Source of the DNA: a virus
Lineage: Duplodnaviria; Heunggongvirae; Uroviricota; Caudoviricetes
DNA length: 64,000 nucleotides
Reading direction: 5' to 3' (one strand)
Virus record (IMG/VR): IMGVR_UViG_2617270980_000003
In this document: one piece after another, positions 1-64,000 of the stretch
Numbering within the stretch: position 1 is the first letter of the stretch
How the letters are laid out: the number at the start of each line of letters is the position of its first letter
Position numbers and translations under genes: made by a program
The notes under the pieces: model-generated
Databases searched by the model: none
What the model was told of the DNA's origin: nothing
Seen by the model: only the letters and a program-made list of their open reading frames with translations

Positions 1-164
1 GCTTTCTGCCAGCATAACCACCCCAAAAATCATGGCGGGTCCATTATCTTTCTTCTTTATTCCGGTTGAACGTATATCCAGACTTACCCCTCTGTGCGTG
101 CTGCCATCAGAGTTTTTGCAGATAACATCTTCCTTGTATTCGAAAATAATGCGTACGACTTTAC

Positions 165-446
165 TCATCCTCTGGTCCTCGTTCTGTTTGGATAACTGAC
201 CCGGCGTCTAACCTCACGGCAGAACCGAATCATGGCATTAAAGGCTTCTTCCTCCGTCACCGCTTCCGGTATCCCCGGAACCAGTAACTGCTCCTGTTCA
301 TCACGTCCATGACGCGCCATAACCTCAATCACATGCCGTACCGTGGCAGGCTTTCCGGCAACTATCGGCAATGCACCTTCCGGCAGGACGTAACCAAACT
401 CAATAAGACCACTCGACCACGCCCATGCAATGAGATTTTTTTTCAC
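165..446 (-). CDS. hypothetical protein, Mu-like early region
   Basis: 93-aa ORF downstream of the B-like gene on the same strand; no family recognised. Confidence 0.4.
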   Translation of the reverse strand: MKKNLIAWAWSSGLIEFGYVLPEGALPIVAGKPATVRHVIEVMARHGRDEQEQLLVPGIPEAVTEEEAFNAMIRFCREVRRRVSYPNRTRTRG

Positions 447-447
447 C

Positions 448-714
448 TCACACCTCCCAGTAAACCGTGCAGCCGCTGATGCGGGTGGCCTTCACACGGC
501 GGCGCAGGCCGTTGGTCTGTATGGTGATTTCAATTTCACCGGTTCCCTGCACGTTGCCTACCGGCGGCGTGGTTTTCAGTGCAAAACGTTGCGGATAGCG
601 CTTACTGCGTTCCAGTACCGCACCGGCAAGTTCGGTCAGACGGCGCGCGCTGTTCAGGGAGTCGAATAAATTCATTTTGTTACCGCAGGATTGCATATTC
701 ATATAACACCTCAT
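448..714 (-). CDS. hypothetical protein, Mu-like early region (start may be internal)
   Basis: 88-aa ORF tightly packed with neighbours on the same strand; no family recognised. Confidence 0.35.
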   Translation of the reverse strand: MRCYMNMQSCGNKMNLFDSLNSARRLTELAGAVLERSKRYPQRFALKTTPPVGNVQGTGEIEITIQTNGLRRRVKATRISGCTVYWEV

Positions 715-942
715 TTAGCTGACTTGTTTCGCACCAACAGAACGGCATATTCCGCTGTAAACTTCTGTCGCACCTTCGCGATCAAGTCCGGCAGATATCA
801 CCATTCGTGTGCGGTCATTAAATTCAAAAAGTAAATCGCCACATTCTTTATTTTCGGCCAGTGAAATCACCTTCACGTTATCGAAATTAACCAGGTAAAA
901 GCGTCCGTAAATATCAGGAATATTAAATACCGCCATAATCAC
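715..942 (-). CDS. hypothetical protein, Mu-like early region
   Basis: 75-aa ORF immediately downstream of B with 4-nt overlap, operon-like packing. Confidence 0.4.
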   Translation of the reverse strand: MIMAVFNIPDIYGRFYLVNFDNVKVISLAENKECGDLLFEFNDRTRMVISAGLDREGATEVYSGICRSVGAKQVS

Positions 943-1880
943 ACCTGTGAGAGTAATTCAGGGTTGGTATAAACCTCTTTAAAGGCCGCATTAATATGTT
1001 TTTCTGTCAGCGCCGCGCCTTCACCGCTGGCGGTGAGCCACGCCTGGTTAAGCGTATGTGTCAGAACGCGTAACGCTCCCGGCTTTTCAGCGATAGCCTG
1101 CATGACGGCCAGCTCGGCCTCACCACTGATCCCCCACGCCATGGCAATGGCCAGCACATCCGCCTTTTTGGCCTTGCGAAGTTGTTTTGTACGGGCAAGA
1201 CGGCTGAACAGGCGCGATAAATCACCAAAGGCGCGGCGTCCACCTTTAAACAATCCGCGCGGGTTACCAATAAGCACCATCCCGATCCCCGTGGCGTCCT
1301 GAATTGCCCGGAGTTGCTCCAGACCGTCAATACCAAGATGATCCGCCTCATCCACAATCACCAGTCCACGCGTTCCCATCAGGCGACGGCGGATGGCGCG
1401 GGATAATGCCCCTTTGTTCGCGCGGGTGTAATCAATCCCCAGCGCATCGGCCAGCTCCAGCAGACACTCCGTGACGCTGGAGTGCGCGGGTGACAGGGTG
1501 ATCATCCAGGTGTTTGGTTGCTCCTGGCAGTAATTACGGGCAGTGGCCGTTTTACCCACACCCGGTACGCCCACAATAACGTTAATACAGCCCATCAGGC
1601 GAACCGCCTGAAACAGTGCGCGCAGCTCCTGGACTGTCTGAGTTTCCACAAACTGCGGCGGTTCCGGCAGTGCGCTTTGTTTATTCCAGTTCTCATACCA
1701 GGAGCGCAGGGAAGCAGCCACAGCAGCGTTATCGCCTTTATATTTTCCCTTACGGAAAGCCGATAATGTGCCGTCGGAAATTCCCGCCTCTCTGGCGATG
1801 GCATACTGCGTCAGTACGCCGCCATCAATAAGTTCATCAATGGTCTTGATTACATCGTTAATATCGGTCATATTATTCAC
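939..1880 (-). CDS. Mu B-like transposition/target-DNA activator ATPase (AAA+)
   Basis: 313 aa; Walker A GVPGVGKT and Walker B VIVDEADHL; collinear similarity to phage Mu B as recalled (PEPPxFVETQTV, KPGALR motifs). Confidence 0.9.
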   Translation of the reverse strand: MNNMTDINDVIKTIDELIDGGVLTQYAIAREAGISDGTLSAFRKGKYKGDNAAVAASLRSWYENWNKQSALPEPPQFVETQTVQELRALFQAVRLMGCINVIVGVPGVGKTATARNYCQEQPNTWMITLSPAHSSVTECLLELADALGIDYTRANKGALSRAIRRRLMGTRGLVIVDEADHLGIDGLEQLRAIQDATGIGMVLIGNPRGLFKGGRRAFGDLSRLFSRLARTKQLRKAKKADVLAIAMAWGISGEAELAVMQAIAEKPGALRVLTHTLNQAWLTASGEGAALTEKHINAAFKEVYTNPELLSQV

Positions 1881-1953
1881 CTCGCTTGAGACAGCATTCT
1901 CCGAGACTGAAACCTCAAATAACCTGAGTCACCCCTCGGGTTATTTTTTTATT

Positions 1954-4041
1954 TCAGGCCAGCGGATCACTTTCTTTTAATTTCGCTTCGAGCAGTTGCA
2001 ATCCCCGCTGGAAATTACGCTCGTATTCTTCATCAGGTTCATCGTCAGCGACCGGTTGCTGAACGGTCACCGTATTACCCACAGGGCGGTATATGTTTTC
2101 CAGCCAGGGCTCCTGCGGCTTGTGCTCCAGCACGTTGACAACCTCATCCTCGGCATCACGGATTTTTTCCTCTGCGCGTTTACGCATGCCTTTAAGGCGC
2201 TGCTGCTGTTTGTAGTATTCCGCGCTGACAGGGAAGGCTTCGCGTTTATTGCCGTCCCATACCGCCTCGCAAATCACGCTGCCATCCGGGCGGCGCACGG
2301 TAATTCGTTCGGCATCATGAATGTCATAGCTGATAAGTACCTTACGGCCATGCTCGTCACGCAGCTCGGGCGCGTAGTAAATATTATTCAGCCAGCGTAT
2401 TTCACAGCGTCTTACAGGGCGCTCCACCATCGGCCGGAACATATCCCGCAGTTCAACATCGGACAGCCATTCAATTTCCGTGTCCTCTTCCGCCAGGCGT
2501 TTTTTTCTGAACTCCGCCGGGCTGTAATGTTTACCGTTCGGCTTCATGGGTAATTCATCGTGCGGCCGGTTGTTGTACCACTCAACACCGTCACGAATGG
2601 CATCAATCAGTTCAGACCAGGACGGTAAATCACGCATCGCTGACTGCTGCCGGGCGTTCAGCCGTTTGCCCTGTTGCAGGGCACTGAATGCCGAGCGTAA
2701 ATCGCGGTTGGTTTTACGTAACGTCTCGCGATCTGCTCCTTTCCCGAAATAGGTGCGGTATTTACGGGCTATGCGCATCGGTAATGTGCGGTTAAGCCGT
2801 TCGATAATGCCCCGTCCCTGCGGATTACCGGCAATCCCTGTCGGGTGATTAATCCCCAGTCGTGGCAGTATCCCCACAATCTCCTTATCCAGGACGTCGG
2901 CGGTTTCCCCGGAGCCATTATCCGAGTAATACAGAAACGGTTTGCCATGATGGCGAATACCGTGCTGTATGGCACCGGCTACGGCGAAAACATTTTCAGC
3001 CAGGTCAAGGCTCCAGCCCACCACAAAGCGCGTGCCACCGTCGATAACAAAGGTCACTTCCGGTGCGAATGGCCGCCCGTGAACCGGGTGCGCGCATTTC
3101 AGCTTCATGCCGTGACCGTCACCAATCCAGACATAATTCACCGGCATTTTTGACCAGTCGCGGCGCGTGAATCCCTCAAGCTGGCGGTATTCACTGCCGG
3201 TAACCCGTCCTTTTTGTTTCACCACTTCCGGCAGTTTCTTCATTGCGCGGCGAATGGTGTCATAAGACGGCATGATATCGAGCATATAAGGCTCATCAGC
3301 GTGCCGGTGCTGCCATTCGGCAACAAAATCCTCGTAAGCCTCGGTCATTGGTCGGCCGTTTGACTGGCGATACTGCGCCAGAAATTCGGGCAACCAGTTA
3401 ATATCTTCGGCTTTTATTTCCTGGCGTTTACCTGGTGCCAGCAAAAGCAGGCGTTCAGCAGCGTTCTGTGCCTTATTAAAGGCCGCAATCCAGCGTTTCA
3501 GCGTGATTTCACTCAACACGCGACTGTTTCCCTTTCTGGCGTTCGCTATCTCAACCATTGCCACAATGCGCTCATCCAGTTGCGAGTGTGACAGGCGGTC
3601 AACGATGAACCGGATAGCTTTAGCGCAGCTGAAACCGGGTTGTTGCGTGAATTTCAGCACCTCACTGACGATCGCAATGCGTGCGTCTGCCACCTGGCGC
3701 TGGTTTTCAGTCAGGGCATTGAGGCGTTCGACCATCAGTTGTGGTGATCCGCGATATGCCTCCACCGCATCAACCACGGCAGACGAGCGTCTGGCCTTTG
3801 TCACCACCGGAGCCGGTGATTCATCGGCTTTTTGCGTCATCAGTTGCAGGGCATAACGTTCGCGTAATGCCTGCTGTGTCACTTCAGGTAAACAGTCAAT
3901 GCTGTATTCAAAACCTTTAGCGCCTTTCTTGCGGCGTCTGCTGGTTTCGCTGGTTGCATACTTCCTGATTGAATAGCGAACGCCTTGCTCCGTTCCCGGC
4001 ATCCCCGGTAATCCAACCAGTTCTTTGACTGAAGCAAACAT
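1954..4041 (-). CDS. Mu A-like DDE transposase
   Basis: 695 aa, directly upstream of the B-like gene and downstream of ner; Mu-transposase-like core region; position as in Mu. Confidence 0.88.
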   Translation of the reverse strand: MFASVKELVGLPGMPGTEQGVRYSIRKYATSETSRRRKKGAKGFEYSIDCLPEVTQQALRERYALQLMTQKADESPAPVVTKARRSSAVVDAVEAYRGSPQLMVERLNALTENQRQVADARIAIVSEVLKFTQQPGFSCAKAIRFIVDRLSHSQLDERIVAMVEIANARKGNSRVLSEITLKRWIAAFNKAQNAAERLLLLAPGKRQEIKAEDINWLPEFLAQYRQSNGRPMTEAYEDFVAEWQHRHADEPYMLDIMPSYDTIRRAMKKLPEVVKQKGRVTGSEYRQLEGFTRRDWSKMPVNYVWIGDGHGMKLKCAHPVHGRPFAPEVTFVIDGGTRFVVGWSLDLAENVFAVAGAIQHGIRHHGKPFLYYSDNGSGETADVLDKEIVGILPRLGINHPTGIAGNPQGRGIIERLNRTLPMRIARKYRTYFGKGADRETLRKTNRDLRSAFSALQQGKRLNARQQSAMRDLPSWSELIDAIRDGVEWYNNRPHDELPMKPNGKHYSPAEFRKKRLAEEDTEIEWLSDVELRDMFRPMVERPVRRCEIRWLNNIYYAPELRDEHGRKVLISYDIHDAERITVRRPDGSVICEAVWDGNKREAFPVSAEYYKQQQRLKGMRKRAEEKIRDAEDEVVNVLEHKPQEPWLENIYRPVGNTVTVQQPVADDEPDEEYERNFQRGLQLLEAKLKESDPLA

Positions 4042-4043
4042 AA

Positions 4044-4274
4044 TTACGCGACCTTACGAATGTAGCGGCTGGGCCAAATCTCCTCGGGCGGCACCCCCAG
4101 GCATTCCGCGATAATCCCCTCATACTTGGGAACATGGCGGTATACCGCGTTGTACAGATTGTTCTGACCCACGCCAGCTTTACGGGCCAGCGCCCTCATG
4201 CTTCCTTCTCTGGCTCTGACTTCCCCCAAAATTCTTTGAGGATGCCAATCAGGCTTAACTTCATTTCTCGCCAT
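4044..4274 (-). CDS. ner: Ner-like DNA-binding regulator (Ner/Nlp family)
   Basis: 76 aa; DWHPxxI...EEIWPSRY pattern matches Mu Ner / E. coli Nlp as recalled; divergent from repressor gene. Confidence 0.85.
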   Translation of the reverse strand: MARNEVKPDWHPQRILGEVRAREGSMRALARKAGVGQNNLYNAVYRHVPKYEGIIAECLGVPPEEIWPSRYIRKVA

Positions 4275-4458
4275 GATTCATCTATCCTAAAAAGTTACGA
4301 AATTTGATAACTAAACTTAGTTATCAAGTTTGATATAAGTATTGATCCACCTCTGCTTCATGTAAAGCAAAAAAACATCTTTCTTTTGTCTATTGTGGAT
4401 CAATGGTTGCTGACAACACTAAAAGTTAATAATTTCAAATTGATAGGAAGAAAAGAAA
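4275..4458. promoter_or_regulatory. divergent early promoter/operator region between ner and repressor; near-perfect 24-bp palindrome TTGATAACTAAACTTAGTTATCAA at 4304-4327 plus further TTGATA half-sites
   Basis: Palindrome and TTGATA repeats read directly; location between divergently transcribed regulator genes. Confidence 0.5.
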
Positions 4459-5004
4459 ATGAACAAGCAAACAACAACATCTCTTTCTTTTCCTGGTGGT
4501 AGAAAAGAAAGCATTGCTGAGCGTCTGAAAAGGCTGATTGGCTCCCGCAGCGTCAGAGCTGCAGCAAGAGATTGGGGGCTTTCATTTTCAACACTAAACA
4601 ATTATCTGTCTCGTGGCACTGAGCCATCCTTAAGTGTCGCCCTTCAGATTGCGTCTATCGAAGGAGTAAGTGTTGAGTGGCTATGTGGATTCAGTGATGC
4701 ATCACAAGTGAATCGGTGTGAGATCAAGGAAAATCAAGATGAAAGCAAGAAGATAATTATGACGATTATCAGCGCACTTGATGAAAAAGACTTAGAGCAG
4801 CTATCGAAAAATTTGGTTCTGAATGGAGCCAAGTACTTAGCTCGGTTGTTAGAGCCTGAAAATCAAGATCTAATCCGCTTAGAAGGAAGGAAAAGAATAG
4901 CTGCATTACAGCTTGAAGGTATGTCTGACGAACGCGTCAGAGAGATTTTGGAAGAAACTGAGAGAAGTCGCAAATCTAACGCGGTAGAACCAAAAGCGGG
5001 TTAA
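4459..5004 (+). CDS. prophage repressor (HTH; not similar to Mu c itself)
   Basis: 181 aa at the Mu c position, transcribed toward the prophage end; N-terminal HTH-like segment (WGLSFSTLNNYLSRG). Confidence 0.65.
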   Translation: MNKQTTTSLSFPGGRKESIAERLKRLIGSRSVRAAARDWGLSFSTLNNYLSRGTEPSLSVALQIASIEGVSVEWLCGFSDASQVNRCEIKENQDESKKIIMTIISALDEKDLEQLSKNLVLNGAKYLARLLEPENQDLIRLEGRKRIAALQLEGMSDERVREILEETERSRKSNAVEPKAG

Positions 5005-5069
5005 TAGCATTAGCCCGCATTTTGCACTATATCGAGTATTTCGCATTGTTTGGAACGCCTTAAAAGACT

Positions 5070-5249
5070 AAAACCACAGTATCAAATGAGTTGCCGATTT
5101 TATAATAAATGACTAATTATTGCACAATCGGTATCAAATAGACCTTATCCGCACATCTAGCCATCACCTGTTTTATTTCAGTATCTTACAGGTGATTTCA
5201 CCTCCTTTCACTAAAACCCTTGTCGGTATCAAATGATTCACCTGGTTAT
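5070..5249. repeat. Mu-like prophage left terminal region with three copies of a GTATCAAAT(G/A) motif (candidate transposase-binding sites)
   Basis: Motif copies near 5077-5087, 5131-5141 and 5227-5237, between the repressor stop and the J junction. Confidence 0.45.
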
Positions 5250-6977
5250 AATACTCACGCAGCGGAACAGGCGCTGGCGCAGCGTCGGCAGCTTCAGCCC
5301 CCACACGCTGTATCCGGCAACGCCGTCAGGAACACGGCTAACTTTCACCTTCACGCCGTCGGTGACGGACTGAACCTCCACGCTGACCGGATTGCCACTT
5401 CCGTCAACCAGGCTTATCAGCCTGGTGCCGGAGGATGGCAGCGTGATTTCACGGTCGAGCGTCAGCGTCCGGGTCTGGCTGTTTACCGCCAGCACGCGCC
5501 CGCCGATGCTGATACCGGCATAGTCATCATCACAGATTTCAATGACATCACCCGGCACATGGCGAAGCCCTTCTGCGCCCACGCTGAAGTCCACGGTCTG
5601 CGTTTCCAGCAGTTCTGTTTTAATCAGCCACAGCCCGGCGCGGTGTGCCTGCCCCCGGCTGGTACAGCCAAAAGCATCCATCTTCGTGACGTTACGACCG
5701 TAACGGGCAATGGCCTGCGTATCCTCCACAAGCTCTGTTGCCGTCTCCCAGCCGTTGTTCGGGTCAATCCAGTTCACCTCAACGGCATTATGGCGGTCTT
5801 TCAGGGCGCTAAAGCTGTAGCGGAACGGCGCGCCATCATCCGGCATCACCACATTACTGCGGTTATAGGTCCACACCTTATCCGACGGTCGGTCCTGCAC
5901 GAACGTCAGCGTCTGCCCGTTCCATACCGGCATACAGCGCATCGCCGAGCAGAAATCACTGAGCACATCCCACGCCTTGCGCTGTGTGGTCAGGTACGCA
6001 TTACAGGTGATGCGCGGCTCCGTACCGCCAAAACCGTCCGGCACTGACTGGTCGCAGTACTGGCCGATGACATACAGCGCCCATTTATCCACATCCGCCA
6101 CACCAAGACGTTTCCCCATGCCGTAGCGTGGATGGGTCAGCATATCCCACAGACACCAGGCCATGTTATTGCTGTATGCTGGCTTAAACGTTCCGTCCCA
6201 GATACCGCTGTATTGCCGCGTCTGCGGGTTATAGTTCGACGGCACCTGCAGAATACGCCCGCGCAGATGATAATTACGGCTCACCTGCTGGCTGCCGAAC
6301 TGCTCCGAATCCACCTGCACGCCGACCAGTGCCGTGTTCGGGTAGCACTGTTTCACATCGATGATTTCGGTGTATGACGACCAGAGCGTTTTGTTCTGCA
6401 GCTGGTCTGTGGTGCTGTCCGGTGTCATCCTGCGCATCCGGATATTGAACGGGCGCGGCGGCAGGTTATCCACCACCACCGAGGCCAGATACTGCGACGT
6501 GGTTTTGCCCTTAATGGTGATGTCTTTTTCTGTCACCCAGCCACCGTTACGTTGTATCTGAACCAGCAGGCGGACTTCCGACGGATTCCGGTCACCCTTT
6601 GAGGTGGTTTCCACCAGTGCCTGCACACCGAAGGTAAAGCGCAGACGGTCGATGTTTGCAGACGTGATGGTCCGGGTGATCGGCGTGTCGTATTTCACTT
6701 CCGTACCCAGCACCGTCTCGGAACCGGAGGATTCAAATCCCTCCGGCGGTGTCTGCTCCTGCTCACCTGCCCGGAACACCACCGTGACACCGGAGATGTT
6801 GGTATTCCCCTCACTGTCCAGCACCGGTGTACTGTTCAGCAGCACGCTTTTTAATCCATCCACCGGACCTTCAACCGGCCCTTCGCTGATGGCATCGATC
6901 ACACTCAGTAACTGCGTGGATTTCAGGTTATCCTTCGCTTCGCGCGGGGTATGCCCCTTACTGCTGCCTTTACCCAT
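5250..6977 (-). pseudogene. J: lambda J-like tail tip/host specificity protein, 3'-truncated by the Mu-like insertion
   Basis: N-terminal ~576 aa near-identical to lambda J as recalled (MGKGSSKGHTPREAKDNLKSTQLL... LFRCVSI); similarity ends and a stop follows within 3 codons at the Mu-like end. Confidence 0.9.
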
Positions 6978-7036
6978 TCGTCATGCTCCATAAACGACAA
7001 AACCGCCCGGAGGCGGTTTCACATAAACGTTTTTCA

Positions 7037-7684
7037 TCAGCGACCAATCACCACAACCTGACCACCATCCCCTTCGTCTGCCGTGCTGATCTCCTGAGAG
7101 ACCACCCGCGACCCCACGCGCATTTCACCGTACAGAACGGGCAGAACATTGCCCTGGGCAACCATGTTATCCAGTGAGGAGAAATAGGTGTTCTGTTTGC
7201 CGTTATCTGTACTTGCTGCCGTGGGCGTCCTGGCTTTCGGTGCCAGCATCTGCGCCACTCCGCCCAGGATCATACTGGCCCCTGCCGCATACATGCCCGA
7301 TACAGCCGCGGCACCCAGCCAGCCCACAGGGTTCCACCATGCCACCGCAATCAGCGCCGCCCCCAGCACCACCTGAAACACACCGCCACTTTTAGCTCCC
7401 GCCAGACGCGGCACGATGTGGATCACGGCACCATTTGCCAGCGGCTCATTAAGACGGGCAGACAATTCGGTTTCACCTGCATCACGCCCGGCAATGCGTA
7501 CCTGGTACCAGCCGTCGCTCAGTTTCTGACGAAACGCCGGGATCTGCATGGCCAGCGCCCGGATGGCTTCGGACCCCGTTTTCACTCGAAGGTCGATGCG
7601 GCGGCCAAATCGTTGTAAATCCCCGTAAAGGCAGATGCGTGCCATGCCCGGTGACGCCAGAGGGAGTGTGTGCGTCGCTGCCAT
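7037..7684 (-). CDS. I: lambda I-like tail tip assembly protein
   Basis: 215 aa, MAATHTLPLASPGMARICLYGDLQRFGRR... matches lambda gpI as recalled. Confidence 0.9.
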   Translation of the reverse strand: MAATHTLPLASPGMARICLYGDLQRFGRRIDLRVKTGSEAIRALAMQIPAFRQKLSDGWYQVRIAGRDAGETELSARLNEPLANGAVIHIVPRLAGAKSGGVFQVVLGAALIAVAWWNPVGWLGAAAVSGMYAAGASMILGGVAQMLAPKARTPTAASTDNGKQNTYFSSLDNMVAQGNVLPVLYGEMRVGSRVVSQEISTADEGDGGQVVVIGR

Positions 7685-8334
7685 TTGTCGGTGTACCTCT
7701 CTCGTTTGCTCAGTTGTTCAGGAATATGGTGCAGCAGCTCGCCGTCACCACAGTAAATGGCGGCATGATTCGGCACCGATGAACCAAAACAGCACAGCAG
7801 CACATCGCCCGGCTGCGCCGCTGACAACGGCACCTGATACAGCCCTGTGGCCTCCAGATTATCCAGATAGAGATTCTGACCGTTACGCCACCAGTCATCC
7901 TCGCGATGAAAATCCGGCATCTCAATCCCCGCCAGATGGTAAGCATCCCGGAACAGCGTGTAACAGTCCGTCACCCCGTGCTCAAAGCGCCGCCCGGAAA
8001 GATGTGGCACACAGCGGAACTTGTGAATCGCCCCCCGGCAAACCAGCCACCACGGCAAATCACTCTGCACCTGCAGCCGCCGGTCGGTCTCACTCAGCCA
8101 GGGCAGACCACCGGGGTGGCTGTGGACCAGCGCCACAATCTCACCCTGCATCTCTGCCCGCAGCCAGTCCTCCGGCGACATCCGGAAATACTCCTCCGGC
8201 TCACCGGAGATATTCACGCAGGGAAAATATCTTTCCCCCTCCGGTGTTCTCACCACGAAGCCGCACGACTCCGCTGGCGCACATCGCCGGGCGTGCGCCA
8301 GAATCGCTGATTCTGTCTCTGTCATGGGATTCAC
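7582..8334 (-). CDS. K: lambda K-like tail tip assembly protein (start may be internal)
   Basis: Matches lambda gpK as recalled (HSHPGG JAMM-like motif, C-terminal cysteine peptidase-like region); overlaps I as in lambda. Confidence 0.85.
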   Translation of the reverse strand: MNPMTETESAILAHARRCAPAESCGFVVRTPEGERYFPCVNISGEPEEYFRMSPEDWLRAEMQGEIVALVHSHPGGLPWLSETDRRLQVQSDLPWWLVCRGAIHKFRCVPHLSGRRFEHGVTDCYTLFRDAYHLAGIEMPDFHREDDWWRNGQNLYLDNLEATGLYQVPLSAAQPGDVLLCCFGSSVPNHAAIYCGDGELLHHIPEQLSKRERYTDKWQRRTHSLWRHRAWHASAFTGIYNDLAAASTFE

Positions 8335-9029
8335 TGCGAAAGTTTGTTAATGGAAAGGAAGCCGCCAAAGTTGCCGACGTTATTGCGAAACTTACAGCCG
8401 CTCAGGCATTTGCTGCATTTATCCTTCGTGATATCGGAGGTCGGCTGGTCATATTCATCCGCGACCGCCGGACCGTGATAACCGCACTCATCACCGCGAT
8501 AGGTCCAGGTGCAGGTATTAGCCAGCATGATGCGCCCCGGAAAAACAGCGCCGTCCGTTTCCGTCGGCGTGGACAGTACAAAAGAGGCACTCACCGCGCT
8601 CAGTTCGCTGCACTGCTCGATGCGCCAGCGGCTGATCACCTCCTGCTCCGGATCGGCGTCACTGTTTCCGTTGACGAAGTTCACCGCATCCAGAAAACGG
8701 GCGTAAACCTTACGCCGGACCACCGTTCCTCCGACCAGACTCTGCAGGTCTTCCGCCATCCCGGTGACCATGCCGTGCAGGTTAGAAACCGTCAGTGTCG
8801 GACGGGCAGCACTGCCTTTGCCGTTCAGTTCAAATCCCGTCCCCTGAATGGGATACGCCTGATACTGTCGCCTCTGCCAGGTGACCGGCTCACCTTTATC
8901 GTTCTGCTCATTACAGAAAAAATAACGTTCTCCACCGACCACTGTCAGATCGATTTCCCAGAGCACCACCTGGGCTGACTGAGTGAGGAGTGTCGTCTCA
9001 TGATGTGTTTCCTGTGGAATATCCTGCAT
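8331..9029 (-). CDS. L: lambda L-like minor tail protein
   Basis: 232 aa, same length and position as lambda gpL; C-terminal Cys cluster. Confidence 0.9.
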   Translation of the reverse strand: MQDIPQETHHETTLLTQSAQVVLWEIDLTVVGGERYFFCNEQNDKGEPVTWQRRQYQAYPIQGTGFELNGKGSAARPTLTVSNLHGMVTGMAEDLQSLVGGTVVRRKVYARFLDAVNFVNGNSDADPEQEVISRWRIEQCSELSAVSASFVLSTPTETDGAVFPGRIMLANTCTWTYRGDECGYHGPAVADEYDQPTSDITKDKCSKCLSGCKFRNNVGNFGGFLSINKLSQ

Positions 9030-9038
9030 CAGAGACTC

Positions 9039-9368
9039 CTATGCCACGACCTGTTCAAAATCTGCCGTTATGGTTACCCACAACGCCCCCACGCTTGCCG
9101 ACCATTTACGACAAACCACCCTGATCGGCTTCCAGTCATAAGGTGGCGTCCACTGAAATGCGCGGACGCCACCGTGCCGTTCCAGAAAGGCTTTTAAAGA
9201 TGGGTGTTCACATTTACGAACACGTATCGTCACGCTGTAAATCGACAACTGGTTATTCAGTCCCGCCGCACGACGCTGTTCATAACCATCGCCCAGCTTC
9301 ACTGTCACCACTTTCGGCTCTGATACCACATTCATATCCGGGCGCACTTTCCAGTGAAACGTCTCCAT
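9039..9368 (-). CDS. M: lambda M-like minor tail protein
   Basis: 109 aa between H and L, lambda gpM-like. Confidence 0.88.
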   Translation of the reverse strand: METFHWKVRPDMNVVSEPKVVTVKLGDGYEQRRAAGLNNQLSIYSVTIRVRKCEHPSLKAFLERHGGVRAFQWTPPYDWKPIRVVCRKWSASVGALWVTITADFEQVVA

Positions 9369-12300
9369 TACCGATATGCTCCACTTAACCGACCACCATC
9401 ACGGGCCTGCTGTTGCATAAAGTCCGCTGCCGCTTTTTTCCCAAGGTCATAAACCACCTTCAGGGCAGCCGGACCTATCTGCCCGTTCGTGCCATCGTTA
9501 TTGATCTCGATGTTGTACTGCGGGGCAAACATCGCCATACCTGAACCACCAATATCCGCCACAACCCCCAGCTTACCGTCAGCACCACGACGCAGTGGCA
9601 GAATGGCTTCAGGTCCAGCTTCCCCCATCACACCCGCGCCTTTTGCAAAAGCAAAAAACGTCGGACGGTTAACCACCGTGCCACTGTAACGACTCAAATC
9701 AGCAGACTGATAAATCCCCCCATTGGCATTCAGGGAAAGGCTGCTGAGATCAAATCCCAGTACACTGCCAATCCCTTTTATCGATTTCATCATGGTTGCC
9801 TGCGCCAGGATTTTCGCCATATCTGACAGCACCGAAGAGGTGAAGGATTTGAAGTTGAGTTTGCCGGTAGTGACAAAAGTTGCCAGGCCATTTCCCATGT
9901 TGCTGAAGGCTGATGAGAACCCCTGTTCTGCTGTTCCTGCCGTATTGTCTGCATCCACGGTAAAATCCTGAAATGCACGCAGGACTCCGTTTTTCCAGTT
10001 ACCCTGCACAACTTCAAGCTGTTGCCAGTAACGGCGATTCTCATTCAGTTGTCGGTTCAGGCTCTCCGTCAGCGCCTGCTCGGCCTTTCTGTAGTCATCC
10101 GTGTTATATGTCCCTTTCTGCTCACTATCCCGCCTCAACTGCTCCAGCTGTTGCTGGTATTTCTGGCGAAGACTCAGTTGTACCTGATATCGCTGCCGCT
10201 GCTGATCACCCATACCCACCGTGGCGATATCCAGGTCATGTTGCTGACGCTGAGCGCGCTCTTCTTCAGCCAGTTGACTGGTCAGCTGAATTGTTTTTTT
10301 CTTCAGATCGTTGAGTGCCGTTTGTTTCTGAAGCTCCTGCTGTTTTACATCCAGCAGCGTCAGTGCCTGAATCAGTTCATCTTTACGGGCCAGCACACTC
10401 TTTTCATCTGCCGTCAGTTTTTTCCCGTCCAGATCGCTGATGCGCTGCTGCAGAGCCAGAAGCTGTTTATGCGCTTCTGTCATCTTTTCAGTGGCAATGC
10501 CTGCTGACTGTCTTGCAGCAGCAATCTGTCCTTCCACCTGTGCCTGTTGCTGACTGTACTGCAGCAATAACCGGGTGGCCTCATCATTACGGGTTTCGCG
10601 TGTTTTTTTCTTACCGGATGCCAGGGCTTTCTCGTAACGTTCATTTTCACGTTGTATCGCCGCATCCCTGACAGCCTGGTCGGCGTACTGCATGGCATTA
10701 ATACGCGCAATTTCACGCTGATGTCGTGCTGCTTCCGTTTCATTCATCCGGTTCAGTGCAGCATTTTCAGCATTACGTCGTTTCTGTTGCTCCTGATAAT
10801 TCCGCTCTGCCTGCTCTTTTGCATCCTGCAAATCCTTCTGGCGTTTTTTCTCCTGAAGATCGTTAAGACGCTGCTGATCGTATTCAACCTGAGAAGATGA
10901 TGCCGTCCAGGGGAGTCTTTTCGCCCGCGACACTTTCTCCTGTAAAGCGGTAATCTGTTCATCCAGCGAGTCTTCACGACCAATATTCATGGCCGCATCC
11001 CAGAAACGACTCCACAAATCAGACAGATACTTCAGCGTACTGCCAAGCGCATTGAGGTTATTATCAATATCCGCAGTACGCCGACCGGTTTCCTCTGCCA
11101 GTGCAGACATGGCTATCCGTGCAGCATCACTGGACCGTCCCTGATCCCCAAGGACACGTATCTGCTCAAGCTGAGTGGCAGTAAGAAAATGCAGCTCATT
11201 GTCCAGAGCCTTCGCGGCATTTACAGGATCATCCTTCAGCCGCTTAAACTGATTTATGGTATCGCTGACCGACTGGCCAACCGATCGCTCCATCTGTGCG
11301 GCAGCTCTCGCCACCATACCGATATCGTTTCCACGAAATGCACCACTCCCCACCACCTGCGCCAACGCACCGGCTGCAGCATGTTGCGTGATACCATTCC
11401 CGGAAATAGCACGACTGAGCGTCCACAGCTGCCCGGCAGTGACTCCGGCATAATGCCCCGTCAGCGACAACTGGCGGTTAAATTCTTCCCCCTCCTTCTG
11501 ACCGTCATACCAGGCTTTACCCAGACCATAGACGGCCGCGGCAATACCGCCAATAACCCCGCCAAGCATCATGCCTTTCGGTGACATCAGTGTGTCTATC
11601 CATCCGGCACGGTTAGCCAGCGTTATCCCGGATCCCCTCAGCGCCCCTAAATTGCCGCGGGCCAGTTCACCTATCAGAACGCCTATCTCCTGGCGGGCTG
11701 CTGCACTTTTCAGACCCAGCGAATGCGTGGCTTTTCCTGCCTGCTCCATTTTGCGGATATACACTTCTGCAGCACTGCTTACCCCCAGCTGGGCTGCCTT
11801 GGCACGAAGCAACTCAGAAGATGAAAGATTCTGGCGGGTTGCCTGCTCTTTAAGCTGACGGATAAACGCCACTTTCTGTCGGGTAGCCTCTTCCTCAGCC
11901 TGTGTAAGAACACGGGTTTTCGCAGTAACCTCAGAAATCAGCGCCAGATAATCCTGCTGACCAATCCCGCCACTGTTTCTGGCCTGTCGGATCTGCTGCT
12001 GAATACGCTGTAATTCCTGCAGCCCCGCACTGGCCTGTTTCACACTGTCAATCTGACGATAAAACGCAGCAGCCGCTTTATCCTGAGCCTCCGCCAGAGC
12101 CATGGCCTGCGCCTGTTCCTCGCGCATTTTCTGGCTCAGCGCCTCCATGCGCTGGCGGGTTTTCTCCACCTCGCGGGCCATGCGTTCATGAGCCTGTGCG
12201 TTCTTCTCCACCGTCTGCGCATGGACGGATGCGGCTGTTGCAGCCGAAGAAGCCGCCTGCGTTGTCTGCCGGGCGGCCTGAGTCTGACGCTCCATAAAAC

Positions 12301-12433
12301 GCTGCATACGGGCAGAAGACCGTTCTGCATCGCTGGCTGCACCATTCAGAAGGTTTTTGATACGGGGAATTTCATTTTTAAACTCTGCCGCATCAATCCC
12401 CAAATCAATGACCAGGTTGGCTATCTGGTCCAT
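9368..12433 (-). CDS. H: tail tape measure protein (lambda H-like)
   Basis: About 1020 aa, coiled-coil/Ala-Gln rich, position between G/T and M; ATG at 12433 preceded by GGAGGTG, whereas the ORF-track start at 12463 is TTG. Confidence 0.85.
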   Translation of the reverse strand: MDQIANLVIDLGIDAAEFKNEIPRIKNLLNGAASDAERSSARMQRFMERQTQAARQTTQAASSAATAASVHAQTVEKNAQAHERMAREVEKTRQRMEALSQKMREEQAQAMALAEAQDKAAAAFYRQIDSVKQASAGLQELQRIQQQIRQARNSGGIGQQDYLALISEVTAKTRVLTQAEEEATRQKVAFIRQLKEQATRQNLSSSELLRAKAAQLGVSSAAEVYIRKMEQAGKATHSLGLKSAAARQEIGVLIGELARGNLGALRGSGITLANRAGWIDTLMSPKGMMLGGVIGGIAAAVYGLGKAWYDGQKEGEEFNRQLSLTGHYAGVTAGQLWTLSRAISGNGITQHAAAGALAQVVGSGAFRGNDIGMVARAAAQMERSVGQSVSDTINQFKRLKDDPVNAAKALDNELHFLTATQLEQIRVLGDQGRSSDAARIAMSALAEETGRRTADIDNNLNALGSTLKYLSDLWSRFWDAAMNIGREDSLDEQITALQEKVSRAKRLPWTASSSQVEYDQQRLNDLQEKKRQKDLQDAKEQAERNYQEQQKRRNAENAALNRMNETEAARHQREIARINAMQYADQAVRDAAIQRENERYEKALASGKKKTRETRNDEATRLLLQYSQQQAQVEGQIAAARQSAGIATEKMTEAHKQLLALQQRISDLDGKKLTADEKSVLARKDELIQALTLLDVKQQELQKQTALNDLKKKTIQLTSQLAEEERAQRQQHDLDIATVGMGDQQRQRYQVQLSLRQKYQQQLEQLRRDSEQKGTYNTDDYRKAEQALTESLNRQLNENRRYWQQLEVVQGNWKNGVLRAFQDFTVDADNTAGTAEQGFSSAFSNMGNGLATFVTTGKLNFKSFTSSVLSDMAKILAQATMMKSIKGIGSVLGFDLSSLSLNANGGIYQSADLSRYSGTVVNRPTFFAFAKGAGVMGEAGPEAILPLRRGADGKLGVVADIGGSGMAMFAPQYNIEINNDGTNGQIGPAALKVVYDLGKKAAADFMQQQARDGGRLSGAYR

Positions 12434-12734
12434 AACGCACACCTCCGGAAATACCTTCCCCAAGATGCATCAGTTCTTCGTCCGTTCGCTCCGGTATCCC
12501 GTTCTCTTCCGGTAAAAGGCTGAAATCAGCCACCGCAGCATCACTGCTGCCGGACACCATTCTCACGATCAATGCCTTCAGCGAGGCAAACTGCGCATCC
12601 ATCCACACATCACTGAAGCTCTGCATCCGGAAATAATCGCCCCACTCACCAAGCTCAGTGGCCGACATTTCCGACAGCATCCGCCGCCAGTCTGCCCGCC
12701 TGAACTCCCGGGCAAGCCGCATGACAAACTGCAT
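12405..12734 (-). CDS. T: T portion of tail assembly chaperone G-T, reached by -1 frameshift from G
   Basis: ORF in -1 frame relative to G, open from 12767, overlapping the G 3' end; position identical to lambda G/GT. Confidence 0.6.
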   Translation of the reverse strand: MQFVMRLAREFRRADWRRMLSEMSATELGEWGDYFRMQSFSDVWMDAQFASLKALIVRMVSGSSDAAVADFSLLPEENGIPERTDEELMHLGEGISGGVRYGPDSQPGH

Positions 12735-12742
12735 TTCCCGCG

Positions 12743-13132
12743 TCAGGACTTTTCCGGCGTCAGCACCTCATGCTCCAAATCCCCGGCATTCTCAATGGCT
12801 CCCATACCGCTCAGCGACAGAACCATCTCCGCCCCCGCTCCCAGGGCATCATACGACCATGTTGTAATAACGGATGCGCAAAGCGTCTCAACATCCTGAG
12901 ACTGTTCCGCATTCCACAGTGAGCGGGAAACCAGCCAGGCATTGATATCCATCCCCATCCGTAGAAAAGCAATCTGTCGTTCAGCCTCCGGCAGTTCTCC
13001 CTCTTCGGCATCAAACTTTGCCGCTCGCTGCTGAACAAACGCCAGATATTCAATTCTCTGCAGCCCGGACAGCTCACTGAGCACCACGGACTGCTTTTCA
13101 TAATTAAACGTGCCCTGTTTCAGAAACATCAT
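12743..13132 (-). CDS. G: tail assembly chaperone G
   Basis: MFLKQGTFNYEKQSVVLSELSGLQRIEYLA matches lambda gpG N-terminus as recalled; upstream of T ORF. Confidence 0.8.
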   Translation of the reverse strand: MMFLKQGTFNYEKQSVVLSELSGLQRIEYLAFVQQRAAKFDAEEGELPEAERQIAFLRMGMDINAWLVSRSLWNAEQSQDVETLCASVITTWSYDALGAGAEMVLSLSGMGAIENAGDLEHEVLTPEKS

Positions 13133-13189
13133 GTTCTCCACCTGCAAAAAAGCCCCGGATAACCGGGGCAAATGATGAGTATCGTCCTG

Positions 13190-13932
13190 TTAACCTGCGG
13201 CGCTGACAGCCACCGTAGCCACTGCCACAAAATCGCCGTCAGAAGTCATGCCCACAATGCTGACACTGCCCTGCTTCACGCCTTTCACCGTGGCCACAAG
13301 CCCGTTCAGGGTCACCGTGGCAGTCTGTGGATCTGTCGAATGCACACTGATCGCTTTGTCACTGGCTCCGTCAGGTTTTACTGTAAAGGTCAGCGTGGTG
13401 GTTGCTCCCACTTTTACACTGGCAGATGCCGGTGCCACCGTCAGCCCGGTAACGCCCACGATTTCAGTGCCTTCCTCTGCCAGATACGGACGCCCCACAC
13501 CGCTGATTTTCACTGTGCGGGTCATCACGTCTTTTGAGGCAATGGTTTTACCCAGTGAACTCAGCCAGCCACGGAAAACATCAACAGTACCGTTGGGATA
13601 TTTGATACGAAAAGCGCAGACTTCACCGGAGTCGAACAACTGAACCAGTTTTTTCTGCCCGCTGTCCCCCGGACGCCAGGCCAGCGTCGCCGAAGTATCA
13701 CCGACTGATTTCTGCCCCTGGGTTGTCGTTTTCCAGTCTGCATTTTCATCATCGAGATAAGTGTCATCTTCTGCATCAGCGGTCATTTCGCCAGGTTGCA
13801 GATCCTTCACCATCGCAAGACGCAGCCAGTCAGTGTCCGATAAAGGGTTCGCAAACGCATCGCCCTTGCCGGTATACATCCAGAACGTCGTTCCCGCACC
13901 TTTCGTTTTTGCCAGTGGATTTGGTGTGTCAT
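13190..13932 (-). CDS. V: major tail protein V with C-terminal Ig-like domain; apparent frameshift at codon 2
   Basis: Body matches lambda gpV as recalled; AAGGAGGT-ATG at 13930-13932 is out of frame with the body, and conserved N-terminal residues lie upstream of the first in-frame ATG (13877-13879). Confidence 0.7.
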
Positions 13933-13942
13933 TACCACCTCC

Positions 13943-14356
13943 TTAATTCGTGTACGTGATCTGGTACGTGATTTCCGCCATCGCCCAGGTGGCCATCTCA
14001 TTATCACGTTGATAGTTAAAACCGAGTGGGATCAGGGTGTCGATGAGTCCGGAAAGTGCTGGTACATCATTCAGGGCCGGGAAAATGGTGCTCTCCATCC
14101 ACATATCCAGCTCTGAATCCGGTGCCTGTGCCCGGATGAAGACAGCAATATGCAGAACAGCCTGCCAGTCATCTTCATCCGTCATTTTTCCGGTGTACTG
14201 AGCATCACTCAGCCACACCGCCACGGCAGGCAGTTCCTGCGCATCAACAAATGCCGGAAGCCCGTCAAAAAACGTGGCGCTGTCTCCACACTGTTCCCGA
14301 AGGCGTGCCAGTACGACCTGGCGGATTTGTGTATGTCGGTTCATCGGGTCAGCCAT
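13943..14356 (-). CDS. U: tail terminator protein U
   Basis: 137 aa; ATFFDG...FPAVAVWL...DSELD.WMES motifs match lambda gpU as recalled. Confidence 0.85.
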   Translation of the reverse strand: MADPMNRHTQIRQVVLARLREQCGDSATFFDGLPAFVDAQELPAVAVWLSDAQYTGKMTDEDDWQAVLHIAVFIRAQAPDSELDMWMESTIFPALNDVPALSGLIDTLIPLGFNYQRDNEMATWAMAEITYQITYTN

Positions 14357-14919
14357 AACCTCAGTTGTTGTTTCAGTGCATACCCCAGCTGTTTCGGCAT
14401 TTCCGCAGCAATGATGCGGTCGCGGGCATCTTCAAATGTCTGTGTCAGCGGTCCGGACAGCGGGATTTTCACCACATCAATGGGGTAACGATTTTTGCCA
14501 TCAATACGCCGCATCACATGCCAGCGACCATTCGCCAGTTGCTGAATAAACGCATCCCGGAAAAGATATTTACCCACCTTCAGCACACTGCCACGGTACT
14601 GCAGTTTTCCACCACGCCGGGCCAGTCTGACCCGGGCTGTCCCCAGCTTAATGGCAGGCAGATTGCCCCGGTTAACGCGGATCCTGGCCGTCATTTTTCC
14701 TGACGGACTGGCTTTAAACACCCGGACACGCTGACGTACCAGTTTCAGGGGGATCCCTTTCACCTGGTTATCTCCCGCAACGGTATTCCCGGCAACCTGC
14801 CGGGTGGCAACCGAGACCGCTTTCTGTGCCACACGGTTTATCGCCCATGCGCTGGCCTGTGGCACCATACGGGTATCAAGGCTGTTCAGATTGCGGATGG
14901 CATTCTCAAGCCCCTTCAT
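14341..14919 (-). CDS. Z: tail completion protein Z
   Basis: 192 aa; KGLENAI...NRYPIDVVKIP...LGYALKQQLR matches lambda gpZ as recalled. Confidence 0.85.
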   Translation of the reverse strand: MKGLENAIRNLNSLDTRMVPQASAWAINRVAQKAVSVATRQVAGNTVAGDNQVKGIPLKLVRQRVRVFKASPSGKMTARIRVNRGNLPAIKLGTARVRLARRGGKLQYRGSVLKVGKYLFRDAFIQQLANGRWHVMRRIDGKNRYPIDVVKIPLSGPLTQTFEDARDRIIAAEMPKQLGYALKQQLRLWLTR

Positions 14920-14930
14920 CCCACACCTCT

Positions 14931-15206
14931 TTACTCAATAAAGATCATTGGCTTACCGTTAAAGCGTTCATGCCGTGTGACCGTCCATTGTTGTCCGTCA
15001 TAAACAACGCGATCACCGCGCCGTGGGCGGTATCCCGAAGAAAACACCACCAGAGAGACCGCAGGTCCGGACAGAGCATTCAGCTCTGCCAGTGTTTCTC
15101 CCGGGATCACAGTCATATCGACATCATTAATCGAGGCTGTCTTTCCCATCTTTCTGACCGTGATAGCATCCATACGCGCTGCCAGCCGGGAAAAGGGATC
15201 AGACAT
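14931..15206 (-). CDS. head-tail joining protein (lambda FII-like)
   Basis: 91 aa at the FII position; RRGD...W.V.R motif resembles lambda gpFII. Confidence 0.65.
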   Translation of the reverse strand: MSDPFSRLAARMDAITVRKMGKTASINDVDMTVIPGETLAELNALSGPAVSLVVFSSGYRPRRGDRVVYDGQQWTVTRHERFNGKPMIFIE

Positions 15207-15522
15207 TGAGTTTTACCGGCACTTCTTCTGCACTGGTTCCGGCATCTGCCCAGACAACCCCGACCAGCGGATCAGAGCCGCTGTTAGTCAGCTGAATTTT
15301 TCCGGACTTCAGATAAACCTTCTTACCCGTTTTCATGTCATCCGTTTTCAGCTTAGGCAGCATAAACACACCTTCGGTCATGCCGTCGCCTGTTTCACCC
15401 TGTGGAATATCGGTCAGCGCCACCGCAAAAACATCGCCCACCTGCACCAGATCTCCGCTGCTGATGGCTGCACTGGCAACAATCGCCACCGTTTTTCCTT
15501 CTTCTACAAAATTCTTTGCCAT
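15199..15522 (-). CDS. DUF2190-like small head-associated protein
   Basis: About 108 aa immediately downstream of the capsid gene; resembles the small protein found next to capsid genes in many enterobacterial prophages. Confidence 0.5.
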   Translation of the reverse strand: MAKNFVEEGKTVAIVASAAISSGDLVQVGDVFAVALTDIPQGETGDGMTEGVFMLPKLKTDDMKTGKKVYLKSGKIQLTNSGSDPLVGVVWADAGTSAEEVPVKLNV

Positions 15523-15608
15523 AACTGTCTCCGCACAGCCCCGTTCAGGGGCTGATTTCAGGTACAAAAAAAGCCCTTACGGGCCATCAGAGTTGTTGTC
15601 TGCGACGT

Positions 15609-17567
15609 TTACGCCGTACATTTAACCAGACCGCGGTGATCAACTGGCGCGACACCGGCGTCAATACGCACTTTCGTTGTCACGCCATCCACACTGAAGC
15701 CCTCCATCTGATCAATATATGGCGTATCCACACCGTTAAGATAAGCCACTTCAATCGTATCGGAGCCTTTTGACGCAGCCAGGTAGAAGGTGATCTGGCT
15801 GTTATCATCAAGACGAGGCTCTGCAATAACGGTCGCAAAATCTTTCACCGGGTTAATAATACCGGCGTTAATGTCAGCCCCCTTGACACTTGAGGAGCGA
15901 ATGACCTGGTTAGCAACAGACTCCATCGCCGTCGGTACCAGTACGAACGCAGGACGAATATTCAGATGACGCTCCCCCTCTTTCTGAACGCGCATCAACT
16001 GGCGGGCTTTATCCAGCGATGCCACGTCCATTGCAGCGCTCTCCAGTACGTTTGCATGTTTCGCTTTATCGAACAGACTTACATTATCTGTGGAGATTTT
16101 CGGGTTAGACGTCAGAATGGCATAAACCAGATCGGCAATAGTGGATTTCGCCGCACGGCCCAGTTTCATCGGGACATCGGTCAGCATATTCAGATCATCA
16201 TTGATAATGGCCTGACGGGTGATACTGAACAGCTCGCCATAGGTCGCCAGTGCAATAGTGGCCTGTTTATCTCCGGTGGTGACGTATTTATATTCCGCCC
16301 CTTCACGCACCTGACGCAGAGCACTGAAGCCCCCCATACCCACACGATGGGCAATTTTAAAATCAGACAACTGACCTTTCCGCGTCCACTGTTCATAGGT
16401 TTCAGGGGCATCTTCCCAGCCCTGCAGAATGGCTTTGTTCGCAACATCCAGCAGAATATTACCGAAGTCAGACGTACTGTGTGTGAACGCCGCACCGACC
16501 ATCTGCATCGGGTTATAACCGGAAACCCCAATACCCCGTTCAGTTAGTGACATACGGGCATATTCACGCAGGGTCATCCCGTTGTAGACATTATCACGTT
16601 CGGTTTTTTCAAATCCGGCACGCGCCATCAGCGCCTGGCGAATCCCGTCCCCCACAAAATTACCGTTACCGGCATAAATATGAGCCGGGGTATTTTTATT
16701 GGATGGCGTGGACTCGCGCCCCATCTCGTTCAACAGCTTTTCACGGGCCTGCTCCAGCGAACATTCAGGATCGGCAAGACACTGAGCCTGCAGCGTCTGA
16801 TAACGCCCGCCAAACATGGCAAACAGATCACTAATACCGTTTACACGCGCTTTTTGCTCTGCCAGTACCTGCGCACGGATGCTGTTTTCATCCACCACGG
16901 GTGCTGCTGCCTGCACTGGCGTCCGGGAGGCTTCAGATTCATTATCCTGTACGCGTGGAGCACTGTTGCGTGGCGGAGTAATCATGTTTCGAATGGATTC
17001 CGGCATCTTTTTAAATTCCTCTGTACGTTTTGACTGAATACATGCCATTGCCTTAACGGCTGGCGTTACCTGATCAGCAAATCCATGTGCCAGACATTCG
17101 GCACCGGACATCCAGGTCTCATCCGCCAGCATGGCAGCAATTTCATCGGTGGTTTTCCCGGTTTTCTGTGCATAAGCGGGTAACAGAACCGCCTCAACTT
17201 TATCGAGTAGGTCGGCATAGGTGCGCATGTCCTCCGCATCACCGCCCGTAAAGCCAAATGGTTTATGAATCATCATGAAGGTGTTTTCCGGCATAATGAC
17301 CGGGTTTCCTACCATCGCAATGACCGACGCCATTGACGCCGCCACACCGTCGACATAAACGGTAATGGACGCACCATGTGTTTTCAGCGCATTAAAAATG
17401 GCGATGCCTTCAAAGACATCGCCACCCGGTGAATTAATATGGAGATTAATGTGGGTGATATCGCCCAGTGCATTCAGATCACTGATAAACTGCTTCGCTG
17501 TAACACCCCAGAAACCAATCTCGTCATAAATATAAATATCCGCGTCACTCTGGTGACCAGCCTGCAT
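15609..17567 (-). CDS. prohead protease (ClpP/S14-like) fused to scaffold-like linker and HK97-fold major capsid protein
   Basis: N-terminal ClpP-like block (IYIYDEIGFWG...INSPGGDVFEG...SMASVIAMVG), long C-terminal capsid-like region; ATG at 17567 just after portal stop (ORF track extends further into portal). Confidence 0.75.
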   Translation of the reverse strand: MQAGHQSDADIYIYDEIGFWGVTAKQFISDLNALGDITHINLHINSPGGDVFEGIAIFNALKTHGASITVYVDGVAASMASVIAMVGNPVIMPENTFMMIHKPFGFTGGDAEDMRTYADLLDKVEAVLLPAYAQKTGKTTDEIAAMLADETWMSGAECLAHGFADQVTPAVKAMACIQSKRTEEFKKMPESIRNMITPPRNSAPRVQDNESEASRTPVQAAAPVVDENSIRAQVLAEQKARVNGISDLFAMFGGRYQTLQAQCLADPECSLEQAREKLLNEMGRESTPSNKNTPAHIYAGNGNFVGDGIRQALMARAGFEKTERDNVYNGMTLREYARMSLTERGIGVSGYNPMQMVGAAFTHSTSDFGNILLDVANKAILQGWEDAPETYEQWTRKGQLSDFKIAHRVGMGGFSALRQVREGAEYKYVTTGDKQATIALATYGELFSITRQAIINDDLNMLTDVPMKLGRAAKSTIADLVYAILTSNPKISTDNVSLFDKAKHANVLESAAMDVASLDKARQLMRVQKEGERHLNIRPAFVLVPTAMESVANQVIRSSSVKGADINAGIINPVKDFATVIAEPRLDDNSQITFYLAASKGSDTIEVAYLNGVDTPYIDQMEGFSVDGVTTKVRIDAGVAPVDHRGLVKCTA

Positions 17568-17580
17568 CCTGAACCAGGAA

Positions 17581-19089
17581 TTATTCTTCGGGCTGGTCGT
17601 CGGTGTGCTGCGGCTCCTGTCGTTTCGTTGCGGCACTACTGCCTCCTTTATCACTGGCCGGATCGGTATCAAATACCAGATCCAGCTTGCGGTTTTCATC
17701 AATTTCGGCCTTGCGCCGACGTTTGACATCATCCGGATTACGACCACCAGCACGTACCCAGTCTGATTCTGTCGCCGCTCCACCACGAATCTGGATTTTC
17801 CAGGCCTCAGCCTCCTTAACAGGGTCAATCCACGGCATCACTGGTCCGGAATACACCGCGGTATACAGTGAAGAACGGTCAAGATCGCGGGGTAGCCTGA
17901 TAACACCGGATGCCACAGCCTGTTTCAGCCATGCACGATACATCGGGCGGGTGACGGCACCAATAAACCAGTCCTGCAGGATCAGGTAGCCATCAGTGGA
18001 TTCAACCAGCTCCTGACGCTGGGCGCTGTAAGTGCCGTTATAGTTGCGCGCTGTACTGGAAAAACTCAGACGACTGCCCGCCGCCACGGCACGCAACTGA
18101 CCATTACGAAAAGTTTCAAGGTTAGGATTGGGGCGATCCGACTTCACCATTCCGATTTCTTCGCCGGGTTTCAGATCGTCGTAAATAATGCCCGGCTGAA
18201 TGGTAAGCTCACGTTCATTCTCCTTTCTGCCATTACCATCCGGTTCATAGCTCTGCCCGTCGCCTTTCCGGATGTACATCCCCAGAGCAGCGGCGATCCT
18301 TGCTGCAGTCAGCTCAGAATCTTCATATTCTTTCAGGGCACTGAGGCGGATCAGCACACCGGACAACAAAGACGTCCCGCGCATCTGGTGCAGACGGCGA
18401 ACAAATTTAAGATGCAGCATTCGCTCTGCATCCACTTCTTTGGTTTCCATCTGCCGTCCGGATACGGGACGGCTTTTATACACCAGATATTTTTCGGGAC
18501 GCCCCCAGTCATCAACAAACACGCCCTGATTCAGCCTGTTGCTCTCATCACTGGTCATGGGAATAAAGTCCGGCTCGAGCGCCTCCAGCCAGAAATGAAC
18601 ACCGGCAGAAGGCGCCAGGCTGTTTATGCGCCCGGAAACCATCTGGGCAAACACCTCACCATCGCGCAGCCAGGTACGAAGCATCAGACGTTCCAGCATC
18701 GGACGGGTAAACTGCCCGGTGACTTCCGGGCTGACAGACCATTCACTCCATCGGGTGCGAATCTCCGCAGCCAGGTCACGGGCAATGGCCCCATTGCGTA
18801 ATACCGGATGTGGCTCGACAATAATCCCGTTTTTCCCCACCACCCGTTCTTCCAGCTTATCAAATACACCAATAACCAGATCGTGGTTGTTATCAAGGTA
18901 ACGGGCCTGCTCACGTAACGACACGGCCCCGTACTGGCTTAACTGGTCGGCAGTTCGGTTCTCCCGTCGGGCTTTGTGTGTCCGCGTCGTTTTTACGGCC
19001 TCATAAGCCTGGATCACCGCACGGGAACGCAGCCTTGCCGCTTTCCATCCTGGTGAAAAAACGCCAATCACATCATCAAGAATTGCCAT
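17581..19089 (-). CDS. portal protein (lambda B-like)
   Basis: About 500 aa between gpW-like gene and protease-capsid gene; start MAILDD overlaps W stop. Confidence 0.8.
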   Translation of the reverse strand: MAILDDVIGVFSPGWKAARLRSRAVIQAYEAVKTTRTHKARRENRTADQLSQYGAVSLREQARYLDNNHDLVIGVFDKLEERVVGKNGIIVEPHPVLRNGAIARDLAAEIRTRWSEWSVSPEVTGQFTRPMLERLMLRTWLRDGEVFAQMVSGRINSLAPSAGVHFWLEALEPDFIPMTSDESNRLNQGVFVDDWGRPEKYLVYKSRPVSGRQMETKEVDAERMLHLKFVRRLHQMRGTSLLSGVLIRLSALKEYEDSELTAARIAAALGMYIRKGDGQSYEPDGNGRKENERELTIQPGIIYDDLKPGEEIGMVKSDRPNPNLETFRNGQLRAVAAGSRLSFSSTARNYNGTYSAQRQELVESTDGYLILQDWFIGAVTRPMYRAWLKQAVASGVIRLPRDLDRSSLYTAVYSGPVMPWIDPVKEAEAWKIQIRGGAATESDWVRAGGRNPDDVKRRRKAEIDENRKLDLVFDTDPASDKGGSSAATKRQEPQHTDDQPEE

Positions 19090-19307
19090 CAGAACCTCGC
19101 CAGCCGGTACCCGGGATGCCCCCGTCGTCGTGTAATCAGAGCCGCAAGGCGGCGCTCCCACTCCTGCCGTCCCTGCCGGATCTCAGATAAGTTTTCCATG
19201 GTCATCTGCTGACCATTAAAGGTGACGGATTTTCCGTCCAGCACCGCCATTTCAGCTTCCGTATAACGCTGAATCATGGCTTCGATATCATTCTGGTTCA
19301 TAACCAT
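19089..19307 (-). CDS. head-tail joining protein (lambda W-like)
   Basis: 72 aa between terminase large subunit and portal, as in lambda. Confidence 0.6.
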   Translation of the reverse strand: MVMNQNDIEAMIQRYTEAEMAVLDGKSVTFNGQQMTMENLSEIRQGRQEWERRLAALITRRRGHPGYRLARF

Positions 19308-21397
19308 CCTCCGGAAGTCAGCCAGGGGTTAACATCGTCAGTTACTGTTTTCTTCCGTTTTTGTTTTTTAACAGGCGTGGATACCGGTTCCGGTGAGGAT
19401 GACGGTTCGGTACTGTCCTGGACACACTCCAGCCAGGTCTCCCGGCTCGCCCACTCCGGTGCATCCGGCCAGCGGATCTTTTCGTATCCATGCAGAATGA
19501 CCAGAGCCTCGGCATACACCATCAGGTCAAAAGCTTCGTTGGCACCGCGACCCGGCTTACTCCATTTCCCGTCACTGCTCCGCTCTTCATACGTCAGTTC
19601 GTCGTAAAACCAGCTCCCCAGCCAGTCAGGGAAATGCACATAGCCTGGACCTGGCGAGTCACGCCATAACGCGTTATTCACCCGGTCTTTCAGGGCATCC
19701 GTCTGAAGAAGCCAGAGCGGCACATCACCTGCGGCCTGCGCCCGGCGGCCCGTTCGTCCGGTGTTATCAGGGAATGTACGGCTGATCAGTTTTGCGCGCC
19801 GGATGCTGTCACCCTTAAACAGGTAAATACGTTTACCAAGGCCATCACGACGGCAACGACGCCAGAATTTATAGGCATTATCAGTGACCCCGTCTTCACC
19901 GCCGGAGTCCACCGCCATTGCCATCAGTCGCATTTGTTGAGAAGGATCGGAGGCCAGCGGCCAGCTTTTATGAAAAACATCCGTCAGCAGGACATCCCAG
20001 TCTTCCGGATAGCTGGCCGGATCAATTCGCTGGCTCTCCCCGTCGCAGTCACTGCGCAATGACTGCGTGATGTTGTAACGATCAATAATCCAGCGTTCGC
20101 CACGACTGCCATAGCCCGTTACCTGAACCACAAAACGGCGATGACGTCCCGCCTGCACATCCACTGTCGCCACAAGGAAATTAACGCCATCCGGCACACT
20201 GCGGGAAGGAACTAGCTCTGCCCGCTGCTCAAGCAGTTCACTTTTTCGTTGCTCCATGCTGGCACGAGGAAGATAAGGCAATCCCCAGTCGGTGTTGATA
20301 ACCGCCCTGAGTGTTTCTTCGCTTCCTGTCGCTTCATACTCCTGTTCTGCAGTCAGTAATTTGTAAACCAGTTGCGCCCAGGTCTGATACGCAGCAGCTG
20401 GCCCTTCCATCCAGAAACTGGCGATACGGGAGCGGCGCGGTTCACCGGAAACGTTGCCGTTACGATCAATAACCTGACCTTCACGCAACCAGACTCCTGC
20501 ACTATTGAGCTCACGCTTTTTCTCCGCAGTGATAATGCCGCTGCAGTGCGGGCAAAGTAGATACGCCGCCTCACTGGCTTTAAAGGGATCCGGTTCATTA
20601 CGGTAGCCGGTCATGGCATCCATGGCTGGCTGAAAATATTCACCGCAGTGCGGACATGACCAGTACCAGCGGCGGCGGTCACCACGATTGTAAAGGGAAA
20701 GAATACCAGTCGTCGGTGGCGCTTCATGAGGCGACTTACGTCGCCATTTGCTGTCGCAGATGTCACGTCCCGGCGAGCTCTCCACCAGAGTCATCCCGGC
20801 GGACATAAATGTGGTGGTACGTTTTGAGGCCAGGGAGAAACCATCACCCTCGCTGTCGATATTCTCCGGAAAACGGTCGTAATCGGTTAAGGCGACAAAC
20901 CGGTAATCCGACGACGACATAATGTTGACCGAGGGCCAACCAATTTTAAGGAACGAGCCATCCCTGAACGTCTTATCATGGACATTATTGTCGTTACGAC
21001 GTGGACTCATTCTTTTCTTTACCGCCGCACTGCTTCTGAACGTTCTGTCGAGGCGCTTTTTAGAATGCTCGCGGGCCTTATCTTCGGTCATCTGCACAAC
21101 GAGCATGTCCGAAGGATCGCAAACGATGGTATAGACAATCCATCCATCGATCAGACCAATGGTCTTCCCTGTTCGCGCAGGACCAACAAAAATCACCGCA
21201 TCGTATTCACGCGATGCCAGGCAGTTCATGGGCTCAATGATGTAGGGTGTCAGTTCAGGATCCCATGGCACCGAGTTACCAGCCCCCTTGGGAACACGCA
21301 TGAATTTTTTAACAGCCTCCGAAATCGGCATGCGACGTGGTGGGGAAAATCCTGCCGATATGTCCCTTCCCAAATTTCGGGCTGATGAAAAACCCAT
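19298..21397 (-). CDS. terminase large subunit (lambda A-like)
   Basis: 699 aa; CPHCGEYF motif region resembles lambda gpA; follows Nu1-like gene. Confidence 0.88.
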   Translation of the reverse strand: MGFSSARNLGRDISAGFSPPRRMPISEAVKKFMRVPKGAGNSVPWDPELTPYIIEPMNCLASREYDAVIFVGPARTGKTIGLIDGWIVYTIVCDPSDMLVVQMTEDKAREHSKKRLDRTFRSSAAVKKRMSPRRNDNNVHDKTFRDGSFLKIGWPSVNIMSSSDYRFVALTDYDRFPENIDSEGDGFSLASKRTTTFMSAGMTLVESSPGRDICDSKWRRKSPHEAPPTTGILSLYNRGDRRRWYWSCPHCGEYFQPAMDAMTGYRNEPDPFKASEAAYLLCPHCSGIITAEKKRELNSAGVWLREGQVIDRNGNVSGEPRRSRIASFWMEGPAAAYQTWAQLVYKLLTAEQEYEATGSEETLRAVINTDWGLPYLPRASMEQRKSELLEQRAELVPSRSVPDGVNFLVATVDVQAGRHRRFVVQVTGYGSRGERWIIDRYNITQSLRSDCDGESQRIDPASYPEDWDVLLTDVFHKSWPLASDPSQQMRLMAMAVDSGGEDGVTDNAYKFWRRCRRDGLGKRIYLFKGDSIRRAKLISRTFPDNTGRTGRRAQAAGDVPLWLLQTDALKDRVNNALWRDSPGPGYVHFPDWLGSWFYDELTYEERSSDGKWSKPGRGANEAFDLMVYAEALVILHGYEKIRWPDAPEWASRETWLECVQDSTEPSSSPEPVSTPVKKQKRKKTVTDDVNPWLTSGGWL

Positions 21398-21405
21398 TAT
21401 TCCTC

Positions 21406-21963
21406 CTAGAGACTCTCTCCTTCCTCATCAGGAATTAATTCAGCAGCACAAGCCTCGTAGGATTTTTCCTGAAGAGTGTATCGCAGGTCATCAATGGCCT
21501 GCTGTACAACGCCGACGGCCTGAGGAGTCAGGGCGCAATCGCGTTCAAGAACATCCGGAATTGTCTCCAGAACCTGGACGACAGCCTTTCTCATGGACGA
21601 ATAGACGATGACTACTTCATCAACGGGGATGAGTTTTCGCTGCTCCTTTTCCAGCTTGATCCTTTCATTTTCAGATTGGTACCAGTCCTTTCTCTCTTTC
21701 GGCTCCATACGGGATGGATCATGAACAGAGTCTGCTGCCTCATGCTTCACACTAAACAGGGCTGGCCCGACATGCTGCAGGGCGTAAACGGGGTTCCCCC
21801 TGATAGTCGCAGCCACAGGAGTGTTGGCCGCGAGGAGCCGTTTTTTTACTGTGTCCCGGTGAAGCCCAAAGGCCTCAGCGATTTTAAAAACACTCCAGTA
21901 ATAAGCATCACCGATCCCGCTCACATTTGACATAAGCAACTCCATCTGGCAGGTGAAAATCAT
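21406..21963 (-). CDS. terminase small subunit (Nu1-like, N-terminal HTH); start uncertain
   Basis: HTH segment FKIAEAFGLHRDTVKKRL near N-terminus; directly upstream of the large subunit. Confidence 0.7.
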   Translation of the reverse strand: MIFTCQMELLMSNVSGIGDAYYWSVFKIAEAFGLHRDTVKKRLLAANTPVAATIRGNPVYALQHVGPALFSVKHEAADSVHDPSRMEPKERKDWYQSENERIKLEKEQRKLIPVDEVVIVYSSMRKAVVQVLETIPDVLERDCALTPQAVGVVQQAIDDLRYTLQEKSYEACAAELIPDEEGESL

Positions 21964-22495
21964 GTTTATTTATATATTTCAATTAATTGCAAACTGGTCT
22001 AATGACAGGGAGAAAAAAATATTGTACAGGTGAAAAGAGAAATAACTTTTAATTATCAATAAATTACCAAACATGCTGCCGCCGCCATGGAAATGCAAAA
22101 ACTAGCCTTTTTCCGCGACGCTCCCGCCCCGTGGCAGGGACCCCCACTGGGAGGACCCGACAGCCTGACAACCGTGACGAGCATCTGAAACAGAGCTTTA
22201 CATAATGGCATGGGGATAATTCAGAAGGACATCACAGCATGCCCACACAAATTAGTGTGAGTGTCCTGTTTCTTACTACGCGCAGGACTGACGAGCATGA
22301 GGGGAAAATACGAGAACCGAAATGCCTTATCTTCAGAAATGCAGCCGGCATCCGAACTGGACGATATTGTAAATTCACCTAAATACGAGGCATTGCTGTA
22401 GTTGAATTGCATTGCTGTATTAGCCTGACAGTGACAGAATACGATATTGACTCTGTCACTTGTGAAATGGTCAGAATGGTTAGCAGTTATGGTGA

Positions 22496-22702
22496 TCAGT
22501 CAACCACCAGGGAATAATCCTTCGTATTCTTATCGTGCTTTACTAACGCGGCCTCAATTGCCCTGAATGCTTCCAGAGACACTTGATGTTCTATACATGC
22601 AATTACAACATCCGGGTAACCCATCGAAATGGTGCTATTAAGCATAGTTTTTACACGAACCTGCTCCTGGGAGGGGGCATCAGTGTATTGTTCTTTATGC
22701 AT
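22496..22702 (-). CDS. hypothetical small protein (lambdoid cargo region)
   Basis: 68-aa ORF in AT-rich region between cos-proximal region and the gns-like gene. Confidence 0.3.
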
Positions 22703-22995
22703 TTTGTCGCTCCATGCGTTTGCTCTTCACTTACGGCTAAAAATATAACGTCAAATCACTCAGCATGAAAGAGTTAAAGATTCAGCGCGTTTCCCTTACA
22801 TAATCTGTCGTTTGTATTCTCTTCAGGCATACCGGAAAGACTAGGTATTGTCACACAACCAATACCATCGACAATCGAGATTTATACCTATTCGGTAATG
22901 TTTAAATATAACAAAACCCCGTAAAAACGAGGTTTATGGGTAATTTGTATTGTTGAATAGCATCTGATGAGAAATTGATGCTAATACTAAACAGA

Positions 22996-23172
22996 CTAGA
23001 TTAAATCAATCTTGATATCATAGCTTTCAAGACCAGTCATTTTTTCCCGTGCAGTAAACTGGATACTGGTAACTTCTTTCCCGGTCTTTTTCTTAAGCTC
23101 AATGATTTTTTTTGTTATATATTCAGAAATATCTGCTTCTGTTTTTGTTTTTAACTCTTCAATGTTCATCAT
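22996..23172 (-). CDS. GnsA/GnsB-family protein
   Basis: MNIEELKTK...KKTGKEVTSIQFTAREKMTGLESYDIKI matches E. coli GnsA/GnsB as recalled; ORF-track N-terminal extension unlikely. Confidence 0.75.
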   Translation of the reverse strand: MMNIEELKTKTEADISEYITKKIIELKKKTGKEVTSIQFTAREKMTGLESYDIKIDLI

Positions 23173-23341
23173 TTCCTCTTTTAGTCTGTTATGACTTTCC
23201 TGGTACACAGTAGTGTCAATTATATGGAGCAAACGTATAAAAGATAAGATGAAACATCGCAATAATCAACATACGACGGTCTAAATTTCACACAAACAGA
23301 TAAAGATGATTATCATTTATTATCAATGCATTAGAATCAAA

Positions 23342-23572
23342 TCAATTCAAGAGTCTCATTGCTGCTTCCAGAATTTCTTCTGAAGTTACATGTCGATCCG
23401 CTGCTACATAAATGACTTTATGATCTCCGGTCAGAGATGGAAACCCTGCAGCCATTACAGTGAGGTGTGTTGTTTCGCCATTTGGATATTCACGCATGAT
23501 GGTGTTAACTCCGGTCATCACTGGCACTACCATTGCTGGTTCAGAGTTAAAAAAAACTATTATTTTTTTCAT
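23342..23572 (-). CDS. hypothetical small protein (position of ynfN in Qin-like prophages)
   Basis: ORF with likely start MKKIIVF; family not recognised. Confidence 0.3.
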   Translation of the reverse strand: MKKIIVFFNSEPAMVVPVMTGVNTIMREYPNGETTHLTVMAAGFPSLTGDHKVIYVAADRHVTSEEILEAAMRLLN

Positions 23573-23605
23573 AATGTTACCGTAATATGTGAGTATCCAT
23601 CGACT

Positions 23606-23635
23606 AGACACTAAGCAAAAAAGCTCCCGAAGGGG
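23606..23635. terminator. bidirectional intrinsic terminator (hairpin flanked by A6 and T8)
   Basis: AAAAAAGCTCCCGAAGGGGCTTTTTTTT read directly. Confidence 0.5.
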
Positions 23636-23701
23636 CTTTTTTTTAAGATTTAACCAAATGAAATAAAAGGATTTATTTCAGGTCATGTCCACTTACCGAC
23701 C

Positions 23702-23726
23702 ACATCTATTCAAAAGCCCCGCAATG
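23702..23726. terminator. intrinsic terminator downstream of ogr (hairpin GCCCCGC-AAT-GCGGGGC with flanking A/T runs)
   Basis: Read directly from sequence. Confidence 0.5.
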
Positions 23727-23737
23727 CGGGGCTTTTA

Positions 23738-23986
23738 TCATATAGTCAAACTTAACTGATCGCGTCCATAGTGCGAAGCGGGAAAGACACCTGCGGGAAT
23801 AAAGTCAGGCGCTAATTTATCGCGCCGCTCACGCTTGGTGACAATTTTTTCAACACTGTTAAGCGTTGTGAATGACAAGCCGCATTCCATATTCTGGCAC
23901 TGATGGTATTGGCGAATCGTTACTTCACTAAGAGGCTTACTGGTGCGAGTGCGGGCCGTAGCGCCGCAGTGTGGGCATTTGAACAT
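23738..23986 (-). CDS. ogr: Ogr/Delta-family zinc-finger late transcription activator
   Basis: MFKCPHCG...RTS...RQYHQCQNMECGLSF matches P2 Ogr as recalled (four-Cys zinc finger). Confidence 0.9.
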   Translation of the reverse strand: MFKCPHCGATARTRTSKPLSEVTIRQYHQCQNMECGLSFTTLNSVEKIVTKRERRDKLAPDFIPAGVFPASHYGRDQLSLTI

Positions 23987-24024
23987 AATGGTGACTCCCC
24001 TGGGGAGTTGAACTCATCACCATT

Positions 24025-25158
24025 CTATTCAGTTTCTGCGATCCAGTCAGATATTTTTGCTTCAAAGTTAAGCTGTGTTGTGAATCCATTACTATCAACA
24101 TCATGCTGTACCTTGCTGATTATCCAGTCCTGGGCGTCAATATCAGCTTTAAAACCGGTTACCGTTGCGTGCATTTCCGGGTACAACTCCGCGCGCCCGC
24201 GCGCCAGGGTGATCGAAAACTCCGCCGCGCCGCGCTGTAACTGCTGCCACTTTGCCGCCGCTGCGCGCCTGGCGGCTTCTTCGTTCTGGAAGGTTTTACG
24301 CATAATAAAAACGTTACCTTCAGCGCCTTCAATATAGTCACCTTCCCTGCTGCTGCTCTTATCCGCTTTTTTAGTTGTGGCACGACGACGGACACTGACC
24401 TTTTTCTTTTTCCCGTAATTCAGATCAAGCCAGTACGCGCGGACGCCGGTATAAGCGTCACGATCAGCAACGCGGAAGCGGTGCCGGTCGCCACTGCTGC
24501 GCGTGATGGCAATCGACGGAATAGCCTTCCCTGATGCTGTGAAACCACCACCCGGCACGATAAATAACAGACTGCCATTTTTTACCGTGGCGATGGCCCC
24601 TAACATTTCCGCCATTCTGGTCAGAAATGACATATCGCTTTCCTGAGTCTGATCGGCGTGGTCAATTTCCACATCCATCAACAGATCGCTGATTTGCGGC
24701 GTCAGGTCATACCGTTTTGCGATAGCGGACACAACCCGCTCCACAGTCACATCATGCCAGGAGACTTCACGCTTCACGTTAAACTCTTCTCTGAAATCTG
24801 CACTCCTGGCGGTCACCGTGATACGGTCTGGCGGCCCGTCATGCGCGACTTCATCAACCGTGTACACGCCCTTATAAACCAGCGCTTCACCCATCCACCC
24901 CAGCCAGAAAGACAACTCAGCACCGCGCAGCGGAAGGGCAACGCCTCCATCAGTATCATCCAGCTCTAATGTCAGCTGATCGGCGTCAAATCCCCTGTTG
25001 TCCGTCAGGCTGATGGATATCACGCGATCTGATAATTCTGTTAACACCTTTCCGCCCTGCCGGACGCTGAATGCCGGTATTTTTAACGCCTCCGTCAGGA
25101 TGTCATCGACACCGCCAGCCGCGCCCGAAATCATACTGCTGATCACTGAAACACTCAT
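24025..25158 (-). CDS. D: P2 gpD-like tail protein (late control D family)
   Basis: About 378 aa, gpD-like; ATG at 25158 preceded by GGGAGGG; ORF-track start at 25272 is TTG. Confidence 0.85.
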   Translation of the reverse strand: MSVSVISSMISGAAGGVDDILTEALKIPAFSVRQGGKVLTELSDRVISISLTDNRGFDADQLTLELDDTDGGVALPLRGAELSFWLGWMGEALVYKGVYTVDEVAHDGPPDRITVTARSADFREEFNVKREVSWHDVTVERVVSAIAKRYDLTPQISDLLMDVEIDHADQTQESDMSFLTRMAEMLGAIATVKNGSLLFIVPGGGFTASGKAIPSIAITRSSGDRHRFRVADRDAYTGVRAYWLDLNYGKKKKVSVRRRATTKKADKSSSREGDYIEGAEGNVFIMRKTFQNEEAARRAAAAKWQQLQRGAAEFSITLARGRAELYPEMHATVTGFKADIDAQDWIISKVQHDVDSNGFTTQLNFEAKISDWIAETE

Positions 25159-25218
25159 ACACCCTCCCGTTTTGCTGAATAATTCCACGCGGGCGCGCGT
25201 GGGAGAATTCGTTTTAGT

Positions 25219-25236
25219 TGTCAGAGAGATAGCACA
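25219..25236. promoter_or_regulatory. Ogr-type late promoter element TGT-N12-ACA in the D/FI divergent intergenic region (putative P_F)
   Basis: TGTCAGAGAGATAGCACA; 18-bp stretch CGTTTTAGTTGTCAGAGA identical to the one upstream of P at 42381. Confidence 0.5.
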
Positions 25237-25311
25237 ACCAGAAAGGCGTGAAGCTGTTACGTCAATCAGCAATCATGGTGGCGAACTCAACAAAACGTAA
25301 TGGTGACAAAC

Positions 25312-26502
25312 ATGTCTGAGACACGTTTTCACGGTGCTCGCACCAAAGAAGAAACCGACATCACGAAGGTAATTAACGACATTGACTCCAGCGTCATTGG
25401 CGTAATTGTCATCGCTGATGACGCGGACGAAGACGCATTTCCACTCAACACCCCAACGCTTATCACGCGGCCTCAGTCGATGCTGGGCAAGGCGGGGAAA
25501 ACAGGGACGCTGTACAAAACGCTGAAAGCCATTTCAGACCAGGCAAGCGCGAAAGTCATTGTTGTTCGTGTCGCCGCAGCCAAGCCGCTGGAAGGCGACG
25601 CAGAAGCGGAAACGCAAGTGCAACTGATTATCGGTGGCTCTGATGCTGAAGGTAACTACACCGGCATGTATGCGCTTCTGACTGCCGAACAGAAGACACA
25701 GTATCGACCGCGCATCCTGGCGGTTCCTGAATACGACACCGAAGAAGTGACGGCACAGCTTTGTGTGATCGCCAAACAGCTTCGCGCCTATGTTTATGCA
25801 AGCTGTAACGGCTGCAAGACGCTGGCGGAAGCCCTCGCGTATCGTAAAACCTTCGCATCACGCGAACTCACGCTGATCTGGCCTGACTACATCGCATATA
25901 ACCAGGTGTCCGGGGAAAATGAAGTATTCCCGGCCCCGGCCTATGCGGTAGGGCTGCGCGCGTTTATTGATAACCAGTACGGCTGGCACCGCTCGCTATC
26001 TAACATTGCCGTCAGCAATGCGCTTGGCATTTCGAAGGATGTTTTCTGGGCGCTTCAGGCTGAAGACAGTGACGCACAGACGCTGAACAACGCCGAAATC
26101 ACCACCATCATCAAGCGTAATGGCTTCCGTTTCTGGGGTAACCGCACCACAGACACCAATGAATTTGTGTTTGAGGTGTACACCCGCACGGCGCAAATCC
26201 TGGCGGACACCATCGCAGAGGCGCAATTTGAAACCATTGACGGGCCACTCACCCCGACCAACGTGAAAGACGTGGTGAGCGCGATTAACAAGAAACTCAG
26301 TGCACTGGTCACAGCTGGCAAGTTGCTTGGCGCGGAAGCCTGGTTTGACATCGTGGACAACGGAACCGCAAACCTGATTCAGGGCAAAGTGGCGATCCGC
26401 TACAAGTACACGCCGGTGCCACCGATGGAAGATTTGACGCTGATCCAGACGTTCACCGATGAATATTTTGAAGGCGCGTTTTCGTCTCTGGGGAGTAACT
26501 AA
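25312..26502 (+). CDS. FI: tail sheath protein (P2 FI-like)
   Basis: About 396 aa; strong collinear match to P2 FI as recalled (FPLN.P.LIT, GFRFWGNRT, YTRTAQ, YKYTPVPP). Confidence 0.92.
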   Translation: MSETRFHGARTKEETDITKVINDIDSSVIGVIVIADDADEDAFPLNTPTLITRPQSMLGKAGKTGTLYKTLKAISDQASAKVIVVRVAAAKPLEGDAEAETQVQLIIGGSDAEGNYTGMYALLTAEQKTQYRPRILAVPEYDTEEVTAQLCVIAKQLRAYVYASCNGCKTLAEALAYRKTFASRELTLIWPDYIAYNQVSGENEVFPAPAYAVGLRAFIDNQYGWHRSLSNIAVSNALGISKDVFWALQAEDSDAQTLNNAEITTIIKRNGFRFWGNRTTDTNEFVFEVYTRTAQILADTIAEAQFETIDGPLTPTNVKDVVSAINKKLSALVTAGKLLGAEAWFDIVDNGTANLIQGKVAIRYKYTPVPPMEDLTLIQTFTDEYFEGAFSSLGSN

Positions 26503-27015
26503 ATGGCGATTCCACCAAAACTACGGCTGTTCACCTGCTTTGTGAACAGCGTGAACAATATCGGCAAAGTGACATCTGTCACGCTGCCAAAACTGACCCG
26601 CAAAACTGACGACTATCAGGGCGGCGGGATGATTGGCTCTGTTGCTGTCGATCTCGGACTGGATAGCGGCGCGCTTGATGCCACGATGGTTGTAGGCGGC
26701 CTGGTTCAGGCTCTGCTACTGGAATACGGCGGCGATCTGGACGGAACGCTTATCCGATTCACCGGGGAATATTACACATCCGGCGAGAGTCAGATCGTTG
26801 ACGTGGAAATGCGCGGCAAATTCACCGAAATCGACGGCGGCGAAAGCAAGCAGGGCGAAGATACGTCCGTAACCTACGCCATTAAAAACACGTACTACAA
26901 GCTGTCAATTGACGATAAGCCCATCTGGGAAATTGACCTGCTGAACTTCGTGTACAAACGCAACGACGAAAATATTTACCCTTCCCGCGTAATGTCTGCG
27001 CTGGGCATGGGATAA
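26503..27015 (+). CDS. FII: tail tube protein (P2 FII-like)
   Basis: 170 aa immediately after sheath gene. Confidence 0.9.
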   Translation: MAIPPKLRLFTCFVNSVNNIGKVTSVTLPKLTRKTDDYQGGGMIGSVAVDLGLDSGALDATMVVGGLVQALLLEYGGDLDGTLIRFTGEYYTSGESQIVDVEMRGKFTEIDGGESKQGEDTSVTYAIKNTYYKLSIDDKPIWEIDLLNFVYKRNDENIYPSRVMSALGMG

Positions 27016-27068
27016 CTAACAACCACTACAGGCGCGGCATCGGGTGATGCCGCCCGGAGATTAAAACG

Positions 27069-27380
27069 ATGACCGAAGAAAACACCGTAACACTGACACG
27101 CCCGATTAAACGCGACGGCAACGAAATCAAAACCATCACGATCACTGACGAAGTGAAACAGGCTGGTACCCTGCGCGGCCTTCGCCTGGTGAACGTGATG
27201 AATATGGACGTGGACAGCATCAGCACCCTGCTAACCCGCTGCACTTCCCCGCGCCTGAAGCTCAAAGAAATCAGCGAAATGGCAACATCTGACTTTGTTG
27301 AACTTTGCGAGGCGCTCACGCCTTTTTTAGCGCCGAAGGAGCCTGGCACGAAGAACGAGACGGAGACGGAGAGCGAGTAA
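27069..27380 (+). CDS. E: tail assembly chaperone E
   Basis: 103 aa between tube and tape measure; contains slippery heptamer. Confidence 0.85.
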   Translation: MTEENTVTLTRPIKRDGNEIKTITITDEVKQAGTLRGLRLVNVMNMDVDSISTLLTRCTSPRLKLKEISEMATSDFVELCEALTPFLAPKEPGTKNETETESE

Positions 27381-27541
27381 ACGCGCCCCACTTTGACCTG
27401 ATCGATGATCTGGTTGCTGATATAGCAGTTATTTTCAACTGGCCGCCCTCAGAGGTTTTCACTATGTCCCTGAGTGAGGTGATAGCCTGGCGTGAACGGG
27501 CGGCTATCCGAAGCGGAAACAGTGAAGATGAAAGACCTTAA
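27069..27541 (+). CDS. tail assembly chaperone E+E' (product of -1 programmed frameshift at T_TTT_TTA, 27323-27329)
   Basis: Heptamer TTTTTTA in E frame; -1 frame continues open to 27541 (FFSAEGAWHEE...), as in P2 E/E'. Confidence 0.75.
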
Positions 27542-30500
27542 TATCCGTGTCGCCTTCAGTGCGATTGATAAGTTAACCCGCCCGGTAAATGCCGCCCGCA
27601 ACTCAGTGGGCGGCTTATCTGAATCCCTCAAAAAAACACAATCGTCTATCAAAGATCTGGAAACGCAATCCCAGGCATTCAACCGCCTGAATGAGCGCGT
27701 TAAAAAGACATCCCAGCAACTCACCACAACACAGCGAGCCTTTGACGGCCTGAATAAAGCACAGAAAAACGGCACGGTACTAACCGACGCACAGCGCGAG
27801 CGCATGACGGCACTGGCAGCGAAACTTGATCGCCTGAATGCCAGCCGGTCACAGGAGACAGCAAAACTCCAGCAAGCGTCCCAGGCGCTGCGCGCGCACG
27901 GCGTTTCACTGGCGGGCGGCGATCGCACAATTCAAAGCGCTATCAGACGCACTGAGCAATACAACCAGACGCTTGAGAGAGAACGGCGACAACTTGCCGC
28001 AGTCACCAACGCGCGCGCCCGTTATGACCGTCTGAGCGCCACAGCGGGCAAATTGCGCACCGGCGGCGCGGTGGCGATTGGCGCAAGCGCGGGAGCGGGC
28101 TACGCTGCCGGACGCTTCCTGGCCCCTGCCGTGGGTTTTGATGAGGAAATGTCGCGCGTAGGCGCACTGACCCGCCTGGATAAAGGCGATGAACAGTTTG
28201 CCGCCCTGCGCGCCCAGGCCAAAAAACTTGGCGCTGAAACCGCATTTACCACGCGAGACGCCGCCAGCGGGCAAGCCTTCCTGGCAATGGCTGGCTTTAC
28301 ACCACAGTCAATTCAGGCTGCGCTGCCTGGCGTTCTGAATATGGCGCTAGCCGGTGGCATGGATCTGGGTGAGTCCGCTGATATCGGTTCAAACATCCTG
28401 ACGCAATTCAAGCTGTCATCAGATCAGATGGACAGGGTTGGCGATACGCTAACAGCCGCATTTACCCGTACCAATACCGACCTGCGCGCCCTGGGCGACA
28501 CAATGAAATACGCGGGGCCAGTGGCGGCTAATCTGGGTATTAGCCTGGAAGAGGCATCCGCTATGGCGGGGATGCTTGCCAATAACGGTCTGCGCGGCAG
28601 TGACGCGGGTACAGCATTACGTTCCAGTCTATCCCGCCTTGCTTCACCACCAAAAGCCGCGGCTGATGCTCTGAAAGAGCTAGGCGTGTCGGTTGCCGAC
28701 GCCAACGGGAAAATGCGCCCGATGGAAACGGTACTGTTAGACCTTTTCAAAGCCACACAGAAATACGGGCAGGTTGATCAGGTATCTTTCTTCAAAAATA
28801 TCGCCGGTGAAGAGGCCTTTGTGGGCCTCCAGACGCTGGTACAGGCGGCAGGCTCGGGAGAACTACAAAAGCTCACAAAAGAACTTCAGGGCGCTGCCGG
28901 TGAATCCGCTACCGTCGCAAAAAAAATGGCGGACAACCTGGGCGGGGATCTAAAAGAACTCGATAGCGCCTGGGAAGCATTCCGTATCCAGATTGAAGAA
29001 CTGGCGGACGGCGCACTGCGAAAACTCACCCAGGCACTGACCGGCACGATCGGCGTGATGACTGAATGGGCGAATAAGAATCCGCAGCTATCAAAAACCC
29101 TTCTGGCTGTTGGCGGCAGTGTGCTGGCCCTCACCGCCGGGATTGGCGCAACGTCCCTGGCTATTGGCTTACTTCTGGGGCCACTGGCAAAACTTCAACT
29201 CGGCTTTGCCCTGCTAACCAGCGGGAGCGGGCTGGGTGGCGCGGTGACACTGTTCAGCCGCCTGGCTGGCGTTATTTCCGGGCCGCTTGGCGGCATCCGT
29301 GGCTGGGGTGTCGTCTTCAGTAGAATGACCGGCAACGCCGGGAAACTGGCTGGCGCGCTTGCCCCATTGAGAGGACTGCTTGCCGCCGCGTTTATCTCAC
29401 CAGGTGCCGCCCTGGGCGGAATTGTAAAAGGGCTTGGTAGTCTCCTGCTTCGCCTGACCGGCATACCTGCAATCATGGGGATCGCTAGCTCGGCCCTCTC
29501 GATGCTCGGCGGCGCGCTGTCATTGCTGTTAAGCCCGATCGGGCTGATTGGCGCGGCCTTCATTGCCACAGGGTTGCTTATCTGGCGATTCTGGGAGCCG
29601 ATCAAAGCCTTCTTTGCGGGCTTCTTTGCCGGTGTAATGCAGGCGCTTACGCCGTTCCGTGATGCCTTCGCCGGACTGGCCCCCGTCTTTGATGTGATCT
29701 CAAATGCCGTTTCTCAGTTGTGGCAGTGGTTCAGCAACCTGCTTTCACCAATGACGACCAGCAAAGAGACATTGGATAAATGCGCAAGCGCTGGGGAGAC
29801 GTTCGGCAAAGTGTTTGGCCTGGCAATTCAGGGGCTAATGTTACCTCTGACTGGATTGGCCAAAATGGTTGGCTGGATACTTGAAAAGCTGGGGCTGATT
29901 CCGTCCGGGATTGAAGCGGCGAAAGCAAAAGCGGAGAAAGTGCAGAAGGAACTCACACCGGCAGGATTGGCTATGCTGCAGGACAAGGTTGGCACGCTCA
30001 CTGTCGATATGAAAGCAGTAACCGCGCCACCTATCGCCCCACCATCACCAGTGATTGCTGTTGATACGGGAACTCAACGGCGGTTACAGAAAATTGCGGA
30101 CAATACCGGCGGGATGCTGGATGCAACCAAAAAGCGGATCGGCCCTGGCGATATCGTGTTTAAGAATCTGCCCCGCGCATTAGCCGTCCACGGCGCATGG
30201 CAGGAAGCACAATCACCCCCAGGCGCAAACCTGGCCCAACTTAGCGCGCGCCCGGTTATCGCGGCGGCATCAGCACCGATTAAACCGGCAGTTGAAGTAC
30301 AGGCTATTAGCGGGCAATCCAGTAAACAAGCCAGCAAACCGGCGCAAAACACCGCTCCTGATGAAATACATATTCACATTCATATGCACGGCGATCTCAG
30401 CAACGACGCCCGCGACATTGCACGGATGGTGACTGATGCAGTTGGGGCAGAACTTAACAAGCGTTCCCGCTCTGGTAGCAGTTTCAGAGACAAAGATTAG
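27528..30500 (+). CDS. T: tail tape measure protein (P2 T-like)
   Basis: About 990 aa, Ala/Gly-rich with hydrophobic central segments, between E' and U; ORF-track start at 27492 is GTG, ATG at 27528 chosen. Confidence 0.85.
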   Translation: MKDLNIRVAFSAIDKLTRPVNAARNSVGGLSESLKKTQSSIKDLETQSQAFNRLNERVKKTSQQLTTTQRAFDGLNKAQKNGTVLTDAQRERMTALAAKLDRLNASRSQETAKLQQASQALRAHGVSLAGGDRTIQSAIRRTEQYNQTLERERRQLAAVTNARARYDRLSATAGKLRTGGAVAIGASAGAGYAAGRFLAPAVGFDEEMSRVGALTRLDKGDEQFAALRAQAKKLGAETAFTTRDAASGQAFLAMAGFTPQSIQAALPGVLNMALAGGMDLGESADIGSNILTQFKLSSDQMDRVGDTLTAAFTRTNTDLRALGDTMKYAGPVAANLGISLEEASAMAGMLANNGLRGSDAGTALRSSLSRLASPPKAAADALKELGVSVADANGKMRPMETVLLDLFKATQKYGQVDQVSFFKNIAGEEAFVGLQTLVQAAGSGELQKLTKELQGAAGESATVAKKMADNLGGDLKELDSAWEAFRIQIEELADGALRKLTQALTGTIGVMTEWANKNPQLSKTLLAVGGSVLALTAGIGATSLAIGLLLGPLAKLQLGFALLTSGSGLGGAVTLFSRLAGVISGPLGGIRGWGVVFSRMTGNAGKLAGALAPLRGLLAAAFISPGAALGGIVKGLGSLLLRLTGIPAIMGIASSALSMLGGALSLLLSPIGLIGAAFIATGLLIWRFWEPIKAFFAGFFAGVMQALTPFRDAFAGLAPVFDVISNAVSQLWQWFSNLLSPMTTSKETLDKCASAGETFGKVFGLAIQGLMLPLTGLAKMVGWILEKLGLIPSGIEAAKAKAEKVQKELTPAGLAMLQDKVGTLTVDMKAVTAPPIAPPSPVIAVDTGTQRRLQKIADNTGGMLDATKKRIGPGDIVFKNLPRALAVHGAWQEAQSPPGANLAQLSARPVIAAASAPIKPAVEVQAISGQSSKQASKPAQNTAPDEIHIHIHMHGDLSNDARDIARMVTDAVGAELNKRSRSGSSFRDKD

Positions 30501-30512
30501 GAGAGCAAAACA

Positions 30513-31001
30513 ATGATGATGGTTTACGGAATGTTCGTCTTTGAGTTAAAAACCATTCCCCACCAACAATTACAGCAGTCAAAGACATGGCGGCATGTAA
30601 AGAACGAGCGCATAAACCGATCGGCAAAGTGGCAATACATTGGTGCAGGTGACGATCAGATTACCTTATCCGGTGTTTTGTACCCATCAGTGACCGGCGG
30701 TAAGGTGAGTCTAACTGTGCTCGATACACAGGCCTACACCGGACGCCCCTGGCCTCTTATCAGCGGCACCGGGCGGATCTATGGCATGTATTCGATAACG
30801 CAGCTTCAGACCACCGATACTGAATTTGACCAGTATGGGGAGCCGAAGAAAATAGAATTTACGATCACGTTTCAAAGGCAGGATGAAGACCTGCGCGAAA
30901 GCCTCCAGTCTTCATCAGTGAGTGATTTACTCGGCAACCTGCAAAACACAGCCAACTCAGCGCTGAATAATATCAGCGCCGCCGCATCCAGTCTGTTTTA
31001 A
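30513..31001 (+). CDS. U: tail protein U (P2 gpU-like)
   Basis: 162 aa immediately after tape measure. Confidence 0.85.
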   Translation: MMMVYGMFVFELKTIPHQQLQQSKTWRHVKNERINRSAKWQYIGAGDDQITLSGVLYPSVTGGKVSLTVLDTQAYTGRPWPLISGTGRIYGMYSITQLQTTDTEFDQYGEPKKIEFTITFQRQDEDLRESLQSSSVSDLLGNLQNTANSALNNISAAASSLF

Positions 31002-31167
31002 ACAAGTAAAAATATACCCCTCGGATTGGTTTTCACCGAGGGGAGCAACAAGAGACCTAGCTCTAATTTTGTTCAATCATGTGTAAATTGTGCAGACTAA
31101 ATGATTGTCCTTAGAATTTTTGTAAGTAAAATAACCACAATTTTTCCTAATTGCGCGACTAGACTCT

Positions 31168-32138
31168 ATATGAAAAACCTTTCCTCAATTGATTACGCAA
31201 AACTTTTCTTTGCGTTTTGTATCATTTTTATACACACAGACATTTTAGGCGGCAACAGTAATTATATAGGATATGTTACTTGCCAGGGACTGCTAAGGAT
31301 TGCAGTGCCATTCTTTTTCATTACTAGTGGATATTTTTATTTTTCTGTAATGCAAAAAAATAAAATTAAAAAATGGTTTTCTCACAATATAAAAACCTAT
31401 GCTCTATGGACGCTTCTTTACTTACCAATAATACTAGGATTAGTTGGTTTTATTAGGGCGGGTAAGCCTTTAGCGACAGACCTTACATATTTATCTCTAA
31501 ATGCAGTATTTGGATTTTGGCACTTATGGTTTTTCCCTGCCCTGATAGTATCGGCATTATTAACATTACTTTTAGCTAAGCTAAAAGATCGCACATTAAT
31601 AATCATATGCTGCATACTTTATACGTGCGGCACGTTACTTCAATATCGCGCAAATTATTCCATTGACATAAATCGTGACATATGGTCTCTCGCTACAGTT
31701 TTCTTTTCCAGAAACGGTCTTTTCATGGGTTTTCCATTGTTTATGCTTGGATACCTTATAAATAAAAATAACATAAGAAATAACAATACATATTTACTCA
31801 TTGGTTCCATTATTTTGGTCATCATTGAGGCATCCGTAAATTATTCATATGGCACATATACCTTTGATATGCTTTTTTCACTTCCATTCGCTGGTGTTTT
31901 TGTTTTTTTAAAAGTTCTAGATATCACCCTGAAAACAAAAAACACCTTCACAATTCGCGAGCACTCAAAAAACATATATCTTATACAAATCTATGCCATT
32001 CAGTTTGCAAAACAATTTGCATCTGATTGGTTAGTCATAACAACAATCGCATGCACTATTTGCATTAGCTATTCAATAGCTAATATCATTAAAGATAATT
32101 TAATTGCAAACTTTAGACTAAAAAGCCTATCAAATTAA
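31168..32138 (+). CDS. membrane acyltransferase (acyltransferase-3 family, Oac-like), AT-rich cargo at the P2 Z/fun position
   Basis: About 323 aa, multiple hydrophobic helices, low GC versus neighbours; located between tail fibre assembly gene and the sheath block. Confidence 0.75.
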
Positions 32139-32566
32139 TCCTCAGGGATATCAGGCCAGATAATGTCGGGGGCTTTTGATGTGTCAATACGCATTAATAG
32201 CACCCGATATTTCTTCCACTTCGCAAGCTGAATAACTTCATCATCGGTTGAAATACCAGCTTCAATCGCATCCTGCCGCCACGCAATTTCTGTACCTGCA
32301 TTTTCAGCCAAGTCTTTTTTTTGCTGTATAGCTAACGCAATTAACTGATCGGCTGTAGGCTCTGATACATCAACCCATACAGGCTGACCGGAAGCGTCGC
32401 CTCCTCTACCTTTTCCTTCTGGCGGCCTTCCTGTGTATTTCTGATAAATATCAGATTCAACTTCAACAATGTCATCAGGCCATGTATTCGTTTTTTCATA
32501 GTCTGATTTCATTGACTCAAAAAAGAATGAGTTATTCTTAGCACTGAAATATATATTACTAAACAT
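32135..32566 (-). CDS. G: tail fibre assembly protein (P2 G-like)
   Basis: About 143 aa directly downstream of tail fibre gene; C-terminal conserved WPD motif region. Confidence 0.75.
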   Translation of the reverse strand: MFSNIYFSAKNNSFFFESMKSDYEKTNTWPDDIVEVESDIYQKYTGRPPEGKGRGGDASGQPVWVDVSEPTADQLIALAIQQKKDLAENAGTEIAWRQDAIEAGISTDDEVIQLAKWKKYRVLLMRIDTSKAPDIIWPDIPED

Positions 32567-32568
32567 AA

Positions 32569-33855
32569 TTAACACCCCACACCAAAGCAAAAGAATGGTT
32601 TTGACGCAGCGACGCCTGTTCTTTCTAATAAAGAAACCTGCATATCTCGATCGCTTAATCTTTTAACTCCAGCAATCGCCGACGCTGCTGCATCACCAGC
32701 CACATTGCATGGCAAAATACCAAAACAGCGAACAGGCCAACCAATAGGAAAAGGGGCTGAAGCCCAGCCGCCACCATCAGTATTCCCCCAACACCACTGT
32801 AAAATTATTCCATTTGGAAAACGCACCCAACCGGCATCAGCCATTACCTGAGTAAAGTCTGTATTTTTCACATACCCCTGAATGCCCCAATCATTCTGAA
32901 AAATCAATTTTTTCACATCAGCATTCATTGTGAATGCATTAACTCGACGATCGGAGATCTCCCCTGATGGAGATAAAGCAAAATCAATATAGTTCGCGCC
33001 GTTTCCCATTATGCCGCAAATAATCGACGACATAATTGCTCCACCAAATGAAAAATCCAAACCACATGCACTTCCATTTTCACTGCTTTTATTTTTGATA
33101 TGAATACCTGAAAAACCACTCTCTTTTTCCACGATCATTTCGTGTCCGACTGCTGAGATAATACCTTCAACAATCACATCACCAGTAACCCTCCCACCAG
33201 AAGCAGGTAACGCATCGGCTGCTAATTGAACTGTTTTATCCAAACCAAGGTTTTTGATAGCCTCTCCAACCAACCCGGCCTTAATCAATTCTTTAAGAGC
33301 ATTTTCAATCAACAGGTACTGGCTATGCGGATTAGCGGTGTCAACGTGCTTTTTTATCGCGTTGTCTGTATAGGTTTTCACCTCAATTACAGCACTATCA
33401 ACATACTGCCGGGTTGCCAGCACAACGGACGGATCAACTTTCAGGGTAACGGCATCAGTGCTCGATACCGTGAGCATCATCCTTATAACCTGCGTACGGC
33501 CTGATCCTTCCTCTGTTGTGGCCTTGTACGTCTCCGGGCAGTTAGCCACAGCAATCAAGATACCATCAGCATCAAAGAGTCCTATTTCACGAATCCACCA
33601 CCCGCCAACGGATTCAGGAATAATCTGTTCCGCAATAATCTGGCTGTCGTTTTTATCGTCCACTGACAGCGAGTTAAGCTGGGCGCGGCGCACCTCGTTA
33701 ACCAGCGCTGTCTGTGCCTGGCTTGGTGTTGGTGATTTGCCGCCGCCGTCGCCAACTGCGAGCGAGGTGATTTCTAACTTCTCACCCAGCGCAGCCATAT
33801 TTGATAATTTTGCCGCCCCCTGAGCAGTCAGCAGGGCAAAGAATTTAGCCGCCAT
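32569..33855 (-). CDS. H: tail fibre protein (P2 H-like)
   Basis: 428 aa; N-terminus MAAKFFALLTAQGAAKLSNMAALG typical of P2-family tail fibres. Confidence 0.85.
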   Translation of the reverse strand: MAAKFFALLTAQGAAKLSNMAALGEKLEITSLAVGDGGGKSPTPSQAQTALVNEVRRAQLNSLSVDDKNDSQIIAEQIIPESVGGWWIREIGLFDADGILIAVANCPETYKATTEEGSGRTQVIRMMLTVSSTDAVTLKVDPSVVLATRQYVDSAVIEVKTYTDNAIKKHVDTANPHSQYLLIENALKELIKAGLVGEAIKNLGLDKTVQLAADALPASGGRVTGDVIVEGIISAVGHEMIVEKESGFSGIHIKNKSSENGSACGLDFSFGGAIMSSIICGIMGNGANYIDFALSPSGEISDRRVNAFTMNADVKKLIFQNDWGIQGYVKNTDFTQVMADAGWVRFPNGIILQWCWGNTDGGGWASAPFPIGWPVRCFGILPCNVAGDAAASAIAGVKRLSDRDMQVSLLERTGVAASKPFFCFGVGC

Positions 33856-34459
33856 TTGTTACCTCTAACGTATCAATAATATGAATTGCGCCCCCGGGAA
33901 AATACCCGCCACTGACTTCTACGGCTTCAGGCATATAGGGGTAAATAGTCATCACGTCACCGCCATAACACCCGGCGTGGGCGTATACCTCTCCCTTCGC
34001 CTGCATACTGATTGCAAGGCCGGTCAGGTGGCGTGAGCATGGTTTTGCATCAGCGATCAGGCGCTCAAGCTCGAGATAGGTTTCTTCTGTAATCCCTGAG
34101 TCAGAAACACCAATTTCAAGTTGAAATGTTCCCCGCTCGCCTCCGTTCTGCCACCATTCAACGACCTTTATCAGGAAGCCGAACGGCTCAACGACACGGC
34201 GCAGCGCCGCAATAGTTCCCTTTTGCCGGTGTACCAGCCAGGCGGATTTAATCACCTGTCGCTTTGTCTGTTCTGACCAGCCTTTATCCCAGCGATCAAC
34301 CGATAACGCCCAGGCCAGATAAGGCAGTAAAGCAACCGGGCATTCATCAGGGTTCCACAGCGTTTTCAGGTCTACGGGCAAATCACTCACGCGCCAGGTT
34401 GCGGCCTCGGCACTGCGCATAAAATCACTGGCTGAAGGTGGCAACAGACTGTTATTCAT
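33845..34459 (-). CDS. I: baseplate assembly protein I
   Basis: 204 aa at the P2 I position. Confidence 0.85.
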   Translation of the reverse strand: MNNSLLPPSASDFMRSAEAATWRVSDLPVDLKTLWNPDECPVALLPYLAWALSVDRWDKGWSEQTKRQVIKSAWLVHRQKGTIAALRRVVEPFGFLIKVVEWWQNGGERGTFQLEIGVSDSGITEETYLELERLIADAKPCSRHLTGLAISMQAKGEVYAHAGCYGGDVMTIYPYMPEAVEVSGGYFPGGAIHIIDTLEVTNGG

Positions 34460-35345
34460 CGGTTCCGCCTCTCGTGATGGTGACCGAAGCGCACCGCGCC
34501 GCCTGTGTATCGCTGATAATCAGCCGTTCAGGTAAATCCAGTTCCACACGCTGCACGCCCTGCACGTGTAACGCCGCCAAAATTGCAGACCTGGCAACAT
34601 CAAGCCCGATCCGCCACTGGCTTTTGAGCCACTTCTGCAACGACGCCTCGGCAGCGTTCACAATGGGTTCTGACTCTGGGCCTGGGTAGAGATACAGCGT
34701 GGCATTGATGTCATAACTGATAATCTCAGCGCTCTGGACTGTCAGCCTGTCACCCACAGGGCGGACACTTTCATCTGATAATTTTGCGTTGACCGTTGCG
34801 ATCAGCTCGTCTGAAGCCGTTCCGTCACCTTCAGCAGAGAGCACCGAAACAACAACTTCAGCCGGCGCCGGACTTGATGCCTTAACATCAGCAACTTTCC
34901 CTGATGCGCTTTTAGCGAAGTATTCGTAAGCGCCGGTAGGCCCGGCAACACTCAATCCTTCGAATGCAGATTGCGCACGTAAGCGCAGCGCGGCGTCACT
35001 TTCCATTACCGCATCTGTTGTATCTGTCTCCTCAACAATCGTCAGTCGCTCTGTATTGTTATTTGCCGCCAGGTTATCCAGATCTCCGCCGGTGGAATGG
35101 CTTAACATGCAAGCTGCAGCACCGTCATTTATGACCTGTCGCAACATCAATTCGCGATAAGCAATCACCTGAGCGAGCACCGTCAAAGGCTCCGACTCAA
35201 GCTCCAATGCTGCTGCTATGGCCTGTTGTTGTCCCTCCGGATAAGCGGCAATAATCATCTCTTTCACATCACTCAGGATGATTTCGAAATCCAGCGTCGC
35301 GATGATTTCCGGTGGTGGAAGCTCTGATAAATCAACTGTCGCCAT
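34452..35345 (-). CDS. J: baseplate assembly protein J
   Basis: 297 aa at the P2 J position. Confidence 0.85.
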   Translation of the reverse strand: MATVDLSELPPPEIIATLDFEIILSDVKEMIIAAYPEGQQQAIAAALELESEPLTVLAQVIAYRELMLRQVINDGAAACMLSHSTGGDLDNLAANNNTERLTIVEETDTTDAVMESDAALRLRAQSAFEGLSVAGPTGAYEYFAKSASGKVADVKASSPAPAEVVVSVLSAEGDGTASDELIATVNAKLSDESVRPVGDRLTVQSAEIISYDINATLYLYPGPESEPIVNAAEASLQKWLKSQWRIGLDVARSAILAALHVQGVQRVELDLPERLIISDTQAARCASVTITRGGTDE

Positions 35346-35700
35346 TGCCTGACTCCTTCACCTTTACTGCACCGCTTACCGGCTGCATTGTTGTGGTAAC
35401 CAATCCGCCTAACTCAACCGTCACCGCCCCGGCGTCTGAATACGTAATATCAACCTGGTTAAGTGCTATCCGCGGTTCCCATTGCGTCAGCGCAATCACC
35501 GTGGCGCTCATTAGCTGAAGGCGTGTTGTTTCGTTTTTCGGGGCGTCCAGCAAATCAGGTAACAAGCTGCCGTACGACCGGCGCATTACGCGTGACCCCA
35601 ACGGCGTCAGCAGGACATCTTTCACGGACTGCCAAAGGTGATCGCTATCTGAAACCGTCCCTGTGCCGCCCTGGTTCATTCCCGTATATTTCGCCGTCAT
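35332..35700 (-). CDS. W: baseplate wedge protein W (gp25-like)
   Basis: 122 aa, P2 gpW-like. Confidence 0.85.
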   Translation of the reverse strand: MTAKYTGMNQGGTGTVSDSDHLWQSVKDVLLTPLGSRVMRRSYGSLLPDLLDAPKNETTRLQLMSATVIALTQWEPRIALNQVDITYSDAGAVTVELGGLVTTTMQPVSGAVKVKESGNGDS

Positions 35701-36278
35701 GCCGTCCCCTTAGTCCTGCTATTGCCACTCTCAACACCACCATGATCATGATCGTCAGCCTGGACGCCGTTTGACTTCAGTGCGCCGCCGCTGTGAGTTA
35801 CATCGCCGGTCATCTTTCCGCCCTCAGTGAAATCAAAGGTTTTCGCTTTCAGATGTTTTGTGCACTCCACCTCTGGCGCATCGAGCGTGATTTTTGTTGC
35901 TGCCTGGATGGTGGCGGTTTTCATTCCGCCGGCACTCAGTGCGCCCGCCTTCGCGTCATAGCTAAATTCAGCCCCATCAGGCGCGGTGATCATCATCTGC
36001 ATCAGGCTACTGGCGGGGGCGTCGTTTTCGTTGCTGTAGAGGCTGCCCAGCACAACGGCTGTTTCAGGATTGCCGCCCAGACATCCCAGCAAAACCTGTT
36101 CGCCCAGCGACGGCGCACACCAGAATTTGAAAGCACCGGCGCGCGTTGTCGTCCAGCGAAGCCATGTTGTCTGCAAATCATCGCTCTGCACCCGTACACT
36201 TTTACCGTCTTTCGATATGTCAAAAACCACGCCCACACGGAGCACGTTAGACAGGAGGCGCAACAGTTCGGCACTCAT
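35697..36278 (-). CDS. V: baseplate spike/hub protein V
   Basis: 193 aa, P2 gpV-like. Confidence 0.85.
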   Translation of the reverse strand: MSAELLRLLSNVLRVGVVFDISKDGKSVRVQSDDLQTTWLRWTTTRAGAFKFWCAPSLGEQVLLGCLGGNPETAVVLGSLYSNENDAPASSLMQMMITAPDGAEFSYDAKAGALSAGGMKTATIQAATKITLDAPEVECTKHLKAKTFDFTEGGKMTGDVTHSGGALKSNGVQADDHDHGGVESGNSRTKGTA

Positions 36279-36913
36279 GCCCCGGCACCCCCCAGGCTGT
36301 TAATCACCGCGCTACGGATCAGCGCTTCATCAGCCTTAGAAATTCCCAACAGGACACGCGGCGCATACTTCGCAAATGACCCCGGCCCTACCTGCTCACG
36401 CAATCCGTACTGATGAATGCGGGCGATACGGGCCGCCATACCGCTGTAACCCACTTCAGCCCCCTCACTGGATGCCTTCACCTTCATAAAGCGGGCGGTT
36501 CTCAGCTTCACGAACATCGGAGCCTTGACCACTTTTGGGCGCTGGCCCGCGCGGGTATTAATTTCCGTATAGCGCTCAATATCGGCACGGTAGAACGTGC
36601 GGATCTCATTGCGGTCTTCATCAAATCCGGTAATCGTCCGCCCATATTTACCGCGCCCGCTGTGCCAGTTTTTCAACCGGCGCAACTGCCCTTCCCAGAT
36701 AAAGGCGATCCCCTGCTGGGTGCGCAGCGTTTTACGGCGGCGTGACGGGTACTGGCTTCCGTCCGGGTTACGCTGTGCGCGTATGCGCTGTTGCTGGCTA
36801 ATTCGTAAAACCTTACCCACGGCGCGCGCCGTTCTGGCCCGCCCACTGGATGACGCCCCCGCCAGGATGTCTGCGAAATACTGATCCAGCGCGTGAACAT
36901 CACCGGCATTCAT
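36275..36913 (-). CDS. S: tail completion protein S
   Basis: 212 aa at the P2 S position. Confidence 0.8.
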   Translation of the reverse strand: MNAGDVHALDQYFADILAGASSSGRARTARAVGKVLRISQQQRIRAQRNPDGSQYPSRRRKTLRTQQGIAFIWEGQLRRLKNWHSGRGKYGRTITGFDEDRNEIRTFYRADIERYTEINTRAGQRPKVVKAPMFVKLRTARFMKVKASSEGAEVGYSGMAARIARIHQYGLREQVGPGSFAKYAPRVLLGISKADEALIRSAVINSLGGAGA

Positions 36914-37362
36914 GGGTTGTCACTCCCAGGTTCGCTCAACATCGCGCCCCACTCTGGCATCATGCGCGGGCGGGGTTCCGGCTTATGCTTTCCGGTCAGC
37001 TTCCCGGCTTCATCACGCGATACAATCACGCGTTCACTAATAGGCAGTTCAAAAAACAGATCGGCGGTATCGTCATTATTGATTGCCGTTGTGAACTTAA
37101 TTTCTTTGTTCTTCTCCGGGTTCAGCAACAGTTGCGGCTGTTCCTGCCACAGCCAGGCCATCAGCGGCAACGTGAAATCATCCAGATCACCGGCAAAATT
37201 CATCACAAAGAGACACAGCGTATAGGCGTAAACAAAGTCAGCCGTTTCGCCGGTCGTCTCAACATGCCCGGATTCAATAAAAACGCTGAAGGCTTCAGGG
37301 TTGGCACGACACCACGGATTAGCCCTGGTGAGCGCGCTACGTAATGAGTTAATTTTCAGCAT
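36910..37362 (-). CDS. R: tail completion protein R
   Basis: 150 aa at the P2 R position. Confidence 0.8.
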   Translation of the reverse strand: MLKINSLRSALTRANPWCRANPEAFSVFIESGHVETTGETADFVYAYTLCLFVMNFAGDLDDFTLPLMAWLWQEQPQLLLNPEKNKEIKFTTAINNDDTADLFFELPISERVIVSRDEAGKLTGKHKPEPRPRMMPEWGAMLSEPGSDNP

Positions 37363-37639
37363 GTGGTTCCCCTCCCCTCTGGCGTGCCAGGCGCAACAGA
37401 TTTAGCGCCCGGATATCACTCTTATCCGCATTGCAGGTATCAAGCGCGTCATGCAACTGATCCGCCCAAATCGCAATACCGCCCCACGTCACCGGCGTTT
37501 TCAGTTCCGGCGTGGGCGTTTCATCGGTCAGGCTTTCCGGTATCGGCTCGTGAATCAGCCGCGTTTGAACTCTTATTTTTTCTGAGCAACCCATCACTGA
37601 CAGCAACAGGAGCAAGAGCACTGGCACACGAATCATCAC
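37349..37639 (-). CDS. o-spanin (LysC-like outer-membrane lipoprotein), overlapping lysB in another frame
   Basis: Signal peptide with lipobox (LLLLSVMGCS); embedded/overlapping arrangement with i-spanin as in P2 lysB/lysC. Confidence 0.6.
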   Translation of the reverse strand: MMIRVPVLLLLLLSVMGCSEKIRVQTRLIHEPIPESLTDETPTPELKTPVTWGGIAIWADQLHDALDTCNADKSDIRALNLLRLARQRGGEPHAEN

Positions 37640-37895
37640 GCATCCCCTCAGTTATGTTTTTACGGCGTTCTTCACCCGCTAGGTTGCGTGTTTGCTCCGC
37701 TTTTTTGGCCTCAGCCAGCACCGCCCGCGCATCAGCAGACAGACCACGCATTTCACCTATCACAGCTTCACTTTCATCAAACATGCGCTGTAACTTCTGT
37801 TCGTTGTCATCCGCCACGCCGCTTGTATATCCCCGGTAATACCCGGCCCCGTAAGTAAGAGCGGTTAGCACCAAACCCCATAAAATTGTTTTCAT
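37521..37895 (-). CDS. i-spanin (LysB-like)
   Basis: N-terminal TM helix then charged/coiled-coil region; follows endolysin. Confidence 0.6.
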   Translation of the reverse strand: MKTILWGLVLTALTYGAGYYRGYTSGVADDNEQKLQRMFDESEAVIGEMRGLSADARAVLAEAKKAEQTRNLAGEERRKNITEGMRDDSCASALAPVAVSDGLLRKNKSSNAADSRADTGKPDR

Positions 37896-38440
37896 TGCGC
37901 CCCCGCATCCTTACGGCACCACGCCTGAAAATCAGTGCGCCGATTGACCAGCCCTTGCGAGCGCTTACCGGCACTGTTTACAAAGTCGGTTAGACGATCA
38001 CAGACGCCGCCCCAGTTGTGAGCCTGGGCATTTTTCCAGATGGTTGTGCGCTGTTTGCGGCCCTGTTTATCGGTAAACCACATCAGGCCCGTACAACCCA
38101 CATTCAGCCCGCCATCAACCATGCTTTCGAACACCTTTTGCGGCATCGCTTCGCCGTTGAAGTTCTGGTTTACGCAGCGTTCAGAATGCTGCATATCACT
38201 AACCCACCGGCGCGCTACTTCAGCGTTGCTGTACTCGCGTTTTTCCACACCACCGGTGGAGCCGATCCCCACGGTCAACACTCCGGCGGTACAGTAATAA
38301 GGCGTGTTTCGGCAGTCTTCCCAGGAGGCTATTTTTTGCTGTGCTTCCGGCGACGTTCTCAGCGCATCGGGCGACATTGATAAGCCCAGGGCGACAATTA
38401 CGGCGATAGAGCAACGCTTAATAACCGTCTTCATCGTCAC
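37892..38440 (-). CDS. endolysin (lysozyme family) with N-terminal signal-anchor-like segment
   Basis: 182 aa in the lysis block; hydrophobic N-terminus (CSIAVIVALGLS). Confidence 0.7.
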   Translation of the reverse strand: MTMKTVIKRCSIAVIVALGLSMSPDALRTSPEAQQKIASWEDCRNTPYYCTAGVLTVGIGSTGGVEKREYSNAEVARRWVSDMQHSERCVNQNFNGEAMPQKVFESMVDGGLNVGCTGLMWFTDKQGRKQRTTIWKNAQAHNWGGVCDRLTDFVNSAGKRSQGLVNRRTDFQAWCRKDAGAQ

Positions 38441-38714
38441 CCGCCTGGAATTGCGCCAGCTTCACCCGCTCAAAATCGGTAAGCCCCCGGCGCTCGGCCT
38501 GATCAAGAATTTGCTCAATCAGTGAGTTTCGGCGGGCCTGTGCTTTCTCCACCCGCGCACGATGTACCCAGGCGCGCCAGCCTGACAGGGCACCCAAAAC
38601 AACACCGGCAACCCCCAACTTTTCATTCCACGTCATCACACCAACACCAACGCTGATGGATGAAGAAATCCAGGTAACCCAGTCCCATAGCCGGTGAAAC
38701 GAATTTAGCTCCAT
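38418..38714 (-). CDS. holin (two predicted TM segments)
   Basis: 98 aa with two hydrophobic stretches and charged C-terminus, between X and endolysin. Confidence 0.6.
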   Translation of the reverse strand: MELNSFHRLWDWVTWISSSISVGVGVMTWNEKLGVAGVVLGALSGWRAWVHRARVEKAQARRNSLIEQILDQAERRGLTDFERVKLAQFQAGDDEDGY

Positions 38715-38911
38715 AACTGCACCATCTCTTGTGCGGGCTGGGTATCAATGTCCGGCATTTCAACCACCTGCCCTGCGTTTAAAAAAACCTGCCCACTCAG
38801 ACCCGGATTGGCGGTCAATACTTCTTCAGTAACGCCTTTGGTCTTTCCGTAGTGCCGGTGGCATAGCTGATCCAGCGTATCGCCCTGTAACGCGGTGACC
38901 TTCATCAGCAC
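38705..38911 (-). CDS. X: tail protein X (LysM-like)
   Basis: ALQGDTLDQLC..YG......VL.ANPGL matches P2 gpX as recalled. Confidence 0.8.
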   Translation of the reverse strand: MLMKVTALQGDTLDQLCHRHYGKTKGVTEEVLTANPGLSGQVFLNAGQVVEMPDIDTQPAQEMVQLWS

Positions 38912-39402
38912 AACTCCGCATAAACGCGCGGCTTGCGCTGGATGTCTGCAATACCCCAGCGCGCATCACGCCAGAGATCTTCGCGTTGCAAATCCAGCGC
39001 GGCGGCGTCTTTGTCGCCTTTTGGCGTGGTATCAACGTCCCGATAACCTTCAATCACCAGGGCACGGGCAATGGAATAAACCGCGCGACGGTAGCGGTAC
39101 ACCTTCACGCTCTCGCCGTTTATCTCCACGGCGGGCACATTCTTCAGCGCCTCATAGCCCAGCCCCTGCTGATTGATCTGCCACTCTTCAAGCTGCTCAA
39201 TGACATGTGCCACGGCCTCAGTAGTGACGTGCATCAGTCGCGAAGTGGTGACACCGCCGGTAATACGCGCGGCAAGGCGCAAATCCTTCAGGTTAATGAC
39301 AGGCCAGAAACTTCCCGCCGTTACCGTGGAATCACCGTCATCAACATCAGTTACATCACTGCCAGGCGGAAACGGCGTTTTTGTGGCAACCAGGCTACTC
39401 AT
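38905..39402 (-). CDS. L: head completion/stabilisation protein L
   Basis: 165 aa at the P2 L position. Confidence 0.8.
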   Translation of the reverse strand: MSSLVATKTPFPPGSDVTDVDDGDSTVTAGSFWPVINLKDLRLAARITGGVTTSRLMHVTTEAVAHVIEQLEEWQINQQGLGYEALKNVPAVEINGESVKVYRYRRAVYSIARALVIEGYRDVDTTPKGDKDAAALDLQREDLWRDARWGIADIQRKPRVYAELC

Positions 39403-39499
39403 GAGCGCTCCTTAAAAAGTCAGGAGGTGGACACGCGGTGAAAAGACCAGTTACGGGCAGATCTCCGCGCGTGCCTCCTGTCGGTCGGGGCCGAAGTCG

Positions 39500-40324
39500 T
39501 TAAGATTCTTTTTTATCTTTCGCCGTTTTACGCGGTGCGCGTTTTTTTGCTGCCGGTTTCTCAGCTTTATCCGCGCTCGGCTTACGTTTGGTTTTCTTCT
39601 CTGCGACAACCGGCACAGGCACCGGTTGTGCTGTCGCTTCCGGTTGCGGGGCCGCCAGCTTCTTCAGCTCGCGTGAAATAGACTGCATTTCACGTTTCAC
39701 GCCCGCTGCGGGGTTCAGTTCCGTCGCACGGCGAAACAGTTTTAGCGCTTCGCCTTTTGTCTCATTGTCAGCCGTTCCACGGCGCGAGAAGGCGCGGGCC
39801 TTGCAGAGCTTGGATTGCACTTCATCCGGCATATCAGCACCGGCGACAATCTCCGCCAGTTCATCCAGCACGGTGATATAAGCCGACATATCCGCCTCAA
39901 CGTCAGTCATCGCCACGTTCAGCGCCTGGTTACTGATTTCTTCAGTCAGCATCACCGGCGCAGTACGTTTGAAGTCGTCACGCATAGACAGGCCATGCTT
40001 CACCACATAGCGCCCAATCTTGAGCGCTTGCGGGTAGTCCTGGCAGTCAATCGCCCACAGCATCATCGTGGTGATCACTTCATCCTGTCGCCCGCTGTCG
40101 CCCTCCAGAGTCCCATCAATCCAGCCCTGGTAACCCGGCAACATGTCACGCTTCATCACTGCTTTTGTTTCAGTAGACTGCACCGCTTTAAGAGAGGCCT
40201 GATCGAGGCGTAGACGATGCAAAATTTGCTCATGCGCGGTACGCACAACGCTATGTTGCGCGGCACTGTCTCCGCGTCGATCAGCCATCACTTTCTGAAA
40301 GTGTTTTTGCGCTGGGGTTAACAT
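39500..40324 (-). CDS. M: terminase small (endonuclease) subunit M
   Basis: 274 aa at the P2 M position; Lys-rich C-terminus. Confidence 0.8.
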   Translation of the reverse strand: MLTPAQKHFQKVMADRRGDSAAQHSVVRTAHEQILHRLRLDQASLKAVQSTETKAVMKRDMLPGYQGWIDGTLEGDSGRQDEVITTMMLWAIDCQDYPQALKIGRYVVKHGLSMRDDFKRTAPVMLTEEISNQALNVAMTDVEADMSAYITVLDELAEIVAGADMPDEVQSKLCKARAFSRRGTADNETKGEALKLFRRATELNPAAGVKREMQSISRELKKLAAPQPEATAQPVPVPVVAEKKTKRKPSADKAEKPAAKKRAPRKTAKDKKES

Positions 40325-40367
40325 TTTTGTCTCCAGGTGGCGGGCGCATATGCGCCCGCAATTGCAG

Positions 40368-41453
40368 TTACGCGCCCGCGTTCTCGTCAGGCTCTACGGA
40401 TAACGATGCCGGGGCGGCCTCCGCGAAGGTGATCCCGTCAATGAATGCGCATTTGCCGTAGTCTTCTACAACGAAGTCATCGTTTGAGGACTGGTAGTTA
40501 GCCACGCGGTTATATTGCGGTTCCTCTTTGATGGTTCGACGCAGTGCGCCCAACTGGTAATACACAGAGAGGTTTTTCAGCGACGTGATCAGCACACAGT
40601 CATCAGGCATGTACGGTGCGAAGACCACCGGCAGACCGCCAACTTTTTCACTGGACACAATCAACTGTGCCGCGATCAATTCGCTGTTCGGGTTGGTCTG
40701 GCTCAGGGCGTTCAGTTTCGGGAAATAGCTACTGGTCAACAGATCAGAAGACAGGATCACAACCAGATCAGGCGCTTTGCGGTGCCACGAATCCAACAGC
40801 GTGTTTTTGGCGTCAAAAACAGCCGCGTCCAGGTTGCCGTAAGTACCTTTGGCGACGATTTTGTTGTCTTCATCGCGCGCAGTCAGCGTGACTTTGCTGA
40901 TGATGCGGTGCGGGGCGTCATTGCGGATTTTCTGAAGCCAGCCAACGCCACAATCCTGCAACAGCGGATTCGTGGCACGGTCAGACACTTCAGCGTATGA
41001 CGTACCATTAAAACCAATCATGATACGGTCCAGTGCAATCTGGCGGGCGTTTGCCGCGCTGATCAGTGACTGGAAATTAGGTTGCATAGACCAGGCATCC
41101 AGCTGTGAATAGCTGGAGCTAGAGTCGTAGTTGGTTTTACGGCAGCGGTACGTGCTCGGCTCTTTAGAGTGATTGTCTACCGGGTTGCGGCGGGGGGGGC
41201 CGTCGCTGCTGTTGTTGGTACTGGCGATCGGGCCTTTGCTACCAATCAGGATTTTTTGGCCTTCCTGGGCTTTTACCGGGAATACGTTAATTTTCTTCAG
41301 AAAATCATCGCTTTCCATTGAAGCGGCTTCCATACGCTGCTGCACAGCCGGTTCAACGCTGAAGGACTTGGCGACATCATCAGAGCGCACGCCATTTAAG
41401 TTGGCTTGGCGATCGATATAGCCGTTAAAAAGTACGCGGGTACTGTTTTCCAT
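40368..41453 (-). CDS. N: major capsid protein N
   Basis: 361 aa; collinear match to P2 gpN as recalled (FNGY..R.A.LNG, PLLQD.GVGWLQK.RN.AP.R, DLVVI, NLS.YY). Confidence 0.9.
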   Translation of the reverse strand: MENSTRVLFNGYIDRQANLNGVRSDDVAKSFSVEPAVQQRMEAASMESDDFLKKINVFPVKAQEGQKILIGSKGPIASTNNSSDGPPRRNPVDNHSKEPSTYRCRKTNYDSSSSYSQLDAWSMQPNFQSLISAANARQIALDRIMIGFNGTSYAEVSDRATNPLLQDCGVGWLQKIRNDAPHRIISKVTLTARDEDNKIVAKGTYGNLDAAVFDAKNTLLDSWHRKAPDLVVILSSDLLTSSYFPKLNALSQTNPNSELIAAQLIVSSEKVGGLPVVFAPYMPDDCVLITSLKNLSVYYQLGALRRTIKEEPQYNRVANYQSSNDDFVVEDYGKCAFIDGITFAEAAPASLSVEPDENAGA

Positions 41454-41476
41454 GTGTTTTATTCTCGCTTGCGTGG

Positions 41477-42316
41477 TTAGTAATCGGCTTGTTCGACGCC
41501 GGTGTTACCGCCCTGTGCGGGCTGGCGGCTGAAAGTGCTGGCGTCCTGCTTTGCCAGTGTGTTTTTCAGGTCGGTCAGTTCGCTGGTCAACTTCTGAATT
41601 TCCTTTGCGTCGTCAGCGCGCTGGCTTCTCAGTTCCACCACCTGATCGATAAGGCCCGCCTGAGACGTGGCGACACCTTCAACCACTTCGCGCACCTGGC
41701 TGAATTGCTCACTGTCGGTTTTATGGTTTTTGGTCAGAATTTCCTTCATGCGGCTAAACCACTTGCTGCCTTCATCACTTCGCTGCTCAGCCAGTTCGAT
41801 CACTTCCGCTTCAATGGCGTCAGAGAACATCGCGCTTTCGCCCTGCTGTTTATTGAATGCCTGCACCTGCTGGCGCTGCTGGGCCGCAAACTTCAGGCGA
41901 TCAGTACCCAGACTTGCCGGGGTATCAGTCATCGCCATGCCGACAATGTAGGCCTTACCGTTCAGTGCAAATTGCGGGTGCAATTCAATACTGGAATAGA
42001 CTTTCTTACCGGCATCTGTCAGCGCTTTCATTTGCGCTGACGGTTCAATTTCCGCATATAACGCAGTGCGCCCTGCTAGCGGACCTTCAGTAATGTCCTC
42101 AGCGCTAAGCGCCGTAACATCCCCCATCGCACCAAAATCACTGCCTGGATAAGGCGAGAGATAATGTTCAACATTCACGCGAGCGCCGTAAACGTCCTGG
42201 CTATAGCTCGCGGCAGCATCACGGAGGTGATCTGGTCGAATTTCGCGACCGTCAACGGTGGCACCGGAGACGGCAACGCGGAATTTCTTCCGGGTAGGTT
42301 TGCTGGTTTCACTCAT
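41477..42316 (-). CDS. O: capsid scaffolding protein O
   Basis: 279 aa directly upstream of N, divergent from P. Confidence 0.85.
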   Translation of the reverse strand: MSETSKPTRKKFRVAVSGATVDGREIRPDHLRDAAASYSQDVYGARVNVEHYLSPYPGSDFGAMGDVTALSAEDITEGPLAGRTALYAEIEPSAQMKALTDAGKKVYSSIELHPQFALNGKAYIVGMAMTDTPASLGTDRLKFAAQQRQQVQAFNKQQGESAMFSDAIEAEVIELAEQRSDEGSKWFSRMKEILTKNHKTDSEQFSQVREVVEGVATSQAGLIDQVVELRSQRADDAKEIQKLTSELTDLKNTLAKQDASTFSRQPAQGGNTGVEQADY

Positions 42317-42389
42317 GTTCTTTCCTGCCGGTTGGTTTCTGTTTTTCCATGATGTCAGTTGCTAAGTCATTGTCTCAACGCGTTTTAGT

Positions 42390-42407
42390 TGTCAGAGACG
42401 GCCCACA
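42390..42407. promoter_or_regulatory. Ogr-type late promoter element TGT-N12-ACA in the O/P divergent intergenic region
   Basis: TGTCAGAGACGGCCCACA; shares the 18-bp stretch CGTTTTAGTTGTCAGAGA with the D/FI region. Confidence 0.5.
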
Positions 42408-42472
42408 ACCCAAACAGCGGGAACGGCCCACGCGCGCGGGTTAATCTCTCCATCGAAACGAGAGGACACCGC

Positions 42473-44197
42473 ATGATCCAGGACGCATTTGTAAGACAGA
42501 GAGCAAAGCAGCTTTACTGGCAGGGCTACCCGCCAGCAGAGATCGCACGCCTGATGGGTATCAGTCAGAACACGGTTTATTCGTGGAAAAAGCGCGACGA
42601 ATGGGACGAAACGCCCGCGATTCAGCGCGTCACACAATCTATTGATGCCCGGTTATGCCAAATCGCGATGAAACCAACAAAGACCGGCGGCGATCTGAAG
42701 GAAATCGACGCGCTCACGCGCCAGGTGAAGAAGCTGGCAGAAGGCCAACCGGCGCAACCCTTCAAGAAAGCGCGCGCGGGCAAGAAGAAAAACCACTTCA
42801 CCGAAGCGCAGATCGCCGCGCTGCGGGAAAAAATTCAGGACTCTCTGGCCTGGCATCAGCAGGGATGGTTTGAACAGCGCCAGCAACGAAACCGCATGAT
42901 CCTGAAAAGTCGCCAGATTGGCGCAACCTGGTATTTTGCCCGCGAAGCGCTATTACAGGCGCTGCGGGATGACGTTAAGCACGGATACCAACGCAACCAG
43001 ATTTTTCTGTCAGCGTCACGCCGCCAGGCGCACCAGTTCCGGGGATTCATTCAGAAGATTGCCGAAGAGGTAGACGTAGAACTAAAGGGCGGTGACAAAA
43101 TTTTGCTGTCTAACGGGGCTGAATTGCATTTTCTCGGCACGTCTGCCGCTACTGCGCAGAGCTACACCGGCAACCTGTTTTTTGATGAATTTTTCTGGGT
43201 AGGCAACTTTGCCAACCTTCGCAAAGTGGCTGGCGCTATGGCAACCCTGAAAGGGCTTACGCGCACTTACTTTTCAACGCCATCGAGCGAAAGCCACGAA
43301 GCCTACCCCTTCTGGACGGGCAAGCGCTGGAATGAGAAGCGGGCCAAGTCCAGCAGGGTAGACTTCGACACAAGCTGGAAAACGCTAAACAGCGGCCTAT
43401 TGTGCCCGGACAAAACCTGGCGGCAGATTGTCACCCTAAAGGACGTGATCGACCACGGCTGGGAGTTCACCGACCTGGAAGAAATCCAGGACGAAAACAC
43501 CCCGGACGAATACACCAACCTGTACATGTGTGAGTTCGTCAGAGAAGGCGAGGCTGTTTTCTCACTCAATCAGCTACTGACGTGTGGCGCGGACGGCTAC
43601 GACGACTGGCAGGACTGGAAACCCTACGCACCCCGCCCGCTGGGTGATCGTGAAGTCTGGATAGGCTACGACGCCAACGGCGGCAGCGGCAACGGTGACA
43701 GCGGCGCTGTTTCCGTGGTTGCCCCTCCCCTTGTCAGTGGCGGCAAGTTCCGCACGATAGAGACGCGCCAGCTACGCGGGATGGAGTTTGAAGAACAGGC
43801 CAAAGTGATCGAAGACCTGACGATGAAATATAACGTTCGACACATCGCAATTGACGGCACCGGCATCGGTGAAGCGGTCTGGCAACTGGTCAAAAAGTTC
43901 TTCCCGGCTTCGGTCTGTTTCATAATGTCGCTGTCATCAAAGCGCACCCTGGTACTGAAAATGCAACAGGTGATCCGCGCGGGGCGCTGGGAGTATGACC
44001 GCAGTGAACAGGCGCTAGTGTCAGCATTCAACGCTGTCAGAAAGATCACCACCCCCGGCGGACAAGTCACTTATGACACCGACCGCGCGCGCGGAGTCAG
44101 TCACGGCGACTTAGCCTGGGCCAATATGCTGGCAGTCATCAACGAGCCGCTTGGACGCGAGAACGGCGGCGGCGGTAGTTTCGTTATGGAGTTTTAA
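42473..44197 (+). CDS. P: terminase large (ATPase) subunit P
   Basis: About 574 aa; ATG at 42473 with GAGAGGA upstream; ORF-track TTG start at 42389 lies inside the promoter element. Confidence 0.9.
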   Translation: MIQDAFVRQRAKQLYWQGYPPAEIARLMGISQNTVYSWKKRDEWDETPAIQRVTQSIDARLCQIAMKPTKTGGDLKEIDALTRQVKKLAEGQPAQPFKKARAGKKKNHFTEAQIAALREKIQDSLAWHQQGWFEQRQQRNRMILKSRQIGATWYFAREALLQALRDDVKHGYQRNQIFLSASRRQAHQFRGFIQKIAEEVDVELKGGDKILLSNGAELHFLGTSAATAQSYTGNLFFDEFFWVGNFANLRKVAGAMATLKGLTRTYFSTPSSESHEAYPFWTGKRWNEKRAKSSRVDFDTSWKTLNSGLLCPDKTWRQIVTLKDVIDHGWEFTDLEEIQDENTPDEYTNLYMCEFVREGEAVFSLNQLLTCGADGYDDWQDWKPYAPRPLGDREVWIGYDANGGSGNGDSGAVSVVAPPLVSGGKFRTIETRQLRGMEFEEQAKVIEDLTMKYNVRHIAIDGTGIGEAVWQLVKKFFPASVCFIMSLSSKRTLVLKMQQVIRAGRWEYDRSEQALVSAFNAVRKITTPGGQVTYDTDRARGVSHGDLAWANMLAVINEPLGRENGGGGSFVMEF

Positions 44198-45258
44198 TGA
44201 ACACAACAACACATGAAAGCGGTATGACCATGCTTACTGACGGCGCGCAACAGGCTGATATTGGCGAAGCACTAAAGCGCGATCCCGCTCTGAGCGCCTT
44301 CACCTTTGATGGGCCATACCAGGTCGCGGACGCTTACGACCTACTCGACAATATGTATTGCGCCGACAACGGCAGATATTACGAAACGCCGGTGGACTGG
44401 TACGGGCTTGCGCGTTCATTCGGCAAAGCATCCTGGCACCAGTCAGCGCTGTACTTCAAGCGCAACGCGCTGGCGGGATGCTTTATTCCACACCCGCTAC
44501 TGTCTCGCCAGACGTTCTCCGCCCTGGCGCTTGACTGGTTTGTGTTTGGCAACTTCTATCTTGAAGAACGAAAGAACCGGCTAGGCGGGCGGCTACCGCT
44601 TCGCCATTCCCCTGCGAAGTACACCCGGCGCGGCACCGACCTGGACACGTACTGGTTTATCAGGCAGTGGAAAGACGAATGCGCCTTTGAAACCGGCACA
44701 GTTTGCCACGTGCTGAACCCCGATATTCACCAGGAAATCTACGGGATGCCGGAATATATGGGCACCCTGCTGTCAGCCAGCCTGTCACACTCGGCGGACA
44801 TGTTTCGCAAAATGTACTATGAGAACGGATCTCATGCTGGCTGCATTCTTTACATCGGCACATCACAGGTAGATGACGCTGGTGTAAAACAGATACAGCA
44901 AACACTGGCAGGAGCCAGGAACAAAGGCGCATTTAAGAACGTAGTGATCCACGCACCAGGCGGCGGCAAAGATGGGGTACAACTGATGCCCTTCAGCCAG
45001 ATATCTGCAAAGGATGAGTTTTTAAATATTAAATCAGCTACGCGTGATGACATCCTTGCCGCTCACCGCGTACCACCGCAACTGATGGGGGCCATGCCGG
45101 ACGGCAACGGCTCATTCGGTGATATGGAGAAAGCCGCGCGCGTGTTTGCCATCAACGAACTGATGCCAGCAATGGAAGCACTGAAGCACGTCAACGACTG
45201 GCTTGGCGAAGAAGTGATCCGCTTTAAACCTTACGCCCTGCTTGAATCCACCAAATAA
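44197..45258 (+). CDS. Q: portal protein Q
   Basis: 353 aa immediately after P, start overlapping P stop. Confidence 0.9.
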   Translation: MNTTTHESGMTMLTDGAQQADIGEALKRDPALSAFTFDGPYQVADAYDLLDNMYCADNGRYYETPVDWYGLARSFGKASWHQSALYFKRNALAGCFIPHPLLSRQTFSALALDWFVFGNFYLEERKNRLGGRLPLRHSPAKYTRRGTDLDTYWFIRQWKDECAFETGTVCHVLNPDIHQEIYGMPEYMGTLLSASLSHSADMFRKMYYENGSHAGCILYIGTSQVDDAGVKQIQQTLAGARNKGAFKNVVIHAPGGGKDGVQLMPFSQISAKDEFLNIKSATRDDILAAHRVPPQLMGAMPDGNGSFGDMEKAARVFAINELMPAMEALKHVNDWLGEEVIRFKPYALLESTK

Positions 45259-45419
45259 CCACACCGCCGCCAGTCCGGCGGCGCTCTTAGCATCACATCA
45301 ACACACGGCGCGCCAGCGCCATTCTAAGCGCCCCATCATCTAAACACGCCATTACCCGCACACAACACACAGAACGCAGCAGCGCGCCAGAATTGCGCCA
45401 ATTTCCCTATATTTGAGGC

Positions 45420-45470
45420 ATCCCCCTACCCACCCGCCGCGCGGGCTTTCCCCCCGTCACCTGCGCGCAA
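45420..45470. other. putative P2-type cos region
   Basis: GC-rich GCGGGCTTTCCCCCCGTCACC about 180 bp beyond Q stop; its reverse complement resembles the P2 cohesive end GGCGAGGCGGGGAAAGCAC as recalled. Confidence 0.3.
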
Positions 45471-45663
45471 CGAACACTCGTGTTTTCGTGCACTTGCAGA
45501 TCCACCGCCAGCCCCCGCAGATCCTGCCTCGATAATCCCAAAAAGGGGCTGATTTTATTGTGCATTTTTGCGCACAATCGTGCATCACTTTACTCTATTG
45601 AAAAGTAACCTCATGCCTAGTTATGATGCCGTTAAATCATTAAATAAATGAGGAAAAGAAATT

Positions 45664-47013
45664 ATGCGATTGACCGCTCCTGTTAAAGCGTTCTCAGATG
45701 GTTTTAGTACAGCAGATGACATATTTGGACGTAAAAAACTTCATGACATCATCATGCGGGTAGCAACAAATGCCCCAGATAAAAGTCTTGTACTTGCGCT
45801 CAATGATGAATGGGGTAACGGAAAAACCTCATTTGTAAAAATGATGTCATCAGAAATAAATAAAAACCATGCTGACAACTTTGACGTTATTTACTTTGAC
45901 GCTTTTGAAAATGACTATCAATCAGACCCATTTGTAGCCTTAACATCAAAAATTTATTCACTCATAAAAAAAGAAGATGGAAAGCTTAAAAACCTCGGGA
46001 AAGAGTTATTATCCATTGGTAAAAAACTAGGCGCGTCATTCGCACTTAATGGTGCAAAATTTGCCGTAAGCACTTTCACAAGTGGATTAGTCTCAGGTAA
46101 CGCACTGGAGAAAGCAAGTGATGCCATCAGTGACTCTCTCACATCACCTATTGAAGAGTACATTGAAGAAAAAATAAAAACGAGCGAGAGTGAGTTAGCA
46201 ACAATTGAGCAATTTAGAGCATTGCTGACCAAGATTCACACTGAGTGTGGGAAAAAAATAATATTTATAATTGATGAGCTAGACAGGTCGCGACCTGATT
46301 TTTCCCTTGACTTGCTAGAGAAAATAAAACATATATTTTCAGTGGAAGGTTTTGTTTTCTTACTAGTAGTTAACCGTGAGCAGTTTGAAAAAAGTATAGA
46401 GTGTAGATATGGGAGCATAAATACAAGATTATATTTAAATAAATTTATTCATTATTGGTTTACTCTTCCTAAAAAAAGTATGCTCTCAGTAGGCTGCCGA
46501 GCAGGCTATGAACGTTCAACGTTAACACAATATCTCCTGTCGTTAGATCAAGGGAATGACATACTGATTCGGAATGGTTCTCTCGTAAAAACCCTCGCGT
46601 ATCTTCTAGAAATGAATAACTGTTCACTGCGAGAGGCTGAGCGTTGCTATTCAACATTCGCAATAATGAACGACCCCAGCGAAGTAAATTCCTACCGACA
46701 TGAAATATTTCATGTTGCCATCGCACTAGTTGCTTTCTTGAAAATATTCAACCAATCCTTACTCATGGAAATATTAAACAAAAAACTGACAGAAGATGAG
46801 ATATTTAAACGATTATCAATTCCTGTAAACCTTGTCGATGTTTCTGAGATTTATTATATTGCAATATTGTTAAAATACCACTTAGCCACCGATGAAGAAC
46901 TACGTTCCTCTGATATGCTCACTGAGTACGCATTCATGGCTGTAATACCTGGACAACGAGTCAAATGGTTTGAAATGATGTATGAGAAGATCGAAGGCTT
47001 TGATATTAACTGA
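45664..47013 (+). CDS. KAP-family P-loop NTPase (soluble; no TM insert evident), cargo in P2 old/tin hotspot
   Basis: Walker A LNDEWGNGKTSF and Walker B IIFIIDELDR; AT-rich; own SD (GAGGAAAAG); lies between cos/Q and gene A on the opposite strand to A. Confidence 0.8.
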   Translation: MRLTAPVKAFSDGFSTADDIFGRKKLHDIIMRVATNAPDKSLVLALNDEWGNGKTSFVKMMSSEINKNHADNFDVIYFDAFENDYQSDPFVALTSKIYSLIKKEDGKLKNLGKELLSIGKKLGASFALNGAKFAVSTFTSGLVSGNALEKASDAISDSLTSPIEEYIEEKIKTSESELATIEQFRALLTKIHTECGKKIIFIIDELDRSRPDFSLDLLEKIKHIFSVEGFVFLLVVNREQFEKSIECRYGSINTRLYLNKFIHYWFTLPKKSMLSVGCRAGYERSTLTQYLLSLDQGNDILIRNGSLVKTLAYLLEMNNCSLREAERCYSTFAIMNDPSEVNSYRHEIFHVAIALVAFLKIFNQSLLMEILNKKLTEDEIFKRLSIPVNLVDVSEIYYIAILLKYHLATDEELRSSDMLTEYAFMAVIPGQRVKWFEMMYEKIEGFDIN

Positions 47014-47292
47014 TAAGCCATATTATCTTTTATCTCTATTTTGAAGCAATAAAACTAGAAGTAAACTCTAAAAAGCCGCCAATCCCGGCGGTCTTTGAAG
47101 GGCATTACAATTTCGTGGCGCTCAGTTATACATGGATTCTTAGCAAGGACCAAGCCGCGACACACTACATTGTAGCTCCCCGCTATGTGATTTGAAGTTG
47201 CTGGCAATCAAAAAATGCTCCCTTTAGTACCACTAATTTTGTAGAGTATGGTTAACTTTGAAAAGTTGTAATACGTCAACTAAGGAACAGCG

Positions 47293-48444
47293 ATGTCATC
47301 AGAAAAAACAATAGAACGTTTCGTTGCAGCAGATGTTAGCGGTGCAATCTGGTTACGATTAAAACGATTAATGAGTGCGCAGCTCTGTAAGAAAATAATA
47401 GAAAATAATCATCCGTCATTGCAAGAGGATGTATTGATTAAAAAATCCATTGGAATGTCCTCCGCAATACGAAGTGCAATCGGATATTGGGAGACTGAAA
47501 ATGGCGGACTCAATTCAAAAATTTTATCCAGATATTATGCATTATTACAGATAAGCTTAGCTGAACAAATATCATCAGGGGATCCTAACGACGATTTAAA
47601 AAATGTTCAAAAGCATACGGTTTCAGGTCATGGGCTATTCACACAATCTGTTGAAAATGAAACATTCCCAGACAATATAAAAATAGGCTGTCTTAAAAGT
47701 GGACATTTTTATTCATATGCAAAGCATATAGGAATTGATATCAAACAGTATGCAACAGAAAGACGTCCAAAAAAAGATGAAGATTTAGACCCATCACGCA
47801 CCTATTCTTTAACTGATTTATTAAAACGAATTCCAGAATTAAGACCGCTTTTACAAGAAACTTTCGGTGAAGATCCACTTTCATTCCAAATTGGACAAGC
47901 AAGTAGAAACATGCTCTTAAGATCAAGGAATCAGTCACTCGGTGGCCTATCGCGTCCTAAACCAGAGTTCTCAGGTTTTACATATGCCGCAATTTATCCC
48001 AAAGGTAGCGATGTAACAGCAGAAGAGCTTAATTCTTACAACATTGGAATAAAAAACATTGAAATTGAGTCAGAAGAAAACCTCACAAAATATGACCAAC
48101 CATATTTTGTAGGAGAAGTCCATCACCCTGAAGATGAGCTATGGTGGGATTATGTCACGACACACAAATCTGGTTATTGTGGAACGAGTGTAATTGTCCC
48201 ATTTTGGGGAACTCAAGATCCCTTTGTATTACACTTAGTCGTATTATATACATTAAGCATTATAGTCAGGTATCTCCCTGACACTTGGTATGAGATTGAG
48301 CATGGCAAACTTGATTATATTAATTCCCTTTTGGAAAATTATTTAGCTATTTTTGATAGTGTACTGCCTAAACTTGCGGTTGAAAGATTAACGAAAGTTC
48401 ATTTGGTAGTAACAGCACCCGATAGCATGAATTCCCCTATCTAA
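47293..48444 (+). CDS. hypothetical protein, 383 aa, no recognised domain; hotspot cargo
   Basis: Long AT-rich ORF with SD (AAGGAACAG), preceded by its own AT-rich intergenic region and a hairpin after the KAP gene. Confidence 0.6.
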   Translation: MSSEKTIERFVAADVSGAIWLRLKRLMSAQLCKKIIENNHPSLQEDVLIKKSIGMSSAIRSAIGYWETENGGLNSKILSRYYALLQISLAEQISSGDPNDDLKNVQKHTVSGHGLFTQSVENETFPDNIKIGCLKSGHFYSYAKHIGIDIKQYATERRPKKDEDLDPSRTYSLTDLLKRIPELRPLLQETFGEDPLSFQIGQASRNMLLRSRNQSLGGLSRPKPEFSGFTYAAIYPKGSDVTAEELNSYNIGIKNIEIESEENLTKYDQPYFVGEVHHPEDELWWDYVTTHKSGYCGTSVIVPFWGTQDPFVLHLVVLYTLSIIVRYLPDTWYEIEHGKLDYINSLLENYLAIFDSVLPKLAVERLTKVHLVVTAPDSMNSPI

Positions 48445-48513
48445 CCACTTTCAGAATAACAAGATTTTTTACAACACCTTGTTATTCTGAAACTTATACC
48501 TTACAACACATTA

Positions 48514-48825
48514 TCAATCATCATCTTGGTCATCCCCAGTGTCGCGAACGCATGATTTTGACTCAAAGTATTTTTTTTCCGCAGCGGTAATCAGGGCTTG
48601 GTGTTCAGGGAAATCACGAAACACGTCTACTGCGGGCCATTCAATTTTCGTCACAACCAACTTAGGCCTACTTTCCACCTCAGCTTCATCCTGGCTGATA
48701 TAATGACTTTTTGACTCACGTTCCTCATGCGAAGATTCTCGATAATAGAGCCAATTTTGATAGTCAGCTTCCCGTTCATAATCATCAAAGTACTTGCCCA
48801 CGCTTCCCCCCATTAATGAGCGCAA
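48514..48825 (-). CDS. hypothetical acidic small protein downstream of gene A
   Basis: 103-aa ORF overlapping the A stop region; Asp-rich C-terminus. Confidence 0.35.
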   Translation of the reverse strand: MRSLMGGSVGKYFDDYEREADYQNWLYYRESSHEERESKSHYISQDEAEVESRPKLVVTKIEWPAVDVFRDFPEHQALITAAEKKYFESKSCVRDTGDDQDDD

Positions 48826-51364
48826 CCCTTAATCTTTCAAGGAGTACATCATTCTCCCGCTTCCTTTCCGCTTTAACTCTCTGCTTAACTTCATCGCGGC
48901 GCTGTTCGACTACTTCTACCCCCTTCAGCTTCATAGTACAAGCCAAGCAGAGCTTTTCATCGCCATAGGTTATATCATCCTGATTTAACTCCGCATTACA
49001 ATCTCTAGCCCTACAGTAAATTGCTTTGGTCTTTTCTACCAGATAGCCATCCTTCAGATAAACATGTCGATCATCAAAAGAAAGCAAAGCCCCGCGACGA
49101 AGGGCATCAATATCAGGCTTGGACTTAATTCCCCAAGAGGAAAGCTGATAGCGAAGGTGAGCAGTCATTGGTGTGGCCTCCACAACACTGCTCCGCCGGG
49201 TTGCTGATTCATCGCGGATAGCCGCCGCCACTTTCATGTAATTTTCAGCGCGCTCCTGATCTGCGCTATCGCAATCTGAAGCGGCAATAGCATTGGCAAG
49301 CGACTCAAACACATCAGCAGGTGATTTTTGCTGTTTTGGTTTGTAATTTCTGATGCTCTCATTAAGCCGTTTTTTCTGCTCTCGGCTCATTTGACCAATT
49401 TCATATTGTTCTGGATCTTCAGGCGGTGGATTTACCGCCCCTTGATTTGTATGTTTTTTGTACTCAGTACAGTTATTGACACGAGTCCAAGAGGGCGCGG
49501 GCGCGCCCTTAAGGTCAAAACCTCGATCGGCGGCGTCGTCTGCTTTTGGCTTCTTTTTGACAATGCGATAAGAATGGAGGCGGGTTTCAACCGGAGGAAC
49601 GGTCGATGCTGGCATGACCACCCCTTTAATAACCCTCTGAAACTCGCCGTAACTGCTCGGCTCATCCCGATATTGATACCAGGCGCGCAACACAAGCCTA
49701 TTCCGTGTCACGAACGGACCACCCTGCAAGGTGATGTAGTCCTGCCAGTTCCCGGCATGGGCGGCGCGGTGTAACTCACCGAAAACCGGACTGATTCGAT
49801 CTGCCATTTCCTGATTCTTCAGGCGGCGTAACTCACGCCAGACGGACACCGGCGCGCCACCCAGAAACTGAAACTGACGAATGCCCCAGCATGAAGCCCA
49901 GGCAGTAGCGTGTTTTGCTGTCTCCTTCAGTGGGCGTCCGCTTTCGTCGTCGCTTTCACCATCCAGTGCATAACCGTCGATGTTTTTAGATATGTACTTA
50001 ACGACATATCCAGTAGCGCTCCCCAAAGCCGGATCTATCGGCTTAAGTTCAAAGCGGGGCTGTTTGCCATTCTTGCCGGTGAGTTCATCAGCATCTTCAC
50101 GCGTGGCGTAGTCTTCCATCACTTCCAGCAATTCGCCGGTATGCTCTGGGGCTGTGAACAGAAGGCCATGCCAATGCGGAGTACCATCATGGTGAGACTC
50201 TGCAACACGAAGGCCAAAAACAGAAATCTCACGGCGCGCAAGCTCCGCGCGGATCAGTTGCCAGACGCGATTAAGGTAGTTTTGTGTCTTGCGGGGGCTG
50301 GCTCCGTTCCATTTGCGGTTACGATGCCCGAACGCTGTAAAGGCATGATATTTAGACGGCGCGGTCAGGGTGAAGAAACTGCCGGCAAACCCGCTTTCCG
50401 TTGCCACCTTCTCAAATCCACCAATGCGCGTCATCAACTCAACACGGCGCTTTTCAGGATTAGAAATGCTCTTATCAATCTGCTCTATCAGCGAAATGCG
50501 CTCACCAGTTACCTGATCTTCAAGTTCAAGGCGGCTCATAATTGCGCGGCTACGCTTACGGCGTGAATCCCACTGCGTAACGTGGTGTTTGCTGCAATAC
50601 GGTGAAACATCGCGGCGCACGTCACCATAGGCAATGTGCAAATGCTCGCGCCAGCGGCGGGCGTACTTGCGCAGGAGGCGTGACCAAAAGCGATCATGAA
50701 GGGTTTTTTGTATTGCTGCTGTCGCTTCATCAAGCGCCATCCGGCGCTTCTTCGCCCAGGGCGGCACTAACCTGAAATACGCAATCAGCCTGGAGCCTTC
50801 ACGCAGCATGCGTTTGGTGTATTCAGTATCGTTGAACACACTTGCACCCTCGCTCACTTCAGCCAAAACAGCATTGGCATAAATGGCTATGTCCTGAGCC
50901 AGCAAATCAATATCTTCATCCGTGCAATCCGCCAGATTATTAAAGCGGCGGACAAGTTCACGCAGATTTTCAAACGAGTGAAACAGTGGGTTTAGTTCAG
51001 AGAAAATGATCCACTCATTGTCTTCTGGCACAGCGTATTGTTTCGTGACGTTTCTGACGTGTGGAAGCTCGCGCTTAACGATGTCGCGCAACTTCAGTTT
51101 TGCGATATGGCGCCCTTTATCCTCGTGAACGGTATTTATGTAAGAGGCAATGCGGCGGCGAATGAAGATAGGCAACGGCTTGAGGGGATTTTCAACCCAG
51201 GCGAAAAACTCCTGCTCTTGACCCAATTCATATAGATCAACAGCGGGAGCCTTATCAACGAAGATGGCGGCTTTTGGCTCATTCCAGGCGTAAGCATACC
51301 GGGCTGGCTCGATAGAGCCTCCCGGCATGTTGGTCATGCTATGAGAGCGGCGAAATGAAGACAT
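48785..51364 (-). CDS. A: replication initiation protein A (rolling-circle endonuclease)
   Basis: 859 aa; TLTAPSKYH, HHDGTPHWH, GYVVKYISKNIDGYALDG, TAWAS motifs match P2 gpA as recalled. Confidence 0.9.
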   Translation of the reverse strand: MSSFRRSHSMTNMPGGSIEPARYAYAWNEPKAAIFVDKAPAVDLYELGQEQEFFAWVENPLKPLPIFIRRRIASYINTVHEDKGRHIAKLKLRDIVKRELPHVRNVTKQYAVPEDNEWIIFSELNPLFHSFENLRELVRRFNNLADCTDEDIDLLAQDIAIYANAVLAEVSEGASVFNDTEYTKRMLREGSRLIAYFRLVPPWAKKRRMALDEATAAIQKTLHDRFWSRLLRKYARRWREHLHIAYGDVRRDVSPYCSKHHVTQWDSRRKRSRAIMSRLELEDQVTGERISLIEQIDKSISNPEKRRVELMTRIGGFEKVATESGFAGSFFTLTAPSKYHAFTAFGHRNRKWNGASPRKTQNYLNRVWQLIRAELARREISVFGLRVAESHHDGTPHWHGLLFTAPEHTGELLEVMEDYATREDADELTGKNGKQPRFELKPIDPALGSATGYVVKYISKNIDGYALDGESDDESGRPLKETAKHATAWASCWGIRQFQFLGGAPVSVWRELRRLKNQEMADRISPVFGELHRAAHAGNWQDYITLQGGPFVTRNRLVLRAWYQYRDEPSSYGEFQRVIKGVVMPASTVPPVETRLHSYRIVKKKPKADDAADRGFDLKGAPAPSWTRVNNCTEYKKHTNQGAVNPPPEDPEQYEIGQMSREQKKRLNESIRNYKPKQQKSPADVFESLANAIAASDCDSADQERAENYMKVAAAIRDESATRRSSVVEATPMTAHLRYQLSSWGIKSKPDIDALRRGALLSFDDRHVYLKDGYLVEKTKAIYCRARDCNAELNQDDITYGDEKLCLACTMKLKGVEVVEQRRDEVKQRVKAERKRENDVLLERLRVALINGGKRGQVL

Positions 51365-51546
51365 TAAGCCGCCTCAGATGAAAACCGTGTCGCCTGGCTG
51401 TATCGCTCTTGCGTCACGTTCAGAGTAGGTGATCAGGTCTGTATTGCTGTAACCACCCTCGCCCAGAACTTCAACGCGAGTGATCCAATAATTACGGCGC
51501 GGGAGAACATCCAGCACCTTTGTCACTACAACCTCAACGGTATTCA

Positions 51547-52011
51547 TCAGAATGGCGCTCCATCATCAAAATCGAACGGGGGAGGCGTCGTCTTCCATGT
51601 CACCGGTTTACCTGGTTTACATTTCCGCGCGGCCTTGACTGTTGGATAGTTGAGGGAATGCCGGACAACTTCATCAGTCCACAAATCGTGCGCCTCGAAA
51701 TCAACGCGCCAGCAACCTTTGCTAATGCAGCGGCGTGAAAAAACGCGCGTAACAACGGCGCAAACCGTATGACTTTCAGGCTCGGCTTCAGCGGCAGGAT
51801 CAAAGCCAAGAAAAACAAGCTCACTACTGTGAGACTTAATCAGGGGATCAAGAACCGCCCCGAAAGACTTACGAAGCGTCTTTTCAACATCAGGGCCAGC
51901 CAAAAGACCTGCATAACCAGCGTGAATTAATGCAGCCTCTTTTGCCTTTTCTAACGCCGCTATCGCGCCTTGCAGATAGCTCACGTGATCGTTAATGGAC
52001 GGAGTAATCAT
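51547..52011 (-). CDS. hypothetical protein between dam and A
   Basis: About 154 aa from MITPSIN, start overlapping dam stop; not recognised as P2 B. Confidence 0.4.
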   Translation of the reverse strand: MITPSINDHVSYLQGAIAALEKAKEAALIHAGYAGLLAGPDVEKTLRKSFGAVLDPLIKSHSSELVFLGFDPAAEAEPESHTVCAVVTRVFSRRCISKGCWRVDFEAHDLWTDEVVRHSLNYPTVKAARKCKPGKPVTWKTTPPPFDFDDGAPF

Positions 52012-53003
52012 CAGAAGTCCTCTGCTGCTGTGTATGAATCGCAGATCTCGCAGTTGCGACAGCAAAAGGTATCGCTTCCAGATTCATAGCCATCGCCAGC
52101 AACGGCAGGGCAACAGGTAGCGCAATAACCACGCCCTACTTGCCCGCACTCGTCACAGACGAGCAGCGAACCAATCACCTCACCCGCGAGATTGCGTGTT
52201 TTTGCTCCCACAGAACGCCGGACTTCGAATGAGTTAAGGGTGAACGGGTAGTAAATTTGGCGCGTTTCCGGGGTGTCACTGCCGGAAATAACAGAGGGTA
52301 TTTTTGCCTGGTTGTAGAGGCGTGAAAGCATCGCAACCAGGGCGCGATGGTCTTCATCAGTAAAGGGCTTACCGTATGCAGTAAAATTTGCAGTCTCGCT
52401 GGCTGGCAGGTATGGAGGATCGCAATAAACCACGCAGCCTGAATGCCCGATAGATAGAGGAATTGTTTCTCTGAAATCACCATGCAGGAACATTGCCCCT
52501 TTGTCCCAAGCCCTTTTTGCAAAATGCTGAATCTCAGCCACAGGGAAAATTGGCTTCTTACGAAAACCAAAAGGAACGTTGAATTCATTCTTTAAATTAA
52601 CACGGTAAACACCGTTGTAGCAGTGACGATTCAAATAAAGAAATAGCGCTGCATATTTAACTAATTCATCATTTGTATATTGCTCTCTATGCCCTGCGTA
52701 CTCGCGATTAAAAATATTGAAGTCATCACGATTTATGTAATATGCATCTTCATTATTACCAGTCAAAAACAAGGCGGATGCATAAGTTAAAAGCGCTTCT
52801 GTGTTGCGCTTAACCATAGAGAAGAAATTAATTAGGGCTGCATTGCTATCACACAGAATATAGGTTTTATAGTCTGTATTCAGAAAGACGCTACCACTAC
52901 CCACAAAAGGCTCAACGAGGCATTCACCCTGCGGCAGAGCATCCAGTACATGAGGCATCGCGCGAGACTTGCCGCCAGCCCAGATCAGAGGGGAGTTAAT
53001 CAC
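52011..53003 (-). CDS. dam: DNA adenine methyltransferase (Dam-like, D12 class) with Cys-rich C-terminal extension
   Basis: PLIWAGGK near N-terminus, FVGSGSVF (AdoMet), DPPY catalytic motif; GTG start at 53001-53003 with AAGGAG 7 nt upstream; C-terminal ~50 aa contains about 10 Cys. Confidence 0.8.
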   Translation of the reverse strand: MINSPLIWAGGKSRAMPHVLDALPQGECLVEPFVGSGSVFLNTDYKTYILCDSNAALINFFSMVKRNTEALLTYASALFLTGNNEDAYYINRDDFNIFNREYAGHREQYTNDELVKYAALFLYLNRHCYNGVYRVNLKNEFNVPFGFRKKPIFPVAEIQHFAKRAWDKGAMFLHGDFRETIPLSIGHSGCVVYCDPPYLPASETANFTAYGKPFTDEDHRALVAMLSRLYNQAKIPSVISGSDTPETRQIYYPFTLNSFEVRRSVGAKTRNLAGEVIGSLLVCDECGQVGRGYCATCCPAVAGDGYESGSDTFCCRNCEICDSYTAAEDF

Positions 53004-53163
53004 TTTTTTGCTCCTTGATTTCTGCGGCCTGTTCTCTGTTGTCGATCCAGTTTTCCAGGCTGCGATAAATTTCATTGGTGGACAGTTTTTCTTTTTTCAG
53101 CAAGGTTAATTTGATACGTAACAATCCAAGCAGGTGCGCGCGTTCATTTGTTTGAATTGTCAT
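53001..53163 (-). CDS. small hypothetical protein (about 54 aa) translationally coupled to dam
   Basis: ATG at 53161-53163, stop overlapping the dam GTG start (GTGATTAA); not in ORF track because below its size cut-off. Confidence 0.3.
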
Positions 53164-53243
53164 AATCAACCCCCTGAAAAAAGATAAAGCGAAGCCCCGG
53201 TAAAAACGCCGTAAATAAAATGATTTAGATTGCAGTTAATTAA

Positions 53244-53525
53244 TTAGCGAGCGCCGCTATTCCAGTATTTTTCTAATTCAATACTGAAGGTGTCACATAT
53301 AGAGCCACCCGGAAGAATAGAAAATTGAATGCCCGTTTCCTTACATCGCACCTCAAAACCATTTTTCGCTATATCAGACAGTGCCATTCCCTGAACAACA
53401 TTACGCGACTTGCTGTGTTGGTGATTTGGACCATAGCCACTACGGGACGGCGTGCGGGTTCCGTCCTGCCTGGAAGCATTGACGCTCTGGCGAGCGTTCA
53501 GAATAGCTGCGGTTGAAGTAGTCAT
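53244..53525 (-). CDS. hypothetical protein
   Basis: 93-aa ORF in early operon downstream of cox. Confidence 0.3.
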   Translation of the reverse strand: MTTSTAAILNARQSVNASRQDGTRTPSRSGYGPNHQHSKSRNVVQGMALSDIAKNGFEVRCKETGIQFSILPGGSICDTFSIELEKYWNSGAR

Positions 53526-53719
53526 TATTTCCCCCGATGAAGCTGATCAATCGTCTGACGGGCCTGAGACAGACCGAAGTCCAGCCCCAGATAATTTCCG
53601 CCTTTGGTGATTTGGTAGCGCTGCCGTGAATACGGCTTTTTGCGCGGCAACTTCACGATCGTGAAGCCGCGATAAATTGCTGTTTTGCTGTTGATTTGGA
53701 TAAGCATCGCAAACTCCAT
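53525..53719 (-). CDS. hypothetical protein
   Basis: 64-aa ORF immediately downstream of cox. Confidence 0.35.
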   Translation of the reverse strand: MEFAMLIQINSKTAIYRGFTIVKLPRKKPYSRQRYQITKGGNYLGLDFGLSQARQTIDQLHRGK

Positions 53720-53723
53720 GTAG

Positions 53724-53999
53724 TTATGAACGATCGCCCAATCCTAACCACATCAACCACCCCTCTCTGATTTCCTTCGGACGGCTTTCATATGCTAGTT
53801 TCATGCCGTTGTTCCATGCCGGAAGATATACCCAGTATTCTCCCGCACGCCCAGACGTGGATTGCGGATCGGTCATTTCAATAACGGGCAACTTCCCTTT
53901 TTCGATCATTCCCTTCACGGCTGCCGGTGTTTTACCGATGAGTTTTGCAAACTCCTGGTAAGGAACCGCGTCAGTTGCACTTACAAGCTGTCTGTTCAT
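53724..53999 (-). CDS. cox: Cox regulatory protein/excisionase
   Basis: 91 aa; near-identical to P2 Cox as recalled (DAVPYQEFAKLIGK...GKLPVIEMTDPQSTSGRAGEYWVYLPAWNNGMKLAYESRPKEIREGWLMWLGLG). Confidence 0.92.
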   Translation of the reverse strand: MNRQLVSATDAVPYQEFAKLIGKTPAAVKGMIEKGKLPVIEMTDPQSTSGRAGEYWVYLPAWNNGMKLAYESRPKEIREGWLMWLGLGDRS

Positions 54000-54119
54000 C
54001 TGTTACATTCTCCTATCGTGCAACTAATTGCTCTTAATGGGCTTTAATTGCTCTGAATGAATAACCAGAAAGGGGTTAAACACACCCTTTCGAGTCAATA
54101 TTCTTAGATAGGAGTAACT

Positions 54120-54419
54120 ATGTCAACCCCGATATTTGAAAAGATAAAACTCATCCGTGAATCAGAAAGGTTAAACAAGAGGCAATTCAGCGAGTTAACG
54201 GGCATTGCCTATAGCACGTTGGGGGGCTACGAATCTGGAGTTAAAAGTCCCGGCGTAGAAGCCATAATGAAAATGCTACAGCACCCCAGATTTAGTAAAT
54301 ACACCCTGTGGTTTATGACCGATCAAATTGCTCCTGAAGCCGGTCAGATTGCACCGGCACTCGCACACTTTGGGCAAGATGTAACAACATCGCAGCACTC
54401 AGACCAAAAGACTGGTTAA
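54120..54419 (+). CDS. C: immunity repressor C
   Basis: 99 aa; matches P2 C as recalled (KYTLWFMTDQIAPEAGQIAPALAHFGQ...SQHSDQKTG); divergent from cox. Confidence 0.92.
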   Translation: MSTPIFEKIKLIRESERLNKRQFSELTGIAYSTLGGYESGVKSPGVEAIMKMLQHPRFSKYTLWFMTDQIAPEAGQIAPALAHFGQDVTTSQHSDQKTG

Positions 54420-54564
54420 CTATTCACCGTGCGTATATTTATTACAAAATTTGTTTACTTGTTGCTAAGTATGACAAATACAACAAATTTGCTGGAGATA
54501 CGCGCAAAGCCAAAGTAACAGCAGCAAAGAAAAAGCAACTTATCGCCATTCGTCCGGGGGTCTT

Positions 54565-55578
54565 ATGACAATTAAGAAACTCGATGATGGTCGTTATGAA
54601 GTGGACATTAGACCTAGCGGACGCAACGGAAAACGCATCCGCAGGAAGTTTGACAAGAAAAGTGAGGCAGTGGCCTTTGAGAAGCACACGCAATACAACC
54701 ACCACAACAAGGATTGGTTAGCGAAGCCGACCGATAAAAGGCAACTTTCCGAATTGATTCAAATCTGGTGGGAACTCAAGGCAAAGCACGAGGAATGGGG
54801 AAAGTACAATCGGGGAAAGGTCGAGAAATTCGCGGCGATAACCGGTGATCCGTGCGCGTTTCAGATTACAAAGACGGTAATTAGCCAGTATGTTGCAGCT
54901 CGGCGAGGTGAAGGCGTTAAGCCATCTACCATCAATCGGGATCTGACATGCATCAGCGGAATGTTTACCGCTCTGATTGAGGCCGAGCTATACCATGGCG
55001 AACACCCGATAAGAGGACGTAAACGACTCAAAGAGGAGAAGCCCGAAACGGGCTATTTAACCAACGAGGAAATTACCGCCCTTTTCTCGCGGCTCGATGG
55101 TGACAATAAAAAAATAGCGGTTCTTTGCCTAAGCACGGGCGCTAGGTGGGGTGAAGCGGCAAAACTGAAAGCCGAGCACATCATCCATAATCGGGTGACG
55201 TTTGTTAAAACCAAAACGAACAAACCCCGAACGGTGCCAGTATCGGCAGAAGTATGTGAAATACTCACCAGCGTGAAGCGCGGCTTCCTGTTCCCGAATG
55301 CCGATTACACGTTGTTCCGGCAGGTACTGAAAGAGGTAAAGCCCGACCTGCCAGCAGGACAGGCAACCCATGCTCTACGGCACAGTTTTGCTACGCATTT
55401 CATGATTAACGGAGGAAGCATTATCACGCTACAAAGGATACTCGGTCACGCGCGCATAGAGCAGACAATGGTCTACGCGCACTTCGCGCCAGAGTATTTA
55501 CAAGATGCCGTAACACTCAATCCGTTAAAGGGCGGCATTGAACCCGAAAACGTCCACACAGTGTCCACACTCGGGTGA
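54565..55578 (+). CDS. int: tyrosine integrase (P2 Int-like)
   Basis: 337 aa; near-identical over long stretches to P2 Int as recalled (MTIKKLDDGRYEVDIRPSGRNGKRIRRKFDKKSEAVAFEK...HALRHSFATHFMINGGSIITLQRILGH.RIEQTMVYAHFAPEYLQDA). Confidence 0.95.
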   Translation: MTIKKLDDGRYEVDIRPSGRNGKRIRRKFDKKSEAVAFEKHTQYNHHNKDWLAKPTDKRQLSELIQIWWELKAKHEEWGKYNRGKVEKFAAITGDPCAFQITKTVISQYVAARRGEGVKPSTINRDLTCISGMFTALIEAELYHGEHPIRGRKRLKEEKPETGYLTNEEITALFSRLDGDNKKIAVLCLSTGARWGEAAKLKAEHIIHNRVTFVKTKTNKPRTVPVSAEVCEILTSVKRGFLFPNADYTLFRQVLKEVKPDLPAGQATHALRHSFATHFMINGGSIITLQRILGHARIEQTMVYAHFAPEYLQDAVTLNPLKGGIEPENVHTVSTLG

Positions 55579-55882
55579 TTTATAGCGGCTTTCAGTGGCT
55601 TTATGTGGTGCTCAAACCCGCATTACACCGCTGAAAGCCCGTATATCAAAGGGCTACCAACGCCCCCGATGGAGCCTTCATTTTCACTTTCTTAAATCTA
55701 ACGATAGACGGCTAACATTTAAGTATTGTGAAATATTATCAAATGTAATCATCATTGATTTACAAAAGATACATTTTGCCCCGAAAGGATTCCTGTCAGA
55801 AACATCAAAAGATGATGTTCTATACTGAGAACCATGGCAACACGGGCATCTAAAGTGAATATGGTTTGTAATATTTTCTACC

Positions 55883-56095
55883 TCAAAGTGCCACAACATG
55901 AACAGCCGCGGGGCCTTTAGGTCCGTTCTCAATACCAAATTCGACTTCCTGATTCTCAGTTAACGTTTTGAAATCGTTGCTCTGAATAGCTGAGAAATGG
56001 ACAAACACATCTTTGCTACCATCTTTCGGCGTGATGAAACCAAAACCTTTTTCAGGGTTAAACCATTTCACTAAACCAGTCATTTTGTTAGACAT
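55883..56095 (-). CDS. CspA-family cold shock protein (prophage-borne, cspI/cspB-like)
   Basis: [37 protein letters not shown] cold-shock domain. Confidence 0.9.
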
Positions 56096-56458
56096 CATTA
56101 TTACCTTTTGAAGAAGTTAGCCCTTGGGCAGAATGGTCCGAAAAAAAATATCAGAGAGAAAAACCAACAAGGAAATCTCAAGAGGTACAAATAATAAAAT
56201 TATAACAATGACTGCTTCAGATAATTTTGTAACAAACCAGAACACCATTAACGCATGATTAACCAACCATAGCAAGGATTACTTTTGTAAAGAAAAACAC
56301 ACGAATGAAACAATAGCTTTATTTATTAATAAAACGTGTCATTCTGTCTAATGACCTTTTATCTTACCCTTAAGATTTCAAGGATTTTGACTCATGGAAG
56401 AGTCCTTTTTATTTAAATTTCACATTCAGCGCTAAAAATAATCCGATTTAATATTAAT

Positions 56459-57486
<1,028 letters not shown>

Positions 57487-57807
57487 GGATATTTATCAGG
57501 ATTTATCGGCTTCAAATCCCCGGATATGTTAAATCTTACCTCACCAGTGATGGGCACTGGCGGGAGGGGGGTGTCAATCTGATAAACACAAAGGCGACTA
57601 TGGATTACACAAAACTACCTAAACAAACTTTTGCTGATTTAATCGCACTCAGGCAAGCAGTCGTAGCTCTAATCAACTTGTTGCCGGAGAAGGAAAAGGA
57701 ATTAGTTAAAGCGCTTCTTAACAGAACTGCCGCCGATTTTTCATCATATCCACTGACAGATGACCTTGCGGACCTTCCTGAATTAATTGCAGCGTCCGCC
57801 AATAAGC

Positions 57808-58359
57808 TTACTGAAGAGATTTACCCTCCTCAAAAATCTTCACAAAATTCCTGCGAGTAACTTCAATGCAATAATCGTAAAACGCCGCAAACTGCTCATC
57901 GCGGCGTTTTTTTTCATCTTCAGAAGGAATCAGCACCGACAATTTTTTATTCAGATCAGCGACGCTGCCCTCCAGTTTTTCAATGGGCGATTCAATATCA
58001 TCTTTTTCTGACCGCAATGCCGTCGGTGGCGTCTTCAGAGAACCAGTAATTCTTCCCGGTAGCTTTCCTTTGTAGGTTATCCACACATTCTGCGCCTCTA
58101 AAATTATGGGGCGCTTTTCCGGCGACTGCTCATCCCCTTCACATAACCCGGCAGCAACATCCAGGAAGACCTGTCTGATGCTCCTTCTGGCTGCTGCCTC
58201 ATAAAACTCCAGCGCGGCACCTTCAACACGGTCCAGCGAGATGTCCAGGTCAAAAATTTCACCGTCAAAGTGTTTTTTGTCCCGTAAGGCTACAGTTACC
58301 GCCACTTTATTCTCAAAATTGCGAACTCCTTTCACAACCAGTTCATAGTCTTGAGTCAT
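57808..58359 (-). CDS. hypothetical protein between holin and endolysin (YdfR/DUF1327-like position)
   Basis: ORF MTQDYELVVKGVRNFENKV... at the ydfR position of Qin-like lysis cassettes. Confidence 0.45.
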   Translation of the reverse strand: MTQDYELVVKGVRNFENKVAVTVALRDKKHFDGEIFDLDISLDRVEGAALEFYEAAARRSIRQVFLDVAAGLCEGDEQSPEKRPIILEAQNVWITYKGKLPGRITGSLKTPPTALRSEKDDIESPIEKLEGSVADLNKKLSVLIPSEDEKKRRDEQFAAFYDYCIEVTRRNFVKIFEEGKSLQ

Positions 58360-58363
58360 TGGA

Positions 58364-58579
58364 TTACTCTCTTCTCGCAACCTTACGCCTGTCTTCTTTA
58401 ATCTTGAAATAAAGGTTTGTCAGATACGTCAGCATGCCAAATACCAGACTACCCAATACACCTATTGCCGCCCACTGTGAGGGCGTGACTTTATCGAGCA
58501 ACTGTAAAAACCAGTAGCCAGCACTGCCTGCAGAGGTGCTGTAGGCGATGCCCGTTGTTAACTTATCCATGGATTTCAT
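58364..58579 (-). CDS. pinholin (phage 21 S-like, dual-start MKSM)
   Basis: [45 protein letters not shown]... matches S21 pinholin as recalled; paired with SAR endolysin. Confidence 0.85.
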
Positions 58580-58769
58580 AGCCTCACCTCCGCAGATAAC
58601 GGATGGTGTACACGGTTTGGTTCGAAGAAGGAAAGAAGTTACATTAGCGTAAGGCCCGAACATCTATTCAAAAAGAAAAACGCCAGCAATTATTCTGGCG
58701 TAGCTAAAAATATCGTATAATCTTACACTTCAAAAAATAACTTTATAAAATGCCATCACATCATATCTT

Positions 58770-59492
58770 CTAAGAAAATCTTGATAAATATTGGTGCGGA
58801 GGCACACCAAAATATCCTCTAAAAACACTTACAAAATATGATGCATTGTCATACCCGCATATTCCCGCCACCTTGCCGACAGTATGGTTACTGTAGATCA
58901 ATAATCTTTGCGCCATCATCATTCGTTCTTCAAGAATTAATTTACTAAACGATAATCCTTCGTCTTTTAATTTTCTTTTTAACAAACTCTCGCTCATATA
59001 TAATCTTGAAGATATATCACAAAGTCTCCATGACGCTGAGATATCCGAGTGAATAATAGCCTTAACTTTACAACCTAAGCTATTAAGACTTCCGAACAAA
59101 AAACTTTGCACTATTTTCTCTGAAGATAAGACAGCAAGACATGCAAGTGATATTTGATTTCTAACTACATCCACGGTTTTGCTATCACAATTCAAGCATG
59201 CAACCAAGTTCCTTAACAATGAAAAATCTTCACATTCTACTATCAAGTATGACGGATAAAACCTTCTTACAGAAAAAGGTGAGAGTGTGTAGTTTTTAAA
59301 GAAATCATTAACTGTTTTCTCCTCAATATCTACGATCATTAGATGATCTGTATTTGACGAAAAAAGATCTTTTAAATTGTATTCAATGAGGACAGCATTT
59401 CCTTTTTTAAACAAAATATCTTCTTTACCAATTCGGACACCAAACGAGTTCAACACCAAAATGATAGAACATATGTATGGCATATTATCCAC
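58770..59492 (-). CDS. AraC-family transcriptional regulator (AT-rich cargo)
   Basis: 240 aa; C-terminal AraC-type HTH (GYDNASYFVSVFRGYFGVPP); low-GC codon usage. Confidence 0.75.
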   Translation of the reverse strand: MDNMPYICSIILVLNSFGVRIGKEDILFKKGNAVLIEYNLKDLFSSNTDHLMIVDIEEKTVNDFFKNYTLSPFSVRRFYPSYLIVECEDFSLLRNLVACLNCDSKTVDVVRNQISLACLAVLSSEKIVQSFLFGSLNSLGCKVKAIIHSDISASWRLCDISSRLYMSESLLKRKLKDEGLSFSKLILEERMMMAQRLLIYSNHTVGKVAGICGYDNASYFVSVFRGYFGVPPHQYLSRFS

Positions 59493-59889
59493 CTGATATC
59501 ATTGGGGTTACACCAGGTAAGTATAGGTGGAAAATCAATATTCGCCAGTTCAACAATAAGGAAAATCTCATTGCATCACAACTATAAAACCATGTGTTTA
59601 ACTCACAAAAAACAAATCATTAAACTAATCTGTTATATTATAATAGCTGCGTGCAATAATAATATTATATGCTCTTTATATTCACTTGAAATATCTTCAT
59701 ATAAAAACAGATTGAATAAAATCTTTTGGGGCTGGTATGTTTACCAACATTAAATTGCATCTCAATGTTTTCTTTAGCGTGAACAGGATTTTTATAAAAA
59801 CTGACACTATGAGCATCATAGCGTAGTTTTTACGATTGTAAATATCCTGCATACAGGAACTCATCACTTTCAGATGATATCGCATACAG

Positions 59890-60849
59890 TTAATTCACCA
59901 TCAGTCTTAGAGCCAGTTCTTCCGGATAGGGATCGAAGTAATTCTGTGTAAGCAAGTAATCATTAGGATACTCACCCAGATAATGCTTCAGCAGAGTCAA
60001 CGGCGCAAGAAGAGGCAATGTGCCAAAGCGATAGTTAAGTATAACCTCGCTCAACTCTTTACGCTGGCGTGTACTTAAGTAATTACTAAAATACCCCTGT
60101 ATATGCATCAGCACATTCGTGTGATTTTTACGTGATGCTGGTTTTCTGAGAATCGCCATCAGATTATCACGATACACCTCAAAGTATGATTCAAGGTCCG
60201 CCCACTCGTGTATTGCAGCCACAAATGGTCCCATATCTTTATAGCCTGCCTGGCTATGCGCCAACAACTGAAGCTTATAACGACTATGAAAAGCTAATAA
60301 CTCTCTTCTTGATAATTTCTCCTTGTAAAGGTGATTGAGCTCATGCAAAGCAAAAACTCTTTCAATAAAATTCTCACGAAGCACTGGATCATGTAATCGC
60401 CCATCCTCTTCAACCGGTAGCCAGGAAAACTTTTCCATCAAAGTGCTCGTAAATAGTCCCACTCCATCTTTACGACCTCGATTACCATTTTCATCATAGA
60501 CACGCACGCGCTCCATGCCACAGCTGGGAGATTTAGCACAAACCACAAACCCCGATACATCCTTTAATTTGTCCATATAAGAACGACTAAACTCTGTCAT
60601 TCTCTCTGTCACATCCTCATTCTGGTCGTGGCTGAAACACATCCGTATATTTCCTTGCTTCGAGCGCACAAGTCGTAGAGCAGGACGCGGAACTGGCAGC
60701 CCTATAGCCATTTCCGGACATACTGGTCTGAATGTTACCCATTCCACTAATTTGTCCATTAAAAAGTCATCTCTTTTGTGACCACCATCAAAACGAACAG
60801 CAGAACCGCCCAAACAACCGCTGATCCCAATCACAGGTTTTTTTATCAT
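59890..60849 (-). CDS. DUF523 (TudS-like) / DUF1722 fusion protein, YbgA-like
   Basis: N-terminal GISGCLGGSAVRFDGGHK... (DUF523-like Cys motif region) and long C-terminal helical part. Confidence 0.6.
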   Translation of the reverse strand: MIKKPVIGISGCLGGSAVRFDGGHKRDDFLMDKLVEWVTFRPVCPEMAIGLPVPRPALRLVRSKQGNIRMCFSHDQNEDVTERMTEFSRSYMDKLKDVSGFVVCAKSPSCGMERVRVYDENGNRGRKDGVGLFTSTLMEKFSWLPVEEDGRLHDPVLRENFIERVFALHELNHLYKEKLSRRELLAFHSRYKLQLLAHSQAGYKDMGPFVAAIHEWADLESYFEVYRDNLMAILRKPASRKNHTNVLMHIQGYFSNYLSTRQRKELSEVILNYRFGTLPLLAPLTLLKHYLGEYPNDYLLTQNYFDPYPEELALRLMVN

Positions 60850-61041
60850 TTCCTCCCCCTTGACTAATTCATTAACACATAAACTTTGTAGTGCACGGAC
60901 TAAATTGCCTTTCTGGCTTCATCACTGACAATTTTTCTGTTATTGACTATTCCTAATATAGTAGGAAAGTTCTTTAAGTGATCGGTCGTACTCATCTATC
61001 TTTCATACTTACTCTCAACTATCAAAAGTACAGGATTTATT

Positions 61042-61566
61042 ATGAAGTTATGGCCTGTGTTGACTGGCATTGCACTCTCTTTCACTCTTATAGCATGTAA
61101 GGCCCCGACACCACCTAAAGGTGTGCAGCCGATTACAAATTTTGACGCCAACCGCTACCTCGGAAAATGGTATGAAATAGCTCGCCTCGAGAACTGGTTC
61201 GAACGTGGTCTGGAACAGGTCAGCGCTACTTATGAAAAACGGAACGACGGAGGGATTCGCGTACTTAACCGTGGATACGATCCAACGAAAAACAAATGGA
61301 GCGAGAGCGAAGGTAAAGCATACTTTACTGGAGATACTAAAACTGCAGCGTTGAAAGTTTCGTTTTTTGGCCCCTTCTATGGTGGCTATAATGTAATCAA
61401 ACTGGATGATGAGTATAAGTATGCTCTTGTCAGTGGTCCGAACAGAGAATACCTATGGATTCTGGCAAGGACCCAAACTATTCCAGATAATGTAAAAGCA
61501 GACTATGTGCGTACCGCTCAAAAGTTGGGATTCAATGTCAATGAACTATTATGGGTTAAACAATAA
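61042..61566 (+). CDS. outer-membrane lipocalin (Blc-like lipoprotein)
   Basis: Lipoprotein signal (LIAC), NFDANRYLGKWYEIARLENWFERGLE, KVSFFGPFYGGYNVI matches E. coli Blc as recalled. Confidence 0.85.
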   Translation: MKLWPVLTGIALSFTLIACKAPTPPKGVQPITNFDANRYLGKWYEIARLENWFERGLEQVSATYEKRNDGGIRVLNRGYDPTKNKWSESEGKAYFTGDTKTAALKVSFFGPFYGGYNVIKLDDEYKYALVSGPNREYLWILARTQTIPDNVKADYVRTAQKLGFNVNELLWVKQ

Positions 61567-61593
61567 AATCCCCACCCGAAATGATACTTATTA

Positions 61594-61621
61594 GAAAAAA
61601 ACCAGCCTTTGGGGAGGCTGG
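61594..61621 (-). terminator. intrinsic terminator downstream of Q (candidate tR' of late promoter pR')
   Basis: Hairpin CCAGCCT-TTGGGG-AGGCTGG followed on the minus strand by T7; about 100 bp downstream of Q stop. Confidence 0.5.
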
Positions 61622-61721
61622 CTAAATCAGGAAACAAGCTGTTATATGATAATAACTACGTTGCGATTCCAACATTTAAAATGTTAGACTAATGAAAATC
61701 AGACAGCAACTTTTCCTTTAA

Positions 61722-62114
61722 TTATTTCGAACAATCAGCATCCATCTCCAATCGGAGATCCAACACCATCAGCATGCCCTCCACTACGCCCTCAGCTTTC
61801 TGGAGCATCCTGCCAACCCAACAATCAGATCGCCCATGCTTACGTGCAAGCGCCATAAAAGTCATGCCGCCGACATAATAGTCCACCAATAAATCATGTA
61901 AATCGCTGTTGTTTTTTTTCAGGCGAGCCATACATTCACAAATGATCATCGCGTCATCGTCACAGCATTGCGGACGAGATCTTACTTTTGAAGGAATTAA
62001 TCCCTTAAAACCGGCGGCAATGGACGACCAGGTCACATCTTCATGATTATTAGCCGCCCATGCCCCCCAACGCTCAAGAACCATCTGAATATCACGCATC
62101 AACTTACTCCACAA
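61722..62114 (-). CDS. late antiterminator Q (QuuQ/QuuD-like)
   Basis: [34 protein letters not shown]... matches E. coli prophage Quu proteins as recalled. Confidence 0.85.
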
Positions 62115-62116
62115 AA

Positions 62117-63166
62117 TTAGGCCAGCACACCAATTGCCAGCGCGCGATCGATAAATCGAAAAATCAGCTCCAGTTGGGAGCCATACTTCTCTTCAAATGC
62201 CACGGTATCCGTATGCAACTCGTCGTGATGCTTTCTGCACAAAGGCAACACAAAGAGATCATGTGCTTTGGTTCCCATTCCGCCCTGCCCGTGACCAATC
62301 AGATGATGCGGATCGTCGGCTGGCATACCGCAGCAAGCACACGGCTGTGTCTTAACCCAGCGTGTGTATTTCTCCTTAACCCAACGGTGACGTTTAGGCA
62401 GCTTCATGAAAGATTCCGGAGACTCTGGATCAACGGTGATGCTTACCACCGTCTTTTCCTGTGATGGGTTTTGTTGCTGGTGGGCGTGAGGCAACGGTGC
62501 AAGATTTTTTGTGCGCTGTTTCAATATGCTGGTGGCGGTCTGCTCTCCCGGTACGATGTCGCTTTCGCGGTACACCGAGCAGTTTTTTTCCGCTGGTAAT
62601 CCCAGCGAGCGACGTAATACCACTTCCGGTAGCGCGTCCGCCACCTGATTGCGGACCGCCCACCAGGATAATTCAGCCAGAGATAATTCACGCTCCTGCG
62701 TACCGCTTATTGCGTGACCGATGACGTCAATCATCCATGCTGACAGGTTTTGATGAGCAAGTTGCTCGAGTGATTCGGATGTCTGGTCACGCAGCTGGTT
62801 GTCGCAGTGCCAGCACAACACCATTGCGCCGGTACCATAACGGTGAATAACGGTTTCGCTGTGATGATAATCGCCGTGTGGCCACTGGCAGGATTTAATA
62901 TGGCGCAACAGCCAGTCAGACAATGCACCAGCACCACCAGCAGCACGAATTACCCGTGCGTTACTGAAAAACGGCAGCAATGTTTTGTCTTCCACCAGCG
63001 GCTGGCGAACGGCAGGAACGACCCCGGACGGCAGATTACGCATGCTTTTCGGTTCCGGCTCCACCAGTACCCGGGTATTGTGGAATACCGGCATGGATTC
63101 ACGGCCCGGCTTAACGACCACCAGCCCGAGTTCCGGTACCAGAACAGGTCGAAGTAATACCCGCAC
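62117..63166 (-). CDS. DUF968-family protein (YdfU-like)
   Basis: 349 aa directly upstream of Q; Cys/His cluster ([43 protein letters not shown]). Confidence 0.7.
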
Positions 63167-63167
63167 G

Positions 63168-63446
63168 TTACCTCCAGATGCGTTGCTGGAATGTACGGGA
63201 CGGACGCGGTGGGCGTTCGGAGTAAGGCAATCTGACTGAGATTATCCAGTGACGGTAGTCGAGACTAAGAGCTTTCTTAACCTCGTATCCGCGCCTGCGG
63301 TAACACTGAATTATCCATTCAGCCTGCTCTTCAGTGCATGGAGGGTGCTGGAACCATTCAGACTTGAATGCGTGAGAATACCGCTCGTGCGTGCAGGCAA
63401 GAACGGGCGAATTATCAGAATTGTAATATTTTACGTTGCGTGCCAT
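63168..63446 (-). CDS. small hypothetical protein (Rem-like position)
   Basis: 92-aa ORF upstream of the DUF968 gene. Confidence 0.45.
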   Translation of the reverse strand: MARNVKYYNSDNSPVLACTHERYSHAFKSEWFQHPPCTEEQAEWIIQCYRRRGYEVKKALSLDYRHWIISVRLPYSERPPRPSRTFQQRIWR

Positions 63447-63512
63447 CGGTTTTCTCCGGTGGCACGGTGTTACTCAGCGGGAGTTCAGCCCCGCGCAAGA
63501 TTGTAGATGAGT

Positions 63513-63710
63513 TTATTCTTCTGCAAAAGCTGAAAAGCCTGCTTTTATTCCGATCTCTTTCAGTGCCTGTAATGAAGTGACAAACTCACCTTCGCGCAAG
63601 ATAAATCCGTCTGTCACTCGACCATCCACAAAATTAATTAACGCAGCCCCATTCTTTCGCAAACACATAATGCGGTAATGACTAACAAGATTTCCATTTT
63701 CAACGCACAC
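63513..63710 (-). CDS. hypothetical ORF abutting the IS end (possible 5'-truncated gene)
   Basis: 65-aa ORF whose start lies 8 bp from the IS terminus. Confidence 0.25.
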   Translation of the reverse strand: MCVENGNLVSHYRIMCLRKNGAALINFVDGRVTDGFILREGEFVTSLQALKEIGIKAGFSAFAEE

Positions 63711-63717
63711 AGCATAG

Positions 63718-64000
63718 TGAACCGCCCCGGAAATCCTGGAGACTAAACTCCCTGAGAAAGAGGTAAACAGGATGACTAAAAATACTCGTTTTTCCCCCGA
63801 AGTCCGTCAGCGGGCGATTCGTATGGTTCTGGAAAGTCAGGATGAATATGACTCACAGTGGGCGGCAATTTGTTCCATTGCCCCAAAGATTGGCTGTACG
63901 CCGGAGACTCTGCGTGTCTGGGTTCGCCAGCATGAGCGGGATACCGGGGGCGGTGATGGTGGGCTCACCAGCGCTGAACGTCAGCGTCTGAAAGAGCTGG
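63718..64000 (+). mobile_element. IS3-family insertion sequence (IS629/IS3411-like), left end; continues beyond window
   Basis: Terminal TGAACCGCCCCGG... and OrfA N-terminus [57 protein letters not shown]. Confidence 0.85.
63772..64000 (+). CDS. IS3-family transposase OrfA (HTH), partial
   Basis: ATG at 63772 with AGAGG upstream; open to window end; matches IS3-group OrfA as recalled. Confidence 0.85.

Follow-up and report, generated by a model that had tools for sequence, protein, structure and literature searches.

A candidate Ogr-type activator site common to two predicted divergent late promoters between genes D and FI of a P2-like prophage

How is tail gene D transcribed in a P2-like prophage in which it no longer lies downstream of the tail sheath and tube genes? 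In P2 the genes FI-FII-E-T-U-D-ogr follow one another on one strand, so that D is the last gene of a one-directional FI-to-D operon and P2 has no PD promoter. Relative to that order, the FI-to-U block of the prophage studied here is flipped, whereas D and ogr keep their orientation. A preliminary description of this DNA proposed that a single symmetric Ogr-type dyad in the spacer between D and FI could serve transcription in both directions, which would explain how D is expressed after the inversion. Here we follow up this proposal by comparing the spacer with its homologs and with the annotated late promoters of P2.

The stretch of DNA analyzed (hereafter the window, 64,000 nucleotides) carries a P2-like (Peduoviridae) prophage at ~23.6-55.6 kb, nested in a lambdoid prophage of Escherichia coli. 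The region on its left (about 5-23.6 kb) carries lambda-like head/tail, portal and terminase genes, and that on its right (56-64 kb) Qin-like lysis and Q-region genes (rzpQ, rrrQ, essQ and ydfU). Gene identities were assigned by PHROG and Pfam scans. Relatives were found by protein-level search, as megablast against phage records matched the neighboring lambdoid segment only. A near-identical P2-like prophage adjoins fieF in E. coli ES1, so the attachment site differs. The genes and signals of the P2-like prophage used below are:

23712-23732, minus strand: terminator-like hairpin GCCCCGC-ATT-GCGGGGC then TTTT, 3' of ogr (read from the sequence, unlisted by the scan)
23738-23986, minus strand: ogr, Ogr/Delta zinc-finger late activator, 82 aa (Pfam Ogr_Delta, E = 4e-19, above the curated cutoff)
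24022-24050, minus strand: sigma-70-like promoter CTGACT-17-TAGAAT, overlapping the D stop codon, upstream of ogr
24025-25158, minus strand: D, tail/baseplate hub, 'late control D' (PHROG_52 tail protein, E = 3e-153; Pfam Phage_GPD)
25312-26502, plus strand: FI, tail sheath (PHROG tail sheath, E = 4e-110), first gene of the FI-FII-E-T-U operon (to 31001)
26503-27015, plus strand: FII (tube)
27069-27380, plus strand: E
27492-30500, plus strand: T
30513-31001, plus strand: U
31101-32138, plus strand: acyltransferase (cargo), Acyl_transf_3 family, 345 aa, at the convergent U/G junction
back to 42316, minus strand: G, H, I, J, W, V, S, R ... N, O
42473-45258, plus strand: P, Q

The acyltransferase occupies the slot of Z/fun in P2 and is likely a lysogenic-conversion gene, for example for O-antigen acetylation; a related copy is present in E. 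coli ES1 and none in phiT5282H or ABWA45. Two further cargo genes (45664-48444), encoding a KAP-family P-loop NTPase of 449 aa and a YaaC-like protein of 383 aa, lie between Q/cos and replication gene A. This is the position of old/tin in P2, which makes the pair candidate anti-phage defense cargo with an operator of its own. A perfect palindrome, ATTGTGC-N8-GCACAAT (45557-45578), is found 86 bp upstream of the two genes; although it contains a perfect TGT-N12-ACA core it was rejected as a late site, as it has no late-promoter geometry.

The spacer under study separates virion structural late operons, with the sheath-tube-E-T-U genes on one side and D on the other. Alignments of relatives by tblastn begin at the FI ATG at 25312, and an in-frame ATG at 25300 was rejected as the FI start because it is unconserved in relatives and overlaps the ribosome binding site (RBS). 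With FI starting at 25312 (plus strand) and D at 25158 (minus strand, RBS GGGAGGG at 25168-25162), the divergent spacer measures the 153 bp originally proposed. It contains the core dyad TGTCAGAGAGATAGCACA (25219-25236), a perfect TGT-N12-ACA centered at 25227.5. From the dyad center to the ATG the distance is 69.5 bp for D and 84.5 bp for FI, and 75 nt separate the dyad end from the FI ATG. The dyad of the preliminary description is therefore present, its quoted start at 25210 including 9 nt of T-rich flank, and the distances given there (about 70 and about 76 bp) are correct, though one was counted from the dyad center and the other from the dyad end. A scan of the prophage for GTTGT-N12-ACAAC, allowing at most two mismatches overall and at most one in the TGT/ACA core, returned this dyad as the single one in the D/FI spacer and no second. 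The candidate elements of the spacer, with the second late dyad of the prophage, are as follows:

25179-25184, minus strand: PD -10-like hexamer AATTAT, 43.5 bp from the dyad center; predicted start near 25172
25185-25201, minus strand: PD 17-bp GC-rich spacer CACGCGCGCCCGCGTGG, mostly alternating purine/pyrimidine
25202-25207, minus strand: putative PD -35-like hexamer TTCTCC (TTGTCT or TTTGTT in relatives)
25217-25238, no strand assigned: candidate Ogr-type dyad GTTGT-N12-ACAAC with 5-bp arms, proposed to be common to PF and PD
25248-25253, plus strand: putative PF -35-like hexamer GTGAAG, dyad-anchored, at predicted positions -35 to -30 (clade consensus GCGTGA)
25271-25276, plus strand: PF -10-like hexamer AATCAT, 43.5 bp from the dyad center; predicted start near 25283
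42388-42409, no strand assigned: second late dyad GTTGTCAGAGACGGCCCACAAC, in the divergent spacer between O and P, corresponding to the P2 pO/pP site

A T-tract, TTTTAG, adjoins the GTTGT half-site in both dyads of the window (25210-25218 and 42381-42387). In the direction of D or O the junction reads ACAAC-TAAAA, at about -44 to -41, and it is kept on the D side throughout the clade with the consensus ACAACaAa. The tract resembles a proximal UP-element subsite and, speculatively, could help to dock the alpha C-terminal domain.

The bare motif occurs at the chance rate, with 14 copies of TGT-N12-ACA found in the 64-kb window against 14.8 +/- 3.8 expected. As it is not enriched, the motif alone is no evidence for a site, and we relied instead on the extended dyad and on comparative data. 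The extended form GTTGT-N12-ACAAC was found three times in the window against 0.05 expected, and none of 100 shuffles reached three. Two of the three copies are those in the two divergent late spacers of the prophage, D/FI and O/P. These two dyads are near-identical, with CGTTTTAGTTGTCAGAGA common to both and their left halves identical. The O/P dyad is likewise flanked by two hexamers, TAATCT (42442-42447, plus strand) and ACATCA (42355-42350, minus strand), both at an offset of 43.5 bp. The third perfect copy (62798-62819) is part of the coding sequence of ydfU (DUF968) in the surrounding Qin-like prophage, where it spans the codons for a CxxC motif (...CWHCDN...). This copy was rejected as a late-promoter site, since it is inside a coding sequence and neither of its sides shows -10 geometry; chance probably accounts for it, although Ogr might bind there incidentally.

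In the D/FI spacer, AATCAT on the plus strand and AATTAT on the minus strand are equidistant from 25227.5, each at 43.5 bp. The starts predicted from them (25283, plus strand; 25172, minus strand) are 111 bp apart, as are those of the P2 pair, and the predicted PD leader of 14 nt carries the GGGAGGG RBS. A consensus scan found no consensus sigma-70 promoter within 25159-25311, which fits activator-dependent promoters.

The mirror-symmetric arrangement was then evaluated in homologous spacers. A D-locus scan yielded 66 unique homologous spacers, from which 31 representatives were chosen that are less than 80% identical over +/-70 bp and were aligned on the dyad center only; their sources are Enterobacterales and the phages P88, phiT5282H and KSP20. 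Counts across these spacers refer to homologous sequences and hence to non-independent events. The best TGT-N12-ACA match, at 76-88 bp from the FI ATG, was perfect in 39 of the 66 spacers, had one mismatch in 19 and two in 8, the one-mismatch versions being mostly TGT...AGA. Perfect copies lie 78.5-85.5 bp from the FI ATG, and the dyad of the P88 group, at 88.5 bp, was recovered once the search was widened to 70-100 bp. Both among the 31 representatives and among all 66 unique spacers, the position of the dyad is kept while its interior varies. Mean pairwise identity among the representatives was:

dyad interior: FI side 0.35, D side 0.45
half-site: FI side 0.70, D side 0.87
-10 hexamer: FI side 0.65, D side 0.54
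downstream leader: FI side 0.39, D side 0.31

In many lineages the half-site nearer FI is degenerate, reading AGA or AGG. For the core promoters, a -10-like hexamer was defined as NANNNT (A at position 2, T at position 6) and scanned for at offsets of 20-74 bp. Such a hexamer starts exactly 43.5 bp from the dyad center in 30/31 lineages on the FI side and in 27/31 on the D side, and any other offset in the scanned range was occupied in at most 6/31. Both arms qualify at 43.5 bp in 26 of the 31 lineages, and 4 lack a clean D-side hexamer at that offset. A -35-like hexamer precedes the -10 by exactly 17 bp in each arm: FI-side arms have GTGAxx, and D-side arms have TTGTCT, TTTGTT or TTCTCC. These offsets imply a dyad center at about -55.5 with respect to predicted starts in both directions. 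The leaders are variable in length (66.5-79.5 bp from the dyad center to the D ATG, 78.5-88.5 bp to the FI ATG) while the hexamer offset is fixed, indicating a constraint that ties the core promoters to the dyad and not to the gene start.

The divergent layout itself is not peculiar to this prophage. Scanning one genome per species gave 80 D loci. FI is divergent from D in all 60 loci whose D is at least 60% identical, whereas in all 20 loci whose D is about 50% identical U lies directly upstream of D, collinear as in P2. The divergent layout is also found in six other E. coli prophage copies (spacer regions 65-99.7% identical, the upper value being that of E. coli ES1) and in the phages P88 (Xuanwuvirus), phiT5282H (Novemvirus), KSP20 and SEN4/SEN5 (Senquatrovirus), and the clade extends over Kluyvera, Erwinia, Serratia, Pantoea, Klebsiella, Salmonella, Providencia, Photorhabdus, Xenorhabdus, Yersinia and other genera. 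With 60 of 60 loci divergent, the 'inversion' is old and characterizes the clade as a whole; it did not arise recently in this prophage. The initial suggestion that a shared site accounts for expression of D is supported by the comparison.

A mechanism of this kind has a direct precedent in P2, whose reference record annotates one site (3057-3087) as 'activator binding site; pO, pP promoters'. We placed a dyad, TGT-N12-CCA, within this annotated site, centered at 3071.5. The mapped starts of P (3016, minus strand) and O (3127, plus strand) each lie 55.5 bp from this center; for the start of the PP -10 hexamer, TAGCCT, the distance is 43.5 bp. The geometry is the same as in the window; that the single P2 site serves both PP and PO follows from the annotation of the record taken together with this geometry. 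Among the P2 late promoters, PP, PO and PV have their -10 hexamers at an offset of 43.5 bp and PF has its own 1 bp farther away; the PV and PF dyads lie 56.5-57.5 bp from their starts. Both P2 PP/PO and the locus in the window consist of one TGT-N12-ACA-type dyad in a divergent spacer between late operons, and P2 PP and PD each have a GC-rich spacer between -35 and -10 in one arm; the prophage's own O/P spacer, too, carries the twin dyad. They differ in that the P2 pair is P/O whereas here it is D/FI; in that the dyad of the window is perfect with 5-bp arms; and in that the P2 starts are mapped whereas those in the window are predicted. At PF the downstream genes (sheath, tube, E, T, U) and the dyad type are those of P2, and the core-promoter distance agrees within 1-2 bp. 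In P2, however, Z/fun converges from upstream and the operon runs through D into ogr, whereas in the window U is the last gene of the operon and the site would be used from its other face as well. Mirrored -10 offsets, the P2 precedent and the twin O/P dyad all favor the single symmetric site for both directions that had been suggested.

A comparable assignment exists in the Stenotrophomonas phage Smp131, in which a palindromic TGT-N12-ACA (nt 4381-4398) was assigned to both PP' and PO' and whose authors note rearranged late operons (PMC3931495). That assignment was made by annotation only and concerns a P/O pair, not D/FI, of a distant P2-like lineage. Closer counterparts are P88, phiT5282H, SEN4/SEN5 and KSP20, which have the same divergence of D from FI-FII-E-T-U and homologous dyad-bearing spacers, with ogr after D in phiT5282H and SEN5; the records of these phages do not annotate this promoter. 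The prophage of the window is a distinct lineage, its D being 73-76% identical to those of P88, phiT5282H and KSP20, and its ACA half-site is perfect, in contrast to the AGA of P88 and phiT5282H.

Variants of the half-sites match within a genome. In phiT5282H, GTTGTCG...GGCCAGACC occurs in both the D/FI and the P/O spacers, and P88 has TGT...AGA in both of its spacers. SEN5 has three dyads (P/O, D/FI and PV), and the layout of its one-directional PV (half-site ACAAT, 9 bp, TTGTTx, a 17-bp GC-rich spacer and the -10) is that of its D-side arm. This agreement points to the same activator reading both spacers within a genome. In two Providencia loci (L044 and L045) the D/FI half-sites have changed together to TCT-N12-AGA (GGTTCTC...GAGAACC). 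Such a paired change is the outcome expected of co-evolution with a symmetric binding protein and suggests a change in activator specificity; a search of the phage collection found no Providencia-type phage in which TCT...AGA could be compared with its own O/P site. The asymmetric TGT...AGA form occurs in many Enterobacter-type lineages, and the Ogr residue two positions past the last zinc-binding Cys, directly after a Cys-Ser pair, tends to be R or E where the half-site is AGA, as opposed to I, V, T or L where it is ACA. This pairing of residue and half-site is suggestive only, as P88-type proteins break the pattern and phylogeny confounds it.

The activator gene itself is at hand. The ogr product carries CX2CX22CX4C, and in the window, as in all divergent loci that we inspected, D is followed by an Ogr_Delta gene. 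The 38 bp that separate D from ogr show no terminator-like hairpin, and the hairpin at 23712-23732 is likely the end of a D-ogr transcript. The sigma-70-like promoter at the end of D is the counterpart of P2 Pogr, for which the P2 record annotates -35/-10 signals at the same place. Ogr is reported to bind inverted repeats centered near -55 and to need the RNA polymerase alpha subunit, with late transcription in P2 requiring that Ogr contact the alpha C-terminal domain (PMC3152322). Taken together, we consider it probable (roughly 0.75) that the 153-bp spacer contains a pair of divergent, Ogr-dependent late promoters with one activator site in common. Early Ogr would be made from its own sigma-70-like promoter, bind the dyad about 55.5 bp upstream of both predicted starts, and recruit RNA polymerase to either face. 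Rightward, PF would drive FI-FII-E-T-U; leftward, PD would drive D and, by read-through, ogr. Transcripts from PD continuing into ogr would then provide positive feedback, a job done in P2, according to the annotation of its record, by read-through from PF. Binding of Ogr at this dyad, the two start positions, the dependence of D on Ogr and the D-ogr feedback loop are what we infer from this combination of geometry, conservation and precedent.

The D-side arm stands out by its GC-rich tract. The palindrome CCACGCG-GGCG-CGCGTGG at 25185-25202, with 7-bp arms, is the strongest local fold and includes the 17-bp spacer of PD. A terminator-like call on the plus strand (25183-25204) was rejected because it reflects this palindrome, as was an RNA role for the fold of the spacer DNA (z = -2.4), since a palindrome between the two predicted starts would not be transcribed. 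Stretches of 10 nt or more in which purines and pyrimidines alternate were seen in 23/31 D-side and 2/31 FI-side spacers, compared with 1.8% of random 26-mers. A GC-rich alternating spacer is also found in PP of four related genomes and in PV of SEN5; that of P2 PP is GC-rich with less regular alternation. A conserved GC-rich spacer of this kind, dominated by alternating sequence (CACGCGCGCG at PD), is present in the PP arm of the window as well (42424-42441) and in homologous arms of other loci (L007, L008 and L091-L093). The tract could be Z-DNA-prone, cruciform-prone or simply promoter-weakening. As it fills the gap between -35 and -10 exactly and recurs in PP and PV, it looks like a feature of a lower-output subclass of promoters.

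Other readings of the spacer were weighed against two promoters with a common Ogr site. The dyad might serve PF alone, with D transcribed from a separate Ogr-independent promoter, such as a weak constitutive one using AATTAT, and the timing of D set by something else. The D-side arm does differ from its mirror image, with its GC-rich spacer and poorer -35-like hexamer, and the Ogr dependence of D is argued from sequence comparison; the four lineages without a D-side hexamer at the canonical offset also fit a separate promoter. Such a promoter, however, has no reason to hold a distance of 43.5 bp from the dyad, as it does in 27 of 31 lineages even though the leader varies by 13 bp, and it is the D-side half-site that is the better conserved (0.87 vs 0.70). 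Moreover, the layout of the arm is that of PP in five genomes, the P2 PP start being mapped, and of PV in SEN5, and the absence of a consensus sigma-70 promoter from the spacer also speaks against it. We regard an Ogr-independent promoter for D as unlikely. Lower still is our estimate that the real control of D lies in the tract at 25185-25202, acting instead of Ogr or on top of it as the operator of another protein or as a supercoiling switch through Z-DNA or cruciform formation. The excess of alternating runs on the D side (23/31 against 1.8% of random sequences) and the 7-bp-arm palindrome would suit such a switch, but the tract occupies exactly the 17-bp -35/-10 gap and recurs in PP and PV of related genomes, as a core-promoter feature of one subclass would and a D-specific operator would not. 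Furthermore, no candidate binding protein is evident, and the tract does not remove the need for the dyad.

The remaining two explanations carry very little weight. Transcription of D by read-through from a distant promoter, and not from the spacer, is highly improbable: nothing specific speaks for it, about 7 kb of antisense FI-FII-E-T-U and acyltransferase genes would have to be crossed before the end of the O-to-G operon is reached, and transcription would run head-on against PF. That the dyad is a chance palindrome or some other element, such as a terminator or the site of a host factor like CRP, draws on the chance frequency of the bare motif and on the accidental-looking extended copy in ydfU. 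Yet the dyad keeps its position around a variable interior across 66 unique spacers and has a near-identical copy in O/P; its 12-bp interior is not self-complementary and so forms no hairpin; and its spacing differs from that of the CRP consensus, TGTGA-N6-TCACA. The comparative data exclude the chance, terminator and CRP readings, which we regard as effectively refuted.

If both dyads act in the proposed manner, they would be sufficient for the late genes of this prophage. The prophage of the window has no PV promoter, because S and V overlap by 4 bp (35697-36913), and no dyad is near V. Given the twin dyad in O/P, two bidirectional sites would run the whole late regulon. P88 and phiT5282H likewise have no PV promoter, whereas SEN5 keeps a 157-bp S/V spacer (9262-9418) with a PV dyad, so that the number of late activator sites differs between genomes, at two or three. 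A bolder extension, which we offer tentatively and consider doubtful as a whole, is that throughout this large Peduoviridae clade the late program is run from only two bidirectional Ogr sites, O/P and D/FI, and that each of them pairs a high-output with a low-output arm. The high-output arms would serve capsid/scaffold and sheath/tube, and the low-output arms terminase/portal and D-ogr. The Z-DNA-prone alternating (CG)n spacer of the low-output arm might then be a throttle or supercoiling sensor that sets protein stoichiometry. Under the same speculative extension, reading of PD into ogr would make the sheath promoter and the activator feedback loop physically one switch.

One Ogr site for two divergent late promoters is an already known design, as P2 PP/PO illustrates, and our understanding of Ogr-type activation is therefore unchanged. 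What appears to be new is its use between D and FI in the P88-like clade. The searchable literature, which lacked the primary P2/P4 promoter papers, contained no description of a shared D/FI promoter, and no start-site, expression or binding data for this spacer or clade were found in it. Should the common site be real, it would explain the late control of an essential tail gene, D, and of the activator gene in very widespread P2-like prophages, and it would predict a minimal late regulon of two sites and four promoters. For annotation of this clade it offers a simple rule, namely to look for a dyad flanked on both sides by -10 hexamers at a distance of 43.5 bp. The D/FI spacer of 153 bp would then be a compact, bidirectional, activator-gated promoter cassette, with arms probably unequal in strength, that may be of use in engineering P2/P4-based delivery particles and tailocins.

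Follow-up and report, generated by a model that had tools for sequence, protein, structure and literature searches.

A persistently AT-rich acyltransferase-3 gene as variable cargo directly downstream of the tail-fibre assembly gene in a P2-like Escherichia coli prophage

Introduction

The tail gene region of a P2-like Escherichia coli prophage in the DNA analysed here (a stretch of 64,000 nucleotides, hereafter the window) is interrupted at 31002–32140 by a trough of 30–37% GC inside DNA of 50–57% GC, which raises the question of what this interval encodes and why the phage carries it. The first-pass annotation had read it as a low-GC, Oac-like acyltransferase-3 (AT3) membrane protein, held as cargo at the P2 Z/fun hotspot and possibly acting in lysogenic conversion. 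Phage-borne acyltransferases of surface glycans alter serotype, phage sensitivity and sometimes virulence, and each new one is therefore a candidate lysogenic-conversion gene; Oac of phage Sf6 is the model for both serotype conversion and self-exclusion (PMC9558356). Here we establish which gene and protein the interval specifies, how it is placed relative to the tail genes of this and related phages, what travels with it, and which function its relatives and surroundings suggest.

Results

The interval encodes an AT3-only membrane protein

The interval contains a single long open reading frame, 31101..32138 on the + strand. Within it we recognise a real gene, the true coding sequence of which most likely starts at ATG 31170 and runs to 32138 (+), specifying 322 amino acids. 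The 345-residue alternative starting at 31101 was rejected because the homologues begin at an aligned MKN (in all eight of the homologous clusters at 44–73% identity), because the PGAP annotation of the 98–99% identical E. coli ES1 prophage gives a coding sequence of 969 nt, and because a conserved promoter-like element falls within the first 23 codons of the longer frame. The in-frame upstream extension (31101..31169, +) is found in the 90% cluster of the window protein itself and in no other homologous cluster, and is probably untranslated, made up of promoter and 5′ UTR. No recognisable Shine-Dalgarno sequence precedes the gene. Its GC content is 32.1%, whereas the prophage has 50.4% and the tail gene U has 48.9%, and its GC3 is 30% as against 57% in U. 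The first-pass annotation was thus right to call it low in GC, and a composition unlike that of the phage (32% versus 50%) is one of the marks of a moron.

The 31101-start frame matches PF01757 (Acyl_transf_3) over residues 28–324 with an E-value of 7e-19 and 68.5 bits against a cut-off of 31; the match, above the gathering score, covers the model from end to end (positions 2–322 of 326). An AlphaFold (AF2) model built on 75 homologues shows about 10 long helices (pLDDT 90.9, pTM 0.90), and the hydropathy peaks of the protein are consistent with about 10 transmembrane helices. A family HMM search and a prediction of membrane topology were the two computational checks that the first-pass annotation had proposed for its AT3 membrane protein, and both agree with it.

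The motifs defined for AT3 proteins are R/K-X10-H in helix 1 and RXXR at the cytoplasmic face of helix 3 (PMC9558356, PMC9833829). The former is represented by K11 and H22, between which there are exactly 10 residues; members of the subfamily have either K or R at position 11, and all 75 aligned sequences have H22. At the RXXR position the protein reads G40-L-L-R43 and so has the second Arg only, which is invariant in the subfamily. In a 13-sequence alignment that includes four distant relatives, H22, R43, V46, P47, H118-L-W and E220 are all invariant. No SGNH domain is fused to the protein or encoded adjacent to it. Judged by its profile match, its motifs and its predicted fold, the cargo protein is an acyltransferase-3 family membrane protein of AT3-only architecture.

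Among the matches there was no close characterised enzyme. Sf6 Oac is barely detectable with the family profile (hhalign probability 12.6% over 62 columns), the best NCBIfam match, to the VanT membrane domain, lies far below its cut-off, and the match to PHROG 3333 ('O-acetyltransferase') is weak. 'Oac-like' is therefore apt at the level of the superfamily, and the hhalign result speaks against a closer kinship. A sequence search of PDB chains gave no match, a Foldseek search with the AlphaFold model found no significant match in PDB or BFVD, and the PADLOC-DB 2.0 defence-system models gave no family at E ≤ 1. One homologue (P0008) carries the JGI name 'surface polysaccharide O-acyltransferase-like enzyme'.

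The gene is variable cargo directly downstream of G

The + strand of the prophage carries FI (25300–26502), FII, E, E′, T (27492–30500) and U (30513..31001; PF06995, Phage_P2_GpU, E 2e-39) as one block (25300..31001), and the − strand carries V-W-J-I-H-G (36278..32135) together with D (approximately 24025–25140) and ogr. The sheath-to-U block is inverted relative to P2. As a consequence of this inversion, the cargo gene lies between U, its left neighbour on the same strand, and the convergent gene G, not beside the sheath gene. The tail-fibre assembly gene G (Caudo_TAP; 32135..32566, −, with the PGAP start in ES1) matches PF02413 with an E-value of 6e-33, and the tail-fibre gene H (32569..33855, −) matches PF12571 and PF21882 and ends in a C-terminal tip of the Gp53-like_C type. 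The stop codons of G and the AT3 gene overlap in TTAA at 32135–32138. The first-pass annotation had placed the gene between G and the sheath block, which has to be corrected to between G and U, and had described it as antisense to the flanking tail genes, which is true of G only, since U, T, E, FII and FI all run in the same direction as the gene.

The same gene order, with the inverted sheath-to-U block, is found in Enterobacter phage phiT5282H (Peduoviridae, Novemvirus), where the junction between the convergent fibre-assembly gene and U is a 154-bp gap that contains no cargo. In E. coli 30EVA2 the same junction is occupied by a frameshifted invertase and an alternative fibre and chaperone segment. 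The junction just past G therefore varies among related phages, being empty in phiT5282H, taken up by invertase and fibre sequences in 30EVA2, and filled by the AT3 gene in the window prophage and in ES1. The AT3 gene is variable cargo directly downstream of G. Fibre swaps and invertases, as in 30EVA2, have also been described at the P2-type hotspot (bioRxiv 10.1101/2024.10.15.618418), and Rousset et al. 2022 (PMC9122126) make no mention of acyltransferases at P2 hotspots. In P2 itself the site lies between G and FI; the window gene does not lie there, and the homologue P0004 does. The proposal that the gene is Z/fun hotspot cargo accordingly stands as regards its position after G, given a 69% identical homologue at the G/FI junction and the precedent of neaT, and does not stand as regards the junction, which here is G/U. 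No direct or inverted repeats were found to flank the cassette, which thus shows no mark of a transposon-like unit; all Rfam matches on 30900–32300 were below threshold.

A conserved leader travels with the gene, whereas a nearby hairpin belongs to the phage backbone

A 5′ leader (31065..31169, +) aligns in all phage-borne homologues and contains a sigma-70-like promoter candidate, TTGTCC-16-TAAAAT (31105..31132, +), that was identified by a consensus scan match together with its conservation. The scan taken alone is not significant, as six sites were found when 6.4 were expected. Across six phage contexts, however, TTGT(C/T)(C/T)-16-AGTAAAAT is invariant and the next 30 or so nucleotides diverge. 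Since this block has been kept while synonymous sites in the coding sequence are saturated, its conservation points to a functional −35/−10 element, the cargo gene's own predicted promoter. A terminator after the AT3 stop, which overlaps the stop of G, was looked for and none was found.

Between the U stop (31001) and the cargo gene lies a GC-rich hairpin (31017..31043), CCCCTCGG-N11-CCGAGGGG, with an 8-bp stem and an 11-nt loop; its folding energy of −18.8 kcal/mol corresponds to a z of −2.9, and one of 200 shuffled sequences folds as well. It is terminator-like for minus-strand transcription: the U-rich tract UAUAUUUUUACUUGUUU is present on the minus strand only, and the + strand has an A-tract before the stem and AGCAACAAG after it. 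The hairpin is restricted to the lineage of the window phage (L001, L003, L004), and phiT5282H has an analogous hairpin directly past U, where there is no cargo. These two observations make it an element of the backbone and not a part of the cargo, so that the hairpin noted in the first-pass annotation is real but does not belong to the acyltransferase gene. Most simply, it would be the terminator of the convergent V–G operon, transcription of which would first cross the cargo gene antisense.

The homologues are few, constrained and AT-rich in every context

A search of 5.8 billion protein clusters gave nine clusters at 46–99% identity, followed by a drop to 36% or less, and when 1.84 billion representatives were searched exhaustively with HMMER, two were found at 49% identity or above, followed by 34% or less. 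Of 5,426 complete E. coli genomes, a single one carries the cargo gene. In the index of an assembly collection the identical protein occurs in 97 blocks, and the 24 contigs read all have it in the same prophage context. Deposited phage genomes gave no DNA match in either near or distant searches, tblastn with the cargo protein against 50,697 deposited phage genomes gave no homologue, and no relative emerged when species-representative genomes were scanned with the protein. Where dS could be estimated, dN/dS against the homologues is 0.07–0.13, with several pairs dS-saturated, and the gene is full length in every context. These comparisons place the cargo protein in a very small, isolated AT3 subfamily that is under purifying selection.

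The contexts of the homologues are diverse. One, which is 69% identical, occupies precisely the G/FI junction of a collinear P2-like prophage, in antisense orientation; others are found in an E. coli prophage remnant (J-I-H-G), in a phage with the order U-X-D-W-J-I-H-G, in a myovirus with different baseplate families, and in L017, where a WavE-family LPS-core gene is its neighbour in an invertible fibre region. Convergence with a Caudo_TAP gene, usually with overlapping stop codons, is seen in six phage contexts that represent five tail gene layouts. The sole non-phage member (46% identity) is chromosomal and lies between hisI and gnd in Pantoea stewartii, and one of the nearest outgroups, P0129, is the last gene of a cluster with Wzx, Wzy and glycosyltransferases.

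In every context, the chromosomal one of Pantoea included, the homologues have a GC content of 31–36%, with flanks of 44–55%. Recent foreign acquisition was considered as the cause of the low GC content and ruled out, because all homologues have stayed at 31–36% despite saturated dS; with synonymous divergence of this extent, AT-richness must be maintained and is not the mark of a recent arrival. On this comparison the cargo gene is old, constrained and persistently AT-rich.

The gene is linked to fibre tips and chaperones

The collinear P2-like prophage L005 shares with the window a single segment of DNA, 31065..32290 (70.6% identity by blastn), which consists of the leader of about 105 nt, the AT3 gene and the last 150 or so nucleotides of G. 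The linkage extends into the fibre in other cases. The tip of H is 73–76% identical to the fibres beside the AT3 homologues in L009 and L015, where the fibre N-termini are 33–34% identical, and it shares 74.6% identity with a segment that lies in the invertible region of the Mu-like phage Mu_3F6. The differing N-termini dock to different baseplates.

The fibre tips and chaperones that adjoin AT3 homologues fall into two unrelated types. Within each type the AT3 protein, the chaperone and the fibre tip have diverged to similar degrees, in an order that varies between pairs: L016 and L017 share 86% identity in AT3 and 85% in the chaperone, and the window and L015 share 71% in AT3, 57% in the chaperone, 76% in the fibre tip and 34% in the fibre N-termini. 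This pattern fits the tip, the chaperone and AT3 moving as one module. AT3 genes that are 67–69% identical to the window gene adjoin the second, unrelated type of fibre tip, and the type of acyltransferase is thus not tied one-to-one to the type of receptor-binding tip. The linkage may also reflect a permissive general cargo hotspot and hitch-hiking rather than function.

Discussion

The explanation we favour, with moderate confidence and by combining sequence evidence, the structural model and analogy, is that the gene encodes a candidate O-acyltransferase of surface polysaccharide that is expressed in the lysogen and converts its surface. It would be a moron, that is, cargo dispensable for phage growth, and its product a stand-alone, AT3-only inner-membrane enzyme of about 10 helices. 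Transcription in the lysogen would start from the gene's own sigma-70-type promoter (TTGTCC-16-TAAAAT, 31105–31132). An acyl group, which we infer to be most likely acetyl from cytoplasmic acetyl-CoA, would pass through a pore in the membrane, as in other AT3 enzymes, with the helix-1 residues K11 and H22, together with R43, taking part, and would be attached on the periplasmic side to a sugar in an envelope polysaccharide. As acceptor, the O-antigen or core of LPS, or another glycan made by the Wzx/Wzy route, would be the most likely. The polysaccharide link is suggested by the hisI–gnd position of the Pantoea member, by the Wzx/Wzy cluster of P0129 and by the name given to P0008. A link to phage receptors is suggested by the convergence with Caudo_TAP genes in six contexts, by the WavE-family neighbour in L017 and by Sf6, in which oac is convergent with the tailspike gene. 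The outcome would be lysogenic conversion, the favoured effect being reduced adsorption of phages that use the glycan, including phages with the same type of fibre; an altered interaction with an animal host would also be possible. The serotype conversion and superinfection exclusion raised in the first-pass annotation would follow from what is known of the family and from the surroundings of the gene. The gene would move within, or attached to, an exchangeable module of fibre tip and chaperone, with the conserved 3′ end of the chaperone gene as one recombination arm.

The nearest competitor, which we consider unlikely though not negligibly so, is a host-fitness factor of the NeaT type, in which a change of the envelope (aggregation, biofilm matrix or phagocyte interaction) would help the lysogen in an animal host and no phage would be excluded. 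The portion of Wiles et al. (2013; PMC3573123) drawn on here describes neaT as an AT3 gene at 'moron position 2' of the prophage phi-b0847 of E. coli CFT073, and reports that it promotes fitness in bacteraemia and alters aggregation; on grounds of homology it connects NeaT with acyltransferases acting on components of the cell wall, peptidoglycan in particular, and not with O-antigen acetylation, and it contains no phage-exclusion assay. neaT belongs to the same Pfam family, has a GC content of about 30%, and occupies the same site in the same orientation, and our family profile is nearer to NeaT than to Oac (hhalign probability 87.6% versus 12.6%). NeaT is nevertheless not an orthologue: BLASTP aligns a 19-residue motif only, and the hhalign alignment has 24% identity over 258 columns. 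Moreover, such a role is compatible with glycan acylation and differs from surface conversion in the selected phenotype alone, and host virulence does not explain why the gene is repeatedly found linked to fibre modules across many phage backbones. A different envelope acceptor, such as peptidoglycan, enterobacterial common antigen, osmoregulated periplasmic glucans or colanic acid, as for WecH, OpgC and OatA-type AT3 proteins, is a less probable variant still. The AT3 family spans all of these acceptors (PMC9558356), and within NCBIfam the protein most resembles the VanT membrane domain and not an O-antigen enzyme; but O-acetylation of peptidoglycan by AT3 proteins normally requires a fused or partner SGNH domain, and neither is present here, and the nearest chromosomal and outgroup contexts are his–gnd and a Wzx/Wzy cluster.

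Two further readings would deny the gene a role in the lysogen. Because U and the cargo gene share a strand, and the hairpin between them has no U-tract on the + strand, read-through from the late FI–U operon could express the enzyme in the lytic cycle, where it would modify receptors on the dying cell and spare progeny phage from debris. We regard this as very improbable: the late genes that adjoin the homologue in collinear P2-like, Mu-like and other contexts all run in the opposite direction to it, so that read-through is not the general mode of expression, and the conserved promoter candidate argues for independent expression. In E. coli, H-NS commonly silences DNA that is AT-rich in this way, and the composition of the gene, together with the lack of both a Shine-Dalgarno sequence and a terminator of its own, would suit a decaying or silenced passenger carried with a recombination-prone fibre module. 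Inert hitch-hiking of this sort is the least credible of the readings, given a gene that is full length everywhere, has a dN/dS of 0.07–0.13, and retains an invariant catalytic His and motifs as well as a conserved promoter block.

If the enzyme does act on surface polysaccharide, as we favour, the linkage to fibre genes invites a more specific proposal. The fibres of Mu, P1 and P2 bind LPS. Fibre tip, chaperone and acyltransferase might together form a portable 'bind and mask' module, in which the enzyme acylates the very glycan that the fibre recognises, and which moves as a unit between unrelated phages with contractile tails (P2-like, Novemvirus-like, Mu-like and others). We put this forward tentatively and think it rather doubtful; if it were true, a phage that gains a new host range would simultaneously gain the matching superinfection exclusion.

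An AT-rich AT3 gene after the fibre genes of a P2-like prophage has been known since 2013 in the form of neaT, and the present case adds little in concept. What it adds is a second, unrelated AT3 lineage at the same site, attached to fibre-assembly genes and with its promoter block kept in the phage contexts examined; a maintained AT-richness (31–36% GC) that extends the observation made for neaT; and the testable hypothesis of a joint inheritance of receptor binding and receptor masking.

Among known systems, P2 Z/fun is comparable as a variable, independently transcribed cargo site directly past the fibre operon, and the position of our cargo relative to G matches it. It differs in that its cargo is unrelated, and in that the junction is G/FI there and G/U in the Novemvirus-like order of the window prophage. 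The CFT073 neaT gene (PF01757, 29.8% GC) lies between a G homologue and FI, antisense, and overlaps the fibre-assembly gene convergently. NeaT is like the cargo protein in being an AT3-only protein of about 330 residues encoded at about 30% GC in a P2-like prophage of 50% GC, and like the window gene neaT sits directly downstream of a tail-fibre assembly gene, convergent and overlapping with it, is rare in E. coli and is unameliorated; the persistent AT-richness of the window gene agrees with what Wiles et al. (PMC3573123) reported for neaT homologues. NeaT belongs to another AT3 subfamily, and neaT has FI as its other neighbour where the window gene has U, because the tail block is inverted here. 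Oac (gene 15) of Shigella phage Sf6 is likewise phage-borne and AT3-only, and is expressed from its own promoter. Unlike P2-like phages, Sf6 is a P22-like podovirus and carries oac beside int/att, and Oac has the full RXXR motif where the cargo protein has the second Arg only. WbaK of Salmonella and Lag-1 of Legionella, which are O-acetyltransferases of chromosomal clusters, resemble the cargo protein in their AT3-only architecture. Like such chromosomal O-acetyltransferases, relatives of the subfamily are found at his–gnd, as in Pantoea, or as the closing gene of a Wzx/Wzy cluster, whereas the window gene is phage-borne.

Results

The P2-like prophage is itself enclosed within a Qin-like lambdoid prophage, the nested part extending from window position 23651 to about 55690. 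One flank is the ynfN/gnsB/terminase side and the other the rrrQ/rzpQ side; in E. coli strain 127 they are separated by 22 bp. Near the start of the window, a minus-strand gene (1954-4041) encodes a 695-aa product. Since this product contains both a Mu transposase C-terminal domain and a Mu DNA-binding domain, the sequence points to an element of transposable-phage-like kind here, adjoining siphovirus-type tail genes that include a tape measure gene (9368-12463).

Besides the acyltransferase site, the prophage has a second P2 cargo hotspot, at the old/tin position, which is bounded by portal gene Q (44197-45258) on one side and by replication gene A (48785-51364) on the other. This interval (45664-48444) holds two genes, both on the plus strand: one encodes a KAP-family P-loop NTPase that matches the PADLOC candidate system PDC-S20 (E 1e-74), and the other a YaaC-like protein. 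The 96% identical prophage of E. coli strain ES1 carries different genes in this interval. The early region also encodes a Dam-type (D12 class) N6-adenine DNA methyltransferase (52011-53075), an orphan methyltransferase in the PADLOC classification.

An acyltransferase homologue with 67% identity to the window protein was found in two E. coli contigs, L017 (1593-4391) and L018, where it is grouped with a fibre-tip fragment and an LPS-core gene of the WavE family. Because a resolvase/invertase adjoins this group, the two surface-glycan genes lie within or adjoining an invertible fibre region.

The Rfam family IS009 matched below its gathering threshold (26.4 bits versus 117, E 7.5e-4) at 32175-32300 on the minus strand, where the fibre-assembly gene has its conserved 3′ portion; the match is incomplete because it runs into the end of the searched stretch. 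This match probably reflects mere coding similarity among tfa genes.

Finally, the sheath-tube-E-T-U block (25300-31001) has the reverse orientation to that in P2. D (24025-25140) and ogr remain on the opposite strand, which also carries the genes at 32135-36278. With the FI-U block inverted and D on the other strand, expression of D must be separate from that of FI-U. Enterobacter phage phiT5282H (Novemvirus) shares this gene order, inverted block included, as do E. coli 30EVA2, AMSCJX04 and JX21CE33.

What the first reader, a model, noticed from the sequence alone, without database searches (positions are those of the whole stretch)
45259..48830. Uncharacterised AT-rich cargo in the P2 cos-proximal (old/tin) hotspot: soluble KAP P-loop NTPase plus 383-aa orphan protein
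Between portal Q/cos and replication gene A, where P2 carries old and tin and where P2-like prophages are known to swap anti-phage systems, sit two low-GC genes on the strand opposite to A. One is a KAP-family NTPase (Walker A EWGNGKTS, Walker B IIFIIDELDR) without the membrane insert typical of many KAP proteins. The other is a 383-aa protein with no motif I can place. A hairpin and AT-rich promoter-like spacer between them suggest two independent units or a two-gene system. An acidic 103-aa ORF follows. I cannot assign either gene to a named defence system, so this is the best candidate for an undescribed anti-phage or abortive-infection module.
Basis: partly seen in the sequence, partly recalled or inferred. 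Interest (0 to 1): 0.85.

Follow-up and report, generated by a model that had tools for sequence, protein, structure and literature searches.

The report
Two stacked single-gene phage-defence candidates
A P2-like prophage of E. coli carries, in its known swap-site for anti-phage genes, two unrelated single-gene modules: an ATPase already listed as a defence candidate, and a "YaaC" protein that I find has the fold of HEPN RNA-cutting suicide enzymes and has not yet been linked to defence.

Summary
Between portal/cos and replication gene A lie two low-GC genes (GC 0.36-0.37, flanks 0.51-0.56) on the strand opposite to A.

1. The KAP NTPase (45664-47013) can be placed. It matches PADLOC candidate family PDC-S20 (E 1e-74). 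Homologues of 72-84% identity sit alone at this same P2 site.
3. The two genes are not a conserved pair. None of 19 distant KAP loci has a YaaC, and none of 80 metagenomic YaaC loci has a KAP. Homologues of YaaC at 78-84% identity sit alone in P4 satellites.
4. The acidic ORF is a phage backbone gene that follows gene A whatever the cargo.

YaaC relatives lie next to retron, DRT4, Lamassu-like, pAgo/SIR2 and restriction-modification genes. Best reading: two independent, stacked, single-gene anti-phage modules. YaaC is the new part, a candidate HEPN-type abortive-infection protein. Nothing has been tested experimentally. Interest is moderate.

The parts
45261..45284 (.). GC-rich hairpin directly after the portal stop codon (terminator-like)
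   Evidence: Terminator scan. Fold dG -14.7 kcal/mol, z -3.1.
45285..45597 (.). GC-rich non-coding backbone segment after the portal gene. It is presumed to hold cos, which I did not test.
   Evidence: Window 45259-45584 is 92.7% identical to the same position in the E. coli ES1 P2-like prophage, which carries different cargo. GC 0.53.
45598..45627 (+). Promoter-like site (TTGAAA-18-TATGAT, 10 of 12) upstream of the KAP gene; GAGGA ribosome-binding site before the ATG at 45664
   Evidence: Consensus scan only, and the number of sites is no higher than in shuffles. Sequence read.
45664..47013 (+). Soluble KAP-family P-loop NTPase, 449 aa, member of PADLOC candidate family PDC-S20
   Evidence: Pfam PF07693 6.7e-38. 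PADLOC PDLC04959 1.2e-74. phrog_8614 1.9e-122. AF2 model pLDDT 77; best PDB folds are RdrA of RADAR, then ORC/Cdc6. Homologues sit alone at the same P2 site.
47014..47292 (.). Lineage-specific spacer with hairpin 47072-47096. It is the junction between the two modules.
   Evidence: Homology with the KAP-only prophage L037 ends at 47014. Homology with P4-borne YaaC genes starts at 47279. No match in 5,426 complete E. coli genomes. Hairpin dG -18.9, z -3.6.
47293..48444 (+). YaaC-family protein, 383 aa: HEPN-like four-helix core (about 45-93 and 310-367) split by a ~200-aa alpha/beta insert
48449..48492 (.). Perfect 15-bp inverted repeat between the convergent YaaC and orf99 genes (candidate bidirectional terminator)
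   Evidence: Fold dG -17.1 kcal/mol, z -9.2, 0 of 200 shuffles as stable.
48514..48825 (-). Acidic small ORF (99 aa from the ATG at 48813). It is a phage backbone gene overlapping the 3' end of gene A, not cargo.
   Evidence: 27 homologues at 54-99% identity. It always follows and overlaps an A gene, next to different cargo. No Pfam, PADLOC or PHROG hit.
48785..51364 (-). P2-type replication initiator gene A (right border of the hotspot)
   Evidence: phrog_91 3.6e-225. The 5' two-thirds are 98.4% identical to the E. coli ES1 prophage, but the 3' 660 nt are not shared.

Best explanation
The interval holds two independent single-gene cargo modules stacked in the P2 Q/cos-to-A defence hotspot of an E. 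coli prophage. A backbone small ORF lies next to them.

Module 1 is a soluble KAP-family P-loop NTPase of PADLOC candidate family PDC-S20. I infer that it works as an NTP-driven sensor or switch, as the tested KAP-type defence proteins do. It would bind a phage product, oligomerise into an AAA+-like ring (its best structural matches are RdrA and ORC/Cdc6), and block infection in a way that needs NTP hydrolysis. It has no recognisable effector domain.

Module 2 is a YaaC-family protein. I infer that it is a HEPN-derived, self-contained abortive-infection nuclease. Its four-helix HEPN core carries the invariant Arg (R326) at the end of helix 3. The large insert between helices 2 and 3 carries invariant histidines (H113, H138, H278). 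This resembles AF0298- and AbiV-type HEPN domains, which draw their catalytic His from that insert. The insert would also be the sensor that holds the enzyme off until a phage trigger binds, and RNA (tRNA or mRNA) would then be cut.

Shown here: location, family membership, fold, conservation, independence of the two genes, and their association with defence genes and mobile elements. Inferred: anti-phage activity, RNase chemistry, triggers and oligomeric state.
For: Hotspot and swapping: the same backbone (Cox, Dam, 859-aa A, orf95-99) carries KAP+YaaC here, a 454-aa PDC-S20 KAP in another E. coli, and an unannotated 274-aa gene in Salmonella. E. coli ES1 has a Dam methylase instead.

KAP: PDC-S20 E 1.2e-74. 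Homologues at 84% and 72% identity sit alone between portal and A, and DNA homology stops exactly at the KAP stop codon. Other single-gene KAP-type NTPases have been shown to defend: Reve from P4 gives 10^2-10^6-fold protection against Drexlerviridae (bioRxiv 10.64898/2026.02.27.708500), and EF_KAP needs its Walker B motif (PMC12632615).

YaaC: homologues at 78-84% identity sit alone downstream of the P4 primase. A 2026 survey recognises that site as a minor P4 defence hotspot. The shared DNA block is the ORF plus 14 bp. Other relatives lie in a lambdoid prophage accessory region and next to RES/DUF5677/RT. Further relatives lie next to retron-XI RT-protease and AbiEii, DRT4, LmuB-like/PDC-M68B plus HEC-04, and Wadjet-like genes. 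In 80 metagenomic loci the neighbours are almost all different (147 clusters from 161 proteins) and include pAgo/SIR2, type I and IIG RM, AbiEii, Hhe, LmuA, TIR, Schlafen and AbiJ.

Confidence: 0.55

Rival explanations
1. KAP and YaaC form a functional two-gene system in this prophage. The KAP NTPase would be the sensor or regulator and the HEPN-like YaaC the effector. More generally, YaaC would be a plug-in effector that pairs with different upstream NTPases or proteases.
For: The genes are adjacent and co-oriented, with similar GC (0.367 and 0.363), no clear promoter before YaaC, and a weak terminator between them. In several distant loci YaaC lies directly downstream of a large co-oriented gene: a 1300-aa CHAT protein (193-bp gap), an LmuB-like ATPase (0-40 bp gap), and an 815-aa protein. 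KAP lacks an effector domain, and a published view holds that KAP domains regulate linked effectors (PMC12632615).
Against: Each gene occurs alone at 72-84% identity in P2 or P4 hotspots. Co-occurrence is 0 of 19 KAP loci and 0 of 80 YaaC loci. The homology blocks end at the KAP stop codon and begin 14 bp before the YaaC start, with a lineage-specific spacer between them, which indicates two separate acquisitions. The upstream neighbours of YaaC share no family, and some are complete units in their own right (P4 primase, umuDC, Wadjet-like operon).
Confidence: 0.17
2. One or both genes are cargo with a non-defence role, for example in prophage or satellite conflict, lysogen fitness, or addiction/toxin functions. 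Alternatively, they are decaying passengers.
For: The hotspot also holds non-defence cargo, such as a Dam methylase in E. coli ES1. YaaC has the E110V change at a near-invariant site. A frameshifted YaaC copy exists on one viral contig. Some YaaC neighbours are housekeeping genes. The cargo is absent from 5,426 complete E. coli genomes.
Against: Both ORFs are intact and identical across many assemblies: the YaaC protein occurs on 60 contigs and in 113 index blocks. The E110V variant persists in a homologue of 88% identity, which argues against recent decay. Defence-gene neighbourhoods recur across phyla. In a 2026 survey, 6 of 8 randomly chosen unknown P4 hotspot loci protected against phages.
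Confidence: 0.2
3. YaaC is not a nuclease. It would be a non-catalytic HEPN-like binding or adaptor protein, for example a decoy or sensor that acts by sequestering a phage factor. The HEPN resemblance might also be only a generic four-helix bundle.
Confidence: 0.25

Closest known systems
PADLOC PDC-S20 (single-gene 'phage defence candidate' family of KAP-type NTPases)
   Same: Full-length HMM match (E 1.2e-74, residues 18-403). Same size (~450 aa). Same single-gene habit in P2 hotspots.
   Different: None structurally: this protein is a member. The family is only a computational candidate, and I found no experimental paper on it.
Reve (single-gene KAP/AAA_22 NTPase from a P4 satellite hotspot; bioRxiv 10.64898/2026.02.27.708500) and EF_KAP (PMC12632615)
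   Same: Single-gene P-loop NTPases of the KAP type, carried in P2/P4-type or recombinase-linked hotspots, with demonstrated phage protection. EF_KAP needs its Walker B motif.
   Different: No homology beyond Walker A and B. Reve (586 aa) against the window KAP gives blastp E 0.008 over 17 residues and no hit to the family HMM. EF_KAP has two transmembrane helices and a 322-aa C-terminal effector region. The window protein is soluble and has no extra domain.
PifA (F plasmid) and QatA (QatABCD)
   Same: KAP NTPase domain. PADLOC PifA 1.8e-19 and QatA 4.7e-15, over residues ~18-275.
   Different: Only the NTPase core aligns. PifA is 720 aa. The QatA NCBIfam score is 53 bits against a cut-off of 600, and there are no qatBCD neighbours.
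RdrA of RADAR
   Same: Best structural match of the KAP model (Foldseek E 1e-5, query TM-score 0.41-0.47). RdrA is a ring-forming defence ATPase.
   Different: RdrA is ~800-900 aa and works with the deaminase RdrB. There is no RdrB here and no sequence-level match.
HEPN superfamily, AF0298-like HEPN-T and AbiV type (PMC3710099)
   Different: The insert is ~200 aa and folds into its own alpha/beta domain, whereas inserts of up to ~60 aa are described. No sequence-profile match to any Pfam HEPN family. YaaC is not mentioned in that survey's main text.
HepS (Gifsy-1 prophage single-protein HEPN abortive-infection system; PMC13043305)
   Different: HepS is much smaller (218-residue chain) with a canonical active site. 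No sequence similarity. The trigger and target of YaaC are unknown.

Membership tests
KAP family P-loop NTPase (Pfam PF07693) | Profile match above the curated threshold | tested here: met
   131 bits against a cut-off of 20; residues 24-277
KAP family P-loop NTPase (Pfam PF07693) | Walker A GxxGxGK[ST] and Walker B hhhhDExD | tested here: met
   EWGNGKTS at 49-56 and IIFIIDELDR at 199-208. G51, G53, K54, D204, E205 and D207 are invariant in 41 homologues.
KAP family P-loop NTPase (Pfam PF07693) | Transmembrane helices inserted between Walker A and B (typical of many members, not all) | tested here: not met
   No hydrophobic segment between residues 57 and 198. The AF2 model shows two long helices and a disordered loop at 130-172 there. 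This is a soluble subgroup.
PADLOC PDC-S20 | Near full-length match to the family HMM | tested here: met
   PDLC04959 E 1.2e-74, 250 bits, residues 18-403 on profile positions 18-390 of 464
PADLOC PDC-S20 | Acts as a stand-alone gene | tested here: met
   It is the sole cargo between portal and A in L034-L038 and L040-L041.
PADLOC PDC-S20 | Demonstrated anti-phage activity | not testable with these tools
   No paper in the held library mentions PDC-S20.
QatABCD (QatA) | QatA equivalog score and qatBCD neighbours | tested here: not met
   NF041923 scores 53 bits against a cut-off of 600. The neighbours are the portal gene, YaaC and gene A.
Reve (P4 KAP-type system) | Sequence homology to the tested Reve protein | tested here: not met
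   Only Walker-motif similarity by blastp (E 0.008 over 17 aa). The family HMM does not hit Reve.
YaaC family (Pfam PF14175) | Profile match above the curated threshold | tested here: met
   73 bits against a cut-off of 27; residues 48-366 on profile positions 29-307 of 307. Sources name the identical protein 'YaaC family protein'.
HEPN superfamily | [quoted passage not shown] | tested here: met
HEPN superfamily | Rx4-6H motif at the end of helix 3 | tested here: inconclusive
   R326 is conserved in 120 of 121 sequences and sits at the end of helix 3. The +7 position is His in 75 and Tyr in 42 of 121, and Tyr in the window protein. This is the pattern described for the AF0298 and AbiV variants.
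HEPN superfamily | Sequence-profile relation to a known HEPN family | tested here: not met
   Pfam scan of the insert-deleted core at E up to 10 returns only YaaC. A PDB profile search returns nothing.
HEPN superfamily | Metal-independent RNase activity | not testable with these tools
   Needs biochemistry.
Two-gene KAP+YaaC system | Conserved co-occurrence of the two genes | tested here: not met
   0 of 19 KAP loci have a YaaC. 0 of 80 metagenomic YaaC loci have a KAP. Close homologues occur singly.
P2 Q/cos-to-A defence hotspot cargo (Rousset et al. 2022, PMC9122126) | Located between portal/cos and gene A, with different cargo in related prophages | tested here: met
   The hotspot is described in PMC9122126 and in 10.64898/2026.02.27.708500.

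The most novel reading that the evidence does not exclude
YaaC (PF14175), a family of unknown function named after a B. subtilis gene, is a new clade of HEPN-derived immune nucleases with a ~200-aa sensor domain inserted between helices 2 and 3. The most novel reading goes further. YaaC would be a promoter-less, portable effector cassette that moves between P2 phages, P4 satellites, lambdoid prophages and defence islands. It would work either alone or plugged in behind different sensor ATPases or proteases: the KAP NTPase here, and LmuB-like or CHAT proteins elsewhere.
Probability: 0.15. Interest if true: 0.72.

Novelty: new variant of a known kind. Interest (0 to 1): 0.5.

Why it matters
If YaaC is confirmed, a Pfam family of unknown function would gain a role. 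It would also add a structurally unusual HEPN design (a split core with a large inserted domain and a relocated histidine) to the set of single-protein abortive-infection systems. That set currently includes AbiV-like proteins and the recently solved HepS. The locus is also a clean natural example of defence genes stacking and moving between a helper phage (P2) and its satellite (P4). The YaaC gene is shared at 77-80% nucleotide identity as a bare ORF. The KAP gene would supply an experimental test case for PDC-S20, a candidate family that is catalogued but untested and is common in Enterobacterales P2-like prophages. The gain is incremental, because unknown genes in these hotspots are already expected to be defences: 6 of 8 were in a 2026 survey.

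Tried and rejected
1. Two-gene system. Rejected as the main reading after context surveys: genome, viral and metagenome scans, local HMM searches and encoding-contig look-ups.
2. The KAP protein as Reve. I extracted the Reve DNA from the preprint's Dataset E1 and compared it; the two are not homologous.
3. The acidic ORF as cargo, antitoxin or anti-defence gene. Rejected, because it is a backbone gene tied to the 3' end of gene A.
5. N-terminal extensions of ~500-757-aa YaaC relatives. They have no Pfam domain, so they give no functional hint.
6. Origin of the 279-bp spacer. No match in the E. coli genomes.
7. Literature. No paper links YaaC, 'YaaC-like' or PDC-S20 to defence.
8. Phage genome collection. 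The cargo is absent at the DNA level. Only distant protein matches exist: YaaC 27% in one fecal phage contig, KAP about 30% in five records.
9. I could not obtain model coordinates, so the spatial clustering of R326, H113, H138 and E91 remains unchecked.
Full report
**Where we are**

The window is an E. coli chromosome segment. Its right flank (57000-63000) is 99.9% identical to many E. coli genomes. It carries a P2-like prophage with:
- terminase P (42389-44197, +);
- portal Q (44197-45258, +; TIGR01540 and phrog_68);
- replication gene A (48785-51364, -; phrog_91);
- Dam-type methylase, Cox and repressor further right.

The same 31-kb element is in IMG/VR as a predicted virus at 100% identity. 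This prophage type is rare: 18 of 5,426 complete E. coli genomes share gene A similarity, and none carries the cargo.

**Observation**

- Both cargo ORFs are on the + strand, opposite to A. GC is 0.367 and 0.363, against 0.51-0.56 for the flanks.
- The first ORF has the stated Walker A and B motifs and a strong Pfam KAP_NTPase match. It has no hydrophobic insert between the motifs. The AlphaFold model puts two long helices and a disordered loop (130-172) there.
- The spacer hairpin exists (47072-47096, dG -18.9, z -3.6).
- A stronger, perfect 15-bp inverted repeat separates the second gene from the acidic ORF (48449-48492, z -9.2).
- A 10/12 sigma-70-like site precedes the KAP gene (45598-45627). 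The scan finds no comparable site in the spacer before the second gene, and promoter-like sites are no more frequent than in shuffles.

**Gene 1: KAP NTPase**

- It matches PADLOC-DB family PDC-S20, a single-gene 'phage defence candidate', over nearly its whole length (E 1.2e-74). Matches to PifA (1.8e-19) and QatA (4.7e-15) are much weaker and cover only the NTPase core.
- The QatA equivalog model scores 53 bits against a cut-off of 600.
- The family of ~450-aa proteins is widespread in Enterobacterales.
- An 84%-identical homologue and a 72%-identical one (Klebsiella pneumoniae) are each the only gene between portal and A in P2-like prophages.
- A 45%-identical PDC-S20 member occupies the same site in another E. 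coli prophage with the same backbone as the window.
- DNA homology between the window and the 84% relative runs from the portal gene to window 47014, one base past the KAP stop codon at 47013.
- The AF2 model (pLDDT 77) is closest to RdrA, the ring ATPase of RADAR (Foldseek E 1e-5), then to ORC/Cdc6 and clamp loaders. No effector domain is visible.

I found no paper on PDC-S20. Two recent preprints show that other single-gene KAP-type NTPases defend:
- Reve, from a P4 hotspot, is strong against Drexlerviridae.
- EF_KAP and three metagenomic relatives defend in Enterococcus, and EF_KAP needs its Walker B motif.

I extracted the Reve sequence from the preprint's dataset. It shares only the Walker motifs with the window protein. 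These proteins are therefore analogues, not relatives.

**Gene 2: not an orphan**

- It matches Pfam YaaC (PF14175; 73 bits, cut-off 27). Databases name the identical protein 'YaaC family protein'.
- It matches nothing in PADLOC, PHROGs or NCBIfam.
- The family is small: a profile search of 1.84 billion cluster representatives finds 404 proteins.
- The AlphaFold model is confident (pLDDT 92.6, pTM 0.91).
- Foldseek finds nothing in the PDB.

The model suggests a HEPN core made of helices 45-66, 73-93, 310-327 and 341-367, split by a ~200-residue alpha/beta insert. The HEPN survey of Anantharaman et al. states three relevant points:
[quoted passage not shown] - AF0298-like and AbiV families keep the basic residue, usually lack the motif His, and use another conserved His from that insert.

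YaaC fits this pattern.
- R326, at the end of helix 3, is conserved in 120 of 121 homologues.
- The +7 position is His in 75 and Tyr in 42, and Tyr in the window protein.
- H113 (in a T-E-x-G-H-G motif) and H138 are conserved in 120 of 121 sequences, and H278 in all 121. All three lie in the insert.

This is a structural and positional argument. No sequence-profile link to a HEPN family was found, and I could not inspect coordinates.

**The two genes are independent modules**

- YaaC homologues of 78% (Klebsiella oxytoca) and 84% (Serratia fonticola) identity lie alone just downstream of the primase gene of P4-like satellites. A 2026 survey lists the primase-to-att interval as a minor P4 defence hotspot.
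- The DNA shared with the window is only 47279-48443, that is the ORF plus 14 bp.
- None of 19 genomic loci with KAP relatives has a YaaC.
- None of 80 metagenomic YaaC loci has a KAP relative.
- The 279-bp spacer is specific to this lineage.

The simplest history is two separate insertions into one hotspot.

**Is YaaC defence-associated?**

Every context I examined is a mobile-element accessory site or a defence island.

| Context | Neighbouring genes or site |
|---|---|
| This window (E. coli) | P2 hotspot |
| Klebsiella oxytoca, Serratia fonticola | P4 primase-to-att site |
| Viral contig L048 | lambdoid prophage, after tail fibre genes and umuDC |
| Viral contig L049 | cluster with RES, DUF5677 and a reverse transcriptase |
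| Bradyrhizobium | CHAT, AbiEii, retron type XI RT-protease |
| Paraburkholderia | DRT4 |
| Viral contig L050 | LmuB-like/PDC-M68B abutting the YaaC start, then HEC-04 |
| Halomonas | Wadjet-like genes and a SWI2/SNF2 protein |
| Priestia | HEPN_Apea |

In the 80 metagenomic loci, the genes within two positions of YaaC fall into 147 clusters out of 161 proteins, with no general partner. Among 136 non-redundant neighbours, PADLOC and Pfam find short pAgo with SIR2, type I and IIG restriction-modification, AbiEii, Hhe, LmuA, mad8, PDC-S37, PDC-M66A, TIR, Schlafen/AlbA_2, DUF5677 and AbiJ domains. Housekeeping genes also occur among them. The tool reports counts per family, not per neighbour, so I cannot give an exact enrichment.

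**The acidic ORF**

It has 27 homologues at 54-99% identity in Escherichia, Salmonella, Citrobacter and Kluyvera. In every context examined it overlaps the 3' end of an A gene and precedes whatever cargo is present. The A gene there is usually 859 aa, but 813 aa in one locus and a 130-aa remnant in another. It is absent from the KAP-only relative with a different A gene terminus. It is therefore a backbone gene, positionally like P2 orf91 (from memory), and marks the right edge of the variable region. Its function is unknown.

**Mechanism**

I commit to two stacked, autonomous, single-protein defences.
- KAP: an NTP-dependent sensor or switch that probably oligomerises. Its effector step is unknown. 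This is an inference from family and fold.
- YaaC: a HEPN-type nuclease held inactive by its inserted domain until a phage cue arrives, then causing abortive infection. This follows the logic shown for HepS, where one prophage HEPN protein senses a tail-tip protein and cuts tRNA. It is an inference from fold, residue pattern and context.

Cautions:
- The catalytic His assignment is untested.
- The window copy carries Val at position 110, where 117 of 121 relatives have Glu.
- Co-transcription with KAP is possible, so synergy cannot be excluded.

**Verdict**

The finding is real, and its defence reading is reasonable, but it is less novel than proposed. One gene belongs to a catalogued candidate family, and the pair is not a system. 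The new element is the YaaC-HEPN link and its consistent defence-island ecology. I found that link in no defence database or paper available here.

Noticed in passing
window 47293-48444, residue 110 (codon at 47620-47622): The window's YaaC has Val at position 110, where 117 of 121 homologues have Glu (motif H-T-E-x-G-H-G, three residues before invariant H113). Only this protein, its identical cluster representative and an 88%-identical relative share the change. It may alter or weaken activity.
   Followed up: partly
window 48785-49444 (3' end of gene A) and 48514-48825: There is a mosaic joint inside gene A. The 5' two-thirds are 98.4% identical to the E. coli ES1 prophage, but the last ~660 nt and the overlapping acidic ORF are not shared. 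GC also falls to 0.45-0.48 there. The variable region of the hotspot therefore reaches into the C-terminus of A.
   Followed up: partly
L043-L046 positions 6453-7277 (-), Salmonella P2-like prophages: Prophages with the same backbone as the window carry, at the same hotspot, a 274-aa protein with no Pfam or PADLOC match. This is another unassigned cargo gene worth testing.
   Followed up: partly
L008 7220-8911, L053 9211-10902, L124 8544-11627: A SWI2/SNF2-type ATPase (with PADLOC REase_I-like and PDC-S64 matches in L008) lies directly downstream of YaaC relatives that are only 28-58% identical to each other. A 401-aa (up to 567-aa) protein recurs downstream in L067-L070, L126 and L127. Some YaaC sublineages may have fixed partners.
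   Followed up: partly
L050 / L112 6174-9158: A 595-aa LmuB-like SMC ATPase (PDC-M68B 7e-59, DUF2326) ends where the open reading frame of a 41%-identical YaaC gene begins, and HEC-04 follows. The layout looks like a Lamassu-like operon with YaaC in an effector-like position.
   Followed up: partly
L049 1695-2833: A 78-84%-identical YaaC copy on a viral contig is split into two overlapping frames (an apparent frameshift). It lies near RES-domain, DUF5677 and reverse-transcriptase genes.
   Followed up: no
L039 1-176: The Serratia fonticola P4-like satellite that carries YaaC after its primase also encodes, near delta, a 580-aa protein with faint KAP_NTPase and AAA_22 hits. Only its last 58 residues are in the locus, and they do not match Reve.
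   Followed up: partly
P0316, P0325, P0382, P0395: A subgroup of YaaC relatives is about 500 aa long (up to 757 aa). They have a conserved N-terminal extension of about 140 residues with no Pfam match.
   Followed up: partly
window 52011-53075 (-): The prophage's Dam-type methylase ORF (354 aa as listed; related prophages are called at 327-330 aa) ends in a Cys-rich tail (CDECGQ...CATCCP...CCRNCEICD) that looks like a zinc-binding extension.
   Followed up: no
window 47279-47292: The DNA shared between the P2-borne and P4-borne YaaC genes starts only 14 bp before the ATG, which covers the ribosome-binding site but no promoter. The gene seems to move as a promoter-less ORF that relies on upstream transcription.
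   Followed up: partly

Follow-up and report, generated by a model that had tools for sequence, protein, structure and literature searches.

The question raised by this locus is whether the cysteine-rich C-terminal tail of a prophage-encoded DNA adenine methyltransferase is a genuine part of the enzyme, and what such a tail might do. The gene lies in the window (the whole 64,000-nucleotide stretch of viral DNA that was analysed) within a P2-like (Peduoviridae) E. coli prophage that spans about 23634-55658, which agrees with the prophage origin proposed in an earlier note on this DNA. The features of the locus are listed in Table 1.

Table 1. Features of the prophage dam locus, in window coordinates
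Feature	Position	Strand	Basis or remark
Dam-family N6-adenine DNA methyltransferase CDS, 330 aa, GTG start, TGA stop (stop codon 52011-52013)	52011..53003	(-)	PF02086, TIGR00571 and EcoDam 2g1p matches
Catalytic and DNA-recognition domain, residues 1-278	52170..53003	(-)	Profiles, EcoDam alignment, confident AlphaFold2 model
FVGSGSV motif, residues 33-39	52887-52907	(-)	Translation
DPPY motif, residues 195-198	52410-52421	(-)	Codons GAT CCT CCA TAC
Acidic tail rich in cysteine (9 Cys), net charge -7, residues 281-330	52014..52163	(-)	Translation, alignments, dN/dS
First Cys cluster, C283-x2-C286-x7-C294-x2-C297-C298	52110..52157	(-)	Apparently a diverged version of the shared module's first half
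Second Cys cluster, C314-C315-x2-C318-x2-C321	52041..52064	(-)	Confined to the window and SEN4/SEN5 clades
dam start region: AAGGAG Shine-Dalgarno 53011-53016, 7-nt spacer, GTG 53001-53003	53001..53016	(-)	Inside the 3' end of the upstream ORF
Upstream 55-aa ORF, phrog_12723	52996..53163	(-)	PHROG E 3.9e-16; TAA overlaps the dam GTG
Downstream 154-aa ORF (ORF154), ends PPPFDFDDGAPF	51547..52011	(-)	ATG overlaps the dam TGA (TGATG)
57-aa ORF, phrog_8110, next coupled early-operon gene	51374..51547	(-)	PHROG match
P2 gpA-type replication endonuclease, operon end	48785..51364	(-)	PF05840, E 6.7e-95

Residues 8-263 of the encoded protein match PF02086 (E 2.5e-55, 188.4 bits, cutoff 22), the TIGR00571 profile gives 223.9 bits (cutoff 114.85), and the comparison with E. 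coli Dam (EcoDam, PDB 2g1p) gives E 1.1e-56. The AdoMet-binding FxGxG precedes the catalytic DPPY, in the order of the family, and the two motifs from which a Dam-like methyltransferase had been proposed fall at residues 33-40 (FVGSGSVF) and 195-198 (DPPY), bearing out that assignment. Against the host-Dam equivalog NF008152 the protein scores 238.3 bits, under the 441-bit cutoff, and judged from its sequence it is a phage paralogue distinct from the chromosomal dam. Fold and motif order are shared with EcoDam over residues 6-268; in contrast, the host enzyme has 278 aa, the alignment stops near its residue 254, and it has no cysteine-rich acidic tail, while the prophage enzyme is encoded within a replication operon. 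The longest dam reading frame opens at ATG 53075, but the true start is GTG 53003-53001, because a Shine-Dalgarno sequence (AAGGAG) lies 7 nt upstream, annotated homologues open with M-I-x-S-P at the equivalent position, and the EcoDam alignment begins at residue 6.

In EcoDam, GATC is recognized through R124, Y119, N120, L122 and P134, and the first base pair is contacted by K9 and Y138 (PMC4417163). The equivalents of Y119, N120, R124 and P134 are kept in the alignment and L122 is replaced by V, while both first-base-pair contacts are changed (K9 to I, Y138 to R), and these two replacements covary in all of the 120 relatives in which both positions are readable. Since K9 and Y138 are both replaced, strict GATC specificity is not assured; GATC is nevertheless most probably the methylated sequence. 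Cox, DUF4761 and gpA belong to the same operon, and the E. coli ES1 and AMSCJX04 prophages are annotated with a matching gene order. No restriction partner was found in the operon, where gpA alone has an identified nuclease domain, so that the enzyme would be an orphan methylase. The anti-restriction or epigenetic role proposed earlier is plausible. Epigenetic control of the lysis-lysogeny switch was considered and rejected, as no GATC was found in the cox/C intergenic region and the observed/expected ratio of GATC in the prophage is an unremarkable 0.89, without depletion.

The earlier note had also described dam as coupled to a small upstream ORF. The overlap itself is as described, with the start codon of dam and the TAA of the small ORF lying together in GTGATTAA (8 nt of overlap), but the ORF encodes 55 aa from its ATG and not 54, a length that fits its ES1 relative. 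A homologous 73-aa ORF (L003), 64% identical over 39 aa, precedes an exonuclease gene; in a Klebsiella element the homologue has this position, at a distance of two genes from dam. In neither SEN5 nor the Klebsiella element do the ORFs upstream of dam show homology to the small ORF, and a Dam-specific partnership of the latter was rejected on this basis. Judged by gene order, the coupling is generic operon packing and not a special feature of dam. On the other side of dam, ORF154 is mosaic and missing from the closest prophages, including ES1 and AMSCJX04, and therefore cannot be an obligatory Dam partner. A tblastn search of the phage collection with ORF154 and the small ORF gave zero matches.

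We then turned to the tail. The string quoted in the earlier note matches the translation exactly, and a tail of about 50 residues is indeed present, although 9 cysteines occur in the last 51 residues where about 10 had been counted; the net charge of this stretch is -7 (9 acidic and 2 basic residues). The tail is kept across homologues with 47-94% overall identity, and C283, C286, C294 and C297 are invariant in the homologue alignment, in relatives down to 47% identity. Its dN/dS is 0.03-0.07 (dS 0.5-0.9), compared with 0.09-0.14 for the catalytic domain. Given this low dN/dS and the conservation across relatives, the cysteine-rich tail is real and under purifying selection. It had been called unusual, which holds in comparison with host Dam but not within its own prophage Dam family, where 115 of the 120 closest cluster representatives end in a CxxC...CxxC pattern. 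The window-type second cysteine cluster is a minority variant within this family (9/120); it reads FCCRNCEIC in the window and DCCGNCEAC in the SEN-type relatives. Canonical Dam tails carry 4-6 cysteines, and those of the window and SEN4/5 clades 9-10.

The two CxxC pairs, C283-x2-C286 and C294-x2-C297, provide four candidate metal ligands, and to this extent the zinc-ribbon likeness claimed for the tail stands. The likeness describes cysteine spacing only, since the tail has zero matches to curated zinc-ribbon families. Searched alone against Pfam, NCBIfam, PHROGs and PADLOC, the domain search that had been suggested as a check, the tail gave zero matches (none in Pfam even at E <= 10), though a relation to an uncurated module emerged, as described below. 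The best Pfam zinc-ribbon result (E 0.24) came from a canonical relative and not from the window tail, and a PDB profile search returned chance-level CxxC matches only (E >= 0.046). In the AlphaFold2 models, neither the tail nor the canonical module has a confident fold: with the full Dam and 55 homologues, the catalytic domain is modelled confidently while residues 298-330 have pLDDT below 50, and the canonical module with 138 rows reaches a mean pLDDT of 54.

The canonical Dam tail is a module of about 30 residues, CxxCGxxGGGxCPDCGxVMGDATYxEMF, whose profile matches RecE fragments and small proteins. An exhaustive search with the module profile returned 120 matches at E <= 1e-3, about 40 of which, consisting of a single stretch, we judged genuine; multi-stretch matches in long proteins were read as false positives from cysteine-rich repeats. 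In K-12 RecE the canonical module occupies residues 516-546 (60 bits with an HMM built from non-Dam proteins), and here it is internal, between low-complexity acidic linkers. The exonuclease domains of module-bearing proteins are of the DUF3799/Exonuc_VIII or Rv2179c-like types, and the module is also terminal in small phage proteins. A one-genome-per-species scan found Dam with the module in 11 Enterobacterales species, together with both RecE-like architectures. By profile similarity, the canonical module is thus common to Dam, RecE-type and DnaQ-like exonucleases. No description of it was found in the curated domain libraries or the literature that we searched: CPDCG and VMGDATY were not found, all matches to "GDATY" were the GFP sequence, and the literature on zinc together with P2-like Dam or with RecE held nothing relevant. 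A 2023 review gives the function of the RecE N-terminal region as unknown and makes no mention of zinc (PMC11611040).

The tail in the window is related to this module in its first half. Its first cluster aligns to module positions 3-24 with 13.8 bits, a score reached by 0/2000 shuffles and obtained with an HMM that has Dam tails among its sequences; with the HMM built only from non-Dam proteins the score is 3.8 bits, reached by 16/2000 shuffles, and in a search of the window's own ORFs with that HMM the tail is not significant (E 0.09). The window tail follows the first knuckle of the module, C-x2-C-G-x2-G-G-G-x-C, in VCDECGQVGRGYC, while the near-invariant core CPDCG-x-VMGD-x-TY is absent, the tail having CATCCPAVAGDGY instead; in the window clade the second cysteine cluster takes the place of the GDATY half. 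The sequence relationship between the first knuckle and the canonical Dam tails is weak but above chance, and the link of the window tail to RecE would be transitive, through the canonical Dam tails, because the non-Dam HMM scores so low. Tails have also been swapped between Dam domains in this family, as one relative with a Dam domain 92% identical to that of the window carries a canonical tail (P0006), and another with a Dam domain only 84% identical carries a window-type tail that is 94% identical (P0005).

Taken together, we propose that this is an orphan, probably GATC-specific Dam of a P2-like prophage with a metal-binding, protein-docking tail, a reading to which we give a probability of about 0.5, the GATC specificity, the metal binding and the docking being its inferred parts. 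The gene would be expressed as part of the early operon, which runs from cox to gpA, its translation being coupled to that of the adjacent genes. The catalytic domain would be an orthodox Dam, and the C-terminal 50 or so residues a separate, selected, very acidic and cysteine-rich appendage, the first half of which is a diverged form of a module that Enterobacterales phages appear to join by flexible linkers to Dam, to RecE-type PD-(D/E)XK exonucleases and to DnaQ-like exonucleases. The nine cysteines would bind metal, possibly as two Cys4 sites with one to spare, and the tail may serve as a protein-docking adaptor and not as a DNA-binding element. Docking is favoured over DNA binding because of the charge of -7 of the tail, the net charge of -3 to -8 of the canonical modules, and the acidic linkers in RecE. 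Docked in this way, the tail could hold Dam at a partner shared with the RecE-like and DnaQ-like enzymes, on phage DNA that is being replicated or recombined, which would allow prompt methylation of nascent phage DNA.

The same features could be read as a DNA-binding zinc ribbon that raises the affinity or processivity of the module-bearing DNA enzymes or alters their specificity. All the enzymatic hosts of the module that were identified act on DNA, CxxC...CxxC knuckles often bind nucleic acids, and the faintest similarities of the tail and module are to the zinc ribbons of TFIIB and eL43. However, a tail with so few basic residues, and canonical modules that are likewise net negative, are atypical for a DNA-binding finger, and no significant match to nucleic-acid-binding zinc-ribbon families was obtained. 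The resemblance to C4 zinc ribbons (TFIIB PF08271, eL43, rubredoxin-like knuckles) consists of two CxxC pairs 6-8 residues apart, without a significant sequence match (E 0.24-2). We regard DNA binding by the tail as unlikely.

The strong negative charge would also suit an intramolecular regulator, either a DNA mimic lying in the Dam cleft or a stability or degron element, that limits activity until it is released by a signal or partner. SSB and T7 gp2.5 are autoinhibited by acidic C-terminal tails, and the low confidence in both AlphaFold2 runs is compatible with a flexible appendage. This explanation leaves unaccounted for the module upstream of RecE-like nuclease domains and at the end of small proteins, and we consider it a distinctly unlikely one.

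Iron-sulfur binding, redox-sensitive or structural as in several DNA repair enzymes, might replace zinc in the window-type tail. The arrangement of C315-x2-C318-x2-C321 with C297-C298-P299 resembles a ferredoxin-like CxxCxxC...CP, and the CxxCxxC is common to the SEN-type relatives (CGNCEAC). Against this, two relatives (P0024 and P0047) have CRGNCxxC, in which one cysteine of the CC pair is missing, the canonical module has only four cysteines in rubredoxin-like pairs, and ferredoxin and Fe-S families of Pfam were not matched even at E <= 10. An iron-sulfur cluster thus appears improbable.

Further, the very C-terminus of the protein, E-x-F-COOH, could mimic the tip of SSB, DFDDDIPF (PMC5531588), and dock onto SSB-interacting proteins. 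A terminal F with E at -3 occurs in 94 of the 115 tail-bearing Dam representatives, and some Dam tails finish IPF or EPF. Yet the codons involved, G-GAG-Gnn-TTC-TGA-TG, supply the next gene with its Shine-Dalgarno sequence and its overlapping ATG, and the motif is mostly lost where this coupling is missing (ETW with GAA in L002, VCE in L022, PAC in L026), while one element retains the Shine-Dalgarno sequence but not the peptide (L024). The conservation of E-x-F therefore largely reflects a constraint at the nucleotide level. In addition, the window Dam ends AAEDF, lacking the proline of an SSB tip, which is an acidic run followed by P-F-COOH. Mimicry of SSB by the Dam C-terminus is very improbable, and we largely rejected it in view of the SD/TGATG junction. 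As a separate observation on the neighbouring gene, the terminus of ORF154, FDFDDGAPF, fits the SSB-tip pattern better than that of Dam, and it also embeds GGAG.

Finally, although the tail is unrecognised by domain databases and could not be folded by AlphaFold2, the possibility raised in the earlier note that it is a functionless read-through or annotation artefact has a negligible chance, being refuted by the dN/dS, the four invariant cysteines, the tails of the relatives and a stop position that is fixed through coupling with the next gene.

Among the closest known systems to the proposed docking Dam are other P2-like prophage enzymes. The Dam proteins of Klebsiella phage 3LV2017, of ST16-OXA48phi5.4 and of Salmonella phages SEN4 and SEN5 are annotated just as "DNA adenine methylase", and they share with the window protein the position between cox and gpA, a length of 311-330 aa and the C-terminal Cys4 knuckle. 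Most P2-like Dam proteins carry the CPDCGxVMGDATY tail, whereas the window and SEN4/5 clades carry the second-cluster variant. In the exonuclease VIII (RecE) encoded by the Rac prophage, the canonical module is homologous to the tails of the prophage Dam family; unlike in Dam, it is followed there by a PD-(D/E)XK nuclease domain, and the window tail matches its first knuckle only.

It is tempting to extend the docking reading of the window Dam to the whole set, with the Cys4 module, in its canonical and two-cluster forms, as a previously unrecognised metal-dependent docking domain with which Enterobacterales phages of P2-like, lambdoid and Mu-like lifestyles would bring unrelated DNA enzymes (Dam, RecE and DnaQ-like exonucleases) and small effectors to one shared host hub at intermediates of replication or recombination. 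We put this forward tentatively and hold it to be doubtful. Phage Dam proteins are usually regarded as plain copies of host Dam, and the prophage family analysed here has a selected and swappable cysteine-rich appendage. Should the module be no more than a structural metal knuckle, the result would be a modest improvement in the annotation of a widespread prophage gene. If it is a docking domain, it would also account for what the N-terminal region of RecE contributes, which has long gone unexplained, and residues 516-546 of K-12 RecE would then give a testable handle on that region in a standard recombineering reagent. As a targeting device, the module would show how a prophage places a methylase on its own replicating DNA.

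The dam gene is encoded on the minus strand, and we took an internal GTG of the longest ORF as its real start because an AAGGAG Shine-Dalgarno sequence lies 7 nt upstream, because annotated homologues open with M-I-x-S-P at that position, and because the alignment with E. coli host Dam (EcoDam, PDB 2g1p) begins at residue 6. Both this GTG and the TAA that ends the upstream ORF lie within GTGATTAA, which confirms the overlap described in the earlier note, although that ORF had been counted as 54 aa. The motifs FVGSGSVF (residues 33-40) and DPPY (residues 195-198) were found as claimed, and the quoted Cys-rich tail matched the translation exactly; the last 51 residues carry 9 cysteines, where about 10 in about 50 had been estimated.

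Coordinates of the features in the window
Feature	Position	Strand	Remark
P2-like prophage	~23634-55658		~32 kb; from comparison with an uninterrupted E. coli locus
Prophage ends	~23620-23640; ~55655-55675		insertion at a terminator-like hairpin
ORF pair between gpA and portal/terminase genes	45664-47013; 47293-48444	+	P2 tin/old hotspot position
gpA	48785-51364	-	859 aa
Cassette-marked region, dam to 57-aa ORF	51374-53003	-	GGAG-N5-6-TTC-TGA-TG
ORF154	51547-52011	-	154 aa
dam	52011-53003	-	330 aa; GTG start at 53003-53001
Longest ORF at dam	52011-53075	-	ATG start
Upstream ORF	52996-53163		55 aa from its ATG; phrog_12723

Residues 1-278 matched PF02086 (E 2.5e-55) and gave a confident AlphaFold2 model; EcoDam structures matched the window Dam at E 1e-56, TIGR00571 scored 224 bits (cutoff 115), and the host-Dam equivalog scored 238 bits, below its 441-bit cutoff. 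Judged from these profiles, residues 1-278 are an orthodox Dam and the protein is a phage paralogue. When compared with EcoDam by its published residue roles (PMC4417163), the window Dam retains the equivalents of R124, Y119, N120 and P134, with L122 replaced by V, whereas both first-base-pair contacts are altered (K9 to I at I7, Y138 to R at R148). Across the 120 nearest cluster representatives, the pair varies in concert wherever both residues are readable: K occurs with Y, F or H, and I with R. The I/R combination looks like a moved positive charge and could reflect either a compensated shift of the contact or a change in first-base specificity. GATC is the likely target, the first base of which could be read differently. 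No restriction partner was found near dam, and by sequence the enzyme is an ordinary prophage Dam in family and predicted function; the anti-restriction or epigenetic role suggested in the earlier note is plausible.

The tail (residues 281-330) cannot be a read-through artefact, the refuting case named in the earlier note. C283, C286, C294 and C297 are retained without exception in homologues as distant as 47% identity, and a C-terminal CxxC...CxxC pattern occurs in 115 of 120 relatives, so that a tail is present as claimed but 'unusual' overstated it. Moreover, comparison of the window with the close E. coli prophages ES1 and AMSCJX04 gave a tail dN/dS of 0.03-0.07 (dS 0.5-0.9), so that the tail is under no less constraint than the catalytic domain (0.09-0.14). 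One homologue (P0006) pairs a canonical tail with a Dam domain that is 92% identical to that of the window Dam, and another (P0005) has a Dam domain 84% identical and a window-type tail (94%); on this comparison, Dam tails are exchangeable between Dam domains. Two 65-aa proteins from Raoultella and relatives (P0122, on 5 contigs, and P0123) are in-frame internal dam deletions joining the first 13 residues straight to the Cys-rich tail; they may hint at a tail retained on its own, or may be mere decay products. A 79%-identical prophage in E. coli strain 6409 (L009, 3645-4565) has a dam annotated as a pseudogene without its C-terminus, and therefore the tail-bearing end has been lost in some lineages.

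The domain search proposed earlier gave no identity for the tail, which alone matched nothing in Pfam, NCBIfam, PHROGs, PADLOC or PDB. A Dam-tail profile nevertheless picked up short proteins and protein fragments labelled 'exonuclease', which tblastn placed within RecE (exonuclease VIII) of Rac-like and Stx lambdoid phages. When HMMER was run exhaustively against 1.84 billion representatives, 120 hits passed E <= 1e-3; about 40 of them, each a single matching stretch, were judged genuine, and multi-stretch matches in long proteins were taken to be probable false positives caused by Cys-rich repeats. From the genuine ones emerges a 33-residue module, C-x2-C-G-x2-GGG-x-CPDCG-[PA]-VMGD-x-TY-x-[EA]-M-[FE], with an alternative first half, C-x3-G-P-x-C-x-G. 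It was found at the C-terminus of Dam, in RecE-like proteins with either a PD-(D/E)XK (DUF3799) nuclease or a DnaQ-like Rv2179c-type exonuclease, in Aeromonas phage proteins of ~300 aa, and at the end of many proteins of 80-190 aa. In E. coli K-12 RecE (L012) it spans residues 516-546 (60 bits) and is closely followed by the nuclease domain (564-866); in Rac-SA53 RecE (L004) it occupies residues 541-564, and the truncated RecE forms of recombineering are without it. A 2023 review (PMC11611040) describes the RecE N-terminal region as 'of unknown function' without any mention of zinc, and the motif did not occur in the literature searched. The canonical module also ends a 79-aa protein whose gene directly precedes kil, gemA and DUF3164 genes in a Mu-like early region (L006, Logan SRR32119628 contig, 59-298); therefore the module spans P2-like, lambdoid and Mu-like phages. 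When one genome per species was scanned with the single pattern GGGxCPDCG, the module turned up only in Enterobacterales once three false positives and a MAG that is probably mis-binned were set aside, with Dam plus module in 11 species and both RecE-like architectures present. Overall, the tail is a genuine accessory element for which we found no description, and its canonical form is a mobile module that RecE also carries.

The window tail appears related to the canonical module only in part. Against an HMM including Dam tails it scored 13.8 bits, reached by 0 of 2000 composition-preserving shuffles, over VCDECGQVGRGYCATCCPaVAGD; against a non-Dam-only HMM it scored 3.8 bits (reached by 16 of 2000 shuffles) and was not significant in a search of the window's ORFs. 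The first knuckle is thus homologous, but the CPDCGxVMGDATY core is replaced, here by CATCC-P...GDGY and a second cluster, FCCRNCEIC. This two-cluster form occurs in 9 of 120 representatives, only in the window clade and the distant clade of Salmonella phages SEN4/SEN5.

The early operon runs Cox (PF10743), a DUF4761 protein, a 93-aa ORF, the 55-aa ORF, Dam, ORF154, a 57-aa ORF and gpA (PF05840), divergent from C-type repressor and integrase genes, and is annotated likewise in ES1 (94% nucleotide identity) and AMSCJX04 (84%). Its genes are tightly packed at every junction, with the TGA of dam and the ATG that follows overlapping as TGATG; therefore 'coupled', as the upstream overlap had been described, overstates a property of the whole operon. 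The 55-aa ORF homologue in a Klebsiella P2-like element precedes the exonuclease gene rather than dam, and the ORFs preceding dam in SEN5 and the Klebsiella element are unrelated to it. A Qin-like lambdoid prophage houses the P2-like prophage between its ynfN and ynfQ genes; in E. coli PSJ-07 the unoccupied site is AAAAAAGCTCCCGAAGGAGCC, and the junction cores are imperfect (CCCGAAGG vs CCCGATGG). The gpA of the P2-like prophage is longer than in ES1/AMSCJX04 (813-819 aa) and differs in its C-terminal ~100 residues, where the extension carries a possible metal-binding motif, YCRARDC-x17-CLAC. The two plus-strand genes look like defence cargo of the prophage: one encodes a P-loop NTPase of the KAP family, with a match to the PADLOC candidate system PDC-S20 (E 1e-74), and the other a YaaC-like protein (PF14175).

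Dam tails end in E-x-F-COOH in 94 of 115 cases, and among real window genes only Dam and the adjacent ORF154 have acidic-aromatic C-terminal tips, which suggested mimicry of the SSB tip, DFDDDIPF (PMC5531588). We do not rely on this for Dam because the E-x-F codons, G-GAG-Gnn-TTC-TGA-TG, are at the same time the next gene's Shine-Dalgarno and overlapping start codon, and loci without this coupling mostly lose the peptide; one locus (L024) has the Shine-Dalgarno without the peptide. ORF154 is rare, with two clusters among 5.8 billion proteins, absent from the closest prophages, ES1 and AMSCJX04, and mosaic: residues 6-63 are 41% identical to a small ORF upstream of dam in the Klebsiella element, and residues 67-143 fall in a family of 86-92-aa ORFs, unannotated or hypothetical, that follow dam with TGATG coupling in Kluyvera, Citrobacter, Buttiauxella and the Klebsiella element. 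ORF154 ends in PPPFDFDDGAPF and the Kluyvera member in DDDLPF, both resembling the SSB tip; in ORF154 the GA codons also embed GGAG for the next gene. The cassette marking the ends of dam and ORF154 recurs (L001, L003, L008, L018-L031), in ES1 links dam straight to the 57-aa ORF, and may be an exchange point for modules in these early operons.

Dam-family membership, operon position, a real, selected and mobile tail, and a canonical module shared among DNA enzymes are established here. We propose that the tail would bind metal, its nine cysteines fitting two Cys4 sites and one spare. An Fe-S cluster is possible, given the CxxCxxC...CP pattern in the window tail. The tail might instead bind DNA; we favour a protein-docking adaptor over a DNA-binding finger because the tail is strongly acidic (net charge -7; canonical modules -3 to -8), because the module is joined to unrelated catalytic domains via low-complexity linkers, and because it also occurs on small non-enzymatic proteins. 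Autoinhibition of the methylase is a further rival. For the docking adaptor, a host factor is a more likely partner than a phage factor because the module occurs in such different phages, and the tail would serve to keep the methylase at replicating phage DNA.
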